Assembly (NCBI GenBank): GCA_002328185.1
Contig: DCWQ01000029.1
Span: 69,951 to 133,950, forward strand
Length of the DNA: 64,000 nt
Origin: Dehalococcoidia bacterium UBA2158
Lineage (GTDB): Bacteria; Chloroflexota; Dehalococcoidia; Lucifugimonadales; UBA3495
Reading direction: 5' to 3'
A program made the position numbers and the translations under genes. Shown piece after piece: positions 1 through 64,000 of the stretch. Within the stretch, counting starts at the first letter, position 1, and each line of letters begins with the position of its first letter. The notes under the pieces are model-generated. The model was not told the origin of the DNA. It saw only the letters and a program-made list of their open reading frames with translations, and ran no database searches.

Positions 1-879
1 CTCCCAGCGGTTGCGCTCCTTGCAGGCTGCGGCCACGCCTTCCAAGTCGGCGTTGTCGAGAATCCAGATACCCATGGCGGTGATGCTTACTTGATGGATG
101 GGACTCTGCACCTTATCGTATTGTGGCGGGTTCACGTCATTACCCGTATCCGAGCCCATCATGGCGATACCCCGTTCGTAAAACAAAGGCAACACCGACG
201 CCTGGCAGGCCGTTGAGCCCAGCGACCGGTCGGCGGGCCCCTCCACGTTACGGCGGTGCAACTGGCCGGTTCGGATCAGCAGGACGTCGCCCTCTTCCAC
301 TTTGAAGCCGCAGCGTTCCTCGGCGGCCAAGATATCGTCAATCATCACGCCCTCTCCGCGCTCCACCCAATCGATGCCCCGGATCATGGGCACATCAACC
401 AGCACCGCCCGGGTGACGATTCCCTCGTGGGCTTCCTCAACCGAGCCAAACGTCGCACCGAGGCTGGTCGACACTAGGTGGGCTGGTTTGCCGTTGTAGG
501 TCTTGCCGTCCCAGAAGAAATGGGACAATGCGTCGACGTGGGTGACCGTGACGCCGTGGAAGATCATGCCGAAGTAGTCGGTGGCGGCCGGGAAATTCCG
601 GGAGCTCACCTTGTCCCCGCTGGCCCAGCCCTCTCCGCTCTCCACCATGAAGTGCACCGGCACGTTGGTGGGGGCGTCGACACTCGGCTCGAAGGTGACC
701 GTGCGTGACATCGAGATACGGACGCCTTCCTGCACCGTAGATATGGCCTGTTTCACCTTGGCTGGGGTGATGTAATTGGGGGCGCCCAATTCGTCGTCGT
801 CGCCCCACTTCCCCCAATTGGAGAACTTATCGAAATAAGTCAGAACCTCGTCTTCACTGGGAATATTCGCCTGCGGCAT
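1..879 (-). CDS. putative cyclase family protein (kynurenine-formamidase-like); C-terminus lies beyond the window start
   Basis: Absent from the ORF track because there is no stop in the window. Hand translation of the minus strand from ATG 879 gives MPQANIPSEDEVLTYFDKFSNWGKWGDDDELGAPNYITPAKV... and stays open to position 1. The SNWGKWG..DELG N-terminus is typical of PF04199-type cyclases. GGAG lies 7 nt upstream. Confidence 0.7.
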   Translation of the reverse strand, partial: MPQANIPSEDEVLTYFDKFSNWGKWGDDDELGAPNYITPAKVKQAISTVQEGVRISMSRTVTFEPSVDAPTNVPVHFMVESGEGWASGDKVSSRNFPAATDYFGMIFHGVTVTHVDALSHFFWDGKTYNGKPAHLVSTSLGATFGSVEEAHEGIVTRAVLVDVPMIRGIDWVERGEGVMIDDILAAEERCGFKVEEGDVLLIRTGQLHRRNVEGPADRSLGSTACQASVLPLFYERGIAMMGSDTGNDVNPPQYDKVQSPIHQVSITAMGIWILDNADLEGVAAACKERNRWE

Positions 880-906
880 GTGTTTACTCCTATCTGCTGA
901 TTGCTT

Positions 907-2262
907 TTAACTGGAGGTTGGCGGGACCAACTGAACGTCGATTATCTTCTCGCACCACCTAGCCACGGCCAACAACCGGGCCTCCTCGAAGGGAGATGCG
1001 ATGAGTTGGATACCCATTGGTAGACCAGATTCAGCCAAGCCAGTGGGCAGGGTTATGGTCGGCAGTCCGCATGAGGTCCAAGGACCCTGGAAACGAGTGT
1101 CGCCGGTATTGGTCAAGTCAGCCAGGGGCGCGGTTGGGGTCGATGGCGTGAGCAGGACGTCCGCCTGCTCAGCCAGTAGTTTCATGTCGGCGGTGAACCG
1201 GAGCCTTCTTTCCAGTGCCCTCGTGTAAGTCACGGCGTCGGTCTCGAGACCTTGACGCAGCATCTCCCGCAGCTTGGGGCGGTAGTCTTGCGCCTGTTTC
1301 TCGTACATCGGCTTGTGGAAGGCGGCGGCCTCCACGCCCATGATGAGCAACTGGTCCTGGAAGGCAGTGTTGAAGCTATCTGGCAACGTCACTTCCATCA
1401 CGGAAGCGCCGGCCGACGTCAACTGCTCCAGCACGGCCGTAGTCAGCTTCTGGGTTTCTACATCGGACTCCTCCATGAAGAACGAGGCGATGAGCCCAAT
1501 CTTTGGCGGCTTAGCCGATTCCAACCCCGACAGGTAGTCGCCGGCCGGTAATCGTGAAGCTACTGGGTCTAGCTCGTCGGGCCCGGCCAAGACTTGGAGC
1601 AGCAAGGCCATGTCTTCCACGGAGCGGCCCATCCAGCCCACGGTGTCCAATGACCAACTCACCGGCACCACTCCCCGGCGGCTGACCCGTCCGTAGGTGG
1701 GCTTGAGGCCGGTGATGCCGTTATATGACGCAGGGCGGAGCACGGAGCCCACGGTCTGCGACCCCATGGCTATCGGGCACATCCGGGCGGCGACGGACAC
1801 CGCCGAGCCGCTGCTGGAACCGCCGGGCGTGTGGGCCGAGTTCCAAGGGTTCTTGGTGTGAGACGGGTCGAGGCAGGCAAACTCGGTGGTGACCGTCTTG
1901 CCCAGCATGATTGCCCCGGCCTTTTGTAGCAGGTCGATGGTTACCGCTGTCTCGTCGGGCACGTAATCGGCATAGACTATGGAGCCGGCGGTGGTAGGGG
2001 TGCCCGCTATGTTATAGATGTCCTTGATGCCGATGGGCACGCCGTGCAGCGGGCCGGTAGCAGCGCCGCTCTCCAGTTCAACCTGACGTTGTTCGGCGTC
2101 AGCTAAGACCGCCTCGCGGTTGACCCGGACCCAGGCGTCTAACTGGGGTTCTAGGGAGTCCATACGCTCCAGAAGCGATTGGGCAACTTCTACCGGGGTA
2201 ATTTTCTTCTTGCGGATCTGGCGGGCCAGTTGCGCCGCCGATAGCTCATGGGTCTGTGGCAT
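907..2262 (-). CDS. amidase (amidase-signature family, GatA-like)
   Basis: ORF 907..2307 contains the GGSSSGSAVSVAA signature and GIKD..TTAGS. Start moved to ATG 2262 (MPQTHELS...), which is preceded by AAAGGAG. Confidence 0.9.
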   Translation of the reverse strand: MPQTHELSAAQLARQIRKKKITPVEVAQSLLERMDSLEPQLDAWVRVNREAVLADAEQRQVELESGAATGPLHGVPIGIKDIYNIAGTPTTAGSIVYADYVPDETAVTIDLLQKAGAIMLGKTVTTEFACLDPSHTKNPWNSAHTPGGSSSGSAVSVAARMCPIAMGSQTVGSVLRPASYNGITGLKPTYGRVSRRGVVPVSWSLDTVGWMGRSVEDMALLLQVLAGPDELDPVASRLPAGDYLSGLESAKPPKIGLIASFFMEESDVETQKLTTAVLEQLTSAGASVMEVTLPDSFNTAFQDQLLIMGVEAAAFHKPMYEKQAQDYRPKLREMLRQGLETDAVTYTRALERRLRFTADMKLLAEQADVLLTPSTPTAPLADLTNTGDTRFQGPWTSCGLPTITLPTGLAESGLPMGIQLIASPFEEARLLAVARWCEKIIDVQLVPPTSS

Positions 2263-2338
2263 GGCTGCTCCTTTGAGCCGGATTGGTCGCTTGGAAAGCT
2301 TCTCCAAAGAATCTTTGAACCGAAAGTCAATTTACATT

Positions 2339-2460
2339 GTCATTCCGAGAGAAGCGAGAGGCCCAGCGCTATCGACCGTTGGCGCCGATTTATACAGTCA
2401 AGCTCTCGGATGGTCTTCCAAAGCAATGAGATTCTTCGTCGTTGCTCTCCTTGAAATGAC
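2339..2460. repeat. inverted pair of GTCATTCCGAG-type repeat arms with about 70 nt spacer and no cargo gene
   Basis: The left arm is gtcattccgagagaagcgagagg (2339..2361). The right arm at 2431..2460 reverse-complements to gtcatttcaaggagagcaacgacgaagaat. Confidence 0.7.
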
Positions 2461-2487
2461 ATTTATGCGTTGTAGTGCTAGTTCGCT

Positions 2488-2868
2488 GTCACCCCGAGAG
2501 AAACGAAGGGTCTCTTTATTGTGGATCTACCTCGTACCATCCTTCGGACAGGTCTTTCCATCCAGGATTGGCCGCTTCAATCAAGTCTGTCGTTGTGGAG
2601 CGTCTCCATTTCTTGATCTTTTTCTCTCGAGAGATGGCCCTTTCATATTGGACGGTTTGTCGAAATAAACCAGCCGGGTTATTTTGTAACGCTTTGTGAA
2701 TCCTTCAATCGATTCAGATTTGTGTTCATGGACCGGTTGTTCGAGGTCGTTTGTTACCCCAACGTACAGAATCCGTGATCAGTTAGTCATGATGTAGACA
2801 TAGCACTGGCGATTCATGCTGGGGTGTTAAGCAAAGAGATTAATCGTCGTTTCACTCCTCGAAATGAC
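2488..2868 (-). mobile_element. GIY-YIG gene remnant bracketed by inverted GTCAYYYCGAG-type arms (possible decayed selfish element)
   Basis: One arm is gtcaccccgagagaaacgaaggg (2488..2510). The other arm at 2843..2868 reverse-complements to gtcatttcgaggagtgaaacgacgat. The pseudogene lies between them. Confidence 0.5.
2516..2817 (-). pseudogene. GIY-YIG nuclease family (COG2827-like small URI-domain protein), disrupted
   Basis: Hand translation gives MNRQCYVYIMTN-TGA-SRILYVGVTNDLEQPVHEHKSESIEGFTKRYKITRLVYFDKPSNMKG, then a 1-nt frame change in the C-run at 2638..2640, then AISREKKIKKWRRSTTTDLIEAANPGWKDLSEGWYEVDPQ*. The YVYIMTN, LYVGVTNDL, EH, REKxIKxW and NPxWxDL motifs are present. Confidence 0.8.
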
Positions 2869-2891
2869 AGTTCGGGTGGAGTATTGCTTCC

Positions 2892-4310
2892 TTATGACAC
2901 CGGCGGGCGGCGGGTGTTCCAGTTTGTTGCTTGTTCGTAGGCGTGGGCGACTCTGAAAACCATTGATTCTGCGAAGGGTTTGCCGGCTATCTGCAGGCCC
3001 ACGGGCAGGTCATCGGAGGTGAACCCGCAGTTGATGGACAGGGCCGGGACGCTGGCCAGATTGAATGGGGCGGTGAAGCTGCGGCGTCCCCCCAACATCT
3101 CCATGAAGGCCTCTTTGCTTTCGACGCCGGCCTTTTCGGGGATGGGCGACGCCGGGATGGACGAAGTTGGCATCACCAACACATCTACCTGTTCCAAGGC
3201 GTCAAAGATCTGCTGCCGGAGCATGTGCCGCAGTCGAACCGCCTTCTGATGGGCCTGAGCGGGCAGTATCGCCCCGGCCAGCAGCCGGAGTTGAATGTTG
3301 TAGTCATACTCTTTCAGACGGTTGTCGATCCCTTCCCGGTGGACACCGGAGACGTCCCCGTAGGTCACTGCGGTAGAGATGGCCGCCGATTGGGCGATCA
3401 ATGGAATATCCACATGGGAAACAGCAGCCCCCAATTCACCCAGTTGTGCGATGGCCTTGACCACTAAGTCCCGCACCTGGGGATCGACAGCATCTCCCTC
3501 GACCCGTTCGGTGATGACACCGATCTTCAGTCCCTCGACCCCGTCGGCTAGCTCTGCCAGGTAATCGGGCACTGGCACGTCCCAGGTATGGCCGTCTTTG
3601 GGGTCATGCCCGGCGATGGCGCCTAGGGTTATGGCGCAGTCAGCCACGGTGCGCGAGATGGGGCCGACTTGGTCCATCGACCACGATGCGCCCAGCACCC
3701 CATGGCGGCTGACCCGCCCCCAGGAAGGCCGGATGCCGACCAGACCGCAGAACGAGGCCGGGCCCCGGATGGAACCGCCGGTGTCCTCGCCCAGGGATGT
3801 GGCGCAGAGGAAAGCGGCTGTCGCGGCGCCAGAGCCGCTGCTGGATGTGCCTGGGTTGCGGGACAAGTCCCAAGGGTTGTGAGGGCGACCGTAGGGATGC
3901 TCAAAGGCGTCACCCATGGCGAATTCGCTCATGTTCAGCTTGCCCAGAAGGACGGCCCCCGCATCATTCAGTTTCGACATCACCGTGGCGTCTTCGTCAG
4001 GCACGAAATCCTTCAAGATTGTCGAGCCACCGGTGGTGAGGATACCTTTGGTGTAGACCTGGTCTTTGATGCCGACGGGCACGCCGTGCATCGGACCCCG
4101 GTACTTGCCGGACACTATTTCCTGCTCGGCTTGACTGGCGTCGGCCATGGCCCGGTCGGCGGTAACCGTGATGTAGGAATTCAGCTTGCCGTCTAGCTGG
4201 GGAATACGCTCCAGATAGGCCTCGGTTGCCTCGACGGGGGAGACTTCCTTGGACTTGATCAGGGATGCCAGTTCAGTTGCGGATAGGAAGGGTATTTCTG
4301 TTTTGTCCAC
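2892..4310 (-). CDS. amidase (amidase-signature family)
   Basis: 472-aa ORF with GTSSSGSGAATAA and GIKD..TTGGS. GTG start, with GGAGG ending 7 nt upstream. Confidence 0.9.
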   Translation of the reverse strand: MDKTEIPFLSATELASLIKSKEVSPVEATEAYLERIPQLDGKLNSYITVTADRAMADASQAEQEIVSGKYRGPMHGVPVGIKDQVYTKGILTTGGSTILKDFVPDEDATVMSKLNDAGAVLLGKLNMSEFAMGDAFEHPYGRPHNPWDLSRNPGTSSSGSGAATAAFLCATSLGEDTGGSIRGPASFCGLVGIRPSWGRVSRHGVLGASWSMDQVGPISRTVADCAITLGAIAGHDPKDGHTWDVPVPDYLAELADGVEGLKIGVITERVEGDAVDPQVRDLVVKAIAQLGELGAAVSHVDIPLIAQSAAISTAVTYGDVSGVHREGIDNRLKEYDYNIQLRLLAGAILPAQAHQKAVRLRHMLRQQIFDALEQVDVLVMPTSSIPASPIPEKAGVESKEAFMEMLGGRRSFTAPFNLASVPALSINCGFTSDDLPVGLQIAGKPFAESMVFRVAHAYEQATNWNTRRPPVS

Positions 4311-4479
4311 CGGGTATCCTCCAATCGGATCCGTTACGGAGTTTCTGACCCAGGCGTAGCTGGAGCACGGCCATTCTGCCCCCGGCCAGTCCTGTTGTCA
4401 ATGTGATTCCACCCGCGGGCGACGAAGTAGTATAACGCGCAACAGTTATGGGACTGGGCACGGCCAACTTGGATTCCGC

Positions 4480-4488
4480 TGGTATAAT
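4480..4488 (+). promoter_or_regulatory. possible extended -10 promoter element (TGGTATAAT) for glmU
   Basis: tggtataat lies 48 nt upstream of the glmU ATG. No good -35 element was seen. Confidence 0.3.
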
Positions 4489-4535
4489 TGTCCCAGTAAA
4501 TAGACCGTTTTGACGCACAAATGCGGGGTGGAAAC

Positions 4536-5885
4536 ATGAAAGACTTGGCAGGGATCATAATGGCCGCCGGAGAGGGAATCAGGATGAAGTCCCGTACCCC
4601 CAAGGTGCTGCACTGCTTCTGCGGGAAAGAGCTGCTCCGATATCCGGTGGAGTTGCTGAGCCGAGCGGGCGTGGGCCGCATAGTCGTGGTGGTGTCCCCC
4701 GCCAGCCAGGACGCAGTCAAAGAGCTGCTGGGTGATTCCGTTGAGTATGCCGTTCAGTCCGCCAAGACAGGAACGGCGGGTGCGGTGGAGTCCGCCGCCG
4801 CTGCCCTCCGGGGACAGGCCCAGCAGGTGGTCGTGATCGGCGGTGATTCGCCGTTGGTTACTGAAGAGTCGGTGCGCAGTCTAGTCAGCGGGCATCTCGA
4901 AAACTCGCGTCAGATGTCGGTCCTCTCCGGCATCGTTGCAGACGGCCGTGGGCTGGGGCGCATTAACCGTGACCTGGGCTCACAGCAGAACATCCTGGGC
5001 ATCAACGAGGCCTCAGATGACCGGGAAAGGCTTAATGAACACGTGGAGGTGAACTCGGGGGTCTATTGCTTCCAAGGCGAGTGGTTATGGGAGAACCTGG
5101 GTCGGGTGACCGTCGGCAGTGGCCCCGAGCGCTATCTAACGGACCTGGCGGCCATCGCCGCAGACCAGGGCGCCAACGTCGCCGCCTTGCCTTCAAACGA
5201 CCCTGATGAAGCCTTGGGAATCAATAACCGGGTGGAATTGGCCAACCTGGAGAATATTCAGCGCCGGCGCATCCGCGAGCATTGGATGTTGGAGGGCGTG
5301 ACGATTACCGACCCGGCGTCGGTGATGATCGACGCCGGGGTGACCATCGGTCAGGATACCGTGGTGCTGCCGAACACCATACTTCTAGGAAGCACGTCCA
5401 TTGGGTCCGGCTGCGAGATTGGCCCCGGCTCGGTGGTCAAAGACTCGTCTGTGGGCGACGACTGCCGGGTCACATCGTCGGCGCTGGAGGATGCGGTCAT
5501 GGAGGCCGGAGTAGACATCGGCCCATTCAGCCATCTGCGGCCGGGAGCCTATCTGGAGTCTGGTGTGCACATCGGGAATTACGTAGAGGTGAAGGAGAGC
5601 CGGTTTGCCGCCGGGGCTGTCATGGGACACTTCGGCTACATCGGCGATGCGTCCATCGGCGCCAACGTCAACGTGGGTGCTGGCACAGTTACCTGTAACT
5701 ACGACGGTAAGGTCAAACGCCGTTCGGTGGTGGAGAAAGACGCCTTCATCGGTTGTGATACCATGCTCGTGGCGCCGGTCACCGTGGGAGCCGGGGCGGT
5801 TACCGGGGCGGGCGCAGTCGTCACAAAGGACGTCCCGCAGGCTAGACTAGCCGTTGGCGTTCCTGCTAAGATAATAGATAGATGA
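4536..5885 (+). CDS. glmU: bifunctional UDP-N-acetylglucosamine pyrophosphorylase / glucosamine-1-phosphate N-acetyltransferase
   Basis: ORF 4521..5885. N-terminus is MKDLAGIIMAAGEGIRMKS..PKVLH (nucleotidyltransferase G-loop). The C-terminal half shows a left-handed beta-helix hexapeptide pattern (IGxxVxIG repeats). Start placed at ATG 4536 after GGTGGA. Confidence 0.9.
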   Translation: MKDLAGIIMAAGEGIRMKSRTPKVLHCFCGKELLRYPVELLSRAGVGRIVVVVSPASQDAVKELLGDSVEYAVQSAKTGTAGAVESAAAALRGQAQQVVVIGGDSPLVTEESVRSLVSGHLENSRQMSVLSGIVADGRGLGRINRDLGSQQNILGINEASDDRERLNEHVEVNSGVYCFQGEWLWENLGRVTVGSGPERYLTDLAAIAADQGANVAALPSNDPDEALGINNRVELANLENIQRRRIREHWMLEGVTITDPASVMIDAGVTIGQDTVVLPNTILLGSTSIGSGCEIGPGSVVKDSSVGDDCRVTSSALEDAVMEAGVDIGPFSHLRPGAYLESGVHIGNYVEVKESRFAAGAVMGHFGYIGDASIGANVNVGAGTVTCNYDGKVKRRSVVEKDAFIGCDTMLVAPVTVGAGAVTGAGAVVTKDVPQARLAVGVPAKIIDR

Positions 5886-5952
5886 ATGGTCCCAACTGAC
5901 CTCCTGACGACTCTTCCCACAGGCGTAAGTACCGAAACGGCATAGACGTGGG

Positions 5953-7170
5953 TTGACCAGGGGGACGGGGTGTTTGGATACAGATTATTTACCGCAAATC
6001 ATAGTTTTTATCGTCTTCGTTCTCTTGTTCTCATACCTGAGCATGATTCGCTCGGGTGGGTCTGCTGGGCCCACCGTCAGAGATGAGAACCCCTCGGTCC
6101 TCTCCGATTCGCTCCTCTTCTGGCTGAAAGCGGCCTGTTTCTTCGCGGTTGTCCTCTCCGGTGTAGCCTTGATTCAAAGCGCTGTGACCACAGACTGGTG
6201 GCTGGTCGCGTTCATGGCTGCCGGGCTATTGGCCGGGTTGTTCTTGATCGATCGGGCAGCGGATGTCGTTGACAAGCGCCTTTCTGCACTATCCCGTCCG
6301 TGGAACAAGACGGCGTCGGCCAACGGCGGTTCGCCGTCGGCGGCAAACGGCCACGCGAGCAATGGAAACGGGAACGATCATGGACTCTCCGAGGACGAGC
6401 TTGAAGAACCGGCCATCACTGAAGAAGAATTGACCAGCCTCGATGACCGGGACCGTGAGATGCTCCGATCCATCATCCGTCTCGACGCCACCACCGTCAG
6501 AGAGGTCATGGTCCCCCGGTTAGATATGGCCGCTGTGGAGGCCGACTCTCCCCTGGAAGTCGTCGCCGAGACGATGGTCAGCCGAGGTCACAGCCGTCTT
6601 CCTGTGTATGAAGAAACCATCGACAAGATCCTCGGTATTGTCCATGCTCGTGATGTCATGGGTTCGTTGGCCAAGTCAGGGAAGTCACAGGACTCGCTGC
6701 GCACCCTGGTCCGCGAGGCGTTCATCATTCCCGAGGGCAAGCGGGTCGACGACCTGTTGGAAGAACTGCAGGAGCGCCGCACCCAGATAGCCATCGTGGT
6801 GGATGAATACGGCGGCACCGAGGGCCTGGTCACCATGGAAGACCTGCTTGAGGAGATCGTCGGCGAGATCGAGGACGAGTTCTCCCGCTCCCGGGACGCC
6901 CAAGTGATCCGCCAACCCGATGGAACAATGCTAGTAGACGCCGGAGTGACTACAGAGCACGTGGAAGAGCTGTTCGGGACCACCATCGACAGCACCGAGG
7001 TCGACACGGTGGGCGGCTACGTCTACCACAGCCTAGGCCGGATACCTCAAACCGGAGACATCTTGGAAACAGACCATTTGCACATCGAGGTGGTATCGAT
7101 GCTAGGTCGCCGTCTCCGCAAACTACGCATCCACCGCATAGACCAAGGGGCCGCCGAACCAAGCCTGTAA
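5953..7170 (+). CDS. CBS-pair / CorC_HlyC domain membrane protein (hemolysin/CNNM-like)
   Basis: 405-aa ORF with hydrophobic N-terminal segments, a low-complexity linker, then REVMVPRLDM...SRLPVY (CBS pair) and a C-terminal VDEYGGTEGLVTMEDLLEEIVGEI plus transporter-associated domain. The TTG start is uncertain. Confidence 0.8.
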   Translation: MTRGTGCLDTDYLPQIIVFIVFVLLFSYLSMIRSGGSAGPTVRDENPSVLSDSLLFWLKAACFFAVVLSGVALIQSAVTTDWWLVAFMAAGLLAGLFLIDRAADVVDKRLSALSRPWNKTASANGGSPSAANGHASNGNGNDHGLSEDELEEPAITEEELTSLDDRDREMLRSIIRLDATTVREVMVPRLDMAAVEADSPLEVVAETMVSRGHSRLPVYEETIDKILGIVHARDVMGSLAKSGKSQDSLRTLVREAFIIPEGKRVDDLLEELQERRTQIAIVVDEYGGTEGLVTMEDLLEEIVGEIEDEFSRSRDAQVIRQPDGTMLVDAGVTTEHVEELFGTTIDSTEVDTVGGYVYHSLGRIPQTGDILETDHLHIEVVSMLGRRLRKLRIHRIDQGAAEPSL

Positions 7171-7187
7171 ATGACCAGCCATGAAAC

Positions 7188-7222
7188 GAAAAGAGACGCC
7201 AATAACCGGCGTCTCTTTTTTG
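7188..7222 (+). terminator. rho-independent terminator after the CorC-like gene
   Basis: The stem agagacgcc (7192..7200) pairs with ggcgtctct (7208..7216) and is followed by a T-run. Confidence 0.8.
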
Positions 7223-7241
7223 TTGCAAAAGCCCCCTAACT

Positions 7242-7381
7242 GCCATTCCGAGAAGCGACGCGACGAGGAATTCTATTGCCATTGGGCAAACCAAGCCGCG
7301 GCCTGGCAAACCGGCGGTCCGCAAGAGGGTAACGGGAGGGAAAGTGACCCCTCGCTACACTTGGGGTGACAGCGAGGGGTC
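7242..7381. repeat. inverted pair of the GTCATTCCGAG-type repeat family, including an 11-bp perfect hairpin
   Basis: One arm is gccattccgagaagcgacgcgacgaggaattc (7242..7273). The other arm at 7344..7370 reverse-complements to gtcaccccaagtgtagcgaggggtcac. The hairpin is gacccctcgct (7346..7356) paired with agcgaggggtc (7371..7381). It lies between convergent genes and may also terminate transcription. Confidence 0.6.
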
Positions 7382-7415
7382 TAGTTGGTCTTAACGATGT
7401 ACTGATAGCTGACAG

Positions 7416-8213
7416 CTACCGAAGTGCTATCAAAACCCCGGATACCACCAACCGGTGGTCATAGACGAACCGTGGCACCGAAGAAACCAGCTTGATGTCC
7501 GCCTCCGGTGTCGCATCCAAGCTCAAGTCGTCTTGGTGGACCACCTGTGTGGCCGTCGCCCGATAGAGGAACTGATTCGCGCCGTTGTCGGTGATGATAA
7601 AGACATCCTCTCCGCTGCGTAGTTTCTCCGGCACCTTTTGCAGGTTGAAGAAGACTGATCCTTCGCGACTGATGGGGCTCTCGGTATGCCCAAAGAACCA
7701 AGAGGTCCCCTGCTCACCGGCGTCAGCCGATTCAGGGATGTGTCCCACAGTATTGTCCGGGCTCTCATAGGCCCGGCTGTCGCCCAAGTCCAAGATAGAC
7801 AGTTCGGAGATCGCCGAATCCACGCCGATGGACGGCACCAATATCCTGGTGGAAGGCTGAATGTCGCCGATCTTAACGCCGGCCTCGCCGATAGGGGAGA
7901 AGTCGTCGAGCAATTTCTGCTGTCTTAGAAAGGCGGGCTCGTAGCCGAATGGGTCGCCCCAGGAATCAGCCGTTACAGCCTTGCCGGGGAACAAACTGAT
8001 ACTGGTAGCAGCGCTACCAGTGATGGAGGTGATCGTTCGTGGCTCAAATACGGACGCCAGATCGTCCAGGTTGGACTTGGCGCTGGCTGAGTAGCTGTAG
8101 TAAGCGCCGCCCGATGCAAGCAGCAGAAAACCGAAGACTAAGAGGATGATTCCTGTGAGACTGGCGATGCGCCGCGGCAGACGCCCATGAATATAATCGA
8201 AACCAGCTTCCAT
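7416..8213 (-). CDS. sortase-like membrane-anchored protein (class E-like fold) with Ser at the catalytic Cys position
   Basis: ORF 7416..8246. Start moved to ATG 8213 (GAAGGAGG upstream). N-terminal TM segment IASLTGIILLVFGFLLLASGGAYY. The sortase-type layout is RILVPSIGVDS, then FFGHTE, then GEDVFIIT...YRAT, then KLVSSVP (expected TLxTC-P), then HRLVV. Confidence 0.65.
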   Translation of the reverse strand: MEAGFDYIHGRLPRRIASLTGIILLVFGFLLLASGGAYYSYSASAKSNLDDLASVFEPRTITSITGSAATSISLFPGKAVTADSWGDPFGYEPAFLRQQKLLDDFSPIGEAGVKIGDIQPSTRILVPSIGVDSAISELSILDLGDSRAYESPDNTVGHIPESADAGEQGTSWFFGHTESPISREGSVFFNLQKVPEKLRSGEDVFIITDNGANQFLYRATATQVVHQDDLSLDATPEADIKLVSSVPRFVYDHRLVVSGVLIALR

Positions 8214-8302
8214 ACCACCTCCTTCAACACTCACCGCCCAAAACAAGTCCAGTAGGGAGAGCGCGGTATTGGGGATTGTCTAAAAAGACTAGCGTGCCCT
8301 GC

Positions 8303-8515
8303 CTAGCGTGCCCTGGGTGTATTGGCGCCGCCTGGGGAGATGGGTTCGTTCAGGTAGATATCGCCGTTGCGAATCTTGATGTTGAACCCGCACGCCGGGT
8401 TGATGCAAACCCAGGCCTTGTAATGGACCGCGGCCCCTTGACCGCCGTAGTCCGAGAGAGGGACGAGATTACCAATATCACAACTCAAGCATTTCGGCAT
8501 AGACGACTCTTCCAC
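8303..8515 (-). CDS. small zinc-ribbon protein (CxxC ... CxxxxC)
   Basis: 70-aa ORF containing MPKCLSCD...WVCINPACGF. GTG start is preceded by GGAGGAGGAG. It lies downstream of the rpoD terminator and 90 nt upstream of the sortase-like gene. Confidence 0.5.
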   Translation of the reverse strand: MEESSMPKCLSCDIGNLVPLSDYGGQGAAVHYKAWVCINPACGFNIKIRNGDIYLNEPISPGGANTPRAR

Positions 8516-8596
8516 GGACTCCTCCTCCCAACTCGGAATGGCCCAAGTATACCACCGGGGTTTGTGCGAGAACTACAAGATTTAACGCGATGTTTA

Positions 8597-8654
8597 CTAA
8601 AAAAGACGAGCCCAGGCAACATAAGTATGGGATTCGTTATTATGTTGCCTGGGC
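8597..8654 (-). terminator. rho-independent terminator of rpoD
   Basis: Perfect 15-bp stem: gcccaggcaacataa (8610..8624) pairs with ttatgttgcctgggc (8640..8654). On the minus strand it is followed by a T-run (A-run 8599..8604 on the plus strand). Confidence 0.85.
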
Positions 8655-8679
8655 GCATTCCCGTTCTTGACTATTAAGA

Positions 8680-10296
8680 CTACTCTAAGAAGTCTTTAAG
8701 CTTCCGAGACCGAGACGGGTGGCGTAATTTCCGTAATGCCTTCGCTTCAATCTGACGGATTCTTTCACGGGTCACACCGAACTCACGCCCGACCTCTTCC
8801 AAGGTTCGGCTTCGTCCGTCTTCAAGCCCGAACCGGAGTTCGAGCACCCGTGCCTCGCGCTCGGTCAACGTGTGCAGCACCTCGCCAACCTGCTCCTTAA
8901 GCAGCTGGAAGGATGCAGCATCCGCCGGCGCCAGCGCGTTGCGGTCTTCGATGAAGTCTCCCAGATGGGAGTCCTCTTCCTCGCCGATAGGCGTCTCCAG
9001 TGAGACGGGCTCCTGGGAAATCTTGAGGATTTCCTCAACCTTCTCGGGTCCGATATCCATGGCCAGTCCAATCTCTTCAGGGGTGGGCTCACGGCCGTAT
9101 TCCTGTAGCAACCGGCGGTGTTGACGCATCAGTTTGTTGATGGTCTCAACCATGTGCACAGGGATCCGGATAGTTCGCGCCTGGTCGGCGATGGCCCGGG
9201 TGATGGCCTGTCTAATCCACCAGGTGGCGTAGGTGCTGAACTTGTAACCCTTGCGGTAGTCGAACTTCTCGACCGCACGGATCAGGCCAATGTTGCCTTC
9301 TTGAATCATGTCCAACAGGGCCATACCGCGTCCGATGTATTTCTTGGCAACGCTGACTACCAACCTCAGGTTGGCCTCGGTCAGGCGGGCCTGGGCGCGT
9401 TCAGCCTCGGCATCGATACGACGGAAGTAAGCGCGGAACAGCGGGTCAAGCTCTTGCAGGTCAGTGAAACTGTTCAACTCCGCCAGTTTGGCGTCCAACT
9501 GCTCAAGAGTTGAGTCTTGCAGGACATCGATAGCATCGGGCGGGACCAGCCAGGAACTCAAAGACAAGCCGATCACCTGTTGGTAGACGTCGTCCTGATA
9601 ATCGTTCAGGTCTTCAGCCATGGCCGCGAGCAGGTCAACGGAGACCTGGGCGTCGATGGCGTCCCTGAGTTTCTTGTGGTCCGTTATCTGGGAGACGGTC
9701 AGATTGCTGGGCAAGCCCAGTTGCTCGGATAGCGATTTGACCAAGGGCTCGGCGTTGACCATCCGCTTGAGCAGACCCGCAGCGATCTCCCACGGGCGTG
9801 CCGGGCGACCGTCCAGTCCCTCTAATTCCTCCCGAAGACCTTCAAGATGCTTGCCGCCCTCGATCTTACGGGCCAACGAGCGCTCGTCAGCGGAGGTCAG
9901 CAGGCGGACACGGCCGATTTCGCGCAGATACATGCGTACCGGGTCGTCCAAGACTTCCACAGACTCGGTCTCGGGCTCCCACTCGGGCTCTTCATCGTCG
10001 TCAGAGGAGTCGGTGGGGGAGGGAAGAGAGCTTCCTTCAGTGGCGGTGGCCGTCTCGTTGGCGTCGCCGTCTTTCTCAGCCGTTGCCGTGCCATCCCAAG
10101 CCGCGTCACCGTTGTTGTCGGTGATCGTCGCCGGCCGGGCTCCGGTCATGCCTTCGCCATCGGCACCTTCATCATCACGTCCCGCGTCCACGTTTCGGAG
10201 GATATCCAAAACGGGATTGGGAGAATCCGAATCATCTTGCCGGGATTCTAGAAAATCCTCTGGGGTCAGTTCGTTGGAGCTGTCTCTTCTGGCCAT
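8680..10296 (-). CDS. rpoD: RNA polymerase primary sigma factor (sigma-70 family) with a long acidic N-terminal extension
   Basis: 538 aa. Motifs seen: [11 protein letters not shown] (region 1.2), [50 protein letters not shown] (region 2), and [28 protein letters not shown] (region 4.2). Confidence 0.97.
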
Positions 10297-10305
10297 TAAG
10301 CCTCC

Positions 10306-12141
10306 TCAACCGGAGATTTCCTGGGCTTGGCCTCTCCGGAGGCCTTCATTTATCTTGATCTGTTTGTTCAACCGTAATATATCTTCGTGCTCGCCTTCCT
10401 CAAGGTCAGGAGGTGACTCGGCGAAGCGTATCACTTCTTCAGATTTTAGGTTTTTTAGGTTGCGCTCTTCCAGGCGGGAGGCCACTTCCAAGAAAGACGC
10501 CTCGCGTCCGTTAACGTCCAATGGTATCAGCGGCTTGTCCGTTAAAGAGCCAAGTTGTGCGGTGACTTCGTCGTCACCATCCCGTTTAACAGCCGCCAAT
10601 GTTTCATCTTTATCCAATCCGGAGCCGGCGTCCAGCCATCTGCTGAACAGTTCCCGGTTTTCATGCCGTTGAAAGTACTCTGGGAGCAGCCCGGCGGCCA
10701 GGTCCCTCAACTCCGGATAGTTCAAAAGTAACTGCAGGCAGTGTTCCTCCACCGGGTCGTGATCCAACTTGGCAAAGGGCGACGCTGCCGTAGCCGCGGG
10801 ACGCGGCTGTTCCTGCCTCCGGGTGCGCCGGGCCACGGATGGGCGGCTCAGGGCAGCCTTCACTGTGTCGATGGGTACACTCAGATTATTCGCCAACAAT
10901 TCAACGGCGTTGGCCTGCTGTATCCCGCCTTCAAGAAGGTGGATGAACGGAGCGGCTTCAGCAACACACCTGGCCTTGCCCTCAGGTGAATCTATATCTC
11001 CCTGACTTGTTATCGCATTGATCCGGAACGTTATCGCCGGGATCGCCGATTCCACCAGCTTCATCCAGTCAGAGGGCGAACGATGGATGACCTCGTCCGG
11101 GTCATGCCCCGGCGGCATGACAATTATTCTGGGGTCGGCGTCGATTGTTTGCGTCGAGCCGTCGGGCCCCCGATGGCTGATCTCTTTGGTCCGGAAGTTT
11201 TCCAGTACCACGTCCAAGCTACGCAATGTAGCGTTCTGTCCGGCGGCGTCTTGGTCCAACGCCATGGTCATCTTGCCGGTCAGACGTCTGATCTCATCCA
11301 CTTGGAACTCGGTCAGCGCGGTCCCCATCTGGGCAACCACGTTCTTGAACCCGGCCTGGTGGGCCGCGATGGCGTCCATGTAGCCTTCTACTATTACAGC
11401 GCCCTCTCTTCTAACGTCGGTGCGGGCCCGGTCCATTGCATATAGGATCCGGCTCTTGTCGAACAATGCCCCTTGGGGCGAGTTCAGGTACTTCGGCTCC
11501 GAACCGTCCAGAGATCTGGCGCCAAACCCCACCAGATTTCCGTGGGCGTCACGGATGGGGAACATCAACCGGCCTCGGAACAAATCGTGGTTTACGCCAT
11601 CATCTCCGGCGCGCACCACCCCGGCGCTTGCCAGTTCTTCCTGCGAGTAACCCTCTCGAATCAGATGGTTCTTGAGCGATTCTCCGTCTGATGGGCTAAG
11701 TCCTATTCCAAAGGCCTCGACCGCCTGTTTGTTCAGTCCCCGTTTCTCCAGGTACTCCCTGGCGGACGCACCTTGAACCGACGCCAGCGTTCGCTGGAAA
11801 AAGGCTCGGGTGTCTTCATTTATCTTGTGGGCAGCTTCGTTTTGGGAGCTCTGTCCCCGCTGGGGCAGCGTAACTCCAGCCTGCTGGGCCATCTGACGCA
11901 GGGCTTCGCCGAACTCCAGATTCTCCGAGCGCATCACGAAGGATAGAACATCACCGCCGATGGCACAGGAGCCGAAGCAACGCCAGGACTGCCGGTCGGG
12001 AAACACGTGGAAAGACGGCGTCCTTTCCTGGTGGAACGGGCAGTTGGCTTTGAAGCTGCGGCCGGAGCGTTGCAGAGGCACTCGCTGCGAGATCACCTCG
12101 ACGATATCCAATCGGCTTTTGACGTCGTCAACGACGGTCAT
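10306..12141 (-). CDS. dnaG: DNA primase
   Basis: 611 aa. Zinc finger CPFHQERTPSFHV..CFGC and Toprim segment VIVEGYMD. It ends 9 nt before the rpoD start, the classic dnaG-rpoD arrangement. Confidence 0.95.
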   Translation of the reverse strand: MTVVDDVKSRLDIVEVISQRVPLQRSGRSFKANCPFHQERTPSFHVFPDRQSWRCFGSCAIGGDVLSFVMRSENLEFGEALRQMAQQAGVTLPQRGQSSQNEAAHKINEDTRAFFQRTLASVQGASAREYLEKRGLNKQAVEAFGIGLSPSDGESLKNHLIREGYSQEELASAGVVRAGDDGVNHDLFRGRLMFPIRDAHGNLVGFGARSLDGSEPKYLNSPQGALFDKSRILYAMDRARTDVRREGAVIVEGYMDAIAAHQAGFKNVVAQMGTALTEFQVDEIRRLTGKMTMALDQDAAGQNATLRSLDVVLENFRTKEISHRGPDGSTQTIDADPRIIVMPPGHDPDEVIHRSPSDWMKLVESAIPAITFRINAITSQGDIDSPEGKARCVAEAAPFIHLLEGGIQQANAVELLANNLSVPIDTVKAALSRPSVARRTRRQEQPRPAATAASPFAKLDHDPVEEHCLQLLLNYPELRDLAAGLLPEYFQRHENRELFSRWLDAGSGLDKDETLAAVKRDGDDEVTAQLGSLTDKPLIPLDVNGREASFLEVASRLEERNLKNLKSEEVIRFAESPPDLEEGEHEDILRLNKQIKINEGLRRGQAQEISG

Positions 12142-12353
12142 CGTCTGCCCTCTTCCCCAGTGAGCCTGACACCACTCGCCTGCCTGTCTGGTTCAACCAA
12201 ATGCTTTGTGGCTCCACTACCCAACAACGGCTTCATTCCGACGCAACTAGGCACGCAGCGCAGAATAGCTCTATTCTATCACGGGGGTTGACATTAAGAC
12301 AGGGAATCACCTTCAGCTAGCCACGGTTATGATGCGGACAGGTTGTAAGGGGT

Positions 12354-13151
12354 TCAGGCCAATTCCCGCTTGCGCTCCAGCATCGTTTCGAGCGAGTCGG
12401 TGACGATCGCGTCTAGCTTGGCAGAGACCATCAGTGCCATGTCCCGGTTGAAGTCTAAATCCCAGGCCAGCACTCGTGCGCCCCCGGTATGGAACCTTCT
12501 GTGCAGTCTGGGGTTGTACGAGTCGTTGGCCGGGTCGTACCAATCGGCCTGGACGAAAGGGCTGAAGATGCGTGAGCGAATCGGAAACGGGTGGCGGCAG
12601 GACCAGATGTATCCCCTAGTGATTCTCGGCTCTATCTTGCGAAGTTCCCACAGCGAGATAGGGTTGAAGCTGGCCACCAGAGTGCTGTCCCACCGGGCGT
12701 GACGCCGAAGGGTTTCCGCCACCCTGTGGGCGATGAGCCTCATCCCTTTCATGATGACTTTCATTTCTACGTTGATCAGAAAGTCCGCCGGCAGAGACTC
12801 GAACACCTCATCCAATGTCGGCGGCCGCTCGTCTTTGAAGACAGGACTGTACCAAGACCCGGCGTCCAACTCGCGGACCTGGTCTTGGGTGGAATGGTTT
12901 ACCGGCCCGTGACCGGTGGAGGTACGTTCCAAGCGGCGGTCGTGGAACACCACCAGCTTTTCGTCCTTGGTCAGCCGCACGTCAAGCTCGATGCCGTCAG
13001 CGCCCAGATCAAGGGCTTTTCTGAAGGCTGGAATGGTGTTCTCAGGGGCGCTGGCGACATCGCCGCGGTGGGCGATTATCAGTGGAAACGGCTGTGATCC
13101 GGGCGGGAAATCCCAGCGTGTGACCCGTTTTGCGCTTCCGCCTTCAGCCAA
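12354..13151 (-). CDS. glycerophosphodiester phosphodiesterase family protein
   Basis: 265 aa with IIAHRGD..APENTIPAFRKALDLGADGIELDVRLTKD, the GDPD signature. Confidence 0.85.
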   Translation of the reverse strand: MAEGGSAKRVTRWDFPPGSQPFPLIIAHRGDVASAPENTIPAFRKALDLGADGIELDVRLTKDEKLVVFHDRRLERTSTGHGPVNHSTQDQVRELDAGSWYSPVFKDERPPTLDEVFESLPADFLINVEMKVIMKGMRLIAHRVAETLRRHARWDSTLVASFNPISLWELRKIEPRITRGYIWSCRHPFPIRSRIFSPFVQADWYDPANDSYNPRLHRRFHTGGARVLAWDLDFNRDMALMVSAKLDAIVTDSLETMLERKRELA

Positions 13152-13283
13152 GTTCGGACCTCAATGCCTAGAGTGCTTCCACCATACCGAGGGCTTGAGT
13201 TGGGTGTCAATGAACGGATTCCCGTGTGAGGAGTAGAATGACTCAGGTCGGGCGGCGGGCACGAAATGGAAGCGCACCCATTT

Positions 13284-13408
13284 GTCATTCGGAGCGCAGC
13301 GAGGAATCCTGTTGCCAGGGGATTGCCGACTGCCTGTTATGCAAGGCAGTAACGCGGTAGCGGTTAGGCAAAGGAATTCCTCGTCGGCTACCGCCTCCTC
13401 GGAATGAC
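13284..13408. repeat. inverted pair of the GTCATTCCGAG-type repeat family with about 63 nt spacer
   Basis: One arm is gtcattcggagcgcagcgaggaatcc (13284..13309). The other arm at 13373..13408 reverse-complements to gtcattccgaggaggcggtagccgacgaggaattcc. The spacer has its own small hairpin, ctgcct..aggcag. Track ORF 13161..13412 is built from these arms. Confidence 0.75.
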
Positions 13409-13499
13409 ACACAGGGTCGGCCTCAAATTCAAACTGGGACGCAGGAGAGTAGTTTATCTTGAATACGCAAGAGTCTGTTCAATGGAGCGCCTAGGCTGA

Positions 13500-14807
13500 A
13501 TGAGACCATTTTCAGGGGTTAGAGGAACTCTGCTGTCGGTGTTGCAGAACGCCGACTTCCGCATCATCTGGTACGTGGGAAGCGTGGGCGAATTTGCCCG
13601 CCGTATGGAGCTGCTGGTCTTAAGCTGGCTGATCCTTCAATTGACTGATTCCTACTTCCAATTGGGCCTGGTGCTGGCCTTCAACAATCTCTCCCGGCCT
13701 ATGACTTCCATGTTCACCGGTTACATCGCCGACCGATTCCCCCGGCGCAATGTGCTGGCGGCCAGCCAGGCGATCAACGTCCTGACCGTGGCTACCCTGT
13801 TGGCGATGATCGCTTACGACTTCGATCTGATCAAGGGATGGCACGTGTTCTCCGTGGTGTTCGTCCAGGGACTGACCAAGTCCATCGAAGACCCGTCCCG
13901 CCGTACCGCAATCTTCGACATCGTTGGTCAAAGGAGGCTGGTCAACGCCCTTTCCCTGGATGTGATCAGCCAGAATATCGGCAAGATGGCCGGTCCCATC
14001 GTGGGCGGGATACTCCTGGGCGCCGCCGGATTCACCGAGGCTTACGCCTTCTTGCTGATGGTTCACGTGATCAACCTAGGCTTGATCACCAAACTCCGAA
14101 TACCCGATTACCAGGGCGTGGCTCAGATCGAGCCCGTGATCAAAAGTTTAAAAGTCGCGGTGGGCTACGCCTGGAATAGCCCAGTGTTGATCGGGTTGTT
14201 CTATATCACCATTGTGATGAACGCACTGGCCTTCCCCGTGCAGCAGTTCATACCCGCCATCGGCCGCGACCACCTGGAAGTTGGTGTGACGTTGGTCGGA
14301 CTGTTAGTCGCCGCAGATGGCTTTGGACAACTAGCCGGGGCGGGAATCATGGCCATCACCCGTGACCTCCGTTACCACGGACGGGTATTCGTGTTGGGTT
14401 CCACGGGAGTCCTGCTGATGGGCATAATTTTCGTCTGGTCGCCGTGGTATGCGCTGACCTTTGGGTTGCTGACCTTAAGCGGCATCGCCCAATCCGGTTT
14501 CTCCACGATGCAGAGCGCCGTCACCATGCTGGCCACGCCCCATGATATGCGGGGCCGGATGATGGGACTGCTCAGCGTGTGCATCGGCGTCGGCACGCCC
14601 CTGGGAGTGCTGGAGATGGGAGCGGTGGCTTCGGCGGTTTCGGTCCAATGGGCCATTTCATTGAATGCATTCGCCGGATTGGTGCTTCTATTGCCGGCCA
14701 TGGCGTTGTCGCCGTTACTTTGGAAACCTCTGGCCCAAGCAGAGTCGGACTCGGAATCGGAGGAAGAACCGAACACGGCCTCTGAACCGCTGCGGGGAGA
14801 GACATAG
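13500..14807 (+). CDS. MFS transporter
   Basis: 435 aa with about 12 hydrophobic segments and a GYIADRFPRR loop motif. It is a paralog of 26485..27753, with similar N-termini (FRIIWYVG.. versus FRLMWAAG..). Confidence 0.85.
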   Translation: MRPFSGVRGTLLSVLQNADFRIIWYVGSVGEFARRMELLVLSWLILQLTDSYFQLGLVLAFNNLSRPMTSMFTGYIADRFPRRNVLAASQAINVLTVATLLAMIAYDFDLIKGWHVFSVVFVQGLTKSIEDPSRRTAIFDIVGQRRLVNALSLDVISQNIGKMAGPIVGGILLGAAGFTEAYAFLLMVHVINLGLITKLRIPDYQGVAQIEPVIKSLKVAVGYAWNSPVLIGLFYITIVMNALAFPVQQFIPAIGRDHLEVGVTLVGLLVAADGFGQLAGAGIMAITRDLRYHGRVFVLGSTGVLLMGIIFVWSPWYALTFGLLTLSGIAQSGFSTMQSAVTMLATPHDMRGRMMGLLSVCIGVGTPLGVLEMGAVASAVSVQWAISLNAFAGLVLLLPAMALSPLLWKPLAQAESDSESEEEPNTASEPLRGET

Positions 14808-14898
14808 TCACGCTGGTTTCCCTTGCCCGCCGTAGGTGGAACCGTTATATTCTGGTTAATTGGTCGCCGAAACGACCCGAAGAAACCCCGGAGAAGAC

Positions 14899-15462
14899 AT
14901 GCAGCGTATCGTAGATTGGCCGGCCCGGATGAAAGAGGTTGCCGACTTCGTGGGCCTGGACCAAGCGGGCCTGGAAACCATCGAGTCGACCCGGGATCTG
15001 GTGTTGTCCAGGGGAGAAGAGATCACCGCGGACGTTTATGACCATTTTCTAACATTTCCCGAGACCCGCCGGTTCTTCGAGGACGAGAATGGAGAGGTCG
15101 ATGACGTCCGCCTAGAACGCCGGAAGCATAGCCTGCTGCGCTTTTTGACAGGCTCGATCGGCTTCAAGATCGACGAAGACTATCCCATTAGACTGCTGGC
15201 CACGGGCATCGTTCACAGCCATCCCCCATCTCACCGGGCTCATATGGGTTCGGTGCCTAGCCGATTCATGGTCGGCTCCATGTCCTTCTTGCAAACGGTC
15301 CTGGCAGACCTATTTCAAGAAGAGCTAAAAGACCCGCGCGAAGCCCACGCCGCGTCGGTGGCCTGGAATAAACTGCTGATGGTCCAGCTAGATATACTTC
15401 AAGCTGGCTACATCAATGAAACCCCGACCGAGGCATCAGAACGCACCCCGGAATCAGAATAA
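14899..15462 (+). CDS. protoglobin / globin-sensor-domain protein (stand-alone)
   Basis: ORF 14860..15462. Start placed at ATG 14899 after GGAGAAG. Pattern is VGLDQAGLETIESTRDLVLSRGEEITADVYDHFLTFPETRRFF...RRKHSLLRFL...H, as in PF11563 sensor globins. Confidence 0.65.
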   Translation: MQRIVDWPARMKEVADFVGLDQAGLETIESTRDLVLSRGEEITADVYDHFLTFPETRRFFEDENGEVDDVRLERRKHSLLRFLTGSIGFKIDEDYPIRLLATGIVHSHPPSHRAHMGSVPSRFMVGSMSFLQTVLADLFQEELKDPREAHAASVAWNKLLMVQLDILQAGYINETPTEASERTPESE

Positions 15463-15489
15463 GAACAAAAAACCAGGAGAGAATTACAC

Positions 15490-15915
15490 ATGGGCAAAGT
15501 GTTGGTGATCCAAGGCGCGGGCATGAATATGAGGGGGAAGGTCCAATTGGAGACGTTCGGACCCATGACCATGGAACAGATGAATGAGCAGATTCTTGGT
15601 TACGCTGAGGGCCTGGGAATGGACATCGAACTGATGCATTCCAATATTGAAGGCGAAGTTGTGAATGCCTTATACGATGCCCACGACCGGGATTTTGACG
15701 CCGCGCTGATAAATCCGGCGGGTTACACGACCACCACCGGTCCCATCAAGGGCGCGATATCCCAGGTGAAGTTCCCCGTGATCGAGGTCCACGCTTCTAA
15801 TCCCACCGCCCGGGGAACGGTCTCTCAGGTGCTGCCAGTCTGCAAGGGCGCGGTTTACGGCTTTGGGGTCTACGGCTACAAGCTTGCCCTGGAAGCGGTC
15901 AAACAGATGCCCTAG
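15490..15915 (+). CDS. type II 3-dehydroquinate dehydratase family protein, divergent at active-site motifs
   Basis: 141 aa with VLVIQGAGMNMRGK...ETFG, HSNIEGE, INPAGYTTTT and IEVHASNP. These parallel the canonical LNGPNLNLLG..EIYG, QSNHEGE, INP.AY.HTS and VEVH.SN motifs. Confidence 0.7.
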   Translation: MGKVLVIQGAGMNMRGKVQLETFGPMTMEQMNEQILGYAEGLGMDIELMHSNIEGEVVNALYDAHDRDFDAALINPAGYTTTTGPIKGAISQVKFPVIEVHASNPTARGTVSQVLPVCKGAVYGFGVYGYKLALEAVKQMP

Positions 15916-15931
15916 GCGCCTGCTTGGAGAG

Positions 15932-16123
15932 TTAGTCACATCTGAAACAGCGGCGCTTCCCAAAGACATCGTCATGAACACCCTTGGTCACAATCAGATA
16001 ATCGATGGCCGCTCGCAGTGTTTTTCCCTCGTCGGCTATGTCGTATTTCTCTTTCATGGAACGAATAAAAGCCATCTGGTCTGTGCTTAATTCGATCTCA
16101 TAGGCTTGTTTGGTGCTCGCCAT
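15932..16123 (-). CDS. small hypothetical protein (63 aa, C-terminal CxxC)
   Basis: GGGAGA RBS lies 7 nt upstream of the ATG. Sequence is MASTKQAYEIELSTDQMAFIRSMKEKY...RRCFRCD. No family recognised. Confidence 0.45.
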   Translation of the reverse strand: MASTKQAYEIELSTDQMAFIRSMKEKYDIADEGKTLRAAIDYLIVTKGVHDDVFGKRRCFRCD

Positions 16124-16152
16124 TTAGCTGTCTCCCGGAATTTAACTGCAAC

Positions 16153-17253
16153 TTAAAAAACGGCGTCCACCACCGCTTGGGATATTTCCGCCAGCCTGGG
16201 AGTGTTGGTCGCTTCGGCCCTGAACCCGTTGGTTATGTAAGCAAAGGCCAGCCCTGAGTCCGGGTTTGCCCAGCCAACAGAAGTCCCCGAACCGGCGTGG
16301 CCAAACGTGCGAATGTCCTCTTTGCCGGGGGCCGCGGAGCGGGGGTCTCCAAGAGACAGCCCCAATGAACGTTTCACCTGGCGGTCCAAACTGTGGTCTA
16401 GTCCCTCGGACTGCTGTTCAGTAACTGCCGCCACCGTTTCCGGCTTCATGGTGGTCACGCCGTCCAACGTTCCGCCACCGGCCATCATGGCGTAAAAACG
16501 GGCTAGGCCACGTGCAGTGGCGATACCGCCGCCGGCTGGTAAGACAGCAGTGTGTACCTCCGGCCGGTTGTAAATCGTCACCTGGCTGGTCCGGTCGCAA
16601 TCCTCCATAGGGTACAATTTGGCCACCCGGACCTCCATGGCCGGGTCGATGCCCAGGTGAAATTCTTCTATGTTTTGTGGACTGGTTATTTCTTCCCGCA
16701 CGAATTGTTCAATGGGACGTCCATCGATCTTGCGTACCAATTCCCCCACGACCCAACCGAAATTACGGGGATGATAAGCGATCACCCGGCCCGGTTTGTA
16801 GTCCAGGGGTATCTGCTCCATGGCCTCGACCGCCGCTTCCCAATCGTGCCAGCGGTCCCAGGTCATGTGACTAGGAGTGTCGGGAAAGCCCGACTCATGG
16901 GTCAACACGTGTTTGATGGTGACGTCTTCCTTGCCCTTCTGGGCGAAGCCAGGCCAGTGGGCGGCGACCTTGTCATTCCAGTCCAATTTACCCCTTTCCC
17001 AAAGGATGTGGAGGCAGGCAGACGTCACGGCCTTGGTGGAGGAATAGAGGACGAACATGGTGTCCTCGGTCACCGGCTTGCCTGATTCTTGGTCGGCCAG
17101 GCCGCTATAGAGGTCCAGGACCGGCAATCCATGCCGGTAAACTGCCAGCGCCGCGCCGGGATGGACTCCAGTCTCGATTTGTTGATTGAATAGCTCTTCC
17201 ACGCGGTTGAGACCCTCGGGGTCCATCTGAGCGTTTTCGGCGGCTACCACCAT
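16153..17253 (-). CDS. serine hydrolase (beta-lactamase / esterase class C-like)
   Basis: 366 aa with an SxxK motif in VLYSSTKAVTS and a typical N-terminus, LNRVEELFNQQIETGVHPGAALAVY. Confidence 0.85.
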   Translation of the reverse strand: MVVAAENAQMDPEGLNRVEELFNQQIETGVHPGAALAVYRHGLPVLDLYSGLADQESGKPVTEDTMFVLYSSTKAVTSACLHILWERGKLDWNDKVAAHWPGFAQKGKEDVTIKHVLTHESGFPDTPSHMTWDRWHDWEAAVEAMEQIPLDYKPGRVIAYHPRNFGWVVGELVRKIDGRPIEQFVREEITSPQNIEEFHLGIDPAMEVRVAKLYPMEDCDRTSQVTIYNRPEVHTAVLPAGGGIATARGLARFYAMMAGGGTLDGVTTMKPETVAAVTEQQSEGLDHSLDRQVKRSLGLSLGDPRSAAPGKEDIRTFGHAGSGTSVGWANPDSGLAFAYITNGFRAEATNTPRLAEISQAVVDAVF

Positions 17254-17316
17254 TGATTGAAATCCTATTATCTTCGTTTTTATTGTGGGGTCGTGGAACT
17301 GTGCCCTGGGCCGGGG

Positions 17317-18114
17317 CTAGATGATATCTACTTCTGCCCCTCCAAGGCCTTCTATCATTATGGAGGCCGTGTCTCCGGGTTTCACGGGCTTGGGCGACAC
17401 GATACTACCGGTGATTATCACCATACCAGCCGACAGACCCGAGCCTTGCTCGGCTAGTTTGTTGGCCAACCAGGCCAGCGGTTCCAATGGATGCCCCATG
17501 ACATCCGAGCCGTGGCCGTCGCCCACTAACTCACCATTGATGGTTATGGAACCGTAAGTGGCTTGCAGGTCCAGGTTCCGCCAATTGGTCACCTGTTCTC
17601 CCATGACGACGCCGGCGTTGAAGATGTTGGCAGCCACACCGGTGATGAAGCCGACCATCGGGTCCACGCCCGGAGTGCGACGGATATCGACTACCTCAAA
17701 GGCGGTCGACAGGGAATCCACCGCTTCTGAAACCCTTCCCCGGTCATAGGGCGCGCCGGTTAGGGGCAGGTCGGCGCCGAGCCGGACGCATACTTCGCAT
17801 TCCAGGGCCAGTTGCACGTAATTAGCGGCGGTGAGGGTTTTGGGAGAATGGTAGATATTGTCTTCCAGCATTACTCCAAGGACCGGATCGCTGACTCCCA
17901 CCGTCTGCTGTAGGGCCTTTGTGGTGTAGGCCAATTTGTAACCGGCGATGGGCCCTTGCTCTTCGGCGACGTGCCTCTGAAATTCTTTTTGGATCAGATA
18001 GGCTTCGTCCAGGTCGACCGGTAACAACCGCTCGTCCAGACAATACAATTGCTTCGTTCTAAATTGGCTTGCCAGGGTGTCGCCTGCCTGCTGAATCTTT
18101 ACGTTTACCGACAT
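17317..18114 (-). CDS. 2-keto-4-pentenoate hydratase-like (MhpD/HpcG, FAH fold) protein
   Basis: 265 aa with AGYKLAYTTKALQQ..., VLGVMLE, ECEVCV and a GDxxS C-terminal pattern typical of hydratase/decarboxylase family members. Confidence 0.75.
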   Translation of the reverse strand: MSVNVKIQQAGDTLASQFRTKQLYCLDERLLPVDLDEAYLIQKEFQRHVAEEQGPIAGYKLAYTTKALQQTVGVSDPVLGVMLEDNIYHSPKTLTAANYVQLALECEVCVRLGADLPLTGAPYDRGRVSEAVDSLSTAFEVVDIRRTPGVDPMVGFITGVAANIFNAGVVMGEQVTNWRNLDLQATYGSITINGELVGDGHGSDVMGHPLEPLAWLANKLAEQGSGLSAGMVIITGSIVSPKPVKPGDTASIMIEGLGGAEVDII

Positions 18115-18159
18115 CTATCCGGCTTCCTTTTAATGCGGACGAATCTCTACATTGGTTAT

Positions 18160-19320
18160 CTAAGTATAAGGTTCTAGTTCTACTTCGTGCAGCGCGGGCA
18201 CTACTTCGCTGCCCAAGAGTTCCAAAGACCGCATGACGTCTTTGTGGGGGATATTGCCGTCGCTGCCGATGAGTATTAAGTAGCCAGGGCTCAGCTTCTG
18301 GACGGTGTCCTTGAGCTTGGCTATGACGGTTTCGGGGCTTCCCACCACGATCGCGTTGACATCCTGGAGGTCTTGGTAGGTCATGGGGGGGCCGCCTCCG
18401 CCGCCCAGGCGCCTGGTGGACATCTGGCTGGCAACCCGCGACTGGTAGCCTGGCGGGTCAACGTGCTCCACAGGGCCGCGCATCCGGTGATTCTGGGCCC
18501 ACAGGAAGCCCTTGCCGATCTCCAGGGCCTTCTCGTCGGTGTCGGCCACCAGGGCCCGCACCTGGTAACCAAAGTGCTTCGGCCCCGGAGTGAACCCGAC
18601 TTCTTTAGCGGTGTCGATATAGACCTTCTTGAGGTCCTGAGTCAGGCTGATTAGGGCGCCCAGGTTCATGTAGGCGTATTCGTGTTTGGCGGCCCAAACT
18701 ACGCTCTCAGGGCTACTACCACCAGGAAACCAAACCGGAGGATGAGGTTTTTGCACCGGCAACACCCAAGGGTTGACCACTCGATATTGGTAATAATGGC
18801 CCTCAAACCGGAAGGGGCCGGGCTGCGTCCAGCATTTGATTATCAGGTCGTGGGCTTCTTCGAACCGGTCTCGGTTCTCGGTGGGCGAGATACCGGCTTG
18901 CAGCGTTTCCACGGCTCCTCCACGCACGAAACCCGAGATGAGACGGCCCCCGGAATAGCAATCCAGCATGGCCAGTTCCTCGGCCATGCGCACCGGGTCG
19001 TTGATGGGGATGATGTTGCCCAGGATGGCGATGCGCACTTTCTTGGTCAGTTTGCTAATGACGGCGGCGTCGATGTTGGCCGACGGCTTCATGTTCCAAT
19101 AGGCGGCGTGATGCTCGTTGGTCATGATGCCGTCCAAACCGGCTTCATCTGCCAACGCATATTCTTCGTGGTACTGGTTGTAGAGCTCGTGGGCTTTCTG
19201 GGGGTCGAAATAGGAATTGGGAAAGCCCAGGCGGCCGGAGTCGTACTTCTCTAGGTCTGATTCTTTGACGTGGATATAGGGCTGTTGGGTGTGGAAGAAA
19301 ACTTCAACGGAGTCTTTCAT
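18160..19320 (-). CDS. LLM-class flavin-dependent oxidoreductase (luciferase-like monooxygenase)
   Basis: ORF 18160..19347. Motifs include GLDGIMTNEHH.. and RIAILGNIIP, plus a long insertion typical of the larger LLM subgroup. Start is either ATG 19320 or TTG 19347. Confidence 0.8.
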   Translation of the reverse strand: MKDSVEVFFHTQQPYIHVKESDLEKYDSGRLGFPNSYFDPQKAHELYNQYHEEYALADEAGLDGIMTNEHHAAYWNMKPSANIDAAVISKLTKKVRIAILGNIIPINDPVRMAEELAMLDCYSGGRLISGFVRGGAVETLQAGISPTENRDRFEEAHDLIIKCWTQPGPFRFEGHYYQYRVVNPWVLPVQKPHPPVWFPGGSSPESVVWAAKHEYAYMNLGALISLTQDLKKVYIDTAKEVGFTPGPKHFGYQVRALVADTDEKALEIGKGFLWAQNHRMRGPVEHVDPPGYQSRVASQMSTRRLGGGGGPPMTYQDLQDVNAIVVGSPETVIAKLKDTVQKLSPGYLILIGSDGNIPHKDVMRSLELLGSEVVPALHEVELEPYT

Positions 19321-19415
19321 AAAATCACGTCCGGGAAACACGTCCAAGTTTAAGGCGGTTGGGCACGACGGGGCCTAGTATAGCACCTAGTTACGGCGCA
19401 GACGTGGCGGTCGGG

Positions 19416-20174
19416 TTAGGCAATCTCGATCCCTACCGGGCAGTGGTCGGAGCCCATGACATCCGCCAGGATGAACGCCCCGGTGAGTCGGTCGGCAAAA
19501 TCTTGGTCAACGAAGAAATAATCGATACGCCAACCAACGTTGCGGTACCGGGCCCGGGTCATCTGGTCCCAATAGGAATAATTATCCGGGTCCTGGTTGA
19601 AGATCCGGAGGGTGTCTTTATAGCCGTGGCCTAGAAATTTATCTATCCAGGCCCGTTCTTCAGGAAGGAAGCCCGAGACTTTGACGTTCTCTTTGGGCCG
19701 GGCTAGGTCAATTTCTTTGTGGGCGGTATTCACGTCCCCGCAGACGACCACGTGCTTACCGCTCTTTTTGGTCTTCTCGGCGTACTCCAAGAAAGCGTCA
19801 TAGAATTCCATCTTGTACTTGAGACGTTCGGCCGATCTCTTGCCATTGGGAAAGTAGATGTTGAACAAGACGAACTCGCCGAAGTCGGCGATGATTGTGC
19901 GGCCTTCGCTGTCGAACCGATCGCCGAAGCCGTACTGGACGCTCTCGGGGGCCTTCTTGGCGTAGAGACCTACCCCGCTGTAACCCTTCTTATCGGGTGT
20001 GGAGAAGTAGGAAATATATCCGGGGATCGACTTGATTTCTTCGGGAAGTTGTTCTTCGTGGGCCTTGGTCTCTTGGAGGCACATGATGTCAGGGCTTTCG
20101 CCGCCGAACCAGGCCAGAAAACCCTTCTTATGCGCCGCCCGGAGACCGTTTACGTTCCAGGATATAACTCGCAT
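19416..20174 (-). CDS. xth: exodeoxyribonuclease III
   Basis: 252 aa: [13 protein letters not shown]...CLQETK...GDVNTAH..., ending SDHCPV. Confidence 0.93.
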
Positions 20175-20268
20175 GAGACCAACTCCTTACTTGCACAACC
20201 TAGATAACCCGATTAAGCACCGGCCCGGACCTATTCATAATCTGCTTTGGGACACACCTGATACCCGG

Positions 20269-21321
20269 CTAGTCGAAATGTGGTGATAGTTCTTTGGCGA
20301 CCCGTTCCATGGACTCCATGGTCTTCGAGTGGCCCCAACCGCCGAAACCGAAATATAGGATAACCTCTTCTATCCCGGCTGCCTCGCAATCTTTCAGCAC
20401 ATTGATGCAATCATCGGGGCTGCCGGTGATGATGCTGCGGCCTCCCAGGTCTTCGGTGGTCATGCTCTGCATGCGCTCGACGATGTCCACGAAATAGCGG
20501 ATGTGGGGCGGCGCCGAATCTCGGTCCGCCGGAAATGCCGGCAGGATGCCGTGGAAGTAATGGAGCAATCTTTCCTTGGTCTTTTGCGTCTCTGATTTGT
20601 CGTATGTGACGTTTACAAAATAAGAACACATCGCCTTGCGGCCCACGTGCCCGGTGGTTTCCGATTCCTTCTTGAACTCCGACACGGCGTTCTTCAGGCT
20701 GCCGAACATCATGGCGGCGGCAAAGGGCGCGAAGATGACGTCGAACCCGGCCCGGGCGGCGTAACGCAGGGTGGGCTCACTGAAGCAGGCCACGTAGATC
20801 GGCGGATACGGCTGCTGGACCGGGCGCGGCAGCACCGTGATCTTCGGATACTGATAATGGACGCCCTCATGGAAAGAGGTCTCATGGGTCCAGACCTTCT
20901 TGATGATATCAAGGCCCTCGAAGAAGATCTCCTGGCTTTCGGCGAAGTCCACGCCGAACGCTACGTATTCTCTGGCGTCGTAGCCCCGCCCGACCGAGAG
21001 CTGGGCCCGCCCATTGCTCAGCAGGTCCAAGAGCGCGAACTCCTCGGCCACCCGCAGAGGGTGTTGGACCGGTAGCAGGACGGTCGCTGGGCCTAATTTG
21101 ACTCGCTTAGTGCGTGCCGCGACGTTGGCCAAGAACACCGGCGCCGAGGGCAGGACTCCGAACAGGCCGAAGTGGTGTTCTGGGACCCAGACTGAGTTTA
21201 GCCCGATTTCCTCAGCCTGGAGGCATTGCTCCATGACCTCCTCCAACAACCGGCTGGGGTCTTTGCGGACCGCGCCATACGCGGGAGGGTTGTCGGTCAG
21301 GGTGAAGTAGCCAAGTTTCAT
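20269..21321 (-). CDS. LLM-class flavin-dependent oxidoreductase
   Basis: 350 aa: MKLGYFTL...AEEIGLNSVWVPEHHF...RVKLGPATVLLP. Confidence 0.85.
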   Translation of the reverse strand: MKLGYFTLTDNPPAYGAVRKDPSRLLEEVMEQCLQAEEIGLNSVWVPEHHFGLFGVLPSAPVFLANVAARTKRVKLGPATVLLPVQHPLRVAEEFALLDLLSNGRAQLSVGRGYDAREYVAFGVDFAESQEIFFEGLDIIKKVWTHETSFHEGVHYQYPKITVLPRPVQQPYPPIYVACFSEPTLRYAARAGFDVIFAPFAAAMMFGSLKNAVSEFKKESETTGHVGRKAMCSYFVNVTYDKSETQKTKERLLHYFHGILPAFPADRDSAPPHIRYFVDIVERMQSMTTEDLGGRSIITGSPDDCINVLKDCEAAGIEEVILYFGFGGWGHSKTMESMERVAKELSPHFD

Positions 21322-21440
21322 CTGCGTAATACCCCTCCCAAAGCTGTTTGCCCGATTATATCTGTTGCCGCGTACCAGTCAACCGGTGCCGTGCTATTAT
21401 TGCGCCCTCAACTGGTAGCCTCAACTTAGGACAAGTTCCC

Positions 21441-22892
21441 ATGACCAAGACAGGTCCAGACCACCTGGATAGCCTTCGTGACGGCCGCAGCGTCTACCTG
21501 AACGGCCAACTGGTCGGCGACGTTGTTGACCATCCGGCCTACCGCAATTCCATCAGGTCAACGGCCGCGCTGTACGACTTCCAGGCCGCCCCCGAGAACC
21601 AGGAATTGATGACCTTTGAGTCGCCCACCGGAGCTCGGGTCAACCGCTGCTGGCAGATGCCTGAGTCCTACGAAGAAATGGTGCAGCGCCGCCTGGCTCT
21701 AGAGGCTTGGGCGGAACAGACCAACGGGTTCTTGGGGCGCTCGCCAGACCACGTGGCCTCGTCGCTCTCCGGAATGATGATGCGTTTGGACCTGTTTGAG
21801 GCCCACGGAGAGAAACGGGCCAAGGCATTTTCCGGCTACTTTGAGTACGTCCGGGACAATGACCAGTTCGTTACTTACGTGGTGGTCAGTCCGCAGGCGG
21901 ACCGCTTCAAGGGCGTGGGAGAACAGGCAGACGAATTCTTGACCGCTGGTATCTGCGATGAAGACAGCCAGGGAATCACGGTAAAAGGGGCCAAGATGCT
22001 GGGCACAAGCTGCATCATGGCCAACGAGGTGTTGTTAGGCACCATCCAGCCTATGCATCCAGGAGAGGAGCAGTACGCTTTCTCTGCGTCCATCCCGCTG
22101 GGAGCCAAGGGGGTCAAACTGCTATCTAGAAAGTCCTATGAGTCTTCGGCGGTGTCGGAGTTCGACAATCCGCTGTCGTACCGGTTCGACGAGAACGACG
22201 CTGTGGTCTATTTCGACGAAGTTAAGGTCCCCTGGGAGAGGGTGTTCGTCCACCGTGACCCCGCCATGTGCTGGGCCCAGTACCACGAGACCCCGGCCCA
22301 CGTGTTCCACAACTACCAGGCCCAGGTCCGCCTGATGGTCAAGCTCCGTTTTCTGGTTGGGGTGGCCCGGAGGGTCGCCGAGACAACGAACGTGCTGGCT
22401 TACCCTCAAGTGGTTGAGAGTCTGGGGGCCCTGGCAGGTCAGGCGGGGTTGATCGAGGGGATGGTCCACGGGATGGAGGCCAAGGGCACTTACGTGGGGA
22501 AGTACTACGTCCCCGACCGGCATCTGATGTATGCCTCGCAGGTGCAGGCCCAGCAGATGTATCCGGAGGTGATTCAGGCCATCAGGCAGTTAACGGGAGG
22601 CGGGGTGATCATGTTGCCCTCGTCGTCGGCCGATTTCGCTAACGCGGAGACCGCTGGTTACATCGAGAAAACCCAGCAATCACCGGTTGCAAACTCTAAA
22701 GACCGGGTCAAACTCTTCAAGCTAGCCTGGGACGCCATCGGCTCGGAGTTCGGCTCGCGGCACACCCAATATGAGATGTTTTACTCTGGGGCCCAGTTCG
22801 CAGTCCGGAACCATTCTTACCGGACCTATGACTGGGAGAAGGCCACGAACATGGTGAACCGTTTCATGGACACCTACGACTTGCCTGCGTGA
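21441..22892 (+). CDS. 4-hydroxyphenylacetate 3-monooxygenase oxygenase-component family (HpaB-like)
   Basis: ORF 21348..22892. Start placed at ATG 21441 (MTKTGPDHLDSLRDGRSVYLNG.., the typical HpaB N-terminus). Confidence 0.85.
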   Translation: MTKTGPDHLDSLRDGRSVYLNGQLVGDVVDHPAYRNSIRSTAALYDFQAAPENQELMTFESPTGARVNRCWQMPESYEEMVQRRLALEAWAEQTNGFLGRSPDHVASSLSGMMMRLDLFEAHGEKRAKAFSGYFEYVRDNDQFVTYVVVSPQADRFKGVGEQADEFLTAGICDEDSQGITVKGAKMLGTSCIMANEVLLGTIQPMHPGEEQYAFSASIPLGAKGVKLLSRKSYESSAVSEFDNPLSYRFDENDAVVYFDEVKVPWERVFVHRDPAMCWAQYHETPAHVFHNYQAQVRLMVKLRFLVGVARRVAETTNVLAYPQVVESLGALAGQAGLIEGMVHGMEAKGTYVGKYYVPDRHLMYASQVQAQQMYPEVIQAIRQLTGGGVIMLPSSSADFANAETAGYIEKTQQSPVANSKDRVKLFKLAWDAIGSEFGSRHTQYEMFYSGAQFAVRNHSYRTYDWEKATNMVNRFMDTYDLPA

Positions 22893-22933
22893 TTGCCAGA
22901 TCCACCGCTAAAGCCTCTCCACTAGGACTTTGA

Positions 22934-23311
22934 TTTAACCGGCACGATCGGAGACGAAAATACTTTGCCAGAGAAGGGCATGCTCGTGTTCCTCAGAAGC
23001 ACATAGCAGACGGATTTAAGTTGGGGCAATGGGTTAGCAACCAGCGGGCAAGGACATCTGGATTATCGGACCAGCAAATAGAAAGATTAGAAACCGTCCG
23101 ATGGGTATGGAACGGTAGAGATGCCCTTTGGGAAGATTGTTTTGAAGTGCTAAAAAGGTACGTTGCTAGAGAAGGCCGTTGTAAGGTTCCGTATGACCAC
23201 CGAGAGGATGGCATCGGGCTCGGTACATGGGTTCGTCATCAAAAGCGTGATGACCGGATTAATTCTCCTGAGCGTATTGCTAAGTTAAAGAGATTGCCTG
23301 GCTGGGAATAG
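22934..23311 (+). pseudogene. helicase-associated (HA) domain repeats, N-terminally truncated remnant
   Basis: The frame is open from the stop at 22931 with no ATG. It reads ...YFAREGHARVPQKHIADGFKLGQWVSNQRA...LETVRWVWN then WEDCFEVLKRYVAREGRCKVPYDHREDGIGLGTWVRHQKR...LKRLPGWE, that is, two HA repeats and no helicase core. The local sequence is AT-richer. Confidence 0.55.
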
Positions 23312-23513
23312 GCTACCACCAGCCAAGTAACCAAGTGAAGTATGGCCACTGTTAACGACGCTGGCTCCGTGCTTGAGAAGATTGATGGGGCAACCGAGGC
23401 GGGGAAGAATAACATGCATTATCCTTCCTAGGAGAATCTTTGGCAGGCACTAAATCATTGGCCGTGGCCACGGGGGTGGCGCCGAATACGGTCAACTTCT
23501 GGGCCGCCTCTAC

Positions 23514-24587
23514 CTAGAAATACCGGCGCTGGAAAAACAGGGCAACGTTTACCAGTCCGATGAGGACGGGCACCTCGACCAAGGGGCCCACCACTGCCGC
23601 CAATGCCTGGCCGGAGCCGATGCCGAAAACGCCGACAGCCACCGCGATGGCCAGCTCAAAGTTGTTGCTGGCTGCTGTGAGCGCCACGGCGGTCGTCTTT
23701 GAGTAGTCAACCCCCATCCTCTTGCCCATGTAGAAAGAGATCAAGAACATGAGCACGAAGTAGATCGACAGGGGAATGGCTATTCGCACCACATCCAGCG
23801 GGATATCCACGATGACCGCGCCCTTCAGCGAGAACATCACCAAGATCGTGAATAGCAAGGCCAGCAGGGTTATTGGGCTGATCTTGGGGATAAAAACCTG
23901 CTCGAACCAAATCCTGCTCATCGTGCGCAGCAGCACGTACCGGGTGATCATCCCGGAAAAGAAGGGTATTCCGAGGTAGATGGCCACGCTTTTGACTATC
24001 TGGGCGATTCCTATGTCCACCTTCAACCCTTCCAGTCCGAACCAGGTGGGAAGAATGGTGATGAATATGTAGGCGTAGAGAGAGTAGAACAGTATCTGGA
24101 AGATGGAATTGAGCGCCACCAGCCCGGCGGCGTATTGGCTATCGCCGTTGGCCAGTTCGTTCCAGATGATCACCATAGCGATGCACCGGGCCGTCCCGAT
24201 GAGGATGACCCCTGCCATGAATTCCGGGTAACCCTTCAAGAACACAATGGCCAGCAAGAACATCAGCACCGGGCCGATGGCCCAGTTCTGCACCAGCGAA
24301 AGGGCCAGGATGCGCCAGTTGCGGAAAACCTCGCCCAATTCTTCATACCGCACCTTAGTCAGGGGCGGGTACATCATGAGTATCAAGCCAGCAGCGATCG
24401 GGATGGATGTGGATTCGACCGATAGAGAATCGGTGAAATCCGAGATTCCAGGCCAATAATGCCCGGCTCCCACCCCGATGGCCATCGCCAAGAAGATCCA
24501 GACCGTCAAATAACGGTCGAGTAGATTCAGCCGGCCGAAGCTGATCCTGGACGGACCGGAGAAGCCCGGAGCTTGAGAACTACTCAT
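23514..24587 (-). CDS. acr3: ACR3-family arsenite efflux permease
   Basis: 357 aa: [24 protein letters not shown]..., about 10 TM segments, ARCIAMV segment. Confidence 0.85.
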
Positions 24588-24627
24588 TGGGAGCCTTTCG
24601 TGTCACGGTCATACGAACTCTCGTCGA

Positions 24628-25113
24628 TCAGTTGGCCGGAGGGCCTTCATCAAACTGGACCAATATGCCGTCCGGGTCGTAGACGAAGATGGTCCGGACA
24701 TTGCCAGAGGCGCTGGTAAAGTCCTCCATGGTCCCGGCCAGGGGAACCCCCTTGGCGATCAACTCTTCGGCGTGGGCCTTTACGTTTTCGACCTCGAAAG
24801 AGAGATGGCTGATGCCCTTCTGGTCCAATTTGATGGGCTCGCCGCCTACCTCATCTCCCGGATGGGAAGTCAGCACCAAGAACGGTTGAGGACTCGCTGG
24901 GTCGTCGAAATAGATGTTTGCCACTGTCCTGGCCTTTCGGGGACACTGGTACATTTCCGCCGACTCCGCTCCGGGACGCCGCTCCATCTCCTGGGTGGTG
25001 TGCAACTTCACGGTCAGTCCCAGAATGTCCCGGTAAAACTCTAGGGATTTATCCAGGTCGGCAACGCAGATCGCTATGTGTGATACGCCTCTTGCTTTCA
25101 ATTCAGACTCCAT
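24628..25113 (-). CDS. VOC (glyoxalase/dioxygenase) family protein
   Basis: C-terminal 161 codons of track ORF 24628..25626: MESELKARGVSHIAICVADLDKSLEFYRDILGL...GISHLSFEV...DPDGILVQF. The longer N-terminal extension overlaps the divergent CoA-transferase start and is rejected. Confidence 0.75.
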   Translation of the reverse strand: MESELKARGVSHIAICVADLDKSLEFYRDILGLTVKLHTTQEMERRPGAESAEMYQCPRKARTVANIYFDDPASPQPFLVLTSHPGDEVGGEPIKLDQKGISHLSFEVENVKAHAEELIAKGVPLAGTMEDFTSASGNVRTIFVYDPDGILVQFDEGPPAN

Positions 25114-25246
25114 ATAGTTGTTGTGTGGAAGGGAATGCCGCACATCCTGGCTGGCTGACGGGGCAACGTCAAAGACGGCGTAGCTGCGTCCGCAGTGTAG
25201 AATGCTGGCAAATATTCTTCCCGCATGGGGAGAACGAGGTGTTTCG

Positions 25247-26488
25247 ATGACCCAAGCAGGCGATAAGCTGCCTTTGCCTCTGGATGGTATCAGAGTATTG
25301 GACGCCACCCATATAGTGGCAGGGCCATTTTGTTCCATGATCTTGGCTGACATGGGTGCCGATGTCATCAAGATCGAACGGCCTCGCACCGGAGACCTGT
25401 CCCGGGCGCGAGGCCCCTTCATCAAGTCGGACGACGGCCGGGAGACCAGCTCCCGGTTCCTGGGCGTTAACCGCAACAAGAAGAGCGTATCTATCGACCT
25501 GAGGAATTCCAGGTGTAAGACTGCCTTCGAGGAACTGGTCCGCAACTCCGACGTTTTGGTGGACAACTGGGGCTCTGGGGCCTTCCAGCGGCTGGGACTT
25601 GGATACGACCACCTTAGCAAGATCAACCCAGGCCTGGTTTATGCCAGCATTACTGGCTACGGCGATAGTGAAGAGCTAAGCGGACCCTACTCCAATCGCC
25701 CCGCCAACAACCTGGCTATTCAAGCCATGTCCGGCTGGATGGAGATCACCGGCGACCCGGGCGGCTCGCCCCAGAGCGTCGGCGACAACATTGGCGATTC
25801 CATCCCAGGTGTCTGGACGGCGTTGGGCATTGCCTTGGCACTGGAAACCAGGCGCAAGACCGGCCACGGCCAGTACGTGGATATGGCGATGTACGAGTGC
25901 ATGGTCTCCCATATAGAGAGCAATATGAACTCCTACATGGCAACGGGCAGTAATCCCGCCCGCTCTTGGGACCGCTTGGCCACTGCCGGTATAAGGTTCC
26001 GGGCCAAAGACGGCCACGTGGTCCTGGCTGGATTGCGCACGGAAGCTCGAATGCGTGACCTGTGGAAACTGGTGGGACGTGAAGACCTCTTGGAAGGCGA
26101 CACGCGGTACCTGGCGGGGCCGGGGATGGACGGGCAGTTCTACTTGGAGCACATCATCCCTGCCATCGAAAGGTGGTCCTCAGAAATACCCAAATTCGAA
26201 GTGGCGGCCCGGTTGACCGAGATCGGCTTCTCCATGGGCGTAACCCAAACAGTGGCCGACCTGGCTAACTGCCCCCAGTTGGAGGCCCGTCAGATGTGGG
26301 TGGACACTGGAGATACCCTGGGCGGCGTATTCAGGGGCGTGAGAACCCCGGCCCGGCTAACAGCCTGCATAGACTCCCCAGCAGAAGCAGCCCCAAACCT
26401 GGGCCAACACAACGCGGAAATACTCTGCACCCTGGGGGGCATGACTTCGGAAGAAGTGTCAGAATTGACGACGGAAGGGGCGCTTTAG
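25247..26488 (+). CDS. CaiB/BaiF family (type III) CoA-transferase
   Basis: ORF 25202..26488. Start placed at ATG 25247 after GAGG. Motifs: PLDGIRVLDATHIVAGPFCSMILADMGADVIKIERP, NRNKKS, GYGD. Confidence 0.9.
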   Translation: MTQAGDKLPLPLDGIRVLDATHIVAGPFCSMILADMGADVIKIERPRTGDLSRARGPFIKSDDGRETSSRFLGVNRNKKSVSIDLRNSRCKTAFEELVRNSDVLVDNWGSGAFQRLGLGYDHLSKINPGLVYASITGYGDSEELSGPYSNRPANNLAIQAMSGWMEITGDPGGSPQSVGDNIGDSIPGVWTALGIALALETRRKTGHGQYVDMAMYECMVSHIESNMNSYMATGSNPARSWDRLATAGIRFRAKDGHVVLAGLRTEARMRDLWKLVGREDLLEGDTRYLAGPGMDGQFYLEHIIPAIERWSSEIPKFEVAARLTEIGFSMGVTQTVADLANCPQLEARQMWVDTGDTLGGVFRGVRTPARLTACIDSPAEAAPNLGQHNAEILCTLGGMTSEEVSELTTEGAL

Positions 26489-27753
26489 GCAGTCTCTCCC
26501 GGCGGCGCGATGGGACGCCGGATCAAGGGCGAGAAAAATACCGCCGGAACGAGAAGGATTAATCCCAGAGACACGCTCATGGCCACGGCTGCTTGGGCGC
26601 TGAAGAAGTTGGCGACTACTCCCACGGCAAGCCCGCCCACGGCAGCAACTCCTATGCATTGGCCCAGCATGCCTAGGGCGGTCCCACGCATCTCCGGCTC
26701 CGCTGAGATCATGATTATTGTGCTCTGCATGGTGCTGTAACCCGCCGCTCCCAACCCAGCCAACATCAGCATCAGGAAGGACACCGGGTACCAAGGCGAC
26801 AGGGCGAAGAACAACAGGCTTAGCAGTTGCAGACTCAAGCCCAAAGCGAATATGCGCCCGTGGTAACGCACCGCAGCCAGTGACGCAATCACCGTAGCTG
26901 CCGCTAGTGAACCGATGGCCTGGGCCGAGATCAGTATCCCGGTCAGTCCGGCGCCAACTCCCAGGTGGTTCTTGGCCACCACGGGGAACAGCGATTCCAC
27001 GCTGAAGGCCATGGCGTTCATGATCAACGTGATTATTAGCACGCTCCGGATGACATTGTTGTTCACTGAGTATTTGAAGCCTTGGGACACCGTGCTCCAG
27101 AAGGCGTATGGAACCGGTACGCGGATTGGGCCCCGTCCTTTCATCACTAAGATGAGGACGAAAGAGACGGTATAGACGGCCATCAAGACAACGTAGGTGC
27201 CGGAGAAGCCGGTTAACTCGATCAAGAGCCCGGCCATGAACGGCCCGATGAACTTCCCCAGAGTCATGTTGATGGTTTCCAGGGACATGGCGCTGACGAT
27301 GCGTTCGCTGCCCACCAGGTCATAGATCAGCGAACGGCGTGAAGGGAACTCCAGCACGAACAGCCATCCCAGGAAGAAAGAGGCAATGAAGACGTGCCAG
27401 GGCTCGACGGTATCAGCAAGAACCAGCGCCAACAAAGCTGCGGTTGCGGCTACGGCCACGATGCGGGCAGCCATTATGATGGCCCAACGGTTAGCCCTAT
27501 CGGCGATCATGCCCGAGATCAAAGCAAAGGCCAGCATTGGTATCCACCGAAAGACAAAGAGCAGGGCTACCTGGAAAGCGGAGTCGGTGAGGTCCAACAC
27601 GAGCAGGCCCATGACCACCGAGTCCATCCAGCGCCCAGTATTATCCAAGCCGCCGGCGGCCCACATGAGCCGGAAGTCTCTCAGTTGGAGGAGGCCTTTG
27701 ACCCGTTCTGCCCAGGGCCGGTTTGTTTGGGGGGTCGATTGAATATCAGCCAT
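26485..27753 (-). CDS. MFS transporter (paralog of 13500..14807)
   Basis: 422 aa with multiple TM segments and a GMIADRANR loop. It converges on the CoA-transferase gene with a 4-nt overlap. Confidence 0.85.
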   Translation of the reverse strand: MADIQSTPQTNRPWAERVKGLLQLRDFRLMWAAGGLDNTGRWMDSVVMGLLVLDLTDSAFQVALLFVFRWIPMLAFALISGMIADRANRWAIIMAARIVAVAATAALLALVLADTVEPWHVFIASFFLGWLFVLEFPSRRSLIYDLVGSERIVSAMSLETINMTLGKFIGPFMAGLLIELTGFSGTYVVLMAVYTVSFVLILVMKGRGPIRVPVPYAFWSTVSQGFKYSVNNNVIRSVLIITLIMNAMAFSVESLFPVVAKNHLGVGAGLTGILISAQAIGSLAAATVIASLAAVRYHGRIFALGLSLQLLSLLFFALSPWYPVSFLMLMLAGLGAAGYSTMQSTIIMISAEPEMRGTALGMLGQCIGVAAVGGLAVGVVANFFSAQAAVAMSVSLGLILLVPAVFFSPLIRRPIAPPGETA

Positions 27754-27885
27754 CGTCTAGATGGCCTCGGTGTATCGCGTCGTTTGATTCGATCGTGGAA
27801 CTCAAAAGCATCCGGGACCCGGCGGATCTTTGCGGGCCCCAGAGTTGGTTTCTTCAGAATGGTAAAAGTTACTCGGAGCCTAGAC

Positions 27886-30180
27886 TTACGGCCCCTTGGA
27901 TTCCAGAGCTTCCAATACCACGTCCGGAGTAAGGGGTAAACTGTTCATCTTTACGCCGATGGCATTGGAGACCGCGATGGACAGCGCCGACAGCGGAGGA
28001 ATGATCGGCGCCTCACCTACGCCCCTGACTCCAAACGGATGTCTGGGGTTGGGGACCTCGATCAACACCGTGTCAATCATCGGGACGTCGAGGGTCGTCG
28101 GCATGCGGTAGTCCAGGAAACTGGAGTTCAACATGGCGCCGTTCTCGTCGTAGACGTATCCCTCATTCAACGCCCAGCCGATACCCTGCACGGTGCCGCC
28201 CTGGATCTGGCCCTCAACGTAAGCGGGATGGATGGCGGTGCCCACGTCCAAGAAGGCCGTGTAGCGCAGCACATCCACCTTGCCGGTCTCGGGGTCGACT
28301 TCCACATCTACCAGGTTGCCGGCGATGATGGGGCCAATTCCGGGAGAGACCGTAGACATGGAACAGGATACGGGGCCGCCGGTACGCATCAGCTGTCCTG
28401 CAAGGTCTTTGAAGCTGATCTTGTCCTCGGTGCTGGCGCACATGAATTGACCGCCTTCAAAAGTGATTTGATCCTCATCCACTTCGAAGACGATAGCTGC
28501 CCGTTTAGTCATCAACCGCTTGATCTCCTCTGCGGCCTGGACCGCGGCATAGCCTGTGTCAAATGTCGTGCGGCTGCCTCCGGTATTCGCGGTGTAGCCA
28601 ACGCCGTCGGTATCGGCCACCGCAGGCGAGACATCGTCGGCACTGATACCCAGTACTTCGGCGGCCTGCATGGCGATGGACGTACGGGTACCACCGATGT
28701 CCACCGAGCCAGAGATCAGGTTGATGGTGCCGTTGTTGTTGACCGCGATGGTCACGGACGAAGCCTGACCGCCCTGCCAGCGGTAGCCCACGGACGCACC
28801 TCGGCCTTGGTTGGGGCCGACTAGTGGTGTCTGGTAGTGGGGATGGTCCCGCATGGCCTCTTCAAGCTCTTTGACCCCGAATACGGGATGGGGCACGCCG
28901 TTGGGCTGCCGGTCGCCCGCTTTGACGGCGTTCATCAGCCGGAATTCCATCGGGTCGATACCTAGTTTCTCGGCCAGTTCGTCGATGACCGGTTCCACAG
29001 AAAAAGAGCCCTGGGGCTGGCCAGGGGCCCGGTAGGCCTGGACCTTTTGGCGGTTGGTGACCACGTCATAGCCGTCGACCAACAGGTTCTCGATGTTGTA
29101 GGGTCCGGTGGCGCACAGTGTCGCGCCGCCCACGGGAGAACCGGGGAAGGCCCCGGCGTCGAAGGCGATGCATAGCTGAGCGGCCGTGACCTTCCCGGCT
29201 TTGGTGGCGCCGATTTTAGTCTTCATATGAGATGCCGAAGCCGGGCCGGTTCCCTCGAAGACGTCCTTCCGGCTCATGATTACCTTCACCGGACGGCCGC
29301 TCTTCTTGGACAGCATGGCGGCTACGGGCTCCAGGTAGGTAGTGGCCTTGGCGCCGAACCCGCCGCCGATCTCCGTGGGAATCACCCTGATGCGGGACTC
29401 GGGGATGTCCAAGATGGCGGCGCACGATGAACGGATGGCGAATGCGCCCTGAGTGCAGGTCCAGATGGTGAGACGCCCGTCTCCAGCCCAGGTGGCCGTG
29501 GATGCATGGGGCTCGATGTATCCTTGGTGAACCGTCTGGGTTGTGAACTCGCGCTCCACAATAACGTCGGCTTCGTTGAAACCTTTTTCGATGTCGCCAA
29601 GCTTGTGCTGGATGTGGCTGGCGATGTTGCCTTTCTCGCCGGTGTCTTCACCTCTGGCGAACCGCTCTATCTTGAAGTAGGTGGTCAGGTCGTCATAGAG
29701 AACTGGCGCGTCAGGTTTCATCGCCTCTTGGACACTGAGTACGGGCTTCAGGACCTCGTAATTGACCTCGATCAGGCCCAGAGCTTCCTCGGCTATGTGG
29801 GGACTGGTTGCTGAAACGGCGGCCACGGCGTGACCTTTGTAGCGAGCCCTATCGGCGGCCATGATGTGTTCCGCCAAAAGACGGGATCCGCCCTCGGCTA
29901 GGTCGATGGTCACGTTTCGAATGATGGGAAAGTCTTTCGATGTGATCACCGCGGTGACACCCGGCAGCGCCTCTGCCTTGCTGGTGTCGATTCCTTTGAT
30001 ATTGGCGTGGGCGTAGGGGCTGCGCAGAACCTTGCCGTGCAGCATGCCTGATAGCTGCGTGTCGGCGCCGAACTTGGCCGCGCCGATGACTTTGTCCACA
30101 CCGTCGTGGCGAATGGGCCGTGTGCCGACGACGTTATATTTCTGGGCTTCCGGGGACTGCTGGTCTTTGGCAGAAGTCAA
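27886..30180 (-). CDS. xanthine dehydrogenase / aldehyde oxidase family molybdopterin-binding subunit (CoxL-like)
   Basis: 764 aa: VGTRPIRHDGVDKVIGAAKFGAD...LHGKVLRSPYAHA..., GGGFG, and a C-terminal VRGVGE segment. No 2Fe-2S or FAD subunit genes lie nearby. Confidence 0.9.
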   Translation of the reverse strand: MTSAKDQQSPEAQKYNVVGTRPIRHDGVDKVIGAAKFGADTQLSGMLHGKVLRSPYAHANIKGIDTSKAEALPGVTAVITSKDFPIIRNVTIDLAEGGSRLLAEHIMAADRARYKGHAVAAVSATSPHIAEEALGLIEVNYEVLKPVLSVQEAMKPDAPVLYDDLTTYFKIERFARGEDTGEKGNIASHIQHKLGDIEKGFNEADVIVEREFTTQTVHQGYIEPHASTATWAGDGRLTIWTCTQGAFAIRSSCAAILDIPESRIRVIPTEIGGGFGAKATTYLEPVAAMLSKKSGRPVKVIMSRKDVFEGTGPASASHMKTKIGATKAGKVTAAQLCIAFDAGAFPGSPVGGATLCATGPYNIENLLVDGYDVVTNRQKVQAYRAPGQPQGSFSVEPVIDELAEKLGIDPMEFRLMNAVKAGDRQPNGVPHPVFGVKELEEAMRDHPHYQTPLVGPNQGRGASVGYRWQGGQASSVTIAVNNNGTINLISGSVDIGGTRTSIAMQAAEVLGISADDVSPAVADTDGVGYTANTGGSRTTFDTGYAAVQAAEEIKRLMTKRAAIVFEVDEDQITFEGGQFMCASTEDKISFKDLAGQLMRTGGPVSCSMSTVSPGIGPIIAGNLVDVEVDPETGKVDVLRYTAFLDVGTAIHPAYVEGQIQGGTVQGIGWALNEGYVYDENGAMLNSSFLDYRMPTTLDVPMIDTVLIEVPNPRHPFGVRGVGEAPIIPPLSALSIAVSNAIGVKMNSLPLTPDVVLEALESKGP

Positions 30181-30321
30181 TTTGAATCTCCCGATCTCGT
30201 ATTACTAGGTTGTCCGCGATGCCGTGGCTGGTTGGCTTTGCGTCCCACTATATCCCTGCGAACCTAGATGTCAATTGTCGGTAGTCGTGGGCGTGGTCAT
30301 CTTCACCATGAAGGGCCACCC

Positions 30322-31278
30322 TCACACCTGCGGCATGATCTCAGTTCCGCATAGTTCCAGTTGGCCGGCCTGGTCGGGCCCCCCGAAGCGGACCACGATG
30401 GTTTCCACACCGGCGGCCACAAAGCCTTTCAGCCAGGCCACGGTGTCTTGAACGTTTCCGGTGAATACGCTTTGCGTGCGAGACATGGTCTCGAAGGGCA
30501 TATTATAGTAGCCTTCGATGAATTCCCGCATTTCTTTGTCCGCCTGGGCTTTGTCCTCGTTGATGTTCAGGGTGGTGTATAGGGCCTTGTGCAGTCGGCC
30601 AGCGTCGTCGCCCGACTTTTTGGCCAGGGCTTCAATCTGCTGCCAACCTTCTGTGAACTTTTCAGGAGAAGTGGAGTTAGGGAACCAACCGTCGCCCATC
30701 TTGAGCATCCGGCACTGAGGTTTCTCGGCGCTGGCCGCCATCCACAGCGGAATGCCTCCCTTCTGCACGGACTTCAAGCCCAGGCTGATGCCATCCAACT
30801 TGAAGTGGCGGCCGTCGAACGTCACCTCGGACTCGGTCCAAAGTTTTCGCATCACGGTCACGCACTCTTCAAAAATGCTCACCCGGTGCCGGAAGGAGAC
30901 ACCGCAAGCGTTGAATTCTTTCTCCACCGCCGGCGTCTTGCTGGCGATGCCCACCCCAAGAATTACCCGGCCCTGGGACATGATGTCCAAGTTAGCGACT
31001 TCGTTGGCCAGGACCACCGGATTACGCAAAGCAGGCAGGAACACGGCCGTGCCCAGCTTGACCCGCTTGGTGCGCCCGGCGATGGCTGCCAGGGTACCTA
31101 GGGCCTCCAACCGAGGCCGGGCCAGTACACTGTCGCCGCACCAGACCGAGTCGAACCCAGACCCCTCGGCTGTTTCCGCCAGGTGGAACATCGACGCAAA
31201 GTCGGGGTCTCCGGGGGCCATGACCACCTCCCGGGTGGGGAGTAGGTAGCCGAAAGAAGTCTGTCCATTCGCCATCAT
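30322..31278 (-). CDS. LLM-class (F420-dependent type) oxidoreductase
   Basis: Track ORF 30322..31497. Start preferred at the ATGATG at 31278 (GAGG 5 nt upstream), giving a typical 318-aa protein: MMANGQTSFGYLLPTRE...GFDSVWCGDS...RVKLGTAV. Confidence 0.8.
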   Translation of the reverse strand: MMANGQTSFGYLLPTREVVMAPGDPDFASMFHLAETAEGSGFDSVWCGDSVLARPRLEALGTLAAIAGRTKRVKLGTAVFLPALRNPVVLANEVANLDIMSQGRVILGVGIASKTPAVEKEFNACGVSFRHRVSIFEECVTVMRKLWTESEVTFDGRHFKLDGISLGLKSVQKGGIPLWMAASAEKPQCRMLKMGDGWFPNSTSPEKFTEGWQQIEALAKKSGDDAGRLHKALYTTLNINEDKAQADKEMREFIEGYYNMPFETMSRTQSVFTGNVQDTVAWLKGFVAAGVETIVVRFGGPDQAGQLELCGTEIMPQV

Positions 31279-31912
31279 TGGGCCTCGCTTATCGGTGTGA
31301 TGAGTAACGCGATAAGGGTGTTCCAACGAACTCATAGTCGGGACACTCCTGTTAGGCCTTAGATTATAGCTTGCCGGTAAAGATGGCGCGGCAAACACTT
31401 CGTTCTTGCGGCGCACTCCCATCCGGTAAGCGTCGATGGACAGCAAAGCTAGAACTACCACCAGACCCACGCTGCCCAGGAGAATGTAGACTGCCAAATC
31501 ACGGCTCAGGTTCGAAGATTCTTCTTCCCGGCAAAGTACGTCCGAGCAGGCGTTTGGCTCGTCGGAGTCCGTTCCCGGGGAACGGTGTCTCCGGTGCGGC
31601 CTTCCCGGGGCTATTTGAATACGAGATCGCCCTGGTCCTCCACACCGGCGACAAGTAGATCGGAGTCCCCGGAGAATACGCGGACGGCCATTGTTGTCCG
31701 TTGGCGTCCGGCCTGAACGGATGTGAATACCTGATCAATGTCGCCGTCACACCAACAGTCCAATTACAATCTGTGATGACCAAGTTCAGGCCGCCTGACG
31801 TGAGGATAGGCTACTAGATCAGCCTCGAACCGGCACGCTAAAGAACCGATGCTCCAAAGGTAGTAAACTGACAAACCCTTGGTATGTATTTCAGAGTCGC
31901 GGAGGGCCAATA

Positions 31913-32266
31913 ATGCCTAAAGAAGAGCGAGAATTTTTCCACCATGATTCAATACCCTGGACGCCCGTGGCCGACGGCTCAGGCGCCGTGGGCGATGGGA
32001 TGACGGAGAAGATACTGAATTTCGACCCTGAAGCCGGGGTATCAACCAGGATGCTTCGGTGGGCGGCGGGTGCGGAAACCTTCGACGTGATCACCCATGA
32101 TTTCTGGGAAGAGGTCTATGTGATCGAGGGTGAGTTTAACGACAAGACGATCAACCAGACCTTCAGCAGTGGAATGTCTGCCTGCCGGCCGCCGGGCATG
32201 CCTCATGGGCCTTACTCGTCCGCCAACGGCGCCACGACATTCGAGGTGCGGTACTACCGTAAATAG
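31913..32266 (+). CDS. cupin domain protein (ChrR-like cupin)
   Basis: 117 aa; GGAGGG upstream; ...DFWEEVYVIEGEF...PPGMPHGP. Confidence 0.65.
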   Translation: MPKEEREFFHHDSIPWTPVADGSGAVGDGMTEKILNFDPEAGVSTRMLRWAAGAETFDVITHDFWEEVYVIEGEFNDKTINQTFSSGMSACRPPGMPHGPYSSANGATTFEVRYYRK

Positions 32267-32294
32267 CCGGGCAGCTTACTGAGTAATCGGGGAT

Positions 32295-32671
32295 TCAGCC
32301 ACATCCCCCGGGCAGCTTCATGGTCAAAATCGAACCTTTACCCGGTTCGCTTGCCACCAGCAATGTGCCGCCCATCATCCCGCAGAAGTGGCGGGTGATG
32401 CCAAGTCCGCCGAAACGGCGTTTGGTAGGGGTTTCAGCTTGGGTGAATGCCTCAAAGAGCCGGTCCATCTGTTTATCGGTCATGCCGACGCCCGAGTCGC
32501 CACGGCGAAGTTGATCCACTTTTGGCCTTCCGATTCATCCCGAGTGACTTTCCGTTTGATGGTCCTTTGTCCTGATGACGCTTCTGTTCTTGCTCCTAAA
32601 ATCAGGGACTCTCCCTCAAACACCCGGATCCAGGCTCCGATTGCGCCGACCAGCCGAGCTGCCTCGTCCAC
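32295..32671 (-). pseudogene. histidine kinase C-terminal (HATPase_c) remnant, frameshifted
   Basis: 32295..32519 encodes ..DSGVGMTDKQMDRLFEAFTQ...GGLGITRHFCGMMGGTLLVASEPGKGSILTMKLP (G1/G2 boxes). The preceding segment (32480..32671: ...RKVTRDESEGQKWINFAV) is in another frame. No intact HisKA, sensor domain or start codon was found. Confidence 0.6.
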
Positions 32672-32932
32672 GATCAGTTGCGTACTTAATCTGTGTTGTG
32701 GGCGGGAGCTACTTTACCGGAGAAGTATTGGAGCGCCAACGAGCGGTCACGTTCCTGTTCCAGCTATTCCAGTAGCTACTTCTTGGTTTTACGCTGGTCA
32801 TTCATGCTGTATCCGATACGAAGTTGCCGGAATTGAGGCACGAGTCAATAGGGAAAATGCGGCAGTCACAATTCCGCGACGTTGTAACAAAAAAAGCCCG
32901 GCCATTTTGATCGGGTCCCAAAATTGTTCGGT

Positions 32933-34372
32933 TTAAAAAGTTTTGGCCAGTTTAGCCCGTTCTTCGCGCCGGTCGCGCATCATGATTGGCACGATCGACC
33001 GGGCAAACCGGCCTACCAAGCCTTCCTGGAAATCCTCAACCGATACTTTGAACAGCTCTCTACTTAATCCCGAACTGCGCACAACTTCTTCAGCCACCTG
33101 CGCAGTGGTGCCTGGATTGAGGACCAGCCGGGTATCGATCTCATCGTCTTCCAGTCCATTGGCTATCAGAACCAGCATGTCTGCACTGACGAGCTTTTCG
33201 CGCACTTGGTAGAAGACGTCGCCGGCCATGGTTTCCAAGAAGAACCACTCTTCCAGGGTATCGGAGTCGGGTAGCATCGCCCCGGGTTTTGCGGTGACTG
33301 CTTCGAAATAAAAGGCTTTGATATCGGCGGTGAGGAAACGCAGCAACCGAGGCATCGGATGGGCGAAAATATCCGGGACCGTTATGTCAGCGCCCGCCGA
33401 GAAGTCCACCAATACTTGAAGCATATCGTCGATAGAATCAGGTCCCTTGCCGCTGATACCCACAGTGGTGCGGCCTCTAGAGCGCCGGCCTTCATCGAAC
33501 CATGGCCGCAGCAATTGAACTTCTGTACGCAATTGGACTTTTAACGAATCGGATTCGGTGATTGGTTCCAGAGAGGGGAAAATCACCGGGCAGGACCAGC
33601 CCTCTTCGCCAAGCGCCTCGTCTTCGATGATGTCTGGGTAGTCGAGCAAGGCGGGAGCGGCCCCTTGGTCCACCAGCGCCAAGGTCTGGCGCAACACGTC
33701 TATCTGGACGTCCGGGCGATTGGGCGGACCAAGGGGCCGGCCCAATGGGAATGGGACCCACAACGCCCTGGGTGGCTTTACTGCTTCTGAGACCGGTCTG
33801 ATCAGGCTTATCTGGACCGTCGCGATACCGGCGCCTCTTTCACTGACGGGCCGTTCGATGTATTGAGATAGTACGCCCACGGCGTAGGTGCAGTTGGGTC
33901 AAACAGGTATCAGCAGCACCAGGTTGACCTTGTCTCCAAAAAGAAATCTTGAGACCTCTGTTGCGGCCGGCTCCATACGCTGCGGCGCGGTTGATCCCAT
34001 GAACGAATAATGCCAGTCCGCGACAGACTCTATCTCCTTTGAATCGACCAAAGTCCTCAAGTGGTCGAGGGGAAAACAGACGTTCACGTCTTGCTGGTAG
34101 GCGCTACGGTCGAAGTTGGTGCTGGAGTGAGTCATCGCTAGGTCTTTGTAGTCGACGTCGCCGGGTATGACCCGGTAATCGCCTTCGTGACCGGTGAACG
34201 GCCGGTCATCGGCCCGGTGGATGGCAGCAGTGGTAATGATGGCAACCCTGGCATCGGTCAACTTGGGGGCTTCGACCCAAGGAGTTTGCTCCAAAGGCGG
34301 AACGTATCTTCCGCCTAACCGCTCCAATAGGCTCGCTTGTTCATTTGGATGAATATCTGCCCAACGGACCAT
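32933..34372 (-). CDS. GrdB/PrdB-like (glycine/sarcosine/betaine/D-proline reductase component B family) protein; candidate selenoprotein with Sec at codon 158
   Basis: Track ORFs 33899..34372 and 32933..33880 share one frame and are separated only by TGA (33899..33901) plus 6 sense codons: ...KVNLVLLIPV-TGA-PNCTYAVGVLSQYIERPVSERGAGIATVQISLIRPVSEAVKPPRALWVPFPLGRPLGPP. The N-terminal part reads RVAIITTAAIH...GDYRVIP...VCFPLDHLR. A hairpin lies 12 nt after the TGA. Confidence 0.7.
33872..33886 (-). promoter_or_regulatory. candidate bacterial SECIS core hairpin
   Basis: The mRNA reads UGA-CCCAACUGCACC-UACGCC-GUG-GGCGUA, a 6-bp GC-rich stem with a G/U-containing apical loop starting 12 nt after the UGA. 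Confidence 0.4.
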
Positions 34373-34399
34373 GATTAATATCTCTCGCCTGATTTTCGA

Positions 34400-34831
34400 T
34401 TAATGATCATGCTGAGCAAGCTCGATCAGGACTCCCCGGGCCGCTGAAGGGCTCAGAAACCCGATATCGCCGCCCATCAACCCTTTCCTCGGCACGCGGT
34501 CACGTAGGTCAATGCCGAGAGAATCAAGAGTCTTCAACTTCTCTTCGATCCCCTCTATTTCGAAGCAAACGTGGTGGAGTCCTTCACCTTTTTCCTCGAC
34601 GTGCATAGATATCGAGCTGCCTGGCCCGGACCCTTGAAGAAGCTCCAAGTTGGTGTTGCCTATCGGAACGAAGCACCCGCGAACTCCGATATCTTCTCGG
34701 ACGATTATCGGGCCCGGTATCAGCCCAAAGATACTCCGGTAGAAATCCATACTCGAGCCCAGATCGGCCACTGCGATACCGATATGGTGTACGACGTCAG
34801 TAGGAGCTGGTGGTTTTCCTGGAATAGTCAT
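34400..34831 (-). CDS. VOC family protein (methylmalonyl-CoA epimerase-like)
   Basis: 143 aa: VHHIGIAVADLGSSMDFYRSIFGL...GEGLHHVCFEIEGI...GVLIEL. Confidence 0.75.
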   Translation of the reverse strand: MTIPGKPPAPTDVVHHIGIAVADLGSSMDFYRSIFGLIPGPIIVREDIGVRGCFVPIGNTNLELLQGSGPGSSISMHVEEKGEGLHHVCFEIEGIEEKLKTLDSLGIDLRDRVPRKGLMGGDIGFLSPSAARGVLIELAQHDH

Positions 34832-34867
34832 TCTGAAACCTCTCGTCTAAGGGGCTATTTTTGTAGC

Positions 34868-35742
34868 TCAGAGACGGGCCTTGGCCTTCGGTAGTTCGCC
34901 CCGGAACTCTTGGAATAAACAGTTAACGTTGATGATGATCCTCTCCGGCTCCACCCAGTCGGCGAATTCGCCCAGGCGTATGGCTCGGCTAGTTTCCTCA
35001 ACGCTTGAGCCCCGGTTGAAGTGGAGCTGTGACGCTCGCCTGATCAAGCGGAGATATCTCAAGGTTTTGCTAAACACTTCCTTATCGTCACAGGTCCGTG
35101 CCCCGGCATCAAAGTGGTCACGTCCAGGTGTTTGAAGATACCGTCCGCGACCTTGATCCAATTACTGACATGACCGTCTCGCGCCAACGGAGTTAAGTAG
35201 TGGAAAGCGACGTCGCCTGAGAACAACACCTTATCCTGGGGCAAGTAAACCATGGTGTCTCCATAAGTATGGGCCGGACCCGGATGGAGCAATTCGACCA
35301 CCCGGCCGCCTAGGTGGACGTTCATTTTGTCCTGGTAGGTGATGGTTGCGGGATTCAGCTGGGTCTTGGCCCAGTCCTCTCGGTATTGGGGAAATTGTTC
35401 ATTCAGCATATTCACGTCGGCGCCCCGTGCCAGCATGGCTTCACGGCATCCCTGGTGGGAAACCACTTCCGCGGGCAGATAGAACTGGTTGCCGAATGAG
35501 TGGTCAACATGATGGTGAGTGTTGACTACGTATCTGATCGGTTTGTCGGTGACCTTGCGAATCTCTTCCAAGTACGGATCGACCATGCTGGCGACCATCA
35601 TGGCGTCGATCACCATCACACCGTCGTCTCCGACTATGAACCCGGAATTGCATATATCCCATCCGACGCCGCTATGAACGTAGGCGAAGACATTCTCCGC
35701 AATTTCCTGCAATCCAGACTTCCAAGATGGTATCGGCATCAA
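34868..35742 (-). pseudogene. MBL-fold metallo-hydrolase, split by a frameshift near 35085..35100
   Basis: 35059..35742 encodes the MBL core (VVNTHHHVDHSFGN ... MPGHGPV). The expected C-terminal helical part (..DDKEVFSKTLRYLRLIRR...GEFADWVEPERIIINV) continues in another frame as ORF 34868..35161. This could be either a sequencing error or a genuine pseudogene. Confidence 0.65.
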
Positions 35743-35798
35743 GCACCTCCGATATGACTCACCAATGTTTGCGGAGCAACGGGCAAGGTTTCAACAAG

Positions 35799-36668
35799 CT
35801 ATAGCGCTGTCAGCCCGTCGTAGGTTTCCGGACGCCGGTCACGGAAGAACTGCCACGTGGACCGAACTTCGCTGATCTCTTCCAGTTCCAGGTCCGCCAC
35901 GATCACTTCGTCTTGGTCACGGCTGCCCTGAACGAGTATCTGGCCCTTCGGGTTGCAGAAATAGCTCTTCCCGAAGAACTCCCCAATGTCCCAAGGTTGT
36001 TCGTGTCCGACCCGGTTGATAGCGCCTACAAAATACCCATTGGCAACGGCGTGGGCCGGTTGCTCCAATTCCCAGAGATATTCGGATAATCCCGCGACGG
36101 TCGCGGACGGATTGAAAACGATCTCAGCACCGTTGAGGCCCAAGGCCCTGGCGCCTTCAGGAAAGTGGCGGTCGTAACAGATGTACACCCCTATGGTTCC
36201 GACACTGGTAGCAAATACCGGATATCCGCTGTTGCCGGGCTTGAAGTAAAATTTCTCCCAGAACCCAGGGGCGAGGTGAGGAATGTGGGTCTTGCGGTAC
36301 TTGCCCAAGTAGGAGCCGTCAGCATTCAGCACGGCTGCAGTGTTATAGAAAACGCCAGTCATCGCTTCTTCGTAGACCGGGACGATCAGCGCCATGTTGT
36401 GCAATTTCGCCAGGCCCTGCATCAGGCGGACCGTCGGGCCGTCGGGCACGCGTTCCACCATCGAGTACCAACGAGGGTCTTGTTCAGCACAGAAATATGG
36501 ACCGTAAAATAGTTCTTGCAAACAGAGAACTTGTACGCCCTCGGCGGCAGCCTGCTCGATCAGCGAGACATGTTTGTCGATCATGAATTGTTTCAGTTGG
36601 TCGATCGCATGTGGCGCATCGGCGCCGACACTGGCTTGAATCAACCCTGCTCGGACAATTTTTGGCAT
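35799..36668 (-). CDS. carbon-nitrogen hydrolase (nitrilase superfamily; beta-ureidopropionase / N-carbamoyl-amide hydrolase-like)
   Basis: 289 aa: RAGLIQAS..., LCLQELF (Glu), YRKTHIP (Lys), ICYDRHFPE (Cys). Confidence 0.85.
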   Translation of the reverse strand: MPKIVRAGLIQASVGADAPHAIDQLKQFMIDKHVSLIEQAAAEGVQVLCLQELFYGPYFCAEQDPRWYSMVERVPDGPTVRLMQGLAKLHNMALIVPVYEEAMTGVFYNTAAVLNADGSYLGKYRKTHIPHLAPGFWEKFYFKPGNSGYPVFATSVGTIGVYICYDRHFPEGARALGLNGAEIVFNPSATVAGLSEYLWELEQPAHAVANGYFVGAINRVGHEQPWDIGEFFGKSYFCNPKGQILVQGSRDQDEVIVADLELEEISEVRSTWQFFRDRRPETYDGLTAL

Positions 36669-36784
36669 GCTACCTCTGTGCGAGTTAGGTTACTAGGCCG
36701 TGTTTATGGGCCAGACTGTGCGGATTTCTGGCCCATATAACAATACCGTATGCCAAATACCGAAGTGGCCTAGGTTGAATCCGT

Positions 36785-38359
36785 TTAGGCCGGAGCTACA
36801 AACTCGACGGCGCGCTCCGCCATCATGAGGACCGTAGCATGGCTGCCACCTGACCTGGTGATCTTTGGCTTCACCGACGCATCGACCACCGACAACCCAG
36901 TTACTCCCTTGACTTGGCAGTATTGATCGACAACCGCCATCGGGTCGGAGTCGGGCCCCATCTTGCAGGTCCCGGATACGTGCCTGGCCGTTCCAACAGT
37001 CTGGGCTATGTAAAGGTCCAAAGCGTCGTCATTGCCCAGAATGTCATCTGTCGGGTGGAGCCGGCGATCGCATACATCTTTGTAGGCGCCGGTCTCGAGG
37101 AAATCAGCCGCCTTCCTTATACCTTCCCGCACCCGGCGTTTGTCATTCTGGTCCTGGAGATAGCGATAATTGAAGGTGGGTTGTACAGAGGGATCATCGG
37201 ACGCAAGGTTGACGTATCCCGAGCCGTCGGGTAACCCAAGGGTAATCGAGATTCTTGCCACCCGGTCTGCAGGGACTTCGTCATTCAGGAATTTGGTCCG
37301 CAGACCGGGGACGCGCTCTGGCCGCTCGTCGACCATCGGCGTGGTCCTCATCAACATGTCGTTGACTTCGCTGGACCCGTCGGATGTGTAGTGCAGGCCA
37401 AAGTGGACCCCATCGACGTCGCCAAAGAGGGACAACCCGTCTTTGACCTTGAAGGTAACCTGGGCGCTCAGATGGTTCATCAAGTTCTGTCCGACTCCGG
37501 GAAGGTCCTGAATGACCGGAATACCGAATTGCTCAAGCTGGTCCGCGGGGCCAATCCCCGACAGCATCAGCAGTTGAGGCGATTTGATAGCCCCGGCACT
37601 CAACACAACACGTTCGGCTTCAATGGTGAAGATCTCGCCGCCGCTTTCTACTTCCACGCCAACGGCCCTCTTGTTTTCAATCAACACCTTCCTGGCCAAT
37701 ACCCCTCCCCTCACCGTCAGGTTAAGACGGTGACGCATGGGGTTTAAGTGGGTGATCGCGGCGCTCATCCGCCAGCCGTCCAGGTTGTTCGACGGCCACA
37801 CGCCTACGCCCGCGGGATTTGGGCCGTTGGTATCCTCAACCGCCCCGTAACCCTCATCCAAACAGGCTGCGTGGAACGCCTTTTGTATGTCTGGCGTTGG
37901 TCCGGTCTGGCGACGCCTTACCGGTATCGGACCGTCGGTCCCATGAAAATCGTCCCGGATGTCTAGGTCGTGTTCGGATTTCCTGAAGAACGGCAAGACT
38001 TTGTCATAAGACCATTGGTCGTTGCCCATGGCAGCCCATGAATCGAAATCCTCAGGCAAACCTCTCTGCATAGCCGCGCCATTGATGGACGACCCTCCCC
38101 CAATCACCTTTCCCTGGGCTACGTGTATCTCCCCTTGCTCCTCGGTGGCCGTTCCCTGCAGGGCCCAGTTGTGTTCCGAATCCGGGGATTCGGCATAACC
38201 TGTGGTCGCGTATTTGATCTCGTCGGGAAGGATGTCTGTATTCGGGTAGTCCGTCCCGGCTTCCAGCAATAAGATAGAGGTATTCGCGTTCTCGGCCAAT
38301 CTACCGGCCAACACTGACCCGGCGGCGCCACCTCCGACAATCACAACATCGTATTTCAT
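36785..38359 (-). CDS. GMC family oxidoreductase (choline dehydrogenase-like)
   Basis: 524 aa: MKYDVVIVGGGAAGSVLAGRLAE, GKVIGGGSSINGA, and a C-terminal HATVLMMAERA-type segment. Confidence 0.9.
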   Translation of the reverse strand: MKYDVVIVGGGAAGSVLAGRLAENANTSILLLEAGTDYPNTDILPDEIKYATTGYAESPDSEHNWALQGTATEEQGEIHVAQGKVIGGGSSINGAAMQRGLPEDFDSWAAMGNDQWSYDKVLPFFRKSEHDLDIRDDFHGTDGPIPVRRRQTGPTPDIQKAFHAACLDEGYGAVEDTNGPNPAGVGVWPSNNLDGWRMSAAITHLNPMRHRLNLTVRGGVLARKVLIENKRAVGVEVESGGEIFTIEAERVVLSAGAIKSPQLLMLSGIGPADQLEQFGIPVIQDLPGVGQNLMNHLSAQVTFKVKDGLSLFGDVDGVHFGLHYTSDGSSEVNDMLMRTTPMVDERPERVPGLRTKFLNDEVPADRVARISITLGLPDGSGYVNLASDDPSVQPTFNYRYLQDQNDKRRVREGIRKAADFLETGAYKDVCDRRLHPTDDILGNDDALDLYIAQTVGTARHVSGTCKMGPDSDPMAVVDQYCQVKGVTGLSVVDASVKPKITRSGGSHATVLMMAERAVEFVAPA

Positions 38360-38510
38360 GGGTTCTCCCTGATTTATTTGTCATCTGGATTAGGACCTTC
38401 CAGATACCACTGATACCCAAAATGGGTTTATGTCTCGGTGATACTACACTGAGACCAATTATCGGGCAACAAACGGACAGATAGCGTCAATGTAAAGGTC
38501 AGGCGTTTTA

Positions 38511-38921
38511 CTATTTGGACCCCGGTTCCTTCTCTACGACGTGGAGGTACATGAAAGCGCCGCTCAGAAGAGTGGCGTCTTCGCAGTGGCCGCCGATCAT
38601 TTCACCTGAAGGCCGGGCGGCGGCAATGTGAATGTGCACCCGAAGGGCGCCTTCCGGCAAGGGTTGGATGTACCCTTCCGCACTAACTACCTCCAGGGTT
38701 TCGTTCAACACGTGCCGTTGGAATTCAGGCGAGCCTTCTTCCCAGCTACAAAGGTTTCGCAGCTTCAGTTCACTCAAACTCCCGATGCAGGACGTTACGA
38801 TAGCTTCTCTGATGCCCTCTGCCTGCGCCAGTGATTCGAGGGTGCTGACCAAGGACTCCCCAGCTAGAAATTTTCTGTACAGGATGCCTGAGGCTTTCGT
38901 TTCCCATTCTTGAATTGCCAT
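38511..38921 (-). CDS. PPC (DUF296) domain protein
   Basis: 136 aa: ...SCIGSLSELKLRN...HIHIAAARPSGEMIGGHC..., typical of PPC/DUF296. Confidence 0.6.
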   Translation of the reverse strand: MAIQEWETKASGILYRKFLAGESLVSTLESLAQAEGIREAIVTSCIGSLSELKLRNLCSWEEGSPEFQRHVLNETLEVVSAEGYIQPLPEGALRVHIHIAAARPSGEMIGGHCEDATLLSGAFMYLHVVEKEPGSK

Positions 38922-39064
38922 TAATTCTCCTGGGGCCTAGACGTATGGTGGCTAGTATAGCCCGGCGGGTTTCCGATGGGAGTGCCTGTGTGTACAATCC
39001 CCAGGGCGTGGCGGTTCAGGTAATCCTCGAGGGCGCCCCCGGCACGGCAAAAGGAGCAACCAAG

Positions 39065-40162
39065 ATGGTGGCGAACTCTATCCCACTGGCAAAACAGGTT
39101 ATCCAGGGCCGGCCGGTAGCTGTTCCTCTCGGTAATGAGCAGGAGAGTAGATTTCAGCGTCTGGTCGAAGAGACGACCATGATCGACCTCCATGAGCACC
39201 CGATGGTGAAGCCGGAAGATCCCAGCCGACTCTTGGAGTACCTGCGCGGCGACGTCCACGAGTGGGGCTACGAGGCGATACGCCACGGAGGGTTTACAGC
39301 GGTTGGGACGGCCAATGTCTTTCGGGGCATGGTGAACACCGACGAGATGTCCTTCATTCGGTTCGAAGACCTTTTGGACGAGATCGGCATGATGCTCTCA
39401 GATGTCGGCCGTCATGGCGGGGTTGTCAAAGTCGGCAACGCTGACGAGATCGAAGCGGCAAAGCGGCAAGACCAGGTGGGTATCTTGCCAACGGTGGAGC
39501 ACTTGGCCATCGGCAGCGAGTTGCAGCGTCTGGACGTGCTCTACAGCGCCGGCGTCAGGCTGGCAGGGCTCACCTACCGACGTAAGAACTATATCGGGGA
39601 CGGCCACCTGGAGCGCAACGACGGCGGGCTGAGCCTGTTCGGAATCGAGGTCATTAAGAGGATGAACGATCTGGGTATGGTGGTCGACTTGTCCCACGCG
39701 TCTTTCAAGACGGCCATGGACGCCATAGAGTGCTCCCAGACGCCCGTGTGCTTCAGCCACGACGGGTCATACACTCTCGGCCAGCAACAGGGTGGCGGAG
39801 AGTATGCTTCGGGACGCCTGAGGAGAGACGAGGAGTTGGTCGCCTGCGCGCAAAAAGGCGGAATCATCGGGGTCACCGTCGCGCCGTCGGTGATCAGTAG
39901 CTGGGGATCCACTCTGAGCATCGATCGTTTGCTGGATCACTACGATTACATGGTGAACTTGCTGGGCATCGACCACGTAGCCATCGGCACAGATTCCAGC
40001 ATAGGGGAGAGAAGCTCGGGCTTTGTCACCGGCGTCGAATCCATCGCAGAAGCGAAGAACATCATTCGCGGGCTAATCACCCGGGGTTACTCCGATGCCG
40101 ACATCATAAAGATCACCGGCGGCAACGCACTGGTATTCTTTCGCAGGGTCATGGGCGGGTAG
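39065..40162 (+). CDS. membrane dipeptidase family (peptidase M19) protein
   Basis: Track ORF 38915..40162. Start placed at ATG 39065 (AAGGAG upstream). Motifs: IDLHEHP, VVDLSHAS, CFSHDG, IGTDS. Confidence 0.8.
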   Translation: MVANSIPLAKQVIQGRPVAVPLGNEQESRFQRLVEETTMIDLHEHPMVKPEDPSRLLEYLRGDVHEWGYEAIRHGGFTAVGTANVFRGMVNTDEMSFIRFEDLLDEIGMMLSDVGRHGGVVKVGNADEIEAAKRQDQVGILPTVEHLAIGSELQRLDVLYSAGVRLAGLTYRRKNYIGDGHLERNDGGLSLFGIEVIKRMNDLGMVVDLSHASFKTAMDAIECSQTPVCFSHDGSYTLGQQQGGGEYASGRLRRDEELVACAQKGGIIGVTVAPSVISSWGSTLSIDRLLDHYDYMVNLLGIDHVAIGTDSSIGERSSGFVTGVESIAEAKNIIRGLITRGYSDADIIKITGGNALVFFRRVMGG

Positions 40163-41372
40163 CCTGGTTCTTTGCCCGTTAAAAGCTCACCGAGCTCTTC
40201 TCTTTATGAACCTAGCCCAAATCGCTAGGTGTGAATTTTCCTGATATGTGCGTTTGTGAGGTGTTGCACTTTGATAACACGGGCCAGACCTCTCAACTGA
40301 GGAGTCAGTACATCCATGCACGTGGGACGGCTCAACAGATTTCAGTATAACCCTTAATCAAACATACCAAACCTATCAGGCATCACCATCGACCGTATTA
40401 TTCCTCGCTCATTGAAATACCCAACTTTGAAACGGAGATTCTGATATGGCTGAACAAAATATCGATTGGCAATCGGTTTCACGGTCGCTAAAGCAACCAG
40501 CAGCCAGTTGGATAACGCTCGAGAAACCGAGATTAGCCTGATGATTACCCAATCCGGAATCAATCTAGTATTGATGTCTCCAGATGCCGGCGCTACGCGG
40601 ATACGATGCCCTGGAAGTTTCTGATCCAGGCTATCTTGAATCAAACTCCCCGCTTGTGCGGAGATCTCTACATTCAGTTTCACCAGGGGTTCAAACAGGC
40701 TTTGGATGAACTTGGATTTCATCTGATGACAGGCCGGAGCCGTGACGGCAGGCGGATGATTAGTCGGCTTCGGGACTATCCGACGATAACTTCACAATCA
40801 TTGAGAGTTCCTGGCCAAGCATCAGCGTGCCAACCCTGCTTAAGACGAGGTAATCATGCATTTGCGAACATTGAGATATGGGAACGCCTTTTCCGAGCGG
40901 AGGCGGAAACCGATAATGATGCTCTCTTTCGAGAGCATATAAAAAGGCTGGATTTGCCCCACAAACCCGAGTTGCTGATAGATGGCACGATCTTGGTGAT
41001 GCGAGCTTGTGAAGCCTATTGGACATTGGACCAAAGAGATCTATAGGAATTCGGCCGCTTTCTGGATATGCAGTGGTACGATCCCCCCGACACGACCGAA
41101 ACCCGCCCCGTGTATACGCTTAATATCTTTGAGTTTGTATTGGTACGGGTCATTTAGGTGGTTGTGGCCGCGGTATTAACTGGGATGCGCAGGCGAAACA
41201 GGAAGCACCCAGACAAACTTAAAGGGCCATCGGTCTGACTAGTTGGTGGCCCTTTGTCAAAGCTTCAACCGTTTTGATTGTAACCGCCACTATTAACCTG
41301 ATATCGGTGGTTTTACGTTAAGCCTATGATGATCTAACACGGTTTTCCTGTTGCTAATTAGAGCACAAATTT

Positions 41373-42965
41373 ATGATCAAGAATGTTCTCCCTTGGGCGA
41401 TCTCAGGTATAGCCTTGGTTTGTTGCGTTGCGACAATCTATTCTTTAATGGCCTATCGTGATGTTGTGAATAAGATAGTCGCATCAGAAGAATCTTCTGA
41501 TCTAGAAGATTATGGTCAGGCTATAACAATACTCGAATCGGCAATGACTAGTTCGATCGTTAAATTCTTTGGAGTAAAACGGAAGACTCTTGAAGACCTG
41601 TCGACCGCTGCCGCTACTCGAGAGGTAGACAAAAGACATTTTGAGGATGGGCTAAATGCCGGTTCCGATGACTTATTAGACGGCATCAATAAACTCTCTG
41701 AAATCGCCAGAGATTCTCGCTATTTTGACCAGTCCCAGATCAAGATAGGCGAGTTTCGATTACAACTTTTGGAATTGGAACTAGATTCGGCTGACGAGAA
41801 AACAAAAAAAGCAGAAGAAGAGATTAAGCTACTATTAATTTCGAACAAGGCGCTAGAAACAACTTTAAATCAAGAGACTGAATCGAAACTTGCAGCAGAA
41901 AGCGCAGCTAGCATGGCGAACCAACGGGCAGACGATGAAGCCACCGCTAAGAGGTCCGCCCAACAGCAAGCCGCTGATCAAGAGCTGCTCGCTCAAGAAG
42001 AGGCAGCAGGCAAGAAGTTAGCCCAACAACAAGCCGCTGATCAGGAACAGATCGCTCAAGAAGAAGGTGCAGCCAAGAGGGTAGCCCAGCAGGAAGCCGC
42101 AGAACAGGCTGCCTTTGCCAAACAGATAGAAAAAGACCGAATCCTGCTTCTAGCGGATACCCATCCTATGATCCAAGCGGTCGTTTCTGGTGAACTAAAA
42201 TTTTATTTCGAACCATTGCCGTGGTATGCAGCTCCAGAAGTATCTTCAGGAGTTGAAGAAATTGCCCAATCATTATCAGAGTGGAATCCATATAACGCGA
42301 CCATGAGAAGAGTTTATTCCACCTCCAATGCTGATCTAGTAATTACTTGGGTCAAAGATTACGGCACCCATGTGCTCGGCGAAGCTATATATAAATCTCA
42401 CATTAAGGTCGGTTTGGGAACCGAAAATTGCATAGGCGATTGGATGGCATTTGATTCGAATACCTTGAAAAAAGTGCTATGGCATGAGATAGGGCATACT
42501 ATGGGCTATTCCCACAGTTCCAATCCAACTAATGTGATGTACCACAATACCGCGACCCATTTTTTTGTAGAACAGGACATCTCCGAAGCTATAGCTTCTG
42601 GTTGGTATATGACATTCCCCCTTTGCGGATCAGGTCAATATTTTTATTCGTTCGAATCAGAGAATTCATACGAGGGTTTTGACATATATGTACTTCCGCC
42701 TGGAACGGATGGGGCAACGGTCAATTCTGGTGGTCTTGTTTACACGGATTGCGGATCGACAGGAATTGCCTCCTATAGCAACTCGTGCAACGTGAGCTTT
42801 GGGGCATCTATATACATTTCACCAACTCATTATTACAACGGAGTAACCATCACTGGAAAAGTAATCACTCCAGATGAATCTGTCTGGCCTGATATGGAAT
42901 GGGATGCGTCGGTTTTTGAATACGAAGCATCAGACTTGCTCTACTACCGTGATTTCTTTCGATAA
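41373..42965 (+). CDS. membrane-anchored zinc metalloprotease (metzincin, matrixin-like) with a coiled-coil stalk
   Basis: 530 aa. N-terminal TM segment PWAISGIALVCCVATIYSLMAY, a Q/A/E-rich repeat region, HEIGHTMGYSH (HExxHxxGxxH) followed by NVMY (Met-turn candidate), and a Cys-containing C-terminal domain. Low GC. Confidence 0.75.
   Translation: MIKNVLPWAISGIALVCCVATIYSLMAYRDVVNKIVASEESSDLEDYGQAITILESAMTSSIVKFFGVKRKTLEDLSTAAATREVDKRHFEDGLNAGSDDLLDGINKLSEIARDSRYFDQSQIKIGEFRLQLLELELDSADEKTKKAEEEIKLLLISNKALETTLNQETESKLAAESAASMANQRADDEATAKRSAQQQAADQELLAQEEAAGKKLAQQQAADQEQIAQEEGAAKRVAQQEAAEQAAFAKQIEKDRILLLADTHPMIQAVVSGELKFYFEPLPWYAAPEVSSGVEEIAQSLSEWNPYNATMRRVYSTSNADLVITWVKDYGTHVLGEAIYKSHIKVGLGTENCIGDWMAFDSNTLKKVLWHEIGHTMGYSHSSNPTNVMYHNTATHFFVEQDISEAIASGWYMTFPLCGSGQYFYSFESENSYEGFDIYVLPPGTDGATVNSGGLVYTDCGSTGIASYSNSCNVSFGASIYISPTHYYNGVTITGKVITPDESVWPDMEWDASVFEYEASDLLYYRDFFR
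41958..42113 (+). repeat. 63-bp tandem repeat (about 2.5 copies) inside the metzincin gene
   Basis: Copies at 41958..42020 and 42021..42083, plus a partial copy to about 42113. They encode AQQQAADQE(L/Q)(L/I)AQEE(A/G)A(G/A)K(K/R)(L/V). Confidence 0.85.
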
Positions 42966-43284
42966 GGCCTGTATCGCCTCAGGGAATCGGTATATCAGAG
43001 ATTCCCACTGGCATGCGAAATCTGATCTGCATCAACATTACTTTAGTGCAGTTGCACCGCAACAATGCCATCGACCATTGAGAGAGCGCGCGCGATTGAA
43101 ATGGCGAACAATCAGGGGCAATCCTATATTAGTCACGAACTTGGGAGATGTTTAATTTCGAGCATATCGGCCGAGGGAGTAGGCTCCGCAATCGTCGCCG
43201 TACAATCCAACGCCATCAGCAGGACGATGGACAGGAAGACATGCACGATAAATGTTAGTGATAGGGTCGATAGGCAGCGCATGG

Positions 43285-43446
43285 TTAGTTAGAGCCAGGA
43301 TAACTGTCTGGAGGCCGTTCCGGCATCCCTTCGTAACGATCGCCACTACCCCAATCCGCGTTTAAGAATAATAATACAAATACCGCTACAATTACGATGA
43401 GGGAGATGGCGCTTCCTACGCCCCCAATCACTCTCTTTCGGCCCAT
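43285..43446 (-). CDS. possible 53-aa single-TM peptide
   Basis: Hand-found ORF below the track cutoff: MGRKRVIGGVGSAISLIVIVAVFVLLFLNADWGSGDRYEGMPERPPDSYPGSN*. No clear RBS. Confidence 0.2.
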   Translation of the reverse strand: MGRKRVIGGVGSAISLIVIVAVFVLLFLNADWGSGDRYEGMPERPPDSYPGSN

Positions 43447-43778
43447 AAGAGTCAACGTTTGGGGTTAGTTCTGGTGCCGCTCTCCGCTGTATGTTCCACG
43501 CGTGGCCACAGCTGAATAGCCCCACGCATTGAGCAACGCATTAGAGCGGTTACTGGTGCCGCAGGTGCCGCAGCAAGTGGCGGAGATGATACTTCGCCTC
43601 TCGCTATCTGCGCGTCCCGATATGCCGGCATTTATATTCCAAAGTTCCAGGCTACGTCCGGCGTTGCCGAAGAAGAAGCCGACGGCCCAAGGTTAAGGCA
43701 GCTAGGTATTAGACATCATCTCCACCCATGATTAATATAATCTCCGACCGGAACCCTATTTCGAGTTTGGAGGCAGAC

Positions 43779-44069
43779 ATGGCCGCATACGTGATTGGCG
43801 CTATCCAAAGTGTAAACGACCCAACGGCTTTTTCAGAGTATCAAAATTTGGCCTTACCCACCTTGGCGAAATACTGTGGAACCGTCGTAATCGGGAGCAC
43901 TAAAATCGAAGTGGCCGATGGGAATTGGTCGCCTACCGGCATGGTCGTGGTCGAGTTTGAAACCATGGCGAAAGCAAAGGAATGGTACAACTCTCCTGAC
44001 TACAACCCGCTGGTATTGCGTCGAACTGCCTCAGCCGACAGTGGGGTTATATTTGTAGACGGAGATTAA
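43779..44069 (+). CDS. DUF1330 domain protein
   Basis: Track ORF 43728..44069. Start placed at ATG 43779 after GGAGG. Sequence: MAAYVIGAIQSVNDPTAFSEYQ...VVVEFETMAKAKEWYNSPDY. Confidence 0.75.
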   Translation: MAAYVIGAIQSVNDPTAFSEYQNLALPTLAKYCGTVVIGSTKIEVADGNWSPTGMVVVEFETMAKAKEWYNSPDYNPLVLRRTASADSGVIFVDGD

Positions 44070-44330
44070 ACAATCGTAGTTTAACTATTGGCTGCTCCTA
44101 ACCATTATGATTCGGGTTCTCATTTATTATCCGAAGCCTGTTGAACGGAATTTCGCATCCGAGGTATGGCGTACTTTAACCCCGCCACCTATGCCTTCCT
44201 CAAAGCTGAAGCCAGCTGCTTTGGAATGGTCCTGGTCTGGCTGAGTCCTCCACTACCCCACTAGTACCCCCACCCGGTATGGGACTCGCCGGGGATGTCT
44301 CTAATAGATGATTGGAGTGCCTAACATGCA

Positions 44331-45746
44331 TCATTGCAACACCCCCGGCAATCTCTCCCCGAACAGTGACGCCGTCTCGAAAGCGTTGGCTAGTTGAAGT
44401 ACACCGAAGTCATCGTGGTGACGTCCAACGATCTGCAAGCCCACTGGGAGTCCCTCAGGAGTAAACCCGCACGGCACGGATGCCGCTGGCAGACCAAGCG
44501 AACTGATGTAGTAGCATGACTTCATCCAGTCAATGTATGTCTCCATCTGCACGCCGTTGATTTCGGTCGGATACTCGATTGTCACGTCGAACGGCGGAAC
44601 CTGATTCACCGGCATAACCATAAACTCATAATTCTCCATGAAGGCACAAACCCGGTTAAAATATGTGGATCGCATCTCCTCCGCCCTACCAACAATGCTT
44701 GCTGTTAGTTTTAAACCGGCCTCAATTTCGATGATCACTGTGTCCTTGATCAAGTTGCGGTGCTCTTTTAGTAATTCTGCCCTGAGAGACGCTGCTCTCC
44801 ACGCTCGCAGTGTCTTGAACACCTCGTCTGCGTTGCTGAAATCCGGAGCGGCCTGGTCGACTACACAGCCAAGCGATTCCAACACGCCTGCGGTGGTCTC
44901 AATTATCGAGGCGACTCTCGCATCTATCGGAAGACCGTTGAGGTCGGGTACGTATGCGATTCTCACTCCCGTGAAGTCTCTTCCGAGGGGGGCAGCAAAA
45001 GTTGCCCCGGGCTGGTCTATGGATATCGGGGAGCGATTGTCTGGCCCCGCTATGACGCTTAGAAAGAGAGCAACGTCCCCCACTGTACGTGCCATTGGAC
45101 CCTGAACGCTGAGCGTATCCCACTCCAATGGCGAAACAGCCGGCACCCGTCCCGGGGACGGGCGAAATCCGACCACGTTGTTGAAGTTAGCTGGATTTCG
45201 CAATGACCCTCCGAGGTCGGTTCCATCAGCGAATGGCAACATTCTACAGGCGAGCGAGACTCCCGCACCACCGCTGCTTCCGCCGCATGTCTTTGATGTG
45301 TCGTACGGGTTAAGTGTTGCGCCGAATACGGTGTTAAATGTCTGAGAACCGGCACCGAACTCCGGGGTATTCGTTTTGCCAATGATTATGGCGCCGGCTT
45401 TCTTGGTTCGCTCGACAATTATCGCATCCTGATTGGGAACGTTGTCCTTAAATATGGGAGATCCGAACGTAGTACGCATACCCTTGGTTGAAGTGAGGTC
45501 CTTCACCGCGGTGGGAAGTCCGTGAAGTGGCCCAATATATTCGCCTTTAGCAATCGCTGCGTCCGCCGCTTTGGCACTGTCCATCGCCCGGGCCGAGTGA
45601 AGAGTGATGATCGCGTTGACGGTTGAGTTGACACGCTCGATCTGCATCAAGTGCGCATCCATGACCTCGACTGCTGACAGTTCGCGATTGTGAATCTTGT
45701 CTCTCATTTCTCTGGCGGTCAGATAACAGATTTCGTTGCACGGCAT
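44331..45746 (-). CDS. amidase (amidase-signature family), third paralog
   Basis: Track ORF 44331..45863. Start placed at ATG 45746 (AAAGGA upstream). Motifs: CGGSSGGAGVSLA and AVKD..TKGMRTTFGS. Confidence 0.88.
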   Translation of the reverse strand: MPCNEICYLTAREMRDKIHNRELSAVEVMDAHLMQIERVNSTVNAIITLHSARAMDSAKAADAAIAKGEYIGPLHGLPTAVKDLTSTKGMRTTFGSPIFKDNVPNQDAIIVERTKKAGAIIIGKTNTPEFGAGSQTFNTVFGATLNPYDTSKTCGGSSGGAGVSLACRMLPFADGTDLGGSLRNPANFNNVVGFRPSPGRVPAVSPLEWDTLSVQGPMARTVGDVALFLSVIAGPDNRSPISIDQPGATFAAPLGRDFTGVRIAYVPDLNGLPIDARVASIIETTAGVLESLGCVVDQAAPDFSNADEVFKTLRAWRAASLRAELLKEHRNLIKDTVIIEIEAGLKLTASIVGRAEEMRSTYFNRVCAFMENYEFMVMPVNQVPPFDVTIEYPTEINGVQMETYIDWMKSCYYISSLGLPAASVPCGFTPEGLPVGLQIVGRHHDDFGVLQLANAFETASLFGERLPGVLQ

Positions 45747-46223
45747 TTGATTATCCTTTGACCAAGTTTGGGTGAATTCGGCGGTCGAGCCGGGAAACCC
45801 TTCACGACTCCTGTTAACAGATAAACGGTGGCGATGATGAGTGCGTGCACGAAGCAGTATCATCGGTCATTCCGATTTGGCTCGAGCCGGCGAGGTGCAT
45901 GACCTAGATATCTTCGTTCCAGCTTCGAACGGAGATTAACCTGTCATTCTCGGGCCTCCGATACCCATACCCATACCCATAAAATATGCTGCCACAGTGC
46001 CTTCCCGATGGGGTGTCAATGGAATAAGAGAAGCCTCGTAGAAAACAATCAGAGGGGGCTTCTAACGTAGGACTTAACCATTGATTGACGGAGTACGGAG
46101 CATAACAATTTTCGAGTGCGTTGCCATGCCTAATGTGAAATGGTGCCACTTGTTGCTAGTTGGTGAAACGTCTGGTCACATTTGGGCCCTATTTTAGACC
46201 CAAAATTTACGTCTAATAATTGA

Positions 46224-46574
46224 CTAGGTTTTATCTCCCGCTCGGGCGACTCTCCATTCATAAAACTTGCCGTCTCTCTTTCTTTCAACACACCGTACTC
46301 TGCTACAGCTAGCATTGCCTCGCATGTCAACAGTATCTGCACCGTGGTAACAAACCGGTATATCATCGTTCTCGTAGATAAATTCAATAGGTTCCGATAT
46401 GCTGGTCGGGCTACCACCAGCGGCTACCCAGTCCAAAAAAACCTGCCTGTTAGAAAAACTCCGCAAGGGTGTAGTCCACTTGAAATCTTCAGTCGGGAAC
46501 TCTCCGAGTCGGCCGGAATCTTTATTGGCAAATACTTCTCGGGTTGCTTTGGTAAATTCCGTACCTAAAGACAT
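46224..46574 (-). CDS. hypothetical protein, possibly NTF2/SnoaL-like
   Basis: 116 aa; GAGGG RBS 7 nt upstream. The fold assignment is a weak impression only. Confidence 0.4.
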   Translation of the reverse strand: MSLGTEFTKATREVFANKDSGRLGEFPTEDFKWTTPLRSFSNRQVFLDWVAAGGSPTSISEPIEFIYENDDIPVCYHGADTVDMRGNASCSRVRCVERKRDGKFYEWRVARAGDKT

Positions 46575-46611
46575 TAGTATCCCTCTGATTTAACAAATTA
46601 GACCGCAAATT

Positions 46612-46905
46612 TTACGGCATTCCGTTTAGAATGCCAGGAATCTCCGCTTCCGTGAACGCCCTCATAGCAGTAGCACGGAGATTGCCTATGCCTGCTTGCG
46701 CAAGTGCCATCCTCGCCGCTGTTTCATCATCAGGGAATTCATAAACAACCACGGCGTCCTGTGAGCCCAACGTCAGGTGATAATTAAGTAATTTGCCACC
46801 ATTGCCTTCAAATGCCTGACGGCCAGCCGCTATTCGAGCTGGAAGGTCTTTGATTGTTTTGTTGCCTTGTTCTGTGAAGCTGAGAAAAGAGATGTAAGTT
46901 GTCAC
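46612..46905 (-). CDS. GYD domain protein
   Basis: 97 aa: MTTYISFLSFTEQGNKTIKD...GGKLLNYHLTLGSQDAVVVYEFPDDETAA. Confidence 0.75.
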   Translation of the reverse strand: MTTYISFLSFTEQGNKTIKDLPARIAAGRQAFEGNGGKLLNYHLTLGSQDAVVVYEFPDDETAARMALAQAGIGNLRATAMRAFTEAEIPGILNGMP

Positions 46906-47022
46906 AGGGTTCCTCCAAACCGAAAATAGATTGGAGGATACTAACGGATAGAAGCCTAATCGTCGAATGTGTAAAATAGAGATGGCAGACGGAGGGCATC
47001 AATGGAAGGATGAGGAGGCGAT

Positions 47023-48675
47023 ATGACCAGTGAACAGACCCTGGATGGCACCGAACTGGATGTGGTAATCGTCGGCGCAGGGGTAAGCGGCTTATATGCC
47101 CTCTATCATCTACGCGGGCTCGGCTATCGGGTTCGAGTCTACGAGCAGGGTGGGGATGTCGGCGGCACCTGGTACTGGAATCGCTATCCTGGTTGTCGAT
47201 GCGATGTCGAAAGCCTTGAGTACTCATTTTCCTTCGACGAGAAACTAGAGCAAGAATGGCAATGGCCTGAACGGTACGGCACCCAGCCTGAGATCCTACG
47301 TTACGTCAACCATGTGGCTGATCGGCATAACTTGCGCAAAGACATCGTCTTCAACTGTCCGATCACGTCTGCAACGTTCAACGAGGACGCAAACCAGTGG
47401 GTGCTATCGACGGGGGGCGGACAACGTATAACTAGCCGGTTCTGCATCATGGCCACGGGCAACCTGTCAACACCGCGAGTTCCTGAATACGAGGGCTTAG
47501 ACGCCTTCCAAGGCAAGTGGTATCACACCGGGCAGTGGCCCCATGACGGTGTCGATTTCACTGGCCTGCGCGTTGGCGTTATCGGAACCGGCTCCTCCGG
47601 CGTGCAGTCCATCCCGATTATCGCCCGACAAGCAAGCCATCTCCATGTATTCCAGCGGACCCCACAATTCTCCCTGCCGGCCCGCAACGGCCCAATGGAT
47701 AGCGAGAAAGAAGCTGCGCACAAGGTCAACTACCGGGCCCTCCGTGAGGCTGCCTTCGATACGCCTTTCGGCATAGCTGGTTATCCGCCACCAACACGGT
47801 CGGCACTAGAAGTGCCGCACGACGAGCGACAGGCCTCCTACGAAGAAAAGTGGGCCGAAGGGGGCAGTATCAGCTTTCTGTACACCTATAAGGACCTCCT
47901 CCTTAACAAGGAGGCGAATGATACCGCGGCCGATTTCGTGCGCGATAAAATTCGGCAAACCGTCAAGGATCCGAAAGTAGCGGAAAAGCTTATCCCCTAC
48001 GACCACCCGATTGGAACCAAGCGCCTGATACTCGACAGCGGATACTTCGAGACCTACAACCGAGACAACGTCACTCTGGTCGACATTCGCGAAGCCCCAA
48101 TCGAGCGATTCACCCCGCAGGGATTACGGACAGCCGATGGGAACGATTACGAAATGGACGCGGTAGTTTTCGCAACCGGCTTCGATGCAATGACCGGGGC
48201 GCTGCGCAATATCGAACTGGACAACGGAGCAGGACTTACCATCCAGGACAAATGGTCGAATGGACCGCGTTGCTTCATGGGGCTGGCGATGGCCGGCTTC
48301 CCAAATCTATTCATGATCACCGGACCCCAGAGCCCATCGGTAAAGACTCAGATGATCCTGGGTGGCGAGCAGCATACTGAGTGGATCGCCGAATTCCTGG
48401 AGTATATGCGACTCAACGGCTTTACCCGGTTCAATGTTGAACAGCAAGCTGAGGATGCCTGGGTGCTGCACAACAATGACATCGCGGACTCGACGCTTTA
48501 TCCACTCGCAAACTCTTGGTATGTCGGTGCAAACGTTCCGGGCAAACCCCGCGTGTTCATGCCATACGTTGGGGGCTTCGACCACTACAAGAAAGCCTGC
48601 GACGAATTAGCTCAGAACGGTTATCCAGGCCTACAATTAAGTAGCCAAGGCCAAACATTAGATGCAGCTGATTGA
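47023..48675 (+). CDS. Baeyer-Villiger monooxygenase (type I, cyclohexanone/phenylacetone monooxygenase-like)
   Basis: 550 aa: VVIVGAGVSGL, GGTWYWNRYPGCRCD, FQGKWYHTGQWP (BVMO fingerprint FxGxxxHxxxWP), VGVIGTGSSG. Confidence 0.92.
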   Translation: MTSEQTLDGTELDVVIVGAGVSGLYALYHLRGLGYRVRVYEQGGDVGGTWYWNRYPGCRCDVESLEYSFSFDEKLEQEWQWPERYGTQPEILRYVNHVADRHNLRKDIVFNCPITSATFNEDANQWVLSTGGGQRITSRFCIMATGNLSTPRVPEYEGLDAFQGKWYHTGQWPHDGVDFTGLRVGVIGTGSSGVQSIPIIARQASHLHVFQRTPQFSLPARNGPMDSEKEAAHKVNYRALREAAFDTPFGIAGYPPPTRSALEVPHDERQASYEEKWAEGGSISFLYTYKDLLLNKEANDTAADFVRDKIRQTVKDPKVAEKLIPYDHPIGTKRLILDSGYFETYNRDNVTLVDIREAPIERFTPQGLRTADGNDYEMDAVVFATGFDAMTGALRNIELDNGAGLTIQDKWSNGPRCFMGLAMAGFPNLFMITGPQSPSVKTQMILGGEQHTEWIAEFLEYMRLNGFTRFNVEQQAEDAWVLHNNDIADSTLYPLANSWYVGANVPGKPRVFMPYVGGFDHYKKACDELAQNGYPGLQLSSQGQTLDAAD

Positions 48676-48881
48676 GGTAGATTACACGCAAGCCTTACAG
48701 TGGGCGGCCTAACATCGATCGGGCCTTCGGTTGTAGGGTATTGTCCTAATATGGGAAATTTCCCAAGGTCGTTAGTGTTAGCTGTTCGCCCAATAGAATG
48801 ATCGTCGATAGTGGTTGCTCACTTTCTGCTAAACCAAGGACTGACAGGGCGCAAGCAGAAGGTACGCCCTGGATAACAAAA

Positions 48882-48910
48882 GGGGGACCGGCTGAGCCGG
48901 TCCCCCTTTT
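48882..48910. terminator. bidirectional rho-independent terminator (dnaN on the minus side; BVMO region on the plus side)
   Basis: gggggaccggc (48882..48892) pairs with gccggtccccc (48896..48906), with an A-run before and a T-run after. It lies 30 nt downstream of the dnaN stop. Confidence 0.85.
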
Positions 48911-48939
48911 ATCTTAATGGAATGAATTATAGGCTTTGG

Positions 48940-50088
48940 TCACCATTGTACGAACATTGGCATGACCACGTGGATGTAGTCTTCGGAGTCGGTGGGTTTG
49001 AAGACGCCAGGGCTGGAGGATGTGGTGGTCTCCAGGGCTACTTTGCCTTTTTCGAGCACGGCCAGCACGTCCAGTAGATATCGGCTGTTGAAGGCTATCT
49101 TGCCTTCTTCGCCTTCGATCTCATCCAGGTCGACCACGTCTTGGTTGTCGCCGACTTCTTCGGAGCGGGCGGATATCTCCACCTTGGGAGGTTCGGTATC
49201 GGCGGCGGCCGGCATCAGGTGCATCCGGATGATGTTGCTGCCGTCCCTGGCGAAGATTGAAGCGGTCCGCGCGGCCCGAAGCACCGTTGGCAGGTCCATG
49301 ACGGCCCTGGTGGTGTAGCTCTGGGGTATTAGCTGCTCGTAGTTGGGGAAAGTGCCCTGGAGCAACTGGGAGACAATCTCAACGGTGTCGCCGCCCCCTA
49401 CCCGGAACATGACCTGTCCCTTCTCGGGAGTCATCAAGATCTCAACCGGCTCTTCCCGGTCGCCGATCAAGCGGTTCAACTCGTTCATTGTGCGTGCCGG
49501 GATGATCACGCTGACCTCATCAGGCACCGCCTTGAGCAAGGTTCCGTTCTGTACTGCCAGGCGGAACCCGTCAGCGGCTGCCATGGTGAACGTGCTTTCA
49601 TCCAGTTTGACCTCAACGCCGGTCAACACCGGACGGGATTCCTCGGTGGCGGCTGCGAAAGCTACCCGGGTGATAGCTGACTTCAAAACCAGAGGGTCAA
49701 CCTCGGCGGCAACCCCGTCATCCACCGTGGGAATGGGAGGGAACTCAGCGGCGTCGGTGATGTTGATGTGGGCGTCGGAGTTGCCTGAAGATATGTGCAG
49801 CAGACCGGAACCTTCGTCCAACTCCAGGTCGATCTTGTCGTTGGGCAGAGAGTTCACGAACTCGGTGAGCAGGCGGGCCGGCACCGTGATCGAGCCTTCC
49901 TCTTCGATCATCGCCCCGACCCACGTGGTCATAGCGATCTCCAGGTTGGTGGCCGACAGCTTCAGCATCGATTGATCGACGCTGAGCAGCACGTTCTGGG
50001 TCACCGGCAGGGTAGCCCTATTGGCGACCGCCCGGCCAACCACGGCCAGTCCTCTGCTGAGGTTCTCTTGCAAGCATGATATCTTCAT
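48940..50088 (-). CDS. dnaN: DNA polymerase III beta sliding clamp
   Basis: Track ORF 48940..50205. Start placed at ATG 50088 (MKISCLQENLSRGLAVVGRAV...), giving 382 aa with the typical three-domain length. C-terminus is YIHVVMPM. Confidence 0.93.
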   Translation of the reverse strand: MKISCLQENLSRGLAVVGRAVANRATLPVTQNVLLSVDQSMLKLSATNLEIAMTTWVGAMIEEEGSITVPARLLTEFVNSLPNDKIDLELDEGSGLLHISSGNSDAHINITDAAEFPPIPTVDDGVAAEVDPLVLKSAITRVAFAAATEESRPVLTGVEVKLDESTFTMAAADGFRLAVQNGTLLKAVPDEVSVIIPARTMNELNRLIGDREEPVEILMTPEKGQVMFRVGGGDTVEIVSQLLQGTFPNYEQLIPQSYTTRAVMDLPTVLRAARTASIFARDGSNIIRMHLMPAAADTEPPKVEISARSEEVGDNQDVVDLDEIEGEEGKIAFNSRYLLDVLAVLEKGKVALETTTSSSPGVFKPTDSEDYIHVVMPMFVQW

Positions 50089-50379
50089 CTTCCGCCCACC
50101 TGGTAGTTTGCTTGTAGCATTGATTGAAAAGTTGAAAGGCGTCCGCAGTGGACGCCGCTTCCGAGAAGGCCTGCGTATTATGTCATTCCACCTGGGGAAA
50201 AACAACTGAATCTGCGATTATATTTGCGGTTGTATTAACGGGGTATTCCCGATTGTTGGATTCGGTTTTTCCCTTCGGACGCCGATTATTCGGAGGGCCC
50301 TGTCTGCTATAATAGGCCCGCGCTAAAATCAGATCGGTTTTTCGCTGCTCGCGCACCCAGATTCGAGCCCGCAAACCCG

Positions 50380-51105
50380 ATGCCGGAAGTCCAGATGACC
50401 GAACTGCTTTTCCATACTGAAAGTTACCTCAAGGAATTCGAGGCCACCGTGACCGACGTGGGCAACGGCGGCGTTGTTCTGGACCGTACCGCCTTCTATA
50501 CCGGCGGCGGCGGCCAGCCCACCGATACCGGCACACTGAGCACCAGCGGCCAAGAATACCAGGTAACCGGAATCAAGCGGGTCGATGGCAACCTGGTCCA
50601 CCAGATAACCGGCGATCTACCTGCCAATGGCGCAACGGTGAAAGGCGAAATCGACTGGGAGCGCCGCTACCTACTGATGCGGACCCATACTGCCCTCCAT
50701 ATCCTCTGCGGCGTCGTCTGGCGTGACTACGGCGCGTCGGTGACCGGTGGCGACATGAAACCCGGCGAGGGCCGCATGGACTTTGAATTCGAAAACTTCT
50801 CAGCCGAGTTCGTCGAGGAGTTGGAGGCGAAGGTCAACGCCGAGGTCACTCAAGACCGAGACATCAGCGTCAATAACCTCACCCGGGCAGAGGCCGACAA
50901 GATGCCGGACCTGATCCGTACTAAGATCAACTTGCTGCCGCCCAACATCCAAGAGATACGAACCATCGACATCCATGGGCTGGACCTGCAGGCCGACGGC
51001 GGGACCCACGTGGCCAACACCCGCGAGGTCGGAGTCATCAAGGTGGTCGGTCACGAGAGCAAGGGCCGCATCAACAAGCGAATCCGGATCGCCCTTGAGG
51101 GATAG
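50380..51105 (+). CDS. AlaX-like alanyl-tRNA editing domain protein (COG2872 type)
   Basis: 241 aa: FHTESYLKEFEATV..., RTAFYTGGGGQPTD, HTALHIL (HxxxH), GGTHV. The residue before GGTH is Asp rather than the usual Cys. Confidence 0.75.
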   Translation: MPEVQMTELLFHTESYLKEFEATVTDVGNGGVVLDRTAFYTGGGGQPTDTGTLSTSGQEYQVTGIKRVDGNLVHQITGDLPANGATVKGEIDWERRYLLMRTHTALHILCGVVWRDYGASVTGGDMKPGEGRMDFEFENFSAEFVEELEAKVNAEVTQDRDISVNNLTRAEADKMPDLIRTKINLLPPNIQEIRTIDIHGLDLQADGGTHVANTREVGVIKVVGHESKGRINKRIRIALEG

Positions 51106-51162
51106 GCTCCCTTCCATTTCCGTACTCAATCCAAACAATTTCCCCCGGAGGCGTATTTCTCA

Positions 51163-53244
51163 ATGCCCAGCAACTCCGCTAATGACCTGAATGCGCTGCA
51201 CCGAGTTGTAGGGATTGATGTGGGCGGGACATTCACCGACATTGCCGTCTTGGAAGACGGGAAACTGACGGTCCACAAGCTGCCTTCCACTCCGGCCGAC
51301 CCTTCCCAGGGGATACTGCAAGGCGTGAAGGAGACCGGCGTCACCACTGCGGAATTCGTCCATGGATCCACCGTCGCAACCAACGCATTGCTGGAGGGCA
51401 AGGGCGCCCGAACCGCGTTAGTCACTACCATGGGATTTGAAGACGTGTTGGAGATTGGCCGCCAGAGCCGCGCAGAACTCTACAATTTTGAGATGGACCG
51501 GGCCCCGGCCTTGGTGCCCTGGGATCTGCGCTTTGGACTGCCGGAACGGATCGACCACACCGGGACCATCGTCGAAGATTTAACATCGGAGTCCATCCAA
51601 ACCCTGATTGGGTTGCTGGAAGACAGCCAAGCCGAATCAGTGGCCGTCTCTTTCCTGTTCTCATTCCTGAACACGGCCCACGAAGACTTGGTTTTGAACG
51701 CGCTGCGGAAGATGAAAAATCCGCCGTATATCTCGATCTCTTCACAGGTGCTGCCTGAATTCAGGGAGTACGAACGAGCCAGCACCGTAGTGGTCAACGC
51801 ATATGTAGGCCAGGTGATGAGCCGGTACCTGGGAGAGTTGGAAGGGCCTCTCGGCACGGGACTGCGTATCATGCAGTCGTCCGGGGGCAGCATCACGGCC
51901 CGTTTAGCTTCAGAACAGCCGGTGCGCACCATCCTGAGCGGCCCGGCCGGCGGCGTGGTCGGCGCGTTCTACACGGCGATGCAGGCTGGCTATCCCGACA
52001 TCATCACCGTGGACATGGGCGGCACATCCACCGACGTCTCTCTGTGCCCCGGCGAGATCAAAGAAACCACTTCCTCCCACGTTGGCGGCTACCCCATCGG
52101 AGTGCCCATGATCGACATTCACACCGTCGGGGCCGGCGGCGGTTCAATCGCCCGTATGGACACCGGCGGCGCGTTAGTCGTAGGCCCGGAATCGGCCGGA
52201 GCGGAACCCGGCCCCGCCTGCTACGGCAGGGGAGACCAACTAACCGTCACCGATGCTAATCTGCTGCTGGGACGCCTGTTGCCCGACCGGTTCTTGGGTG
52301 GCCGGATGACCCTCGATCCGGGTCGGGTTGAAGGGTTAATGCAGACCCTCGCAAGACGTATAAATACCGATGCAGTCCAGGCTGCTCTGGGTATCAACAG
52401 GGTGGTCAACGCCAACATGGAACGGGCCATTCGCACCATATCCCTGGAGCGCGGCTACGACCCGCGGCTGTTCACCCTGGTGCCATTCGGCGGCGCCGGG
52501 CCGATGCACGCCTGCGAGCTGGCCCAGGAACTCGGGATTCCCGGGGTCTTGGTACCGTCTCGCCCTGGCATACTCTCAGCGTTGGGAGTGGCCATAGCCG
52601 ACATCGTGAAGGATTACTCCCGCACGGTCATGCTGCGGGGCGCCGACTTGGACCGGGCGCGGGTAGACGAGGAGTTCCAGGGCATGGAGGGTCTGGCCAG
52701 GACTGAAATGTCCGGCGAGGGTTTATCGGTGGACAAGATGGTTGCCCGCCGGTTCTTAGACGTGCGTTACGTCGGCCAGTCGTTTGAGCTGACCGTGGAC
52801 TATCCGTCCCCCGCCACCAAGGCCGAATTGACCAAGGTGATTGGAAATGCGTTCTACAAGGCCCATCTTCGGCGGTTCGGTTACGCCGACAAGAACGAGC
52901 CTGTAGAAGTGGTGAACCTGCGTCTGAAACTGGATGTGGCCATGGAAAAACCGGCCATCGAACCCCAGAGCACCAGGGCGACAGACCCCAAGCCTGCTCT
53001 GATCGGCGAGGCCGAAGTGGTCTTCCAAGAGGGCGCGATGAACTCGCCGCTATACCAGAGGGAAGAACTGGTCTGCGGCAATCGCATATCAGGACCGGCG
53101 CTGGTGGTCCAGATGGACTGCACCACGGTTGTACCTCCCGGCTGGAGCGGCGCGGTGGACCCCTTCGGCAATCTGCTGCTGAACCGCATTGGCGTCAAAC
53201 AAGAGTTTATCGGAGTACACCATGGCCCAAGTGTCTCAGGATAA
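51163..53244 (+). CDS. hydantoinase/oxoprolinase family A subunit (HyuA-like, ATP-dependent lactamase/carboxylase family)
   Basis: 693 aa: VGIDVGGTFTDIAV, GSTVATNALLE, DMGGTSTDV. Confidence 0.9.
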   Translation: MPSNSANDLNALHRVVGIDVGGTFTDIAVLEDGKLTVHKLPSTPADPSQGILQGVKETGVTTAEFVHGSTVATNALLEGKGARTALVTTMGFEDVLEIGRQSRAELYNFEMDRAPALVPWDLRFGLPERIDHTGTIVEDLTSESIQTLIGLLEDSQAESVAVSFLFSFLNTAHEDLVLNALRKMKNPPYISISSQVLPEFREYERASTVVVNAYVGQVMSRYLGELEGPLGTGLRIMQSSGGSITARLASEQPVRTILSGPAGGVVGAFYTAMQAGYPDIITVDMGGTSTDVSLCPGEIKETTSSHVGGYPIGVPMIDIHTVGAGGGSIARMDTGGALVVGPESAGAEPGPACYGRGDQLTVTDANLLLGRLLPDRFLGGRMTLDPGRVEGLMQTLARRINTDAVQAALGINRVVNANMERAIRTISLERGYDPRLFTLVPFGGAGPMHACELAQELGIPGVLVPSRPGILSALGVAIADIVKDYSRTVMLRGADLDRARVDEEFQGMEGLARTEMSGEGLSVDKMVARRFLDVRYVGQSFELTVDYPSPATKAELTKVIGNAFYKAHLRRFGYADKNEPVEVVNLRLKLDVAMEKPAIEPQSTRATDPKPALIGEAEVVFQEGAMNSPLYQREELVCGNRISGPALVVQMDCTTVVPPGWSGAVDPFGNLLLNRIGVKQEFIGVHHGPSVSG

Positions 53245-54043
53245 TCCCAAACTTACAGTGCTAAGCATATTCGCCCATCCAGACGACGAAGCCTTCGGAT
53301 CCGGAGGGACGTTGGCTGAGTTGGCGCGGAAAGGCCACAAAATGACTAACGTTTGCGCCACCAACGGCGACGTGGGAGAGATCAGCGACCCGTCCCTGGC
53401 CAACTGCGACAACCTCTGGCAGGTCCGTCAAGAGGAAATGCTGAACGCCATGGCAGTAACCGGGATCTCGGACGTGCGGTTCCTCGGTTACCGGGACTCG
53501 GGTATGGACGGCACTCCGGACAACAACAACCCTGCCAGCCTGTATCAGGCCGACCCAGCCAAGGTTGAGGCACAAATATCGGCTTTGATGGAAGAGCTGA
53601 AGCCGGACATCGTTTTCACCCACGACCCCACAGGAGGCTACGGTCACCCGGACCACGTAACCGTGTACCATCGCATCACCGCGGTGATCGAGGCTATGAC
53701 CGGGGAGCGCCCTCACGTGTATCACATATGTTTCCCGAAAAAGAATTTCAAGAAACTATGGCAGGACATGACCGACGCCGGGATCACACCCCCGTTCGCC
53801 AAGGAGCAATTAAATGATATTGGATCTCCCGACGACTACGTCACCACGGTTAGAGACGTATCGGATTACGTCGACATCAAGAAAGAATCATTGAGCTGCC
53901 ATCGGACTCAGGTTGACCCCGACGGCCCGTTCAGCTTGCTGGCCCCAACGGTGTTGACCGCCTGGATGGGCACCGAGTACTTCTATTTGGTCCCGCCCAC
54001 CAACGGCGAAACCCACGAAGATATCCTGCTGGACCTAGCCTAG
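53222..54043 (+). CDS. PIG-L / LmbE family deacetylase
   Basis: Track ORF 53189..54043. Start placed at ATG 53222 (GGAG upstream). Motifs: VLSIFAHPDDEAFGSGGTLA and GGYGHPDHV. It overlaps the hyuA-like stop by 23 nt. Confidence 0.85.
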   Translation: MAQVSQDNPKLTVLSIFAHPDDEAFGSGGTLAELARKGHKMTNVCATNGDVGEISDPSLANCDNLWQVRQEEMLNAMAVTGISDVRFLGYRDSGMDGTPDNNNPASLYQADPAKVEAQISALMEELKPDIVFTHDPTGGYGHPDHVTVYHRITAVIEAMTGERPHVYHICFPKKNFKKLWQDMTDAGITPPFAKEQLNDIGSPDDYVTTVRDVSDYVDIKKESLSCHRTQVDPDGPFSLLAPTVLTAWMGTEYFYLVPPTNGETHEDILLDLA

Positions 54044-54079
54044 GATGATCAGAGTTAGCCCAAGTCAAAGAGGTAACAG

Positions 54080-55675
54080 ATGCCTGTAGACCCGGTGAGC
54101 CTACAAGTTTTCAAGAGCAAGTTTGAGTCGGTGGCCGAGGAGATGGGCGTTGCGCTGCAGCGGACCGCTTACTCGCCCAACATCAAAGAACGGCGCGATT
54201 TCTCATGCGCGATGTTCAATCCTCAGGGTGACATGGTGGCTCAGGCTGCCGATATTCCGGTGCACCTGGGCGCGATGCCGGCGTCGGTGAAGGCCGCCCT
54301 TGAGGTATTCCCCGATTCACTGAACCCCGGTGATATCGTGATGCTCAACGACCCCTATAAAGGAGGCAGCCACCTACCCGACATCACCATGGTCGCGCCC
54401 ATCTACGCCGAACGGGACGGCAAGAAAGAACTGGCCGGCTTCGTGGCAAACCGGGGCCACCACGCCGATGTTGGCGGCATGACCCCCGGCTCCCTCCCTC
54501 TGTCGACTGAGCTGTACCAAGAGGGGACCATCATCCCTCCCATCAAGCTGGCCCGCCGCGGTCGGTTGAACCAAGAAATCATCCAGTTGATCTGCCGAAA
54601 TTCCAGGACCCCTGACGAGCGCAAGGGCGACCTGGCCGCTCAGACCGCCGCCATCAAGGTCGGCGAACAGCGCATGCGAGAGGTCACCGAGCGCTACGGC
54701 TTGGCCGATACCTTGGAACATATGGCGGCGCTTTTAGACTACACAGAACGGGTGACCCGGCGGGCCATCTCCAAGATTCCCGACGGCCGCTATCAAGTGA
54801 CTGACTACATGGACGACGACGGCCTAACCCAGGAGCTGGTGCCCATCACCGTGGCCATCACGGTCTCTGGCGATGAGATGGAGATTGATTTTACGGGCAC
54901 GTCGCCCCAACGGTCCGGCTGTATCAACGCGCCTGTTGCAGTCACCAGCTCAGCCTGCCTGTACGTGGTGCGCTGCCTGCTGGACGAACAAGCCCCGGCC
55001 AACCAAGGCTGCTTCCGTCCCCTGAACATCATCACGCCCCTGGGCTGCTTGGTTAACCCCGAACCCCAGCGAGGGGTAGCTGCCGGCAACGTAGAGACTT
55101 CACAGCGGATCACGGACGTTCTGCTGGGCGCGCTGGCCCAGGCCCTACCAGATGTCATCCCGGCCGCCAGCCAGGGCACCATGAACAACATGATCATCGG
55201 CGGGCACGACCCGGTCCGGAACAAGCCCTTTGTCTACTACGAGACCATCGCCGGAGGCATGGGCGGCAGACCAGACAAGGACGGCATCTCGGCCATCCAC
55301 ACCCACATGACCAACACCATGAACACCCCCGTGGAAGCCATGGAGTTCGCTTTTCCCCTCCGTCTCAAGCGGTACGCGGTGCGGCGCGGCTCCGGCGGCG
55401 ACGGCAAGTTCAAGGGTGGAGACGGCGTCATCCGGGAAGTGGAGTTCCTTGGCCCAGCCAGAGTCACTCTGATGTCGGAACGGCGCAAACTGCCTCCCCC
55501 CGGCTATCACGGCGGGCATCACGGAGAACCGGGCGAGAACGTCCTGCTGCGGGGTGGGTATGAGGAGATCACCTTGGCCGGCAAGGAATTAGTGGACGTC
55601 GAGGCAGGAGATGTTATCAGCATCCGCACCCCCGGCGCCGGCGGATGGGGCGCGCCCGAAGGAGATCAGGGTTAG
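54080..55675 (+). CDS. hydantoinase B / oxoprolinase family B subunit (HyuB-like)
   Basis: 531 aa: DPVSLQVFKSKFESVAEEMG, IKERRDFSCA, NDPYKGGSHLPD. Confidence 0.9.
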   Translation: MPVDPVSLQVFKSKFESVAEEMGVALQRTAYSPNIKERRDFSCAMFNPQGDMVAQAADIPVHLGAMPASVKAALEVFPDSLNPGDIVMLNDPYKGGSHLPDITMVAPIYAERDGKKELAGFVANRGHHADVGGMTPGSLPLSTELYQEGTIIPPIKLARRGRLNQEIIQLICRNSRTPDERKGDLAAQTAAIKVGEQRMREVTERYGLADTLEHMAALLDYTERVTRRAISKIPDGRYQVTDYMDDDGLTQELVPITVAITVSGDEMEIDFTGTSPQRSGCINAPVAVTSSACLYVVRCLLDEQAPANQGCFRPLNIITPLGCLVNPEPQRGVAAGNVETSQRITDVLLGALAQALPDVIPAASQGTMNNMIIGGHDPVRNKPFVYYETIAGGMGGRPDKDGISAIHTHMTNTMNTPVEAMEFAFPLRLKRYAVRRGSGGDGKFKGGDGVIREVEFLGPARVTLMSERRKLPPPGYHGGHHGEPGENVLLRGGYEEITLAGKELVDVEAGDVISIRTPGAGGWGAPEGDQG

Positions 55676-55677
55676 CT

Positions 55678-56169
55678 GTGATCGCTAAACGACTCACCTC
55701 TGTAGCGCTGGTGGTGCTGTTTGCCGGGTTGCTGGCGGCATGCTCCGGTGACGGAACCCCGCCACGTGATCTACTCCTGGGCCCACGAGATTTTCCGGAA
55801 ACGGCGGTCACCAAGACCAATCGTGAGGATGGGTCGACCAACCTGGACGAACCCGCCGTCCAGGTTGTCCTGAGCAGCCCCGAATTCAATCTCGTTGAAA
55901 GTCTGGTGCTATTTAAGAATGGGGACATCGCCAGAAGCATTTTGGCCGGCATCAAGCAGGACCAGGTCGCCCAGGGAGTGACGGCCGAGGCGGTGGCGGG
56001 CTTTGAAGACAACACGGGGGTTATGAGCGAGCAGTTGAACGGGGAAGATGCGTCAACCGTGTTCTTCGTGGAGGGTCGCGCCCTGATCCGGCTGACTTTG
56101 AGCGGGGAAGGCGGAGATGAAATGGTATGGGCATTCGCCCGGCTAGCCCGTGAAAAATCGGGGGGTTGA
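55678..56169 (+). CDS. lipoprotein of unknown function
   Basis: Track ORF 55645..56169. GTG 55678 gives VIAKRLTSVALVVLFAGLLAAC-SGD, a signal peptide plus lipobox. It starts directly after the hyuB-like stop. Confidence 0.6.
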   Translation: MIAKRLTSVALVVLFAGLLAACSGDGTPPRDLLLGPRDFPETAVTKTNREDGSTNLDEPAVQVVLSSPEFNLVESLVLFKNGDIARSILAGIKQDQVAQGVTAEAVAGFEDNTGVMSEQLNGEDASTVFFVEGRALIRLTLSGEGGDEMVWAFARLAREKSGG

Positions 56170-56353
56170 CCAAACCCAACCGGATTACCTGTGGACGTGC
56201 TGGGTTCTGTCGAGTAAACTAGGGCCGGTTGCAGTACAGCGGCTAGGCTAGGTCTAAGGTTTCATAAACCCAGATCTCCGCATGATTGCACAGAAAATTT
56301 GCCAGGTTGGGGCCCGACTCTCCAGTTAGGCCAACAACGGGAGGAGATTGAAC

Positions 56354-56554
56354 ATGGTTAGATTCGCACGTTGTAACTCCCTACTTTCTTTGGCTCTCGA
56401 CGCTTCCGGTAAGGGTTGCCGTTATGTCGCTAAAGGTGATGACGACGACGCTGTCGTTAAAGACATGAGTGAGCACCTGACATCCGTCCACCAGGTTGAC
56501 CCTGGTATCATGAAGTTCAACATCCTGGCGTCGACCAGGACCCACAACAGCTAG
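56354..56554 (+). CDS. DUF1059 small protein
   Basis: MVRFARC..GKGCRYVAKGDDDDAVVKDMSEHLTSVH. GGAGGAG upstream. A terminator follows. Confidence 0.6.
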   Translation: MVRFARCNSLLSLALDASGKGCRYVAKGDDDDAVVKDMSEHLTSVHQVDPGIMKFNILASTRTHNS

Positions 56555-56590
56555 GTAACCGCGAAACCGGCTCACGCCCGCCAACAACGG

Positions 56591-56640
56591 AAACAAGAAA
56601 AACCCAGTCCTTCTACCGAAAGACTGGGCTTTTCTTGTTT
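56591..56640 (+). terminator. rho-independent terminator
   Basis: cccagtc (56603..56609) pairs with gactggg (56622..56628), flanked by aacaagaaaa/ttttcttgtt, with a T-rich tail. Confidence 0.75.
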
Positions 56641-56655
56641 ATCTAATCCCTCATC

Positions 56656-56747
56656 GTCATTCCATCGAAGGCTGGAATCCAGGATGCTCTCGTGGGTGAT
56701 GATTGACTGACGCAGCCATTCAGGATTCTGGCCTTCGGCAAAATTAC
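56656..56747. repeat. inverted pair of a related repeat (GTCATTCC..GAAGGCTGGAATCC type)
   Basis: One arm is gtcattccatcgaaggctggaatccagg (56656..56683). The other arm at 56721..56747 reverse-complements to gtaattttgccgaaggccagaatcctg. Confidence 0.6.
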
Positions 56748-56768
56748 ATGATGGCTTCGGTGGCCCGT

Positions 56769-57131
56769 CTAGACGAAAATCCTCTCAGGGTTGGTGGTCG
56801 GGTAAATCGCCAACACCTTGGCCGGTTTGTTCGACTGGTTTGTGATGGTGTGCTTCGCCCCGGCGGGAGCTAAGAGCAAGTCTCCCGGCCCCAGTATGCG
56901 GGTCTCCCCCTCCAGCACCGCCTCGATGTTACCTTCCACCACCAAAGTGGCTTCTTCGTAATCGGGATGGATGTGCAGGGCTAGACCGGCGCCGGGGTCG
57001 ATGCTGGCGTTAACCACTGTTAGGTTCTTCCCGCCGGTGTCCTTACCCACCAGAATCGTGGCCTGAGTGCCCGAAGTGGGACTACCGCCCTCGGCCTCCT
57101 CCTTTTTGACGAATGGCATGAGTCTCTCCAA
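56769..57131 (-). CDS. cupin domain protein
   Basis: 120 aa: GAGLALHIHPDYEEATLVVEGNIE...APAGAKHTITN. Confidence 0.75.
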   Translation of the reverse strand: MERLMPFVKKEEAEGGSPTSGTQATILVGKDTGGKNLTVVNASIDPGAGLALHIHPDYEEATLVVEGNIEAVLEGETRILGPGDLLLAPAGAKHTITNQSNKPAKVLAIYPTTNPERIFV

Positions 57132-57174
57132 CGGGGTCGAATCGATCGCCCCAGCATGGTTTATTCTATGGGGT

Positions 57175-57525
57175 TTATTTGCCGTCGTCGAAGCTGACTA
57201 TGATGACTGCGTTGGCTACTAGCAACCCATCGTTGCCGTCCGCACTTGGTATCTCCAGGCCTCCGACAACCGCCTTGCAGGTGCCTTTTCCATTGGTGTG
57301 GGGGAGCGTGGCGGCGACTGCTTCAGTATCCACTTGGTCCGGTTTGGAAACTCCGATGGTGATATCCACCGTCATATCGTCGGCGGTTTTGCCTAACATT
57401 CGCATGAATCCCAAGCTGCTGTGATGAAGAGCGTCGAATACGGCCCGGGTGGCCGCCTTGGTGTAGTCCAGACCATGGACATCCACGCCCATTCCCATCT
57501 CGGTGACACATCGTACCATTGCCAT
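57175..57525 (-). CDS. Lin0512-family conserved hypothetical protein
   Basis: Track ORF 57175..57660. Start placed at ATG 57525 with a strong GGAGG 6 nt upstream. Sequence: MAMVRCVTEMGMGVDVHGLDYTKAATRAVFDALHHSSL... Family name is from memory (TIGR02058-like). Confidence 0.6.
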   Translation of the reverse strand: MAMVRCVTEMGMGVDVHGLDYTKAATRAVFDALHHSSLGFMRMLGKTADDMTVDITIGVSKPDQVDTEAVAATLPHTNGKGTCKAVVGGLEIPSADGNDGLLVANAVIIVSFDDGK

Positions 57526-57613
57526 GATTAACCTCCAGTTCGCGGTCGGATAACATCCGCCACTATGCCGACCCATTACAACCCAGCCGCACGGCTCCGT
57601 CAAGCGAGGGCTG

Positions 57614-58759
57614 TTAGGCAACTGAAGATTGGATACCCATGTTGGAGGTGTCATAGCCACCGAGACTCTCCACCCGCCGGTGCAACACAGGGCGACAAAG
57701 CAGGTCCAATAACACCTGGACCGGCCCTTCGGAAAGGAAATGCTCGGGGATCACCAGGTCATATCGTTCTTCTTCCAGGGGAAGGAAGTCCAAGCCCATC
57801 GCCACCGCGGCAGCCTTCACACCGATCCCGACATCTGCGCTGCCCGATGCCACGGCGGCCGCTACCGCCAGATGGCCCTTTTCTTCTCTTTCGTAACCGA
57901 TAACCTGCCCGGCCGGGATATCGGATGCGGCCAAAGTCCGGTCCAACAGCGCTCTGCTCCCTGAGCCGGCCTGCCGGTTGACCAGTCTGATCCCCGGATT
58001 GGACAGGTCGGCCACTCCCCCCACTTGTTTGGGGTTCCCGTAGGCCAGGATCAACCCTTGCTGCCAAGATGCGAAAGTCACCAGCACGCAGGAGAAGGGC
58101 ACAAGCCGCTCAACCCAAGAAGTGTTGTAGGTTCCGGTGGCGTCGTCCAACAGGTGGCAGCCGGCGACGTGAGCTTCCCCTCTGGCCAAGCCCATCAGCG
58201 CTTGGCTGCTGCTCTCTTCGCCCGCCACCAAGGCCACTCCCCGGGAGCGGAGGCCCGATTCCAGCAGTCCCACCGCCGGGTCGCAACCCAGCATGGCCAG
58301 GGTCGGAGACTCGACTTCCTCCGGATCGAAGGGCTGCACCGTTACGCGTTTTTGGGACCCGCCATCTGGAACAATGAGTCCCTCGGCGGCGATCACAGCA
58401 TGACGGCAGTTTCCGGCGCCGGTCAGTGGCCGGGCCAGCATCTTCTGGCCCACGCGGAACAATCGCGCTCTTTGTGAGGAATCGCTGAGCACCGGCTCCG
58501 GCGAAGAGTCGGTGACGAGTTCTGCTTCGATGGCAGTTGGGGCCCGCTCAGGAAGATAGAAGAGTAACTCAACCCTCTCTTGGAGGGCCTGCGCCAACCG
58601 CAGAGCGACTTCGGTGGAGGGATTGGCGCTGCCGGACTCCAGTGAGGAGTAGGCTTGACGGCTGATGCCCGCCTGGCTGGCCAATACCCCTTGGGTGAGG
58701 CCAACCCTGGTGCGCGCTTGTTTCAGGTTGTTCTGAAGGTTGTTACTACTTCGAGGCAT
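57614..58759 (-). CDS. XRE-type HTH transcriptional regulator fused to a periplasmic-binding-protein-like (molybdate-binding-type) domain
   Basis: 381 aa. The N-terminus LKQARTRVGLTQGVLASQAGISRQAYSSLESGSANPSTEVALRLAQAL is an HTH_3 motif. A large C-terminal PBP-like domain follows. The gene is divergent from modABC. Confidence 0.75.
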   Translation of the reverse strand: MPRSSNNLQNNLKQARTRVGLTQGVLASQAGISRQAYSSLESGSANPSTEVALRLAQALQERVELLFYLPERAPTAIEAELVTDSSPEPVLSDSSQRARLFRVGQKMLARPLTGAGNCRHAVIAAEGLIVPDGGSQKRVTVQPFDPEEVESPTLAMLGCDPAVGLLESGLRSRGVALVAGEESSSQALMGLARGEAHVAGCHLLDDATGTYNTSWVERLVPFSCVLVTFASWQQGLILAYGNPKQVGGVADLSNPGIRLVNRQAGSGSRALLDRTLAASDIPAGQVIGYEREEKGHLAVAAAVASGSADVGIGVKAAAVAMGLDFLPLEEERYDLVIPEHFLSEGPVQVLLDLLCRPVLHRRVESLGGYDTSNMGIQSSVA

Positions 58760-58773
58760 GGATTAACGGTACA

Positions 58774-58800
58774 GTAACCTTGATATAATATCAAGGTTAC
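58774..58800. promoter_or_regulatory. perfect 27-bp palindrome, candidate operator of the mod regulon
   Basis: GTAACCTTGATAT-A-ATATCAAGGTTAC lies between the regulator ATG (58759) and the modA ATG (58825). Confidence 0.6.
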
Positions 58801-58808
58801 TTTACAAT
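58780..58808 (+). promoter_or_regulatory. sigma-70-type promoter of modA (TTGATA-17-TACAAT)
   Basis: TTGATA at 58780..58785 and TACAAT at 58803..58808. The -35 element and spacer lie inside the palindrome. Confidence 0.5.
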
Positions 58809-58824
58809 CATCCAATCTCAGCAT

Positions 58825-59643
58825 ATGCCTTATTCCATGAACTTTACCTTGCCGATAAAGCAGGTCAAAATCCTATTCATCCTTTTCTTGATCCTGATTG
58901 TTTCCTGTGGCGGAGACAATGGGGCGTCATTGCGGGTATTTGCGGCGTCATCGCTGACCGGGGCGTTCAAGGACGTGGCCCGGGCCTTCGAGGCCAAGAA
59001 CTCTGGAGTTGAAGTGAAACTGGACTTCGGCGGCAGCCAGCGGTTGCGTTCTCAGTTAGAATTTGGGGCCAAGGCCGATATATTTGCCTCGGCCGACTCC
59101 ATCCAAATGGACCACCTCGTGGCCGCAAACTTGGTCTCAGGAACGCCAACTGACTTTGCATCCAACGCTCTGGTCGTGATCGCCAATTCGAACGGCCCAG
59201 TTACAAATTTATCGGACCTAGGTAAGCCTGAGATCAGGGTAGTACTGGGCCAAGAAAGCGTTCCGGTGGGCGCATATTCTCGGCAGGTACTAGAGAATCT
59301 ATCCAACGATGTTGGTCTAGGGTTGGGCAGTGGGTTCAAAGATGATGTGTTGGCGAACTTGGCGTCGAGGGAACCAAATGCCAGCTTGGCATTTCAGAAA
59401 GTAGTCTTGGGAGAGGTGGCTGCCGGTATCGTCTACGAAACGGATATCGTTTTTGCTTCCGAAACAGGAGTCAGCGAGATGAGTTTCATCGCCATCCCCA
59501 AGAAGGCTAACGTGAGTGCCATGTACCCCATTGCTCTTCTAAAGGACGCGCCCGAGCCTGAGTTAGCCAGGGCGTTCGTTGAGTTTGTGCTTTCTGAAGC
59601 TGGGCGACACATTCTCGACGCGCATGGTTTCAGTTCACCATGA
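58825..59643 (+). CDS. modA: molybdate ABC transporter substrate-binding lipoprotein
   Basis: 272 aa. Lipobox LIVSC, then LRVFAASSLTGAFKDVARAFE...KLDFGGSQRLRSQLEFGAKADIFASAD. Confidence 0.9.
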   Translation: MPYSMNFTLPIKQVKILFILFLILIVSCGGDNGASLRVFAASSLTGAFKDVARAFEAKNSGVEVKLDFGGSQRLRSQLEFGAKADIFASADSIQMDHLVAANLVSGTPTDFASNALVVIANSNGPVTNLSDLGKPEIRVVLGQESVPVGAYSRQVLENLSNDVGLGLGSGFKDDVLANLASREPNASLAFQKVVLGEVAAGIVYETDIVFASETGVSEMSFIAIPKKANVSAMYPIALLKDAPEPELARAFVEFVLSEAGRHILDAHGFSSP

Positions 59644-60487
59644 TTCAGAACTTAGGACTGACAGATTGGCAACCATAAACTCGCTGGGCCTCCTCAGGAG
59701 CCATCCAGCCGGAATTTTGGGCGGCAGCGGCGCGGTGCTCTATGTGCTGTTCATCGGCCTACCGGTGATTGCATTGCTGGTACAGTCCACCCAACAAAGC
59801 GACTTTCTTGACGCCGTTACCGGAGACTCCGCTCTGACTGCTCTTCGCCTGTCGCTGTTGACCAGCATCATCAGCATGGCGGTGGTGGTCGCGCTCGGAA
59901 CGCCCTTTGCATACCTTTTGGCCCGGAGCGACAATATGTGGGCCAGGGTCGTGGACACCTTGGTGGAGTTGCCTTTGGTCCTGCCGCCGGTGGTCGCCGG
60001 GGTTGCCATGCTGATGGCTTTCGGACGGAACGGGCTCATCGGGCCGGGACTGGAGAACATCGGGATAACGATCCCATTCACCACCACTGCCGTGGTGTTC
60101 GCTCAGATATTCGTGGCCTCGCCTTTCTTCATACGCGCCGCCAAGCTGGGCTTCCAATCGGGAGCCAAAGACTTCGAAGATATCGCCCAGACCCTGGGTG
60201 TTTCTCCGTGGCGCACATTTTTCCGAATCACGTTGCCCCTAGCTGCGCCCGCCATGTTCACCGGTTTGGGATTGGCCTGGGCCCGGGCGCTGTCCGAATT
60301 CGGCGCCACCATGATGTTCGCCGGAAACCTGACCGGCGAGACCCAAACCATGCCGCTGGCCATCATGTCGACGATGGAGACCAGCCTCGATGGCGCCCTG
60401 GCCCTCTCGGTGATGCTGCTGGCCGGGTCCGTCCTGGTGTTGGCGTTGTTGGGTCTGCTCACCCGACGAAGGTGGCAGGGCCGATGA
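59624..60487 (+). CDS. modB: molybdate ABC transporter permease
   Basis: Track ORF 59579..60487. It has multiple TM segments and an EAA-like loop, AWARALSEFGATMMFAGN. The start is uncertain, with ATG 59624 chosen. Its stop overlaps the modC start (ATGA). Confidence 0.85.
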   Translation: MVSVHHDSELRTDRLATINSLGLLRSHPAGILGGSGAVLYVLFIGLPVIALLVQSTQQSDFLDAVTGDSALTALRLSLLTSIISMAVVVALGTPFAYLLARSDNMWARVVDTLVELPLVLPPVVAGVAMLMAFGRNGLIGPGLENIGITIPFTTTAVVFAQIFVASPFFIRAAKLGFQSGAKDFEDIAQTLGVSPWRTFFRITLPLAAPAMFTGLGLAWARALSEFGATMMFAGNLTGETQTMPLAIMSTMETSLDGALALSVMLLAGSVLVLALLGLLTRRRWQGR

Positions 60488-61620
60488 TCAACAACCAGAC
60501 GGTAGAAACCCATGCCAAAGGTTGGGTGGAATGCCGGGTTAGCAATTTTCATCTGGAGACCGAATGGGAGGTCGAGCCCGGACAGGTCCTGGTGTTGTTC
60601 GGGCCCTCTGGAGCGGGAAAGTCGACAACCCTCAGGGCCATCGCGGGGCTCTTGCGTCCCGTGCGCGGACATGTCGAAGTGGGCGGCCAAGTTGTTTACG
60701 ATAGCGGCGATGGGACTTGGGTGCCCACCCACGAGCGGCGGCTAGGCTACCTGACCCAGCAATACCACCTTTTCCCCCACCTAAAAGTGGCGGCCAACAT
60801 CGCATTTGGACTTCCAGACCGAAACTCGCCCACTGGCCGGAAACGCTTCTCAGAACTATCTAGCTTATTCCAGTTGGAAGGGCTTGAGGAACGCTACCCC
60901 TGGGAACTGTCCGGGGGCCAACAACAGCGGGTTGCCTTGGCAAGGGCGTTGGCGTCCCGGCCGGCTATGCTGCTGCTGGACGAACCCTTTGCATCATTGG
61001 ACGCCGAGTTGCGCCGGACACTGCGCCGTGAGCTTAGAGACATGCTGGCCCAGTCCCCGGTGCCTGTGATGTTGGTGACCCATGACCGGGAGGAGGCGTT
61101 AGCCTTAGGCGATTCGGTGCAGGTTATCAATGAAGGCCGGACGCTGGTCACGGGCGACCCCTTAGATGTTTTGGGGCAGCCGGGACAGGGGCGGGTTGCG
61201 CGGTTGGTGGGAGTGGAGAACCTGTTCGACCTAGAGGTCCAAGAAAGGAATCCCCGTGACGGCACCATGAGCTGCGTGGGCCCGGGCTTACAGCTGGAAG
61301 TGCCTTTGGACTCCCACACCTCTGCAAACGCCGGTTCGGAAGACGGGACGGACAGAGTTACGGTGGGCATCCGGGCATCGGACATCATCTTGGCCAAGGA
61401 AGACCTGGCCGGGTCTTCGGCTCGGAACCGGCTGCCGGGCCAGGTGGTGTCGGTCGAGTCCCGTCCGCCTGGATACGCGGTGACCTTAGACTGTGGGCAA
61501 CCGTTGCATTGTCACATCACCGGGGCGGCTCTGGAGAAGATGGGGATCAGGACTGGTCAGCGGTTATGGGCAGTGTTTAAGGCCTCATCCTGCTTTTTGG
61601 TAGATGAAGAGCGCGGATAA
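60484..61620 (+). CDS. modC: molybdate ABC transporter ATP-binding protein with C-terminal TOBE/Mop-like domain
   Basis: This is the C-terminal 378 codons of track ORF 59938..61620. Motifs: GPSGAGKST (Walker A), LSGGQQQRVALARAL, LLLDEPF. C-terminal segment is NRLPGQVVSVE... Confidence 0.9.
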   Translation: MINNQTVETHAKGWVECRVSNFHLETEWEVEPGQVLVLFGPSGAGKSTTLRAIAGLLRPVRGHVEVGGQVVYDSGDGTWVPTHERRLGYLTQQYHLFPHLKVAANIAFGLPDRNSPTGRKRFSELSSLFQLEGLEERYPWELSGGQQQRVALARALASRPAMLLLDEPFASLDAELRRTLRRELRDMLAQSPVPVMLVTHDREEALALGDSVQVINEGRTLVTGDPLDVLGQPGQGRVARLVGVENLFDLEVQERNPRDGTMSCVGPGLQLEVPLDSHTSANAGSEDGTDRVTVGIRASDIILAKEDLAGSSARNRLPGQVVSVESRPPGYAVTLDCGQPLHCHITGAALEKMGIRTGQRLWAVFKASSCFLVDEERG

Positions 61621-61863
61621 CGGGCCACCCAAGTCCAAGAATCAGGTAGTTTTCTTGATATTCGCCAAAGCCTCGCCTTCGCGTTTTGTCACACTGGATC
61701 AGGCCGCATCTTGTTGTCGTTTATGTTAACAAGAGAACACGGCCAATCTATCGTTAACGGTGACAATTTATGGACCATTGGGTTTGCGCATTTCGTCTCT
61801 TATTAGGAAATACGATACTGGAATACCATTCTCAACCAATTTTCAGATAGGCGAAAATTGCGC

Positions 61864-61891
61864 TTGCAAAGAGAATGTTAATGGGTATAAT
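61864..61891 (+). promoter_or_regulatory. near-consensus sigma-70 promoter (TTGCAA-16-TATAAT)
   Basis: TTGCAA at 61864..61869 and TATAAT at 61886..61891. It lies about 125 nt upstream of the zinc-ribbon gene start. Confidence 0.55.
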
Positions 61892-62019
61892 GTGCCCCAA
61901 CCCGAACCAGGGTTAGGCTGAACGGGTTACCGAAACACTAGTAGAGAAGGGAACGTCAGTAACCGGTACCACTTGGCCGGGGGAACCAAATTCGGGGAGA
62001 AGACCCAGGAGGTCGACCA

Positions 62020-62334
62020 GTGGCATTGTCAGATAGGACCCTAACTTGCGTGGAGTGTGGTGGGGAGTTCATCTTTACGGCTGGTGAACAGGAATTTTTC
62101 CAAGCAAGGGGGTTCGGCAACGAGCCCAAGCGCTGCCGCAGTTGCCGGGCAGTGCGCCGTTCCGAGCAAAGGTCCGCAGGTATGTACCAAGACGGCCCCA
62201 GAGAGATGTACCCCATCAACTGCGCCGAGTGCGGCAATGACGCCATGGTGCCCTTCCGGCCCCGAGGCGACCGTCCGGTTTACTGCAGTGATTGCTTCAG
62301 CAAGATGCGCACCGAGTCTTCATCCGGCTTCTAA
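62020..62334 (+). CDS. double zinc-ribbon protein (two CxxC...CxxC units)
   Basis: 104 aa with CVECGGEFIFTAGEQEFF...RCRSC and CAECGNDAMVPFRPRGDRPVYCSDC. AGGAGG RBS. Confidence 0.75.
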   Translation: MALSDRTLTCVECGGEFIFTAGEQEFFQARGFGNEPKRCRSCRAVRRSEQRSAGMYQDGPREMYPINCAECGNDAMVPFRPRGDRPVYCSDCFSKMRTESSSGF

Positions 62335-62358
62335 ACCGCACCAAGATAAGGTAGAACC

Positions 62359-62393
62359 AAAACAGGGTTGGCATTTCGCCAGCCCTGTTTTTA
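62359..62393 (+). terminator. rho-independent terminator
   Basis: cagggttggc (62363..62372) pairs with gccagccctg (62378..62387), followed by TTTTT. Confidence 0.8.
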
Positions 62394-62474
62394 TTTCCTC
62401 TTCCCTTCCATACCACCTCCGTGATTCCGGCGAAAGCCTGAATCCAAGAAACGTCTACACAAGACAATCCGTCT

Positions 62475-62620
62475 GCCGTAGGCGCGGGTTATTAACCCGC
62501 TGGTTGTTAGGCAGCCGACTCTCGCATCCGACAGCCAAATCACGGTGAACGGCCTTCACAGTTCCTTAGATTCGCGTCATACCCCCCTGAACCGAGCGGG
62601 TTGAAAACCCGCGCCTACGG
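62475..62620. repeat. inverted pair of hairpin-type repeats (CCGTAGGCGCGGGTT..AACCCGC type)
   Basis: The arms are ccgtaggcgcgggttattaacccgc (62475..62499) and gagcgggttgaaaacccgcgcctacgg (62594..62620). Each arm is itself a small hairpin, gcgggtt-N4-aacccgc. Confidence 0.65.
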
Positions 62621-62683
62621 GTCGCCCCTACCCATTCGATTGAAGCCATGACTCGCCAGCGGATACAATGTCCACGCATCAAG

Positions 62684-64000
62684 ATGAAATTCAAAGACCT
62701 TAGAGAATTTATTCGTTTCCTGGAAGAGAAGGGCGAGCTGCGTCGCATCTCCGCGCCGGTCAACCGCGAGTTGGAAATCACGGAGATCGCCGACCGGGTG
62801 ATCAAGTCGGGCGGGCCGGCCCTCCTGTTCGAAAACGTCACTGGCTACGACACCCCGGTGTTGATCAACATGTACGGCACGCACCAACGGATGGCTTGGG
62901 CTTTAGGGGTCGATAGCATAGATGACCTGGTCGGCCGAATCGAAGGCCTCCTAGACCTGATACACGGCCCACCCAAGGGCCTGATGAACAAACTACGCAC
63001 CCTTGGACAGTTGGTGCACCTGGGGGCGTTCCAGCCCAAGACCGTGAACAGCGCTCCCTGCCAAGAACTGGTTATTCAGGCCGACGATGTTGATCTTTAT
63101 AAGTTCCCTATACTGAAATGCTGGCCCCTGGACGGCGGCCCTTTCGTAACCCTTCCGCTCGTTATCACCAAGGACCCGGAGACGGGCATCCAGAACTACG
63201 GCACCTACCGGATGCAGGTCTACGACAAGCAGACCACCGGCATGCACTGGCAGACCCATAAGGTAGGGACACACCATTACCGCATGAGCCACGAACTCGG
63301 ATTGGAGAAGCTGGACGTTGCTGTCGCGCTTGGCGGCGACCCGTCCACCATCTGGACCGGCTCCGCGCCCCTGCCGCCCGACATGGATGAGATGGCAGTG
63401 GCAGGGTTCCTCCGCGAAGAGGGTGTGGAACTGGTCAAGGCCAAGACCAACGATCTGATGGTGCCCGCCCAGGCTGAGATTGTGCTGGAAGGGTATGTAA
63501 CACCAGGCGAAGAGCGAGACGAAGGCCCCTTTGGCGATCACACCGGCTACTACTCCATGGAAGACCCTTACCCGGTCTTCCACGTAACCTGCATCACCCA
63601 CCGCAAGGAACCGATCTATCCGGCCGCCATCGTGGGTCGCCCGCCCATGGAGGACTTCTACATGGGCAAGGTGACCGAGCGGGTCTTCCTGCCTCTGATG
63701 AGAATGATCCTACCCGAGGTCGTGGACATCAACATGCCCGCTGAGGGCTCGTTCACCAACCTGGTCATCGTGTCGATCAAGAAAGAGTATCCCGGACAGG
63801 GACGGAAGGTGATGCACGGACTTTGGGGGCTGGGTCTCATGAGCTTGGTTAAGACCATCATCGTGGTAGACCACAACGTGGATGTCCACAACATGTCCGA
63901 GGTTGCTTGGCGGGTCACTAACAACATCGACCCGGCTCAAGATTTCCTCTTCGCCCAAGGCCCGATCGACGACTTGGACATCGGCTCATCAACACCCAAA
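62684..64000 (+). CDS. UbiD family decarboxylase (menaquinone/ubiquinone-biosynthesis-type); 3' end beyond the window
   Basis: Absent from the track because there is no stop in the window. Hand translation from ATG 62684 gives MKFKDLREFIRFLEEKGELRRISAPVNRELEITEIADRVIKSGGPALLFENVTGY...YRMQV...GPFGDHTGYY...PIYPAAIVGRPPMED. The frame is open through position 64000. Confidence 0.85.
   Translation, partial: MKFKDLREFIRFLEEKGELRRISAPVNRELEITEIADRVIKSGGPALLFENVTGYDTPVLINMYGTHQRMAWALGVDSIDDLVGRIEGLLDLIHGPPKGLMNKLRTLGQLVHLGAFQPKTVNSAPCQELVIQADDVDLYKFPILKCWPLDGGPFVTLPLVITKDPETGIQNYGTYRMQVYDKQTTGMHWQTHKVGTHHYRMSHELGLEKLDVAVALGGDPSTIWTGSAPLPPDMDEMAVAGFLREEGVELVKAKTNDLMVPAQAEIVLEGYVTPGEERDEGPFGDHTGYYSMEDPYPVFHVTCITHRKEPIYPAAIVGRPPMEDFYMGKVTERVFLPLMRMILPEVVDINMPAEGSFTNLVIVSIKKEYPGQGRKVMHGLWGLGLMSLVKTIIVVDHNVDVHNMSEVAWRVTNNIDPAQDFLFAQGPIDDLDIGSSTPK

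Follow-up and report, generated by a model that had tools for sequence, protein, structure and literature searches.

The bacterial SECIS of the E. coli fdhF type is a hairpin within the coding sequence, just 3' of the UGA, which has a G-U-containing apical loop and is bound by SelB. D-proline reductase PrdB (TIGR04483), as in Terrisporobacter glycolicus pTG1 and Enterococcus gilvus, is a 241-aa protein of a single domain (~240 residues) with a catalytic U-x-x-C site. Reference prdB genes lie in prdC-prdA-x-prdB operons, and the reaction needs the pyruvoyl subunit PrdA. The GrdB, GrdF and GrdH proteins (PF07355, TIGR01917/TIGR01918, NF040794/5) have a longer architecture of ~435 residues and the partners grdA, grdE and grdC, and the GrdB motif is defined as UxxCxxC (PMC13188914).

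A selenoprotein family of ocean bacteria named 'proline reductase PrdB', characterized by pfam07355 and a UxxC motif, has been catalogued since 2005. The accounts given in two surveys rank it with the most abundant selenoproteins of the sea (Sargasso Sea 2005, PMC1088965; GOS 2008, PMC2398784); it is plentiful in metagenomes of the surface ocean, with 42 Sec and 1 Cys forms in the Sargasso Sea (Zhang, Fomenko & Gladyshev 2005, PMC1088965) and 235 Sec and 110 Cys forms in GOS (Zhang & Gladyshev 2008, PMC2398784). In these accounts the family is treated as a proline reductase, and neither a C-terminal domain nor a missing PrdA is mentioned there (PMC1088965, PMC2398784).

The gene described here lies in a 64-kb window, i.e., the whole stretch of DNA that was analysed, from a marine SAR202-type Dehalococcoidia bacterium (the closest loci to the gene are 71-78 % identical). 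Reading of the minus strand from the ATG at 34372 yields 157 sense codons, TGA at 33901-33899, 321 sense codons and TAA at 32935-32933. A preliminary description of this DNA had proposed that two listed minus-strand ORFs, 33899..34372 (157 aa) and 32933..33880 (315 aa), share one frame broken only by the TGA at 33899-33901. Codon reading confirms this, as well as the 479-aa length of the joined product, the placement of its residue 158 at the TGA and the sequence context given for it. Around codon 158 the window translation reads ...LVLLIPV-TGA-PNCTYAVGVLSQ..., and the junction segment of the joined protein is ...VNLVLLIPV-U-PNCTYAVGVLSQYIER. The two adjacent ORFs are almost certainly one 479-codon gene in which the in-frame TGA encodes selenocysteine. 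The explanation as a whole, namely one gene for a 479-residue selenoprotein with a SECIS-recoded UGA158, homologous to PrdB/GrdB and carrying a family-specific C-terminal domain, is considered highly probable. The features are as follows.

32933..34372, minus strand: single gene of 479 sense codons, the 158th for Sec, followed by TAA; it encodes a C-terminally extended selenoprotein of the PrdB/GrdB superfamily, based on the sequence, the frame, the TIGR04483 span and 81 loci.
33668..34303, minus strand: PrdB/GrdB-like alpha/beta domain, residues 24-235, with the U-x-x-C site and the PPRALWVPFPLGRPLG motif, based on TIGR04483, PF07355, tblastn and the P0119 model.
33899..33901, minus strand: UGA codon 158, almost certainly read as selenocysteine, the U of the U-P-N-C motif; TGA in 84/84 aligned copies, at a Sec/Cys column.
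33890..33892, minus strand: TGC for Cys161, putative resolving cysteine of the U-x-x-C redox motif; its first two bases are invariant in 84/84 copies (columns 19-20 of alignment A3), and it is conserved in bona fide PrdB.
33872..33886, minus strand: SECIS-type hairpin with 5' arm 33886-33881 (UACGCC), loop 33880-33878 (GUG) and 3' arm 33877-33872 (GGCGUA).
32936..33655, minus strand: C-terminal, mostly helical, family-specific domain of ~240 residues, absent from PrdB (which ends at ~residue 241), based on invariant columns and the P0119 model.

Several lines of evidence relate the N-terminal domain to PrdB and GrdB. The TIGR04483 (PrdB) profile is the best NCBIfam match and spans the TGA (E 2.4e-27; residues 24-235, profile positions 12-219 of 238). 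In tblastn, annotated prdB aligns in one piece over residues 23-234, across the TGA, at ~30 % identity, and the likeness extends to the same Sec/Cys column, a Cys three residues on and a SECIS hairpin soon after the UGA. PF07355 scores 24.9 bits (gathering score 22) on the N-terminal part, matching the pre-Sec segment, and 21.3 bits, just under that score, on the joined protein. The GrdH/GrdF/GrdB models (~435 residues) match residues 37-215 with their positions 221-401, Sec region included. At the level of sequence, these results show homology of the N-terminal alpha/beta domain to the PrdB/GrdB selenoprotein-B superfamily, and of U158-P-N-C161 to the catalytic U-x-x-C of D-proline reductase PrdB.

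The preliminary term 'GrdB/PrdB-like' is thus appropriate for the superfamily, but scores, partners and architecture all speak against PrdB or GrdB proper. The TIGR04483 score is 95.9 bits versus an equivalog cutoff of 300, and the score for the TIGR01918 'various_sel_PB' subfamily is 38.0 bits versus a cutoff of 65.45. PrdB has 241 aa, whereas the window protein has 479 aa including the helical C-terminal domain. Compared with GrdB, the window protein lacks the ~220-residue N-terminal half, scores far below all cutoffs and has U-P-N-C-T-Y-A, without the second Cys of UxxCxxC.

The C-terminal domain holds a conserved RGRTTVGxSG motif in which G300, R301, G305 and S307 are invariant. An AF2 structure was modelled for the Cys-form homolog P0119, standing in for the window protein (pLDDT 78.8, pTM 0.82); it has an alpha/beta fold in the PrdB-like domain and helices at 264-393. 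A Foldseek search of the PDB with this model found no meaningful relative (best E 4.4e-3, TM <= 0.25), a PDB sequence search at E <= 1 gave no match, and Pfam at E <= 5 gave only noise on the C-terminal 240 residues.

The genomic surroundings also differ from those of prdB and grdB. Clustering of ORFs overlapping -7 to +8 kb in 81 loci revealed no prdA, grdE, grdA, grdC or prdC within ~5 kb, and no conserved partner gene; the identified neighbours are not PrdA/PrdC-like. In the SAR202 clade, GMC and LLM oxidoreductases are loosely associated with the gene.

These observations bear on the idea that the gene encodes a genuine subunit of D-proline reductase (PrdB), or the B subunit of glycine, sarcosine or betaine reductase, with its partners encoded elsewhere in the genome. 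PrdB is indeed the best profile match, the U-x-x-C site is homologous, and JGI as well as earlier literature call these sequences PrdB (PMC2398784). The idea is nevertheless very unlikely, given the scores far under the PrdB and TIGR01918 cutoffs, the lack, within ~5 kb in the 81 loci, of the partners that real prdB operons contain, and a 240-residue extra domain in a protein that has neither the N-terminal half of GrdB nor the last Cys of UxxCxxC (PMC13188914). Moreover, the hosts belong to marine SAR202 and Acidimicrobiia lineages, which are aerobic heterotrophs and not known as Stickland fermenters. The absence of a PrdA/GrdE pyruvoyl partner gene nearby and the presence of the helical C-terminal domain suggest that D-proline is probably not the substrate of the PrdB/GrdB-superfamily selenoprotein proposed here.

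Evidence for selenocysteine comes from the TGA column. TGA is kept in 83/83 related gene copies (80 related genomic loci; 42-78 % identity) from several phyla, carried by SAR202/Dehalococcoidia, Acidimicrobiia and a few Gammaproteobacteria; where paralogs occur in tandem, each copy retains it. Carriers of the TGA form include closed Dehalococcoidia chromosomes (e.g. OY761986.2, OZ242281.1 and OZ219805.1), and the conservation of the codon goes well beyond chance. The coding sequence is conserved on both flanks in the alignment of these copies and the window gene, and a Cys is invariant three codons past the TGA in all 83 (U-x-x-C). The TGA is separated from the GTG at 33880 by six codons (PNCTYA), which had seemed conserved in the window sequence and prove to be so in relatives, with invariant Pro and Cys (invariant columns C13/C14 of the Pro codon and T19/G20 of the Cys codon in alignment A3). 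In six full-length homologs (P0112, P0113, P0115, P0117, P0119 and P0120), all of them single polypeptides, the TGA column is occupied by a Cys (PVCPNC) encoded by TGC/TGT. A MAFFT alignment sets LLTAG-U-GTC of annotated PrdB against LLIPV-U-PNC of the window protein; the TGA column coincides with the annotated Sec codon (151) of bona fide Terrisporobacter prdB, while Enterococcus PrdB and P0112/P0115/P0119/P0120 show Cys there. A Cys/Sec column therefore exists at codon 158, with Cys in the six homologs and Enterococcus PrdB and Sec in Terrisporobacter PrdB.

A SECIS-type hairpin is present downstream of the TGA, and it covaries. In the window gene the stem starts 12 nt past the UGA, and the loop GUG is the Val codon which ORF finders read as a start. 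Throughout the family the hairpin has 5-7 bp and a G-U-N loop, and starts ~12 nt downstream of the UGA in a fixed register: 85.7 % of alignment cells are paired versus 38-59 % when the pairing is slid. Cells changed on both sides number 75 versus 30.9 +/- 3.8 in shuffles (0/500), and the covariation score is likewise higher than in 500/500 shuffles, these counts being of cells among related sequences rather than of independent events. Compensatory changes are exemplified by pair 25-39, which occurs as GC, CG, UG, AU, GU and UA, and by the synonymous third base of a Gly codon, whose pairing with the opposite base holds in 61/61 (A->U 8/8, U->A 2/2; p < 5e-5). RNAalifold independently predicts the same helix. 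In four of the six Cys-form loci, among which L081 and L090 are identical in sequence across the hairpin region, the hairpin has decayed to 2-3 of 7 pairs, whereas Sec forms average 5.9 of 7; the Cys form L085 keeps it. In bona fide prdB, too, a hairpin follows the UGA at a comparable distance.

The G-U of the loop is the first two bases of the conserved Val codon, so that loop invariance is no independent evidence. Folding z-scores of single sequences have no discriminating power, not even when applied to the region of bona fide prdB: the window hairpin alone has 6 bp and -7.4 kcal/mol, with no significant stability excess over shuffles (z = -1.4, 22/200), and its 81-nt context has z = +0.4. 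Rfam, which has no usable general bacterial SECIS model, gave no match for the whole window at the gathering threshold or for 33780-33960 at E <= 10. Like the fdhF element, the family hairpin lies in the coding region just 3' of the UGA and has a G-U-containing apical loop; compensatory substitutions maintain it, and most Cys forms have lost it. Unlike that element, it is shorter (5-7 bp with a 3-5 nt loop) and has no obvious bulged U. The hairpin at 33886-33872 is a bacterial SECIS, which would be bound by SelB.

The 64-kb window and ~1.4 Mb of flanking DNA from related loci yielded no selA, selB, selD or tRNA-Sec; for genome segments of this extent the outcome carries no weight against Sec decoding. 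This holds for tRNA-Sec by ARAGORN in the window and 60 loci, and for E. coli SelA, SelB and SelD by tblastn in the window and all loci. This result, together with the general capacity of hairpins past stops to promote read-through, would fit decoding of the UGA by a near-cognate tRNA (Trp, Cys or Arg), stimulated by the hairpin, to produce a full-length protein without selenium. Such decoding is regarded as highly improbable, slightly more so than the subunit idea above. The position is that of the catalytic Sec of annotated PrdB, and all non-TGA homologs have Cys there. Inefficient read-through at a catalytic site would be strongly counter-selected, with TGC/TGT one base away, yet TGA is found in 83/83 relatives. 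In addition, the position and loop of the hairpin fit a bacterial SECIS, and the hairpin decays where TGA becomes TGY (4/6 Cys-form loci). Use of Sec is also documented for the host phyla: at the phylum level, selenoproteins are recorded in Chloroflexi and Actinobacteria (PMC1794560). The locus combines a conserved UGA with conserved flanks, aligned Cys homologs and a 3' stem-loop, as in bacterial selenoprotein genes. The original proposal of a selenoprotein produced by UGA readthrough in a U-x-x-C context is thus supported by the Sec/Cys column, the 83/83 TGA codons and the covarying hairpin.

TGA is an ordinary stop in the window, ending 10/38 long ORFs, and a scan of the window for other same-frame ORF pairs separated by TGA found nothing Sec-like, the longest pair being dnaG then rpoD. 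In databases the gene appears in pieces: the best 120 matches are all N-terminal fragments (120/120), mostly of 152-157 aa, and ~110 fragments of ~315 aa match the downstream half. In NCBI and JGI these pieces bear the names 'selenoprotein B ... reductase' or 'PrdB'. Database homologs that stop at the TGA or begin shortly past it, which the preliminary description had named as potential counter-evidence, accordingly exist, yet they are gene-caller artefacts and leave the readthrough claim intact, because the two halves are adjacent and in frame at the DNA level in 81/81 loci and the restart codon GTG is start-capable in only 40/84 copies. That the TGA is a genuine stop, leaving two genes (one for a PrdB-N fragment of 157 aa, the other for a protein of 315 aa from GTG 33880) or a nonsense-inactivated gene, is effectively refuted and has next to no probability: gene callers everywhere yield exactly these two products, in this genome TGA regularly serves as a stop, and a GTG lies 6 codons downstream, but the TGA persists in all 83 relatives over several phyla with both flanks under coding constraint, which a pseudogene would not show, the homologous fold and profile cross it, Cys-form homologs are single polypeptides, the Pro and Cys between TGA and GTG are invariant, and the restart codon is not conserved, being GTC/GTT/GTA in 44/84 copies, with no in-frame start within 15 codons in 35/84. 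The split into two ORFs in public and mechanical annotation is an artefact of the UGA being taken as a stop.

For the single selenoprotein gene, the following mechanism is proposed. The small mRNA hairpin at 33886-33872, with its G-U-G loop, would recruit SelB, which together with Sec-tRNA(Sec) would recode UGA158 to selenocysteine. By analogy, Sec158 may act as the nucleophile and redox centre and form a selenenyl-sulfide with Cys161, which a cellular dithiol would re-reduce; for this family, the catalytic mechanism and the redox partner are suggested purely by analogy.

The window family shares with the Sargasso/GOS 'PrdB' family the U-x-x-C motif, the relation to pfam07355 and the marine distribution. 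We infer that the two are the same family, matched by description rather than by the 2005/2008 sequences. The selenoprotein call is right but not new, and mainly confirms existing knowledge (PMC1088965, PMC2398784). A literature search on PrdB-like and GrdB-like proteins and on SAR202 selenocysteine found no characterisation of this form. Public gene catalogues still halve the family: the ~155-aa and ~315-aa 'proteins' that they list by the hundred each represent half of a single gene, which skews the statistics of protein families and conceals the active site.

As a tentative idea, less likely to be right than wrong, the abundant ocean 'PrdB' selenoproteins could be self-contained, single-chain Sec-dependent reductases rather than proline-reductase subunits, in which the C-terminal domain with RGRTTVGxSG replaces PrdA/GrdE in substrate binding or activation. 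In aerobic SAR202, in marine Acidimicrobiia and in some Gammaproteobacteria, they might then act on a substrate that is probably of amine or osmolyte type. A selenoprotein family that ranks with the most abundant in the ocean is labelled 'proline reductase' despite having no partner gene nearby, an extra domain without a solved structural relative and hosts in marine lineages of aerobic heterotrophs. The substrate of this family, once found, would account for a considerable share of the selenium that marine microbes require.

The minus-strand frame at 32933..34372 opens with an ATG at 34372 and runs through 157 codons to a TGA at 33901-33899, which is followed by 321 more in-frame codons and a TAA at 32935-32933. 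The mechanical ORF list divides this frame into two pieces:

33899..34372, minus strand, upstream ORF piece, 157 aa
32933..33880, minus strand, downstream ORF piece, 315 aa, with a GTG 6 codons past the TGA as its 'start'

Sequence and ORF list bear out in all details the preliminary description of one frame with a single TGA at codon 158 of a 479-aa product (context LLIPV-TGA-PNC). Of the 38 long ORFs in the window, 10 end in TGA, indicating a standard genetic code. The longest other same-frame pair separated by TGA (8680-12141, minus strand; TGA 10306-10308) is dnaG ending in TGA and then rpoD (sigma-70), the classic dnaG (primase)-rpoD arrangement, and does not involve recoding.

Scanning GTDB with one genome per species yielded 364 relatives; the 80 best loci (42-78 % identity to the query) were kept. 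Their hosts are marine Chloroflexota/Dehalococcoidia including SAR202, Acidimicrobiia, a few Gammaproteobacteria (K189A, HTCC2089-type) and one Desulfohalobiaceae MAG. The aligned codon is TGA in all 80 of these best loci, and in three loci a second paralog lies in tandem, again with TGA, which brings the related copies to 83; the Cys codon 3 positions past the TGA is invariant in the 84 copies. The tandem paralogs, found in some Dehalococcoidia, each have a separate in-frame TGA and downstream hairpin (TGA at 8733 and 10475 in locus L033, 10478 and 11820 in L066, 9085 and 10475 in L078).

Two separate genes, rather than read-through, might be suggested by protein databases. Querying with the joined sequence gave about 110 clusters of about 290-320 aa confined to the post-TGA part, plus a few full-length proteins (369-436 aa, PF07355). 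With the N-terminal 240 residues as query, at least 2000 matches were obtained, the best 120 of which are all N-terminal fragments ending at the TGA, mostly 152-157 aa. Several bear the NCBI name 'selenoprotein B glycine/betaine/sarcosine/D-proline reductase' or the JGI name 'D-proline reductase PrdB'; together with the fragment lengths, these names indicate that public annotation knows the family yet truncates it at the Sec codon. Thus, homologs ending at the TGA exist as database entries, but the two halves adjoin in frame in 81 of 81 loci and, in flanking-ORF clustering, are the only ORFs conserved across all of them. The GTG 'start' position reads GTC, GTT or GTA in 44 of the 84 copies, and in 35 of them no in-frame start occurs over the first 15 codons after the TGA, which excludes a conserved two-gene arrangement. 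The GTG itself (33878-33880, minus strand), taken by ORF finders and gene callers as the 'start' of a '315-aa protein', is a Val codon that forms the apical loop of a SECIS-type hairpin; many database entries begin exactly there because this codon is used as a start.

Profile comparisons likewise favor read-through. TIGR04483 (NCBIfam PrdB) aligns residues 24-235 with profile positions 12-219 of 238 (E 2.4e-27), and the GrdH/GrdF/GrdB models align residues ~37-215 with model positions ~221-401; the predicted PrdB-type domain is thus unbroken across the TGA. PF07355 reaches the pre-Sec segment only: the truncated N-terminal part (24.9 bits) passes the gathering score of 22, whereas the joined protein (21.3 bits) falls slightly under it. 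The match to this GRDB model (347 positions) stops at residue 154, profile position 344, 4 residues before Sec, so the model itself appears to stop just before the Sec column. In tblastn against plasmids, annotated prdB genes match residues 23-234 as one piece at ~30 % identity. In alignment with the reference genes of Terrisporobacter glycolicus pTG1 and Enterococcus gilvus pCR1A, the window TGA coincides with the in-frame TGA at codon 151 of Terrisporobacter prdB, the Sec codon of an annotated 241-codon CDS, and with Cys in Enterococcus PrdB (LLTAG-U-GTC, CTGG-C-GTC and LLIPV-U-PNC for Terrisporobacter, Enterococcus and the window, respectively). Cys also occupies this column in all six aligned full-length homologs (PVCPNC, PVCLLC, PTCPHC). 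Of the suggested GrdB/PrdB likeness, homology at the superfamily level stands, and the gene is a predicted PrdB/GrdB superfamily member; assignment to PrdB proper does not, as the protein reaches 95.9 where the PrdB equivalog cutoff is 300, and 38 where that of the broader TIGR01918 subfamily is 65.45. Also, PrdB stops near residue 241, beyond which the window family has ~240 further residues, and real prdB sits in prdC-prdA-x-prdB operons on the two reference plasmids, whereas the window gene has other neighbors.

A hairpin lies downstream of the TGA:

33886-33872, minus strand, hairpin UACGCC-GUG-GGCGUA, stem beginning 12 nt past the UGA, -7.4 kcal/mol

In a gapless 57-column DNA alignment of the 84 copies (TGA at columns 10-12), columns 24-30 pair in fixed register with 34-40 around a G-U-N loop (31-33), and the loop G-U doubles as the start of a conserved Val codon. 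Paired cells amount to 85.7 %, compared with 38-59 % when the 3' partner is slid 1-3 columns. Cells changed on both sides number 75, counted as cells and not as independent events, against 30.9 +/- 3.8 in shuffles; none of 500 shuffles reached this count, and none of 500 reached the covariation score. Pair 25-39 occurs as GC, CG, UG, AU, GU and UA, and RNAalifold independently predicted the core helix 25-29/35-39. Because the stem lies in coding sequence, synonymous sites were examined in the 61 distinct sequences whose 3' arm includes a Gly codon. The third base of that codon, which is free to vary, pairs with base 1 of the partner codon in 61 of 61 (permutation p < 5e-5; G with C or U, A with U in 8 of 8, U with A in 2 of 2), which protein constraints cannot produce. 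A 7-bp hairpin also follows the Sec codon of bona fide Terrisporobacter prdB at a comparable distance. Single-sequence stability is not significant for the window hairpin (z = -1.4) or the bona fide prdB region (z = -0.35), and Rfam holds no matching model. The window SECIS appears to be a working one.

In Sec forms the mean is 5.9 of 7 pairs and -9.6 kcal/mol. Among six Cys-form loci, the hairpin is lost in four (2-3 of 7 pairs, 0 to -3.7 kcal/mol), two of which, L081 and L090, share identical sequence there; it is weak in one and retained in one. The latter (L085, protein P0112, TGC) has a -10.7 kcal/mol hairpin in SECIS register at 6352-6408, and its peptide context matches Sec forms L023, L050 and L051. 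As this is the Cys form closest to the Sec forms, its hairpin is probably a fossil SECIS, and the locus looks like a recent Sec-to-Cys conversion.

Neither tRNA-Sec nor selA, selB or selD was found within the 64-kb window or ~1.4 Mb of related flanking DNA; both Chloroflexi and Actinobacteria are known to contain selenoproteins (PMC1794560). Upstream on the same strand lie genes for a VOC/glyoxalase-fold protein, a metallo-beta-lactamase-fold protein, a carbon-nitrogen hydrolase and a GMC oxidoreductase; those downstream encode an LLM oxidoreductase and a molybdenum hydroxylase. Flanking-ORF clustering revealed no conserved neighbor across the 81 loci; the SAR202 clade shows a loose association with GMC (8 of 19 loci), LLM, GFO/IDH/MocA and PNPOx-like oxidoreductases. 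The GMC oxidoreductase (36785-38359, minus strand), whose homologs occupy varying positions in those eight loci, scores 393.6 bits on TIGR03970 (mycofactocin dehydrogenase MftG; cutoff 387.45) and 403 bits on PRK02106 (choline dehydrogenase; cutoff 605). The same-strand run of oxidoreductase and hydrolase genes at 27886-38359 (minus), from the molybdenum hydroxylase large subunit and F420/FMN LLM oxidoreductase to the GMC oxidoreductase, fits the catabolic gene content, rich in paralogs, that has been reported for SAR202. A search of 32600-38700 gave no sigma-70-type promoter match.

The C-terminal domain is not recognized by Pfam, and neither sequence nor fold search found solved relatives. 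An AlphaFold2 model of the Cys form P0119 (pLDDT 78.8, pTM 0.82) has an alpha/beta domain (1-240) and then an all-helical domain (264-393). Invariant residues include W205, V206, F208, G211, G215 and P217 in the PPRALWVPFPLGRPLG motif and G300, R301, G305 and S307 in RGRTTVGxSG.

Overall, 32933..34372 is a single predicted selenoprotein gene of the PrdB/GrdB superfamily; TGA in 83 related copies, the Sec/Cys alignment and the covarying hairpin uphold its earlier candidacy. The Sargasso Sea selenoproteome paper ranks 'Proline reductase PrdB' (UXXC) third in abundance among selenoprotein families (42 Sec sequences, 1 Cys homolog; PMC1088965), and the GOS survey gives 235 selenoproteins from 38 samples and 110 Cys homologs for 'Proline reductase PrdB, pfam07355, UxxC' (PMC2398784). 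In a 2006 genome survey, Anaeromyxobacter and Geobacter are recorded as having 'proline reductase' selenoproteins (PMC1794560). As motif, Pfam relation, marine abundance and Sec-to-Cys ratio all fit, the window family is treated here as the ocean 'PrdB' family or a very close one. The gene adds a member from a SAR202-type genome to a selenoprotein family that ocean metagenomes had already brought into the catalogues, and novelty is therefore low. The literature search found no paper characterizing the extended architecture or function of the family. Its marine host lineages are presumably aerobic. Since the protein is also stand-alone and C-terminally extended, with no PrdA gene nearby, it probably does not act as a proline reductase, and moderate interest remains in the biochemistry of a stand-alone, C-terminally extended 'PrdB'.

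Follow-up and report, generated by a model that had tools for sequence, protein, structure and literature searches.

The last gene of a five-gene series on the minus strand of Dehalococcoidia bacterium UBA2158 belongs to a large, uncharacterised and stand-alone branch of the GrdB/PrdB superfamily and probably encodes a self-contained Sec/Cys reductase. Judged from its sequence, the gene (32933..34372) encodes a genuine selenoprotein, in which UGA-158 is decoded as selenocysteine (Sec) with the help of a downstream hairpin. This status follows from a conserved TGA, from homologues with Cys in its place, from the covariation of the hairpin, and from the sel genes and tRNA-Sec of the same genome. 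The original prediction had described a non-canonical GrdB-type module, possibly acting on an amine or osmolyte-derived substrate supplied by its upstream neighbours. The stand-alone module with an extra domain holds up, whereas the pathway shared with the carbon-nitrogen (CN) hydrolase, the metallo-beta-lactamase-fold (MBL) hydrolase and the VOC protein does not. The features of the window, i.e. the whole stretch of 64,000 nucleotides that was analysed, are collected in Table 1.

Table 1. Features of the selenoprotein gene and of its neighbours in the window.
Feature	Position	Strand	Remarks
PrdB-like selenoprotein gene	32933..34372	-	479 codons and TAA stop; single in-frame TGA
UGA codon 158, predicted to be read as Sec	33899..33901	-	motif V-U-P-N-C; Cys homologues in the same column
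SECIS-like hairpin UACGCC-GUG-GGCGUA	33872..33886	-	begins 12 nt past the UGA, +13 to +27
PrdB-like alpha/beta catalytic domain, residues 24-235	33668..34303	-	NCBIfam, hhalign, AF2
All-helical C-terminal domain, residues ~262-398	33179..33589	-	conserved family-wide (alignment)
C-terminal tail of ~80 aa, residues 399-479	32936..33178	-	long-form clade only (alignment)
VOC/glyoxalase-fold gene	34400..34831	-	Glyoxalase_4 4.9e-16; separated from the downstream selenoprotein gene by 27 nt
MBL-fold hydrolase gene	34868..35742	-	ORFs 35059..35742 and 34868..35161
CN-hydrolase gene	35799..36668	-	CN_hydrolase 1.5e-60
GMC oxidoreductase gene	36785..38359	-	GMC_oxred_N 4.4e-45, GMC_oxred_C 4.1e-31
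PCC-domain gene (PF03479)	38511..38921	-	upstream of the GMC gene

Results

The UGA codon and its hairpin

The selenoprotein gene consists of two open reading frames (33899..34372 and 32933..33880) linked by one TGA. Across 61 related genomes, one in-frame TGA is present in nearly all of the approximately 90 homologous places, and the 24 homologues that were extracted all carry a single TGA at the position of codon 158. Of the 80 top-scoring loci, which come from several phyla, 69 have a TGA at this site and none has Cys. Homologues with Cys in the Sec column of the alignment (P0113-P0121) read V-C-P-N-C or T-C-P-H-C there, and their reading frame is continuous. The genome encodes selA, selB and selD, all of them scoring above the curated cut-offs, as well as a tRNA-Sec found by ARAGORN.

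The SECIS-like hairpin has a stem of 6-7 bp and exhibits covariation in 24 relatives. In a set of 69 sequences from several phyla, covariation is seen at 5 of the 7 pairs, with pair 16-30 occurring as six standard pair types. What is more, 90.1% of the hairpin cells in this set are paired, as compared to at most 56% if the partners are slid, and the observed score was matched by none of 500 shuffles.

Domain architecture and relationship to known systems

Residues 24-235 match the PrdB model TIGR04483 with an E-value of 2.4e-27 (model positions 12-219 of 238). PrdB is the 26-kDa selenoprotein subunit of the D-proline reductase of Clostridium sticklandii and C. difficile, and the two proteins are alike in that PrdB is the best family match, in the U-x-x-C redox pair and in the equal size of the domain. 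That said, the score of 95.9 bits against an equivalog cut-off of 300 bits, and the length of 479 aa against approximately 240 aa, indicate that the UBA2158 protein is not an equivalog of PrdB. In particular, as the original prediction claimed, there is an extra C-terminal region: the PrdB alignment stops at residue 235 and about 245 residues, comprising the helical domain and the tail, lie beyond it. Another difference is that the PrdA pyruvoyl proprotein is missing, with nothing scoring above 25 bits with TIGR04480 (cut-off 700) in this genome and 36 relatives. The hosts of the PrdB-like family are aerobic marine heterotroph lineages, and not Stickland fermenters.

GrdB, GrdF and GrdH are the substrate-specific selenoproteins B of glycine, sarcosine and betaine reductases. 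In the hhalign comparison with the GrdB of the same genome, residues 221-386 of the latter are covered with 97.3% probability and Sec-158 aligns with U347, the catalytic Sec position, while the N-terminal ~220 aa of GrdB are missing from the selenoprotein, as is an adjacent GrdE-type partner; the ~430-aa architecture of GrdB/F/H is thus not found here. The Pfam GRDB model (PF07355) scores 21.3 on residues 82-154 against a cut-off of 22, TIGR01918 scores 38 against 65.45, GrdH 51 bits against 775 and GrdF 39 bits against 800. Since the first two of these scores lie under the curated cut-offs, they point to a distant branch of the GrdB/PrdB superfamily. By these comparisons the catalytic domain is assignable to the superfamily, with Sec predicted at the catalytic position. 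The gene had been proposed under the label 'GrdB-like', but 'PrdB-like' is the better name, since only the C-terminal half of GrdB aligns.

The AF2 model of the catalytic domain, with a blockwise pLDDT of mostly 80-97, places Sec-158 and Cys-161 between a strand (151-155) and the start of a helix (159-173). The U-P-x-C motif is equally compatible with a plain thiol-disulfide oxidoreductase. Beyond the redox pair, the motifs H82-S-S-x-N-F-D88, Y122-S-F-M-G126 and P-P-R-x-L-W-V-P-F, held in common with GrdB, are conserved or invariant, and this hints that the binding pocket has been kept. A search for a PrdB or GrdB structure with which to compare the model found none. The helical domain is common to long forms, short forms and Cys homologues. 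Its structure, the prediction and comparison of which had been proposed together with the original claim, comes out as all-helical when modelled alone (AF2 pLDDT 84.8, pTM 0.82), and it has no match among PDB folds (best E 0.62) or in Pfam. Tail residues 400-460 have a pLDDT of about 42-52 in the full-length model.

A marine 'PrdB' family with a U-x-x-C motif, with 42 sequences in the Sargasso Sea survey and, in the GOS selenoproteome, 235 that carry Sec and 110 that carry Cys, has since 2005 been counted among the most abundant selenoprotein families of surface ocean waters (PMC1088965, PMC2398784). Both surveys label it proline reductase, and the portions of their text drawn on here make no mention of an extra helical domain, a missing PrdA or the gene context (PMC1088965, PMC2398784). 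The motif and the Pfam assignment agree with those of the PrdB-like family, which is found in SAR202, SAR116 and Azotimanducaceae, all of them marine clades, and we infer that the two families are the same.

Discussion

How could such a protein work? Most of the genomes that carry the PrdB-like gene are without a PrdA/GrdE pyruvoyl subunit and without GrdA. In the mechanism we propose, the PrdB-like protein would work alone as a Sec/Cys reductase. Namely, the selenolate of Sec-158 would attack a small substrate at an electrophilic centre, Cys-161 would resolve the adduct into a selenenylsulfide, and the latter would be re-reduced by thioredoxin or another general thiol system. It speaks against this mechanism that characterised PrdB and GrdB require a substrate-activating partner subunit. 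One can take this further and imagine a single-polypeptide selenoenzyme of the oxic ocean, capable of GrdB/PrdB-type cleavage of C-N, C-S or C-halogen bonds without a pyruvoyl partner or GrdA, although we give this bolder version only a slim chance. If it were true, the substrate would bring its own good leaving group, the candidates being glycine betaine (a quaternary amine) from the neighbouring choline-dehydrogenase-like GMC oxidoreductase, a sulfonium or a halogenated compound. The helical domain would then replace the missing subunit in its role, and the SAR202 paralogues would be a substrate-diversified set for the degradation of dissolved organic matter.

The orphan marine PrdB branch is hereby more clearly defined, as a PrdB-like domain followed by a helical domain without a structural match. 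Our analysis supplies evidence for its genetic independence from PrdA, GrdE and GrdA, and records its expansion in some SAR202 genomes, which have 3-5 paralogues. A D-proline reductase partner was found in none of the surveyed organisms that carry it, and with a defined protein at hand, the role of the marine PrdB-like selenoprotein is now directly testable.

The alternative that fares best, which we regard as possible if rather unlikely, is that of a general redox or antioxidant selenoprotein in the style of thioredoxin or glutaredoxin, with U-P-x-C cycling between the selenol/thiol and selenenylsulfide states to reduce protein disulfides or peroxides, and with no specific small-molecule substrate. 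It would agree well with the location of V-U-P-N-C at the N-terminal end of a helix preceded by a beta-strand, a likeness to the C-P-x-C proteins, with the lack of a conserved operon partner in every phylum sampled, and with the abundance of the family in marine clades of oxic waters, for example SAR202, SAR116 and relatives of HTCC2089. The only matches of the family profile among PDB sequences are likewise glutaredoxin C-P-x-C active sites, but at a non-significant E of ~1, and Foldseek finds neither a Trx nor a Grx match for the model, so that the predicted overall fold is not thioredoxin-like. The conserved GrdB-type motifs outside the redox pair also speak against such a role. Finally, the 3-5 diverged paralogues that SAR202 genomes carry are easier to reconcile with substrate diversification than with a housekeeping redox function.

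Would the neighbouring genes tell us more about the function of the PrdB-like reductase? An ORF scan with Pfam and NCBIfam bears out the tight minus-strand series that had been described: the gaps from GMC to CN-hydrolase, MBL, VOC and the selenoprotein gene are 116, 56, 36 and 27 nt, a terminator scan predicts no minus-strand terminator within the cluster, and the five genes are possibly co-transcribed in Dehalococcoidia bacterium UBA2158. A dedicated catabolic operon, in which all five would serve the use of an amine or osmolyte-derived compound, is nevertheless improbable. Not one of the 22 other related (SAR202-order) loci has a CN-hydrolase, MBL or VOC gene near the homologue, which leaves the proposed functional link to these genes unsupported. 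In the congeneric genomes G004, G009, G010 and G011, the CN-hydrolase orthologue and the PrdB-like gene are on different contigs, and in G011 a VOC orthologue (80%) accompanies the former. The MBL gene is itself broken by a frameshift near 35089-35104, its paralogue on contig C66 aligning over two frames. In the other phyla sampled, the neighbourhoods are unrelated and contain no CN-hydrolase or MBL domain. The survey of orthologue neighbourhoods thus upholds the expected co-occurrence only in part, and only for the GMC gene, the sole recurrent neighbour. It lies within about 5 kb in 7 of the 15 long-form loci (the window counted), against an expectation of roughly 8% of loci for a genome of 3.03 Mb with 14 paralogues, but its order and orientation differ among genomes (downstream, convergent or 3 kb away). 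In G017, the pair of PCC-domain and GMC genes also adjoins the orthologue. Where its CN-hydrolase, MBL and VOC members are concerned, the comparisons of sequence have largely refuted the operon, and the cluster is most likely a lineage-specific juxtaposition, not a conserved pathway. Being particular to this genome, it is a poor guide to the function of the selenoprotein. As for the individual annotations, the GMC protein scores 403 bits against choline dehydrogenase PRK02106 (cut-off 605), the CN-hydrolase is nearest to N-carbamoylputrescine amidase and the VOC protein scores 96.7 bits against methylmalonyl-CoA epimerase, both under their cut-offs.

It is more doubtful still that the protein is an alternative substrate-specific 'protein B', feeding the glycine-reductase machinery (GrdA/GrdC) of its genome. 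The window is free of grdA, grdC and grdE, as had been noted, with no match at E <= 0.01 in tblastn with the genome's own GrdA, GrdB, GrdC and GrdE. A canonical grdE-grdB/grdC-grdA cluster is found on another contig, C43 (grdB with U347; grdC NF040746, 670.8 bits; grdA with a TGA). Grd genes elsewhere in the genome that co-vary with the selenoprotein gene had been named as evidence against a stand-alone role; the genes are there, but the co-variation is not. Namely, GrdA and GrdE are found in an identical set of 11 out of 61 relatives, but of the 13 congeners in which a long-form homologue is present just 2 have them, the other 11 being without, as are all 8 genomes that carry the closest orthologues (at least 71% identity). 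In G040, a short-form homologue is located directly upstream of grdC-grdA-grdE-grdB, so that some members of the family may be linked to the Grd system. In the remaining Grd-positive relatives with listed match positions, the homologue lies away from the grd genes. Together with the missing N-terminal half of GrdB, this speaks against a protein B, and the independence of the PrdB-like gene from GrdA/GrdE is supported by these distributions.

Lastly, gene callers divide the homologues nearly everywhere into products of ~155 and ~315 aa, but that these are two separate ORFs, or a pseudogene cut by a stop codon, is hardly credible given the constant position of the TGA among the homologues examined, the uninterrupted Cys homologues, the covarying hairpin 3' of the TGA and the complete Sec machinery. 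Database homologues are mostly annotated as post-TGA fragments of ~315 or ~245 aa, and the compact hairpin, shared across phyla, is usable for re-annotating many of these split gene calls.

Identity and architecture of the protein

The protein encoded by the last gene of the minus-strand cluster finds its best NCBIfam match in PrdB of D-proline reductase (E 2.4e-27), with residues 24-235 falling on model positions 12-219 of 238 and a score of 95.9 bits against a cut-off of 300 bits, followed by GrdH, GrdF and GrdB at 29-51 bits; for Pfam GRDB it reaches 21.3 against a cut-off of 22. Comparison of a family profile with the canonical GrdB of the same genome gave a match of 97.3% probability over GrdB residues 221-386, selenocysteine (Sec) upon Sec, so that the protein is the counterpart of PrdB, or of the C-terminal half of GrdB, without the GrdB N-terminal half. 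In a 26-sequence alignment, H82, S84, D88, D95, N97, Y122, G126, P156, U/C158, C161, E173, P200, R202, F208, G211, G215 and Q223 are invariant in the PrdB-like part, a second conserved region (P262, E284, R301, G305, D350, E357, A358 and T381) extends to about residue 398, and the final ~80 residues are confined to the closest clade, whose members are called long-form homologues here, those without this tail being short-form.

The AlphaFold2 model (mean pLDDT 75 at full length) consists of an alpha/beta domain, in which Sec-158 sits between strand 151-155 and helix 159-173, and of an all-helical domain in addition; predicted alone, the C-terminal part reaches a pLDDT of 84.8 and a pTM of 0.82. 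With Foldseek against the PDB, neither the full-length model (best E 0.05, TM below 0.25) nor the isolated C-terminal domain (best E 0.62) gave a usable match, a single-sequence search of PDB sequences gave no match, a search with the family profile returned just non-significant matches to the glutaredoxin C-P-x-C motif (E ~1), and no structure of PrdB or GrdB surfaced in the PDB searches. What had been noted as an 'extra C-terminal region' is thus a real conserved domain, for which neither Pfam nor the PDB offers a match. A hidden pyruvoyl precursor at W-S-C-P-V (Cys-261), as in GrdE and PrdA, was considered and rejected: Pro-262 is the sole invariant residue there, the short-form paralogues have Gly, Val, Ser or Met in place of Cys-261, and one homologue of the Cys form has Ser.

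Selenocysteine at UGA-158

The gene is that of a true selenoprotein, and insertion of Sec at position 158, as judged by sequence comparison, is regarded here as established. The TGA is codon 158, within L-L-I-P-V-U-P-N-C-T. Database homologues are overwhelmingly called as pieces of ~315 or ~245 aa beginning just past the TGA, or of ~155 aa ending there, and a minority are uninterrupted (369-436 aa) with Cys in the Sec column (V-C-P-N-C, T-C-P-H-C). When 61 related genomes were searched in six frames, about 90 homologous places were located, nearly all with one in-frame TGA, those without it being partial pieces, and each of the 24 extracted homologues has a single TGA at the same position. In a collection with one genome for each prokaryotic species, the 80 best loci yielded 69 TGA sites and not one Cys codon; in the other loci the search pattern did not pick up the site.

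Twelve nucleotides past the UGA lies the SECIS hairpin, UACGCC-GUG-GGCGUA (33886..33872). Among 24 relatives, its pair 16-30 is CG in 11, UG in five, AU in four and UA in four, and is never unpaired; pair 19-27 is GC in 18, AU in five and GU in one. In a set of 69 sequences that spans several phyla, 90.1% of the SECIS cells are paired, versus at most 56% with the partners slid; both sides have changed in five of the seven pairs, pair 16-30 occurs as six standard pair types, and none of 500 shuffles matched the observed covariation. Coding constraint on the x-A-V-G-x peptide does add to the conservation of the hairpin, but compensatory changes such as CGCACC/GGTGCG and GGTACC/GGTACC exceed what this constraint gives. 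The genome also encodes tRNA-Sec, selB (353.5 bits, cut-off 242), selA (562.6 bits) and selD (378.9 bits). The selD gene (contig C28, 234948-235868, minus strand) itself carries one in-frame TGA, so that SelD is probably a selenoprotein too.

Proposed mechanism

We are highly confident of the identity of this selenoprotein and of its stand-alone nature. In the alignment, Sec-158 stands opposite the catalytic GrdB Sec and has a Cys three residues on; the GrdB/PrdB-type motifs around it are conserved, a conserved helical domain is added to the PrdB-like part, and most genomes that carry the gene have neither PrdA/GrdE nor GrdA. The original prediction of a non-canonical GrdB-type module was right in this respect; its domain architecture, and the fact that it does not depend on Prd/Grd partners, are new within the already known GrdB/PrdB kind.

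In PrdB and GrdB, according to Kabisch, Andreesen and colleagues, the selenolate reportedly attacks the alpha-carbon of the substrate on the partner's pyruvoyl group, after which the Cys is said to resolve the selenoether into a selenenylsulfide, which is then reduced. The present protein, most of whose host genomes lack that partner, is most likely a self-contained Sec/Cys reductase. In the absence of the pyruvoyl partner, either an intrinsically electrophilic substrate would be needed, or the helical domain would have to supply binding and activation. A substrate-specific reductase mechanism of this kind has, in our estimate, about an even chance of being correct. The main rival is a plain thiol-disulfide oxidoreductase role for the same Sec/Cys protein, which we consider possible, though rather unlikely.

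Gene layout and neighbourhood

The ORF scan, with joining across the TGA, bore out the predicted layout of the cluster. The intergenic gaps, in order from the PCC-domain gene to the selenoprotein gene, are 151, 116, 56, 36 and 27 nt, and a simple scan of the minus strand found no terminator-like site within the cluster.

Genes of the minus-strand cluster, in window coordinates
Feature	Position	Strand	Basis
PCC-domain gene	38511..38921	-	ORF scan + Pfam/NCBIfam
GMC oxidoreductase	36785..38359	-	ORF scan + Pfam/NCBIfam
Carbon-nitrogen (CN) hydrolase	35799..36668	-	ORF scan + Pfam/NCBIfam
Metallo-beta-lactamase-fold (MBL) gene, two frames	35059..35742 + 34868..35161	-	ORF scan + Pfam/NCBIfam
VOC/glyoxalase-fold gene	34400..34831	-	ORF scan + Pfam/NCBIfam
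Selenoprotein gene, two ORFs fused via a single TGA (479 aa)	33899..34372 + 32933..33880	-	

The frameshift that interrupts the MBL gene near 35089-35104 is real in the assembly, in that a paralogue on contig C66 aligns over 35712-35089 in one frame and over 35104-34895 in another. This gene is closest to 'quinoprotein relay system zinc metallohydrolase' models (TIGR04559, 133.8 bits, below the cut-off). The GMC protein narrowly exceeds the cut-off of the NCBIfam model for MftG, a mycofactocin dehydrogenase (393.6 versus 387.45 bits), and is also choline dehydrogenase-like, below the cut-off of that model. The G+C content of 40001..48000 is 0.47-0.53, versus about 0.57-0.61 in the rest of the window.

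Would the cluster then be a catabolic operon, in which the selenoprotein shares a pathway with the upstream GMC oxidoreductase and hydrolases? The short gaps within the cluster can be read in this way, and we nevertheless hold such an operon to be very improbable. In particular, the neighbourhoods of 20 homologues and of the two paralogues in the window's genome were compared over all ORFs, up to about 9 kb per side, and at none of these 22 loci does a CN-hydrolase, MBL or VOC gene lie beside the homologue. CN-hydrolase orthologues (74-79% identity) are found off the contigs with the selenoprotein gene in G004, G009, G010 and G011, and also in G044, all of them related genomes; in G011, the distance between the latter and a VOC orthologue (80%) is 2.6 kb. 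The cluster is therefore a juxtaposition of separate modules that is specific to the lineage. When the ORFs of 80 loci drawn from many phyla were clustered, no universal partner gene emerged either, and the synteny was lineage-specific only: one Dehalococcoidia group, for instance, has sucC/sucD-like genes, and Desulfobacterales have an HTH protein; in other phyla the neighbours are unrelated (e.g. a TonB receptor, TauD, a DedA-like protein, FKBP).

The only recurrent neighbour among all those examined is the GMC oxidoreductase, apart from lineage-specific ones such as a divergent oxidoreductase of the GFO/IDH/MocA type, or a PNPOx-like protein together with an arylsulfotransferase-like propeller. 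In G017, G011 and G004 an orthologous GMC gene (87% identity) is found next to the orthologue; in the window's genome, G009 and G012, the clade-B copy has a GMC paralogue of 47-49% identity nearby. In total, a GMC gene is near seven of 15 long-form loci, window included, which are phylogenetically non-independent, against about 8% expected by chance within 9 kb on either side (14 GMC paralogues in 3.03 Mb); one extra case is in a Chloroflexi MAG. Its order and orientation vary (same strand downstream, convergent, or with three genes between). Joint duplication of a GMC/PrdB-like pair found no support: the GMC protein encoded beside the long-form paralogue on C21 is 47% identical to that of the window, no closer than most of the other 13 paralogues, and the nearest paralogues of the latter (72% and 61%) are on C40 and C70, contigs with no PrdB-like homologue.

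The block that contains the clade-B paralogue comprises, in order, an LLM oxidoreductase, a GMC oxidoreductase, a PNPOx-like protein, an unassigned protein of 120 aa, a beta-propeller of the arylsulfotransferase-like kind, encoded on the opposite strand, and the PrdB-like selenoprotein. It is conserved in several SAR202 genomes and one Chloroflexi MAG (loci L008, at C21 ~23400-29500 of the window's genome, L056, L058, L060 and L079).

Canonical Grd and Prd systems

No grd gene had been seen in the window, and tblastn with the genome's own GrdA, GrdB, GrdC and GrdE found no match there. Elsewhere, contig C43 carries grdE (PF09338, 245.6 bits) and grdB with U347 and, divergent to these, grdC (NF040746, 670.8 bits) and grdA with a TGA. 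The idea that the selenoprotein works within a Grd complex could draw on this cluster, and on a short-form homologue directly upstream of grdC-grdA-grdE-grdB in the related genome G040. GrdA and GrdE co-occur in exactly the same 11 of 61 relatives, and are present in two of the 13 genomes of the genus with a long-form homologue and in none of the eight with the closest orthologues (at least 71% identity); PrdA was not found in any of the 37 genomes searched. In other words, grd genes elsewhere in the genome, which together with co-variation were to count against the original prediction, do exist, and the co-variation does not. In the other Grd-positive relatives with listed match positions the homologues lie away from grd, and a Grd-complex role is scarcely tenable.

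The C43 cluster spans 98808-103483 (locus L006, ~8807-13484); grdD was not seen beside it, and a 569-aa thioredoxin-like DUF255 protein is encoded just downstream of grdB. Around Sec-347 this GrdB reads T-S-T-U-G-T-S-T-R-S, and both Cys of the canonical motif, which we take to be U-x-x-C-x-x-C, would be Ser here. G040 (L094, C1:1977854-1985350), where all five genes share a strand, gives the one example found of an orphan-family member beside a canonical grd cluster.

Distribution of the family

The gene belongs to a large orphan family, previously just a name in marine surveys. An exhaustive search of representatives gave 1780 clusters at E <= 0.001 and 90 at E <= 1e-30; some of the weaker matches may be canonical GrdB and PrdB proteins. 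More than 590 genomic loci were found. Among named genomes, close relatives occur in SAR202, the group to which the window's genome belongs, and other Dehalococcoidia, in Acidimicrobiales, Desulfobacterales and other Thermodesulfobacteriota, Sumerlaeota, Azotimanducaceae (HTCC2089), Pseudomonadales, Burkholderiales, and SAR116 and other Alphaproteobacteria. The window's genome has three copies: the window gene, the long-form paralogue on C21 (67% identity) and a short form on C7 (35% identity).

Literature searches on 'PrdB-like', 'GrdB-like' and SAR202 selenoproteins gave nothing specific on the architecture of the family or its role in SAR202. Selenoproteome surveys place 'proline reductase PrdB, UxxC, pfam07355' among the selenoprotein families that are most abundant in the sea (PMC1088965; PMC2398784). 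That PrdB would be the same family as ours, judging by motif and Pfam assignment.

In G021 (C1:2284420-2285819; L059, L098) the long-form homologue is in two overlapping pieces in different frames, covering query residues 1-147 and 144-471, probably through a frameshift or an assembly error. Two separate family members, both with a TGA, occur in each of five loci of ~13 kb (L142, L154, L156, L162 and L166), four from Dehalococcoidia or Chloroflexota and one alphaproteobacterial, which points to local duplication.
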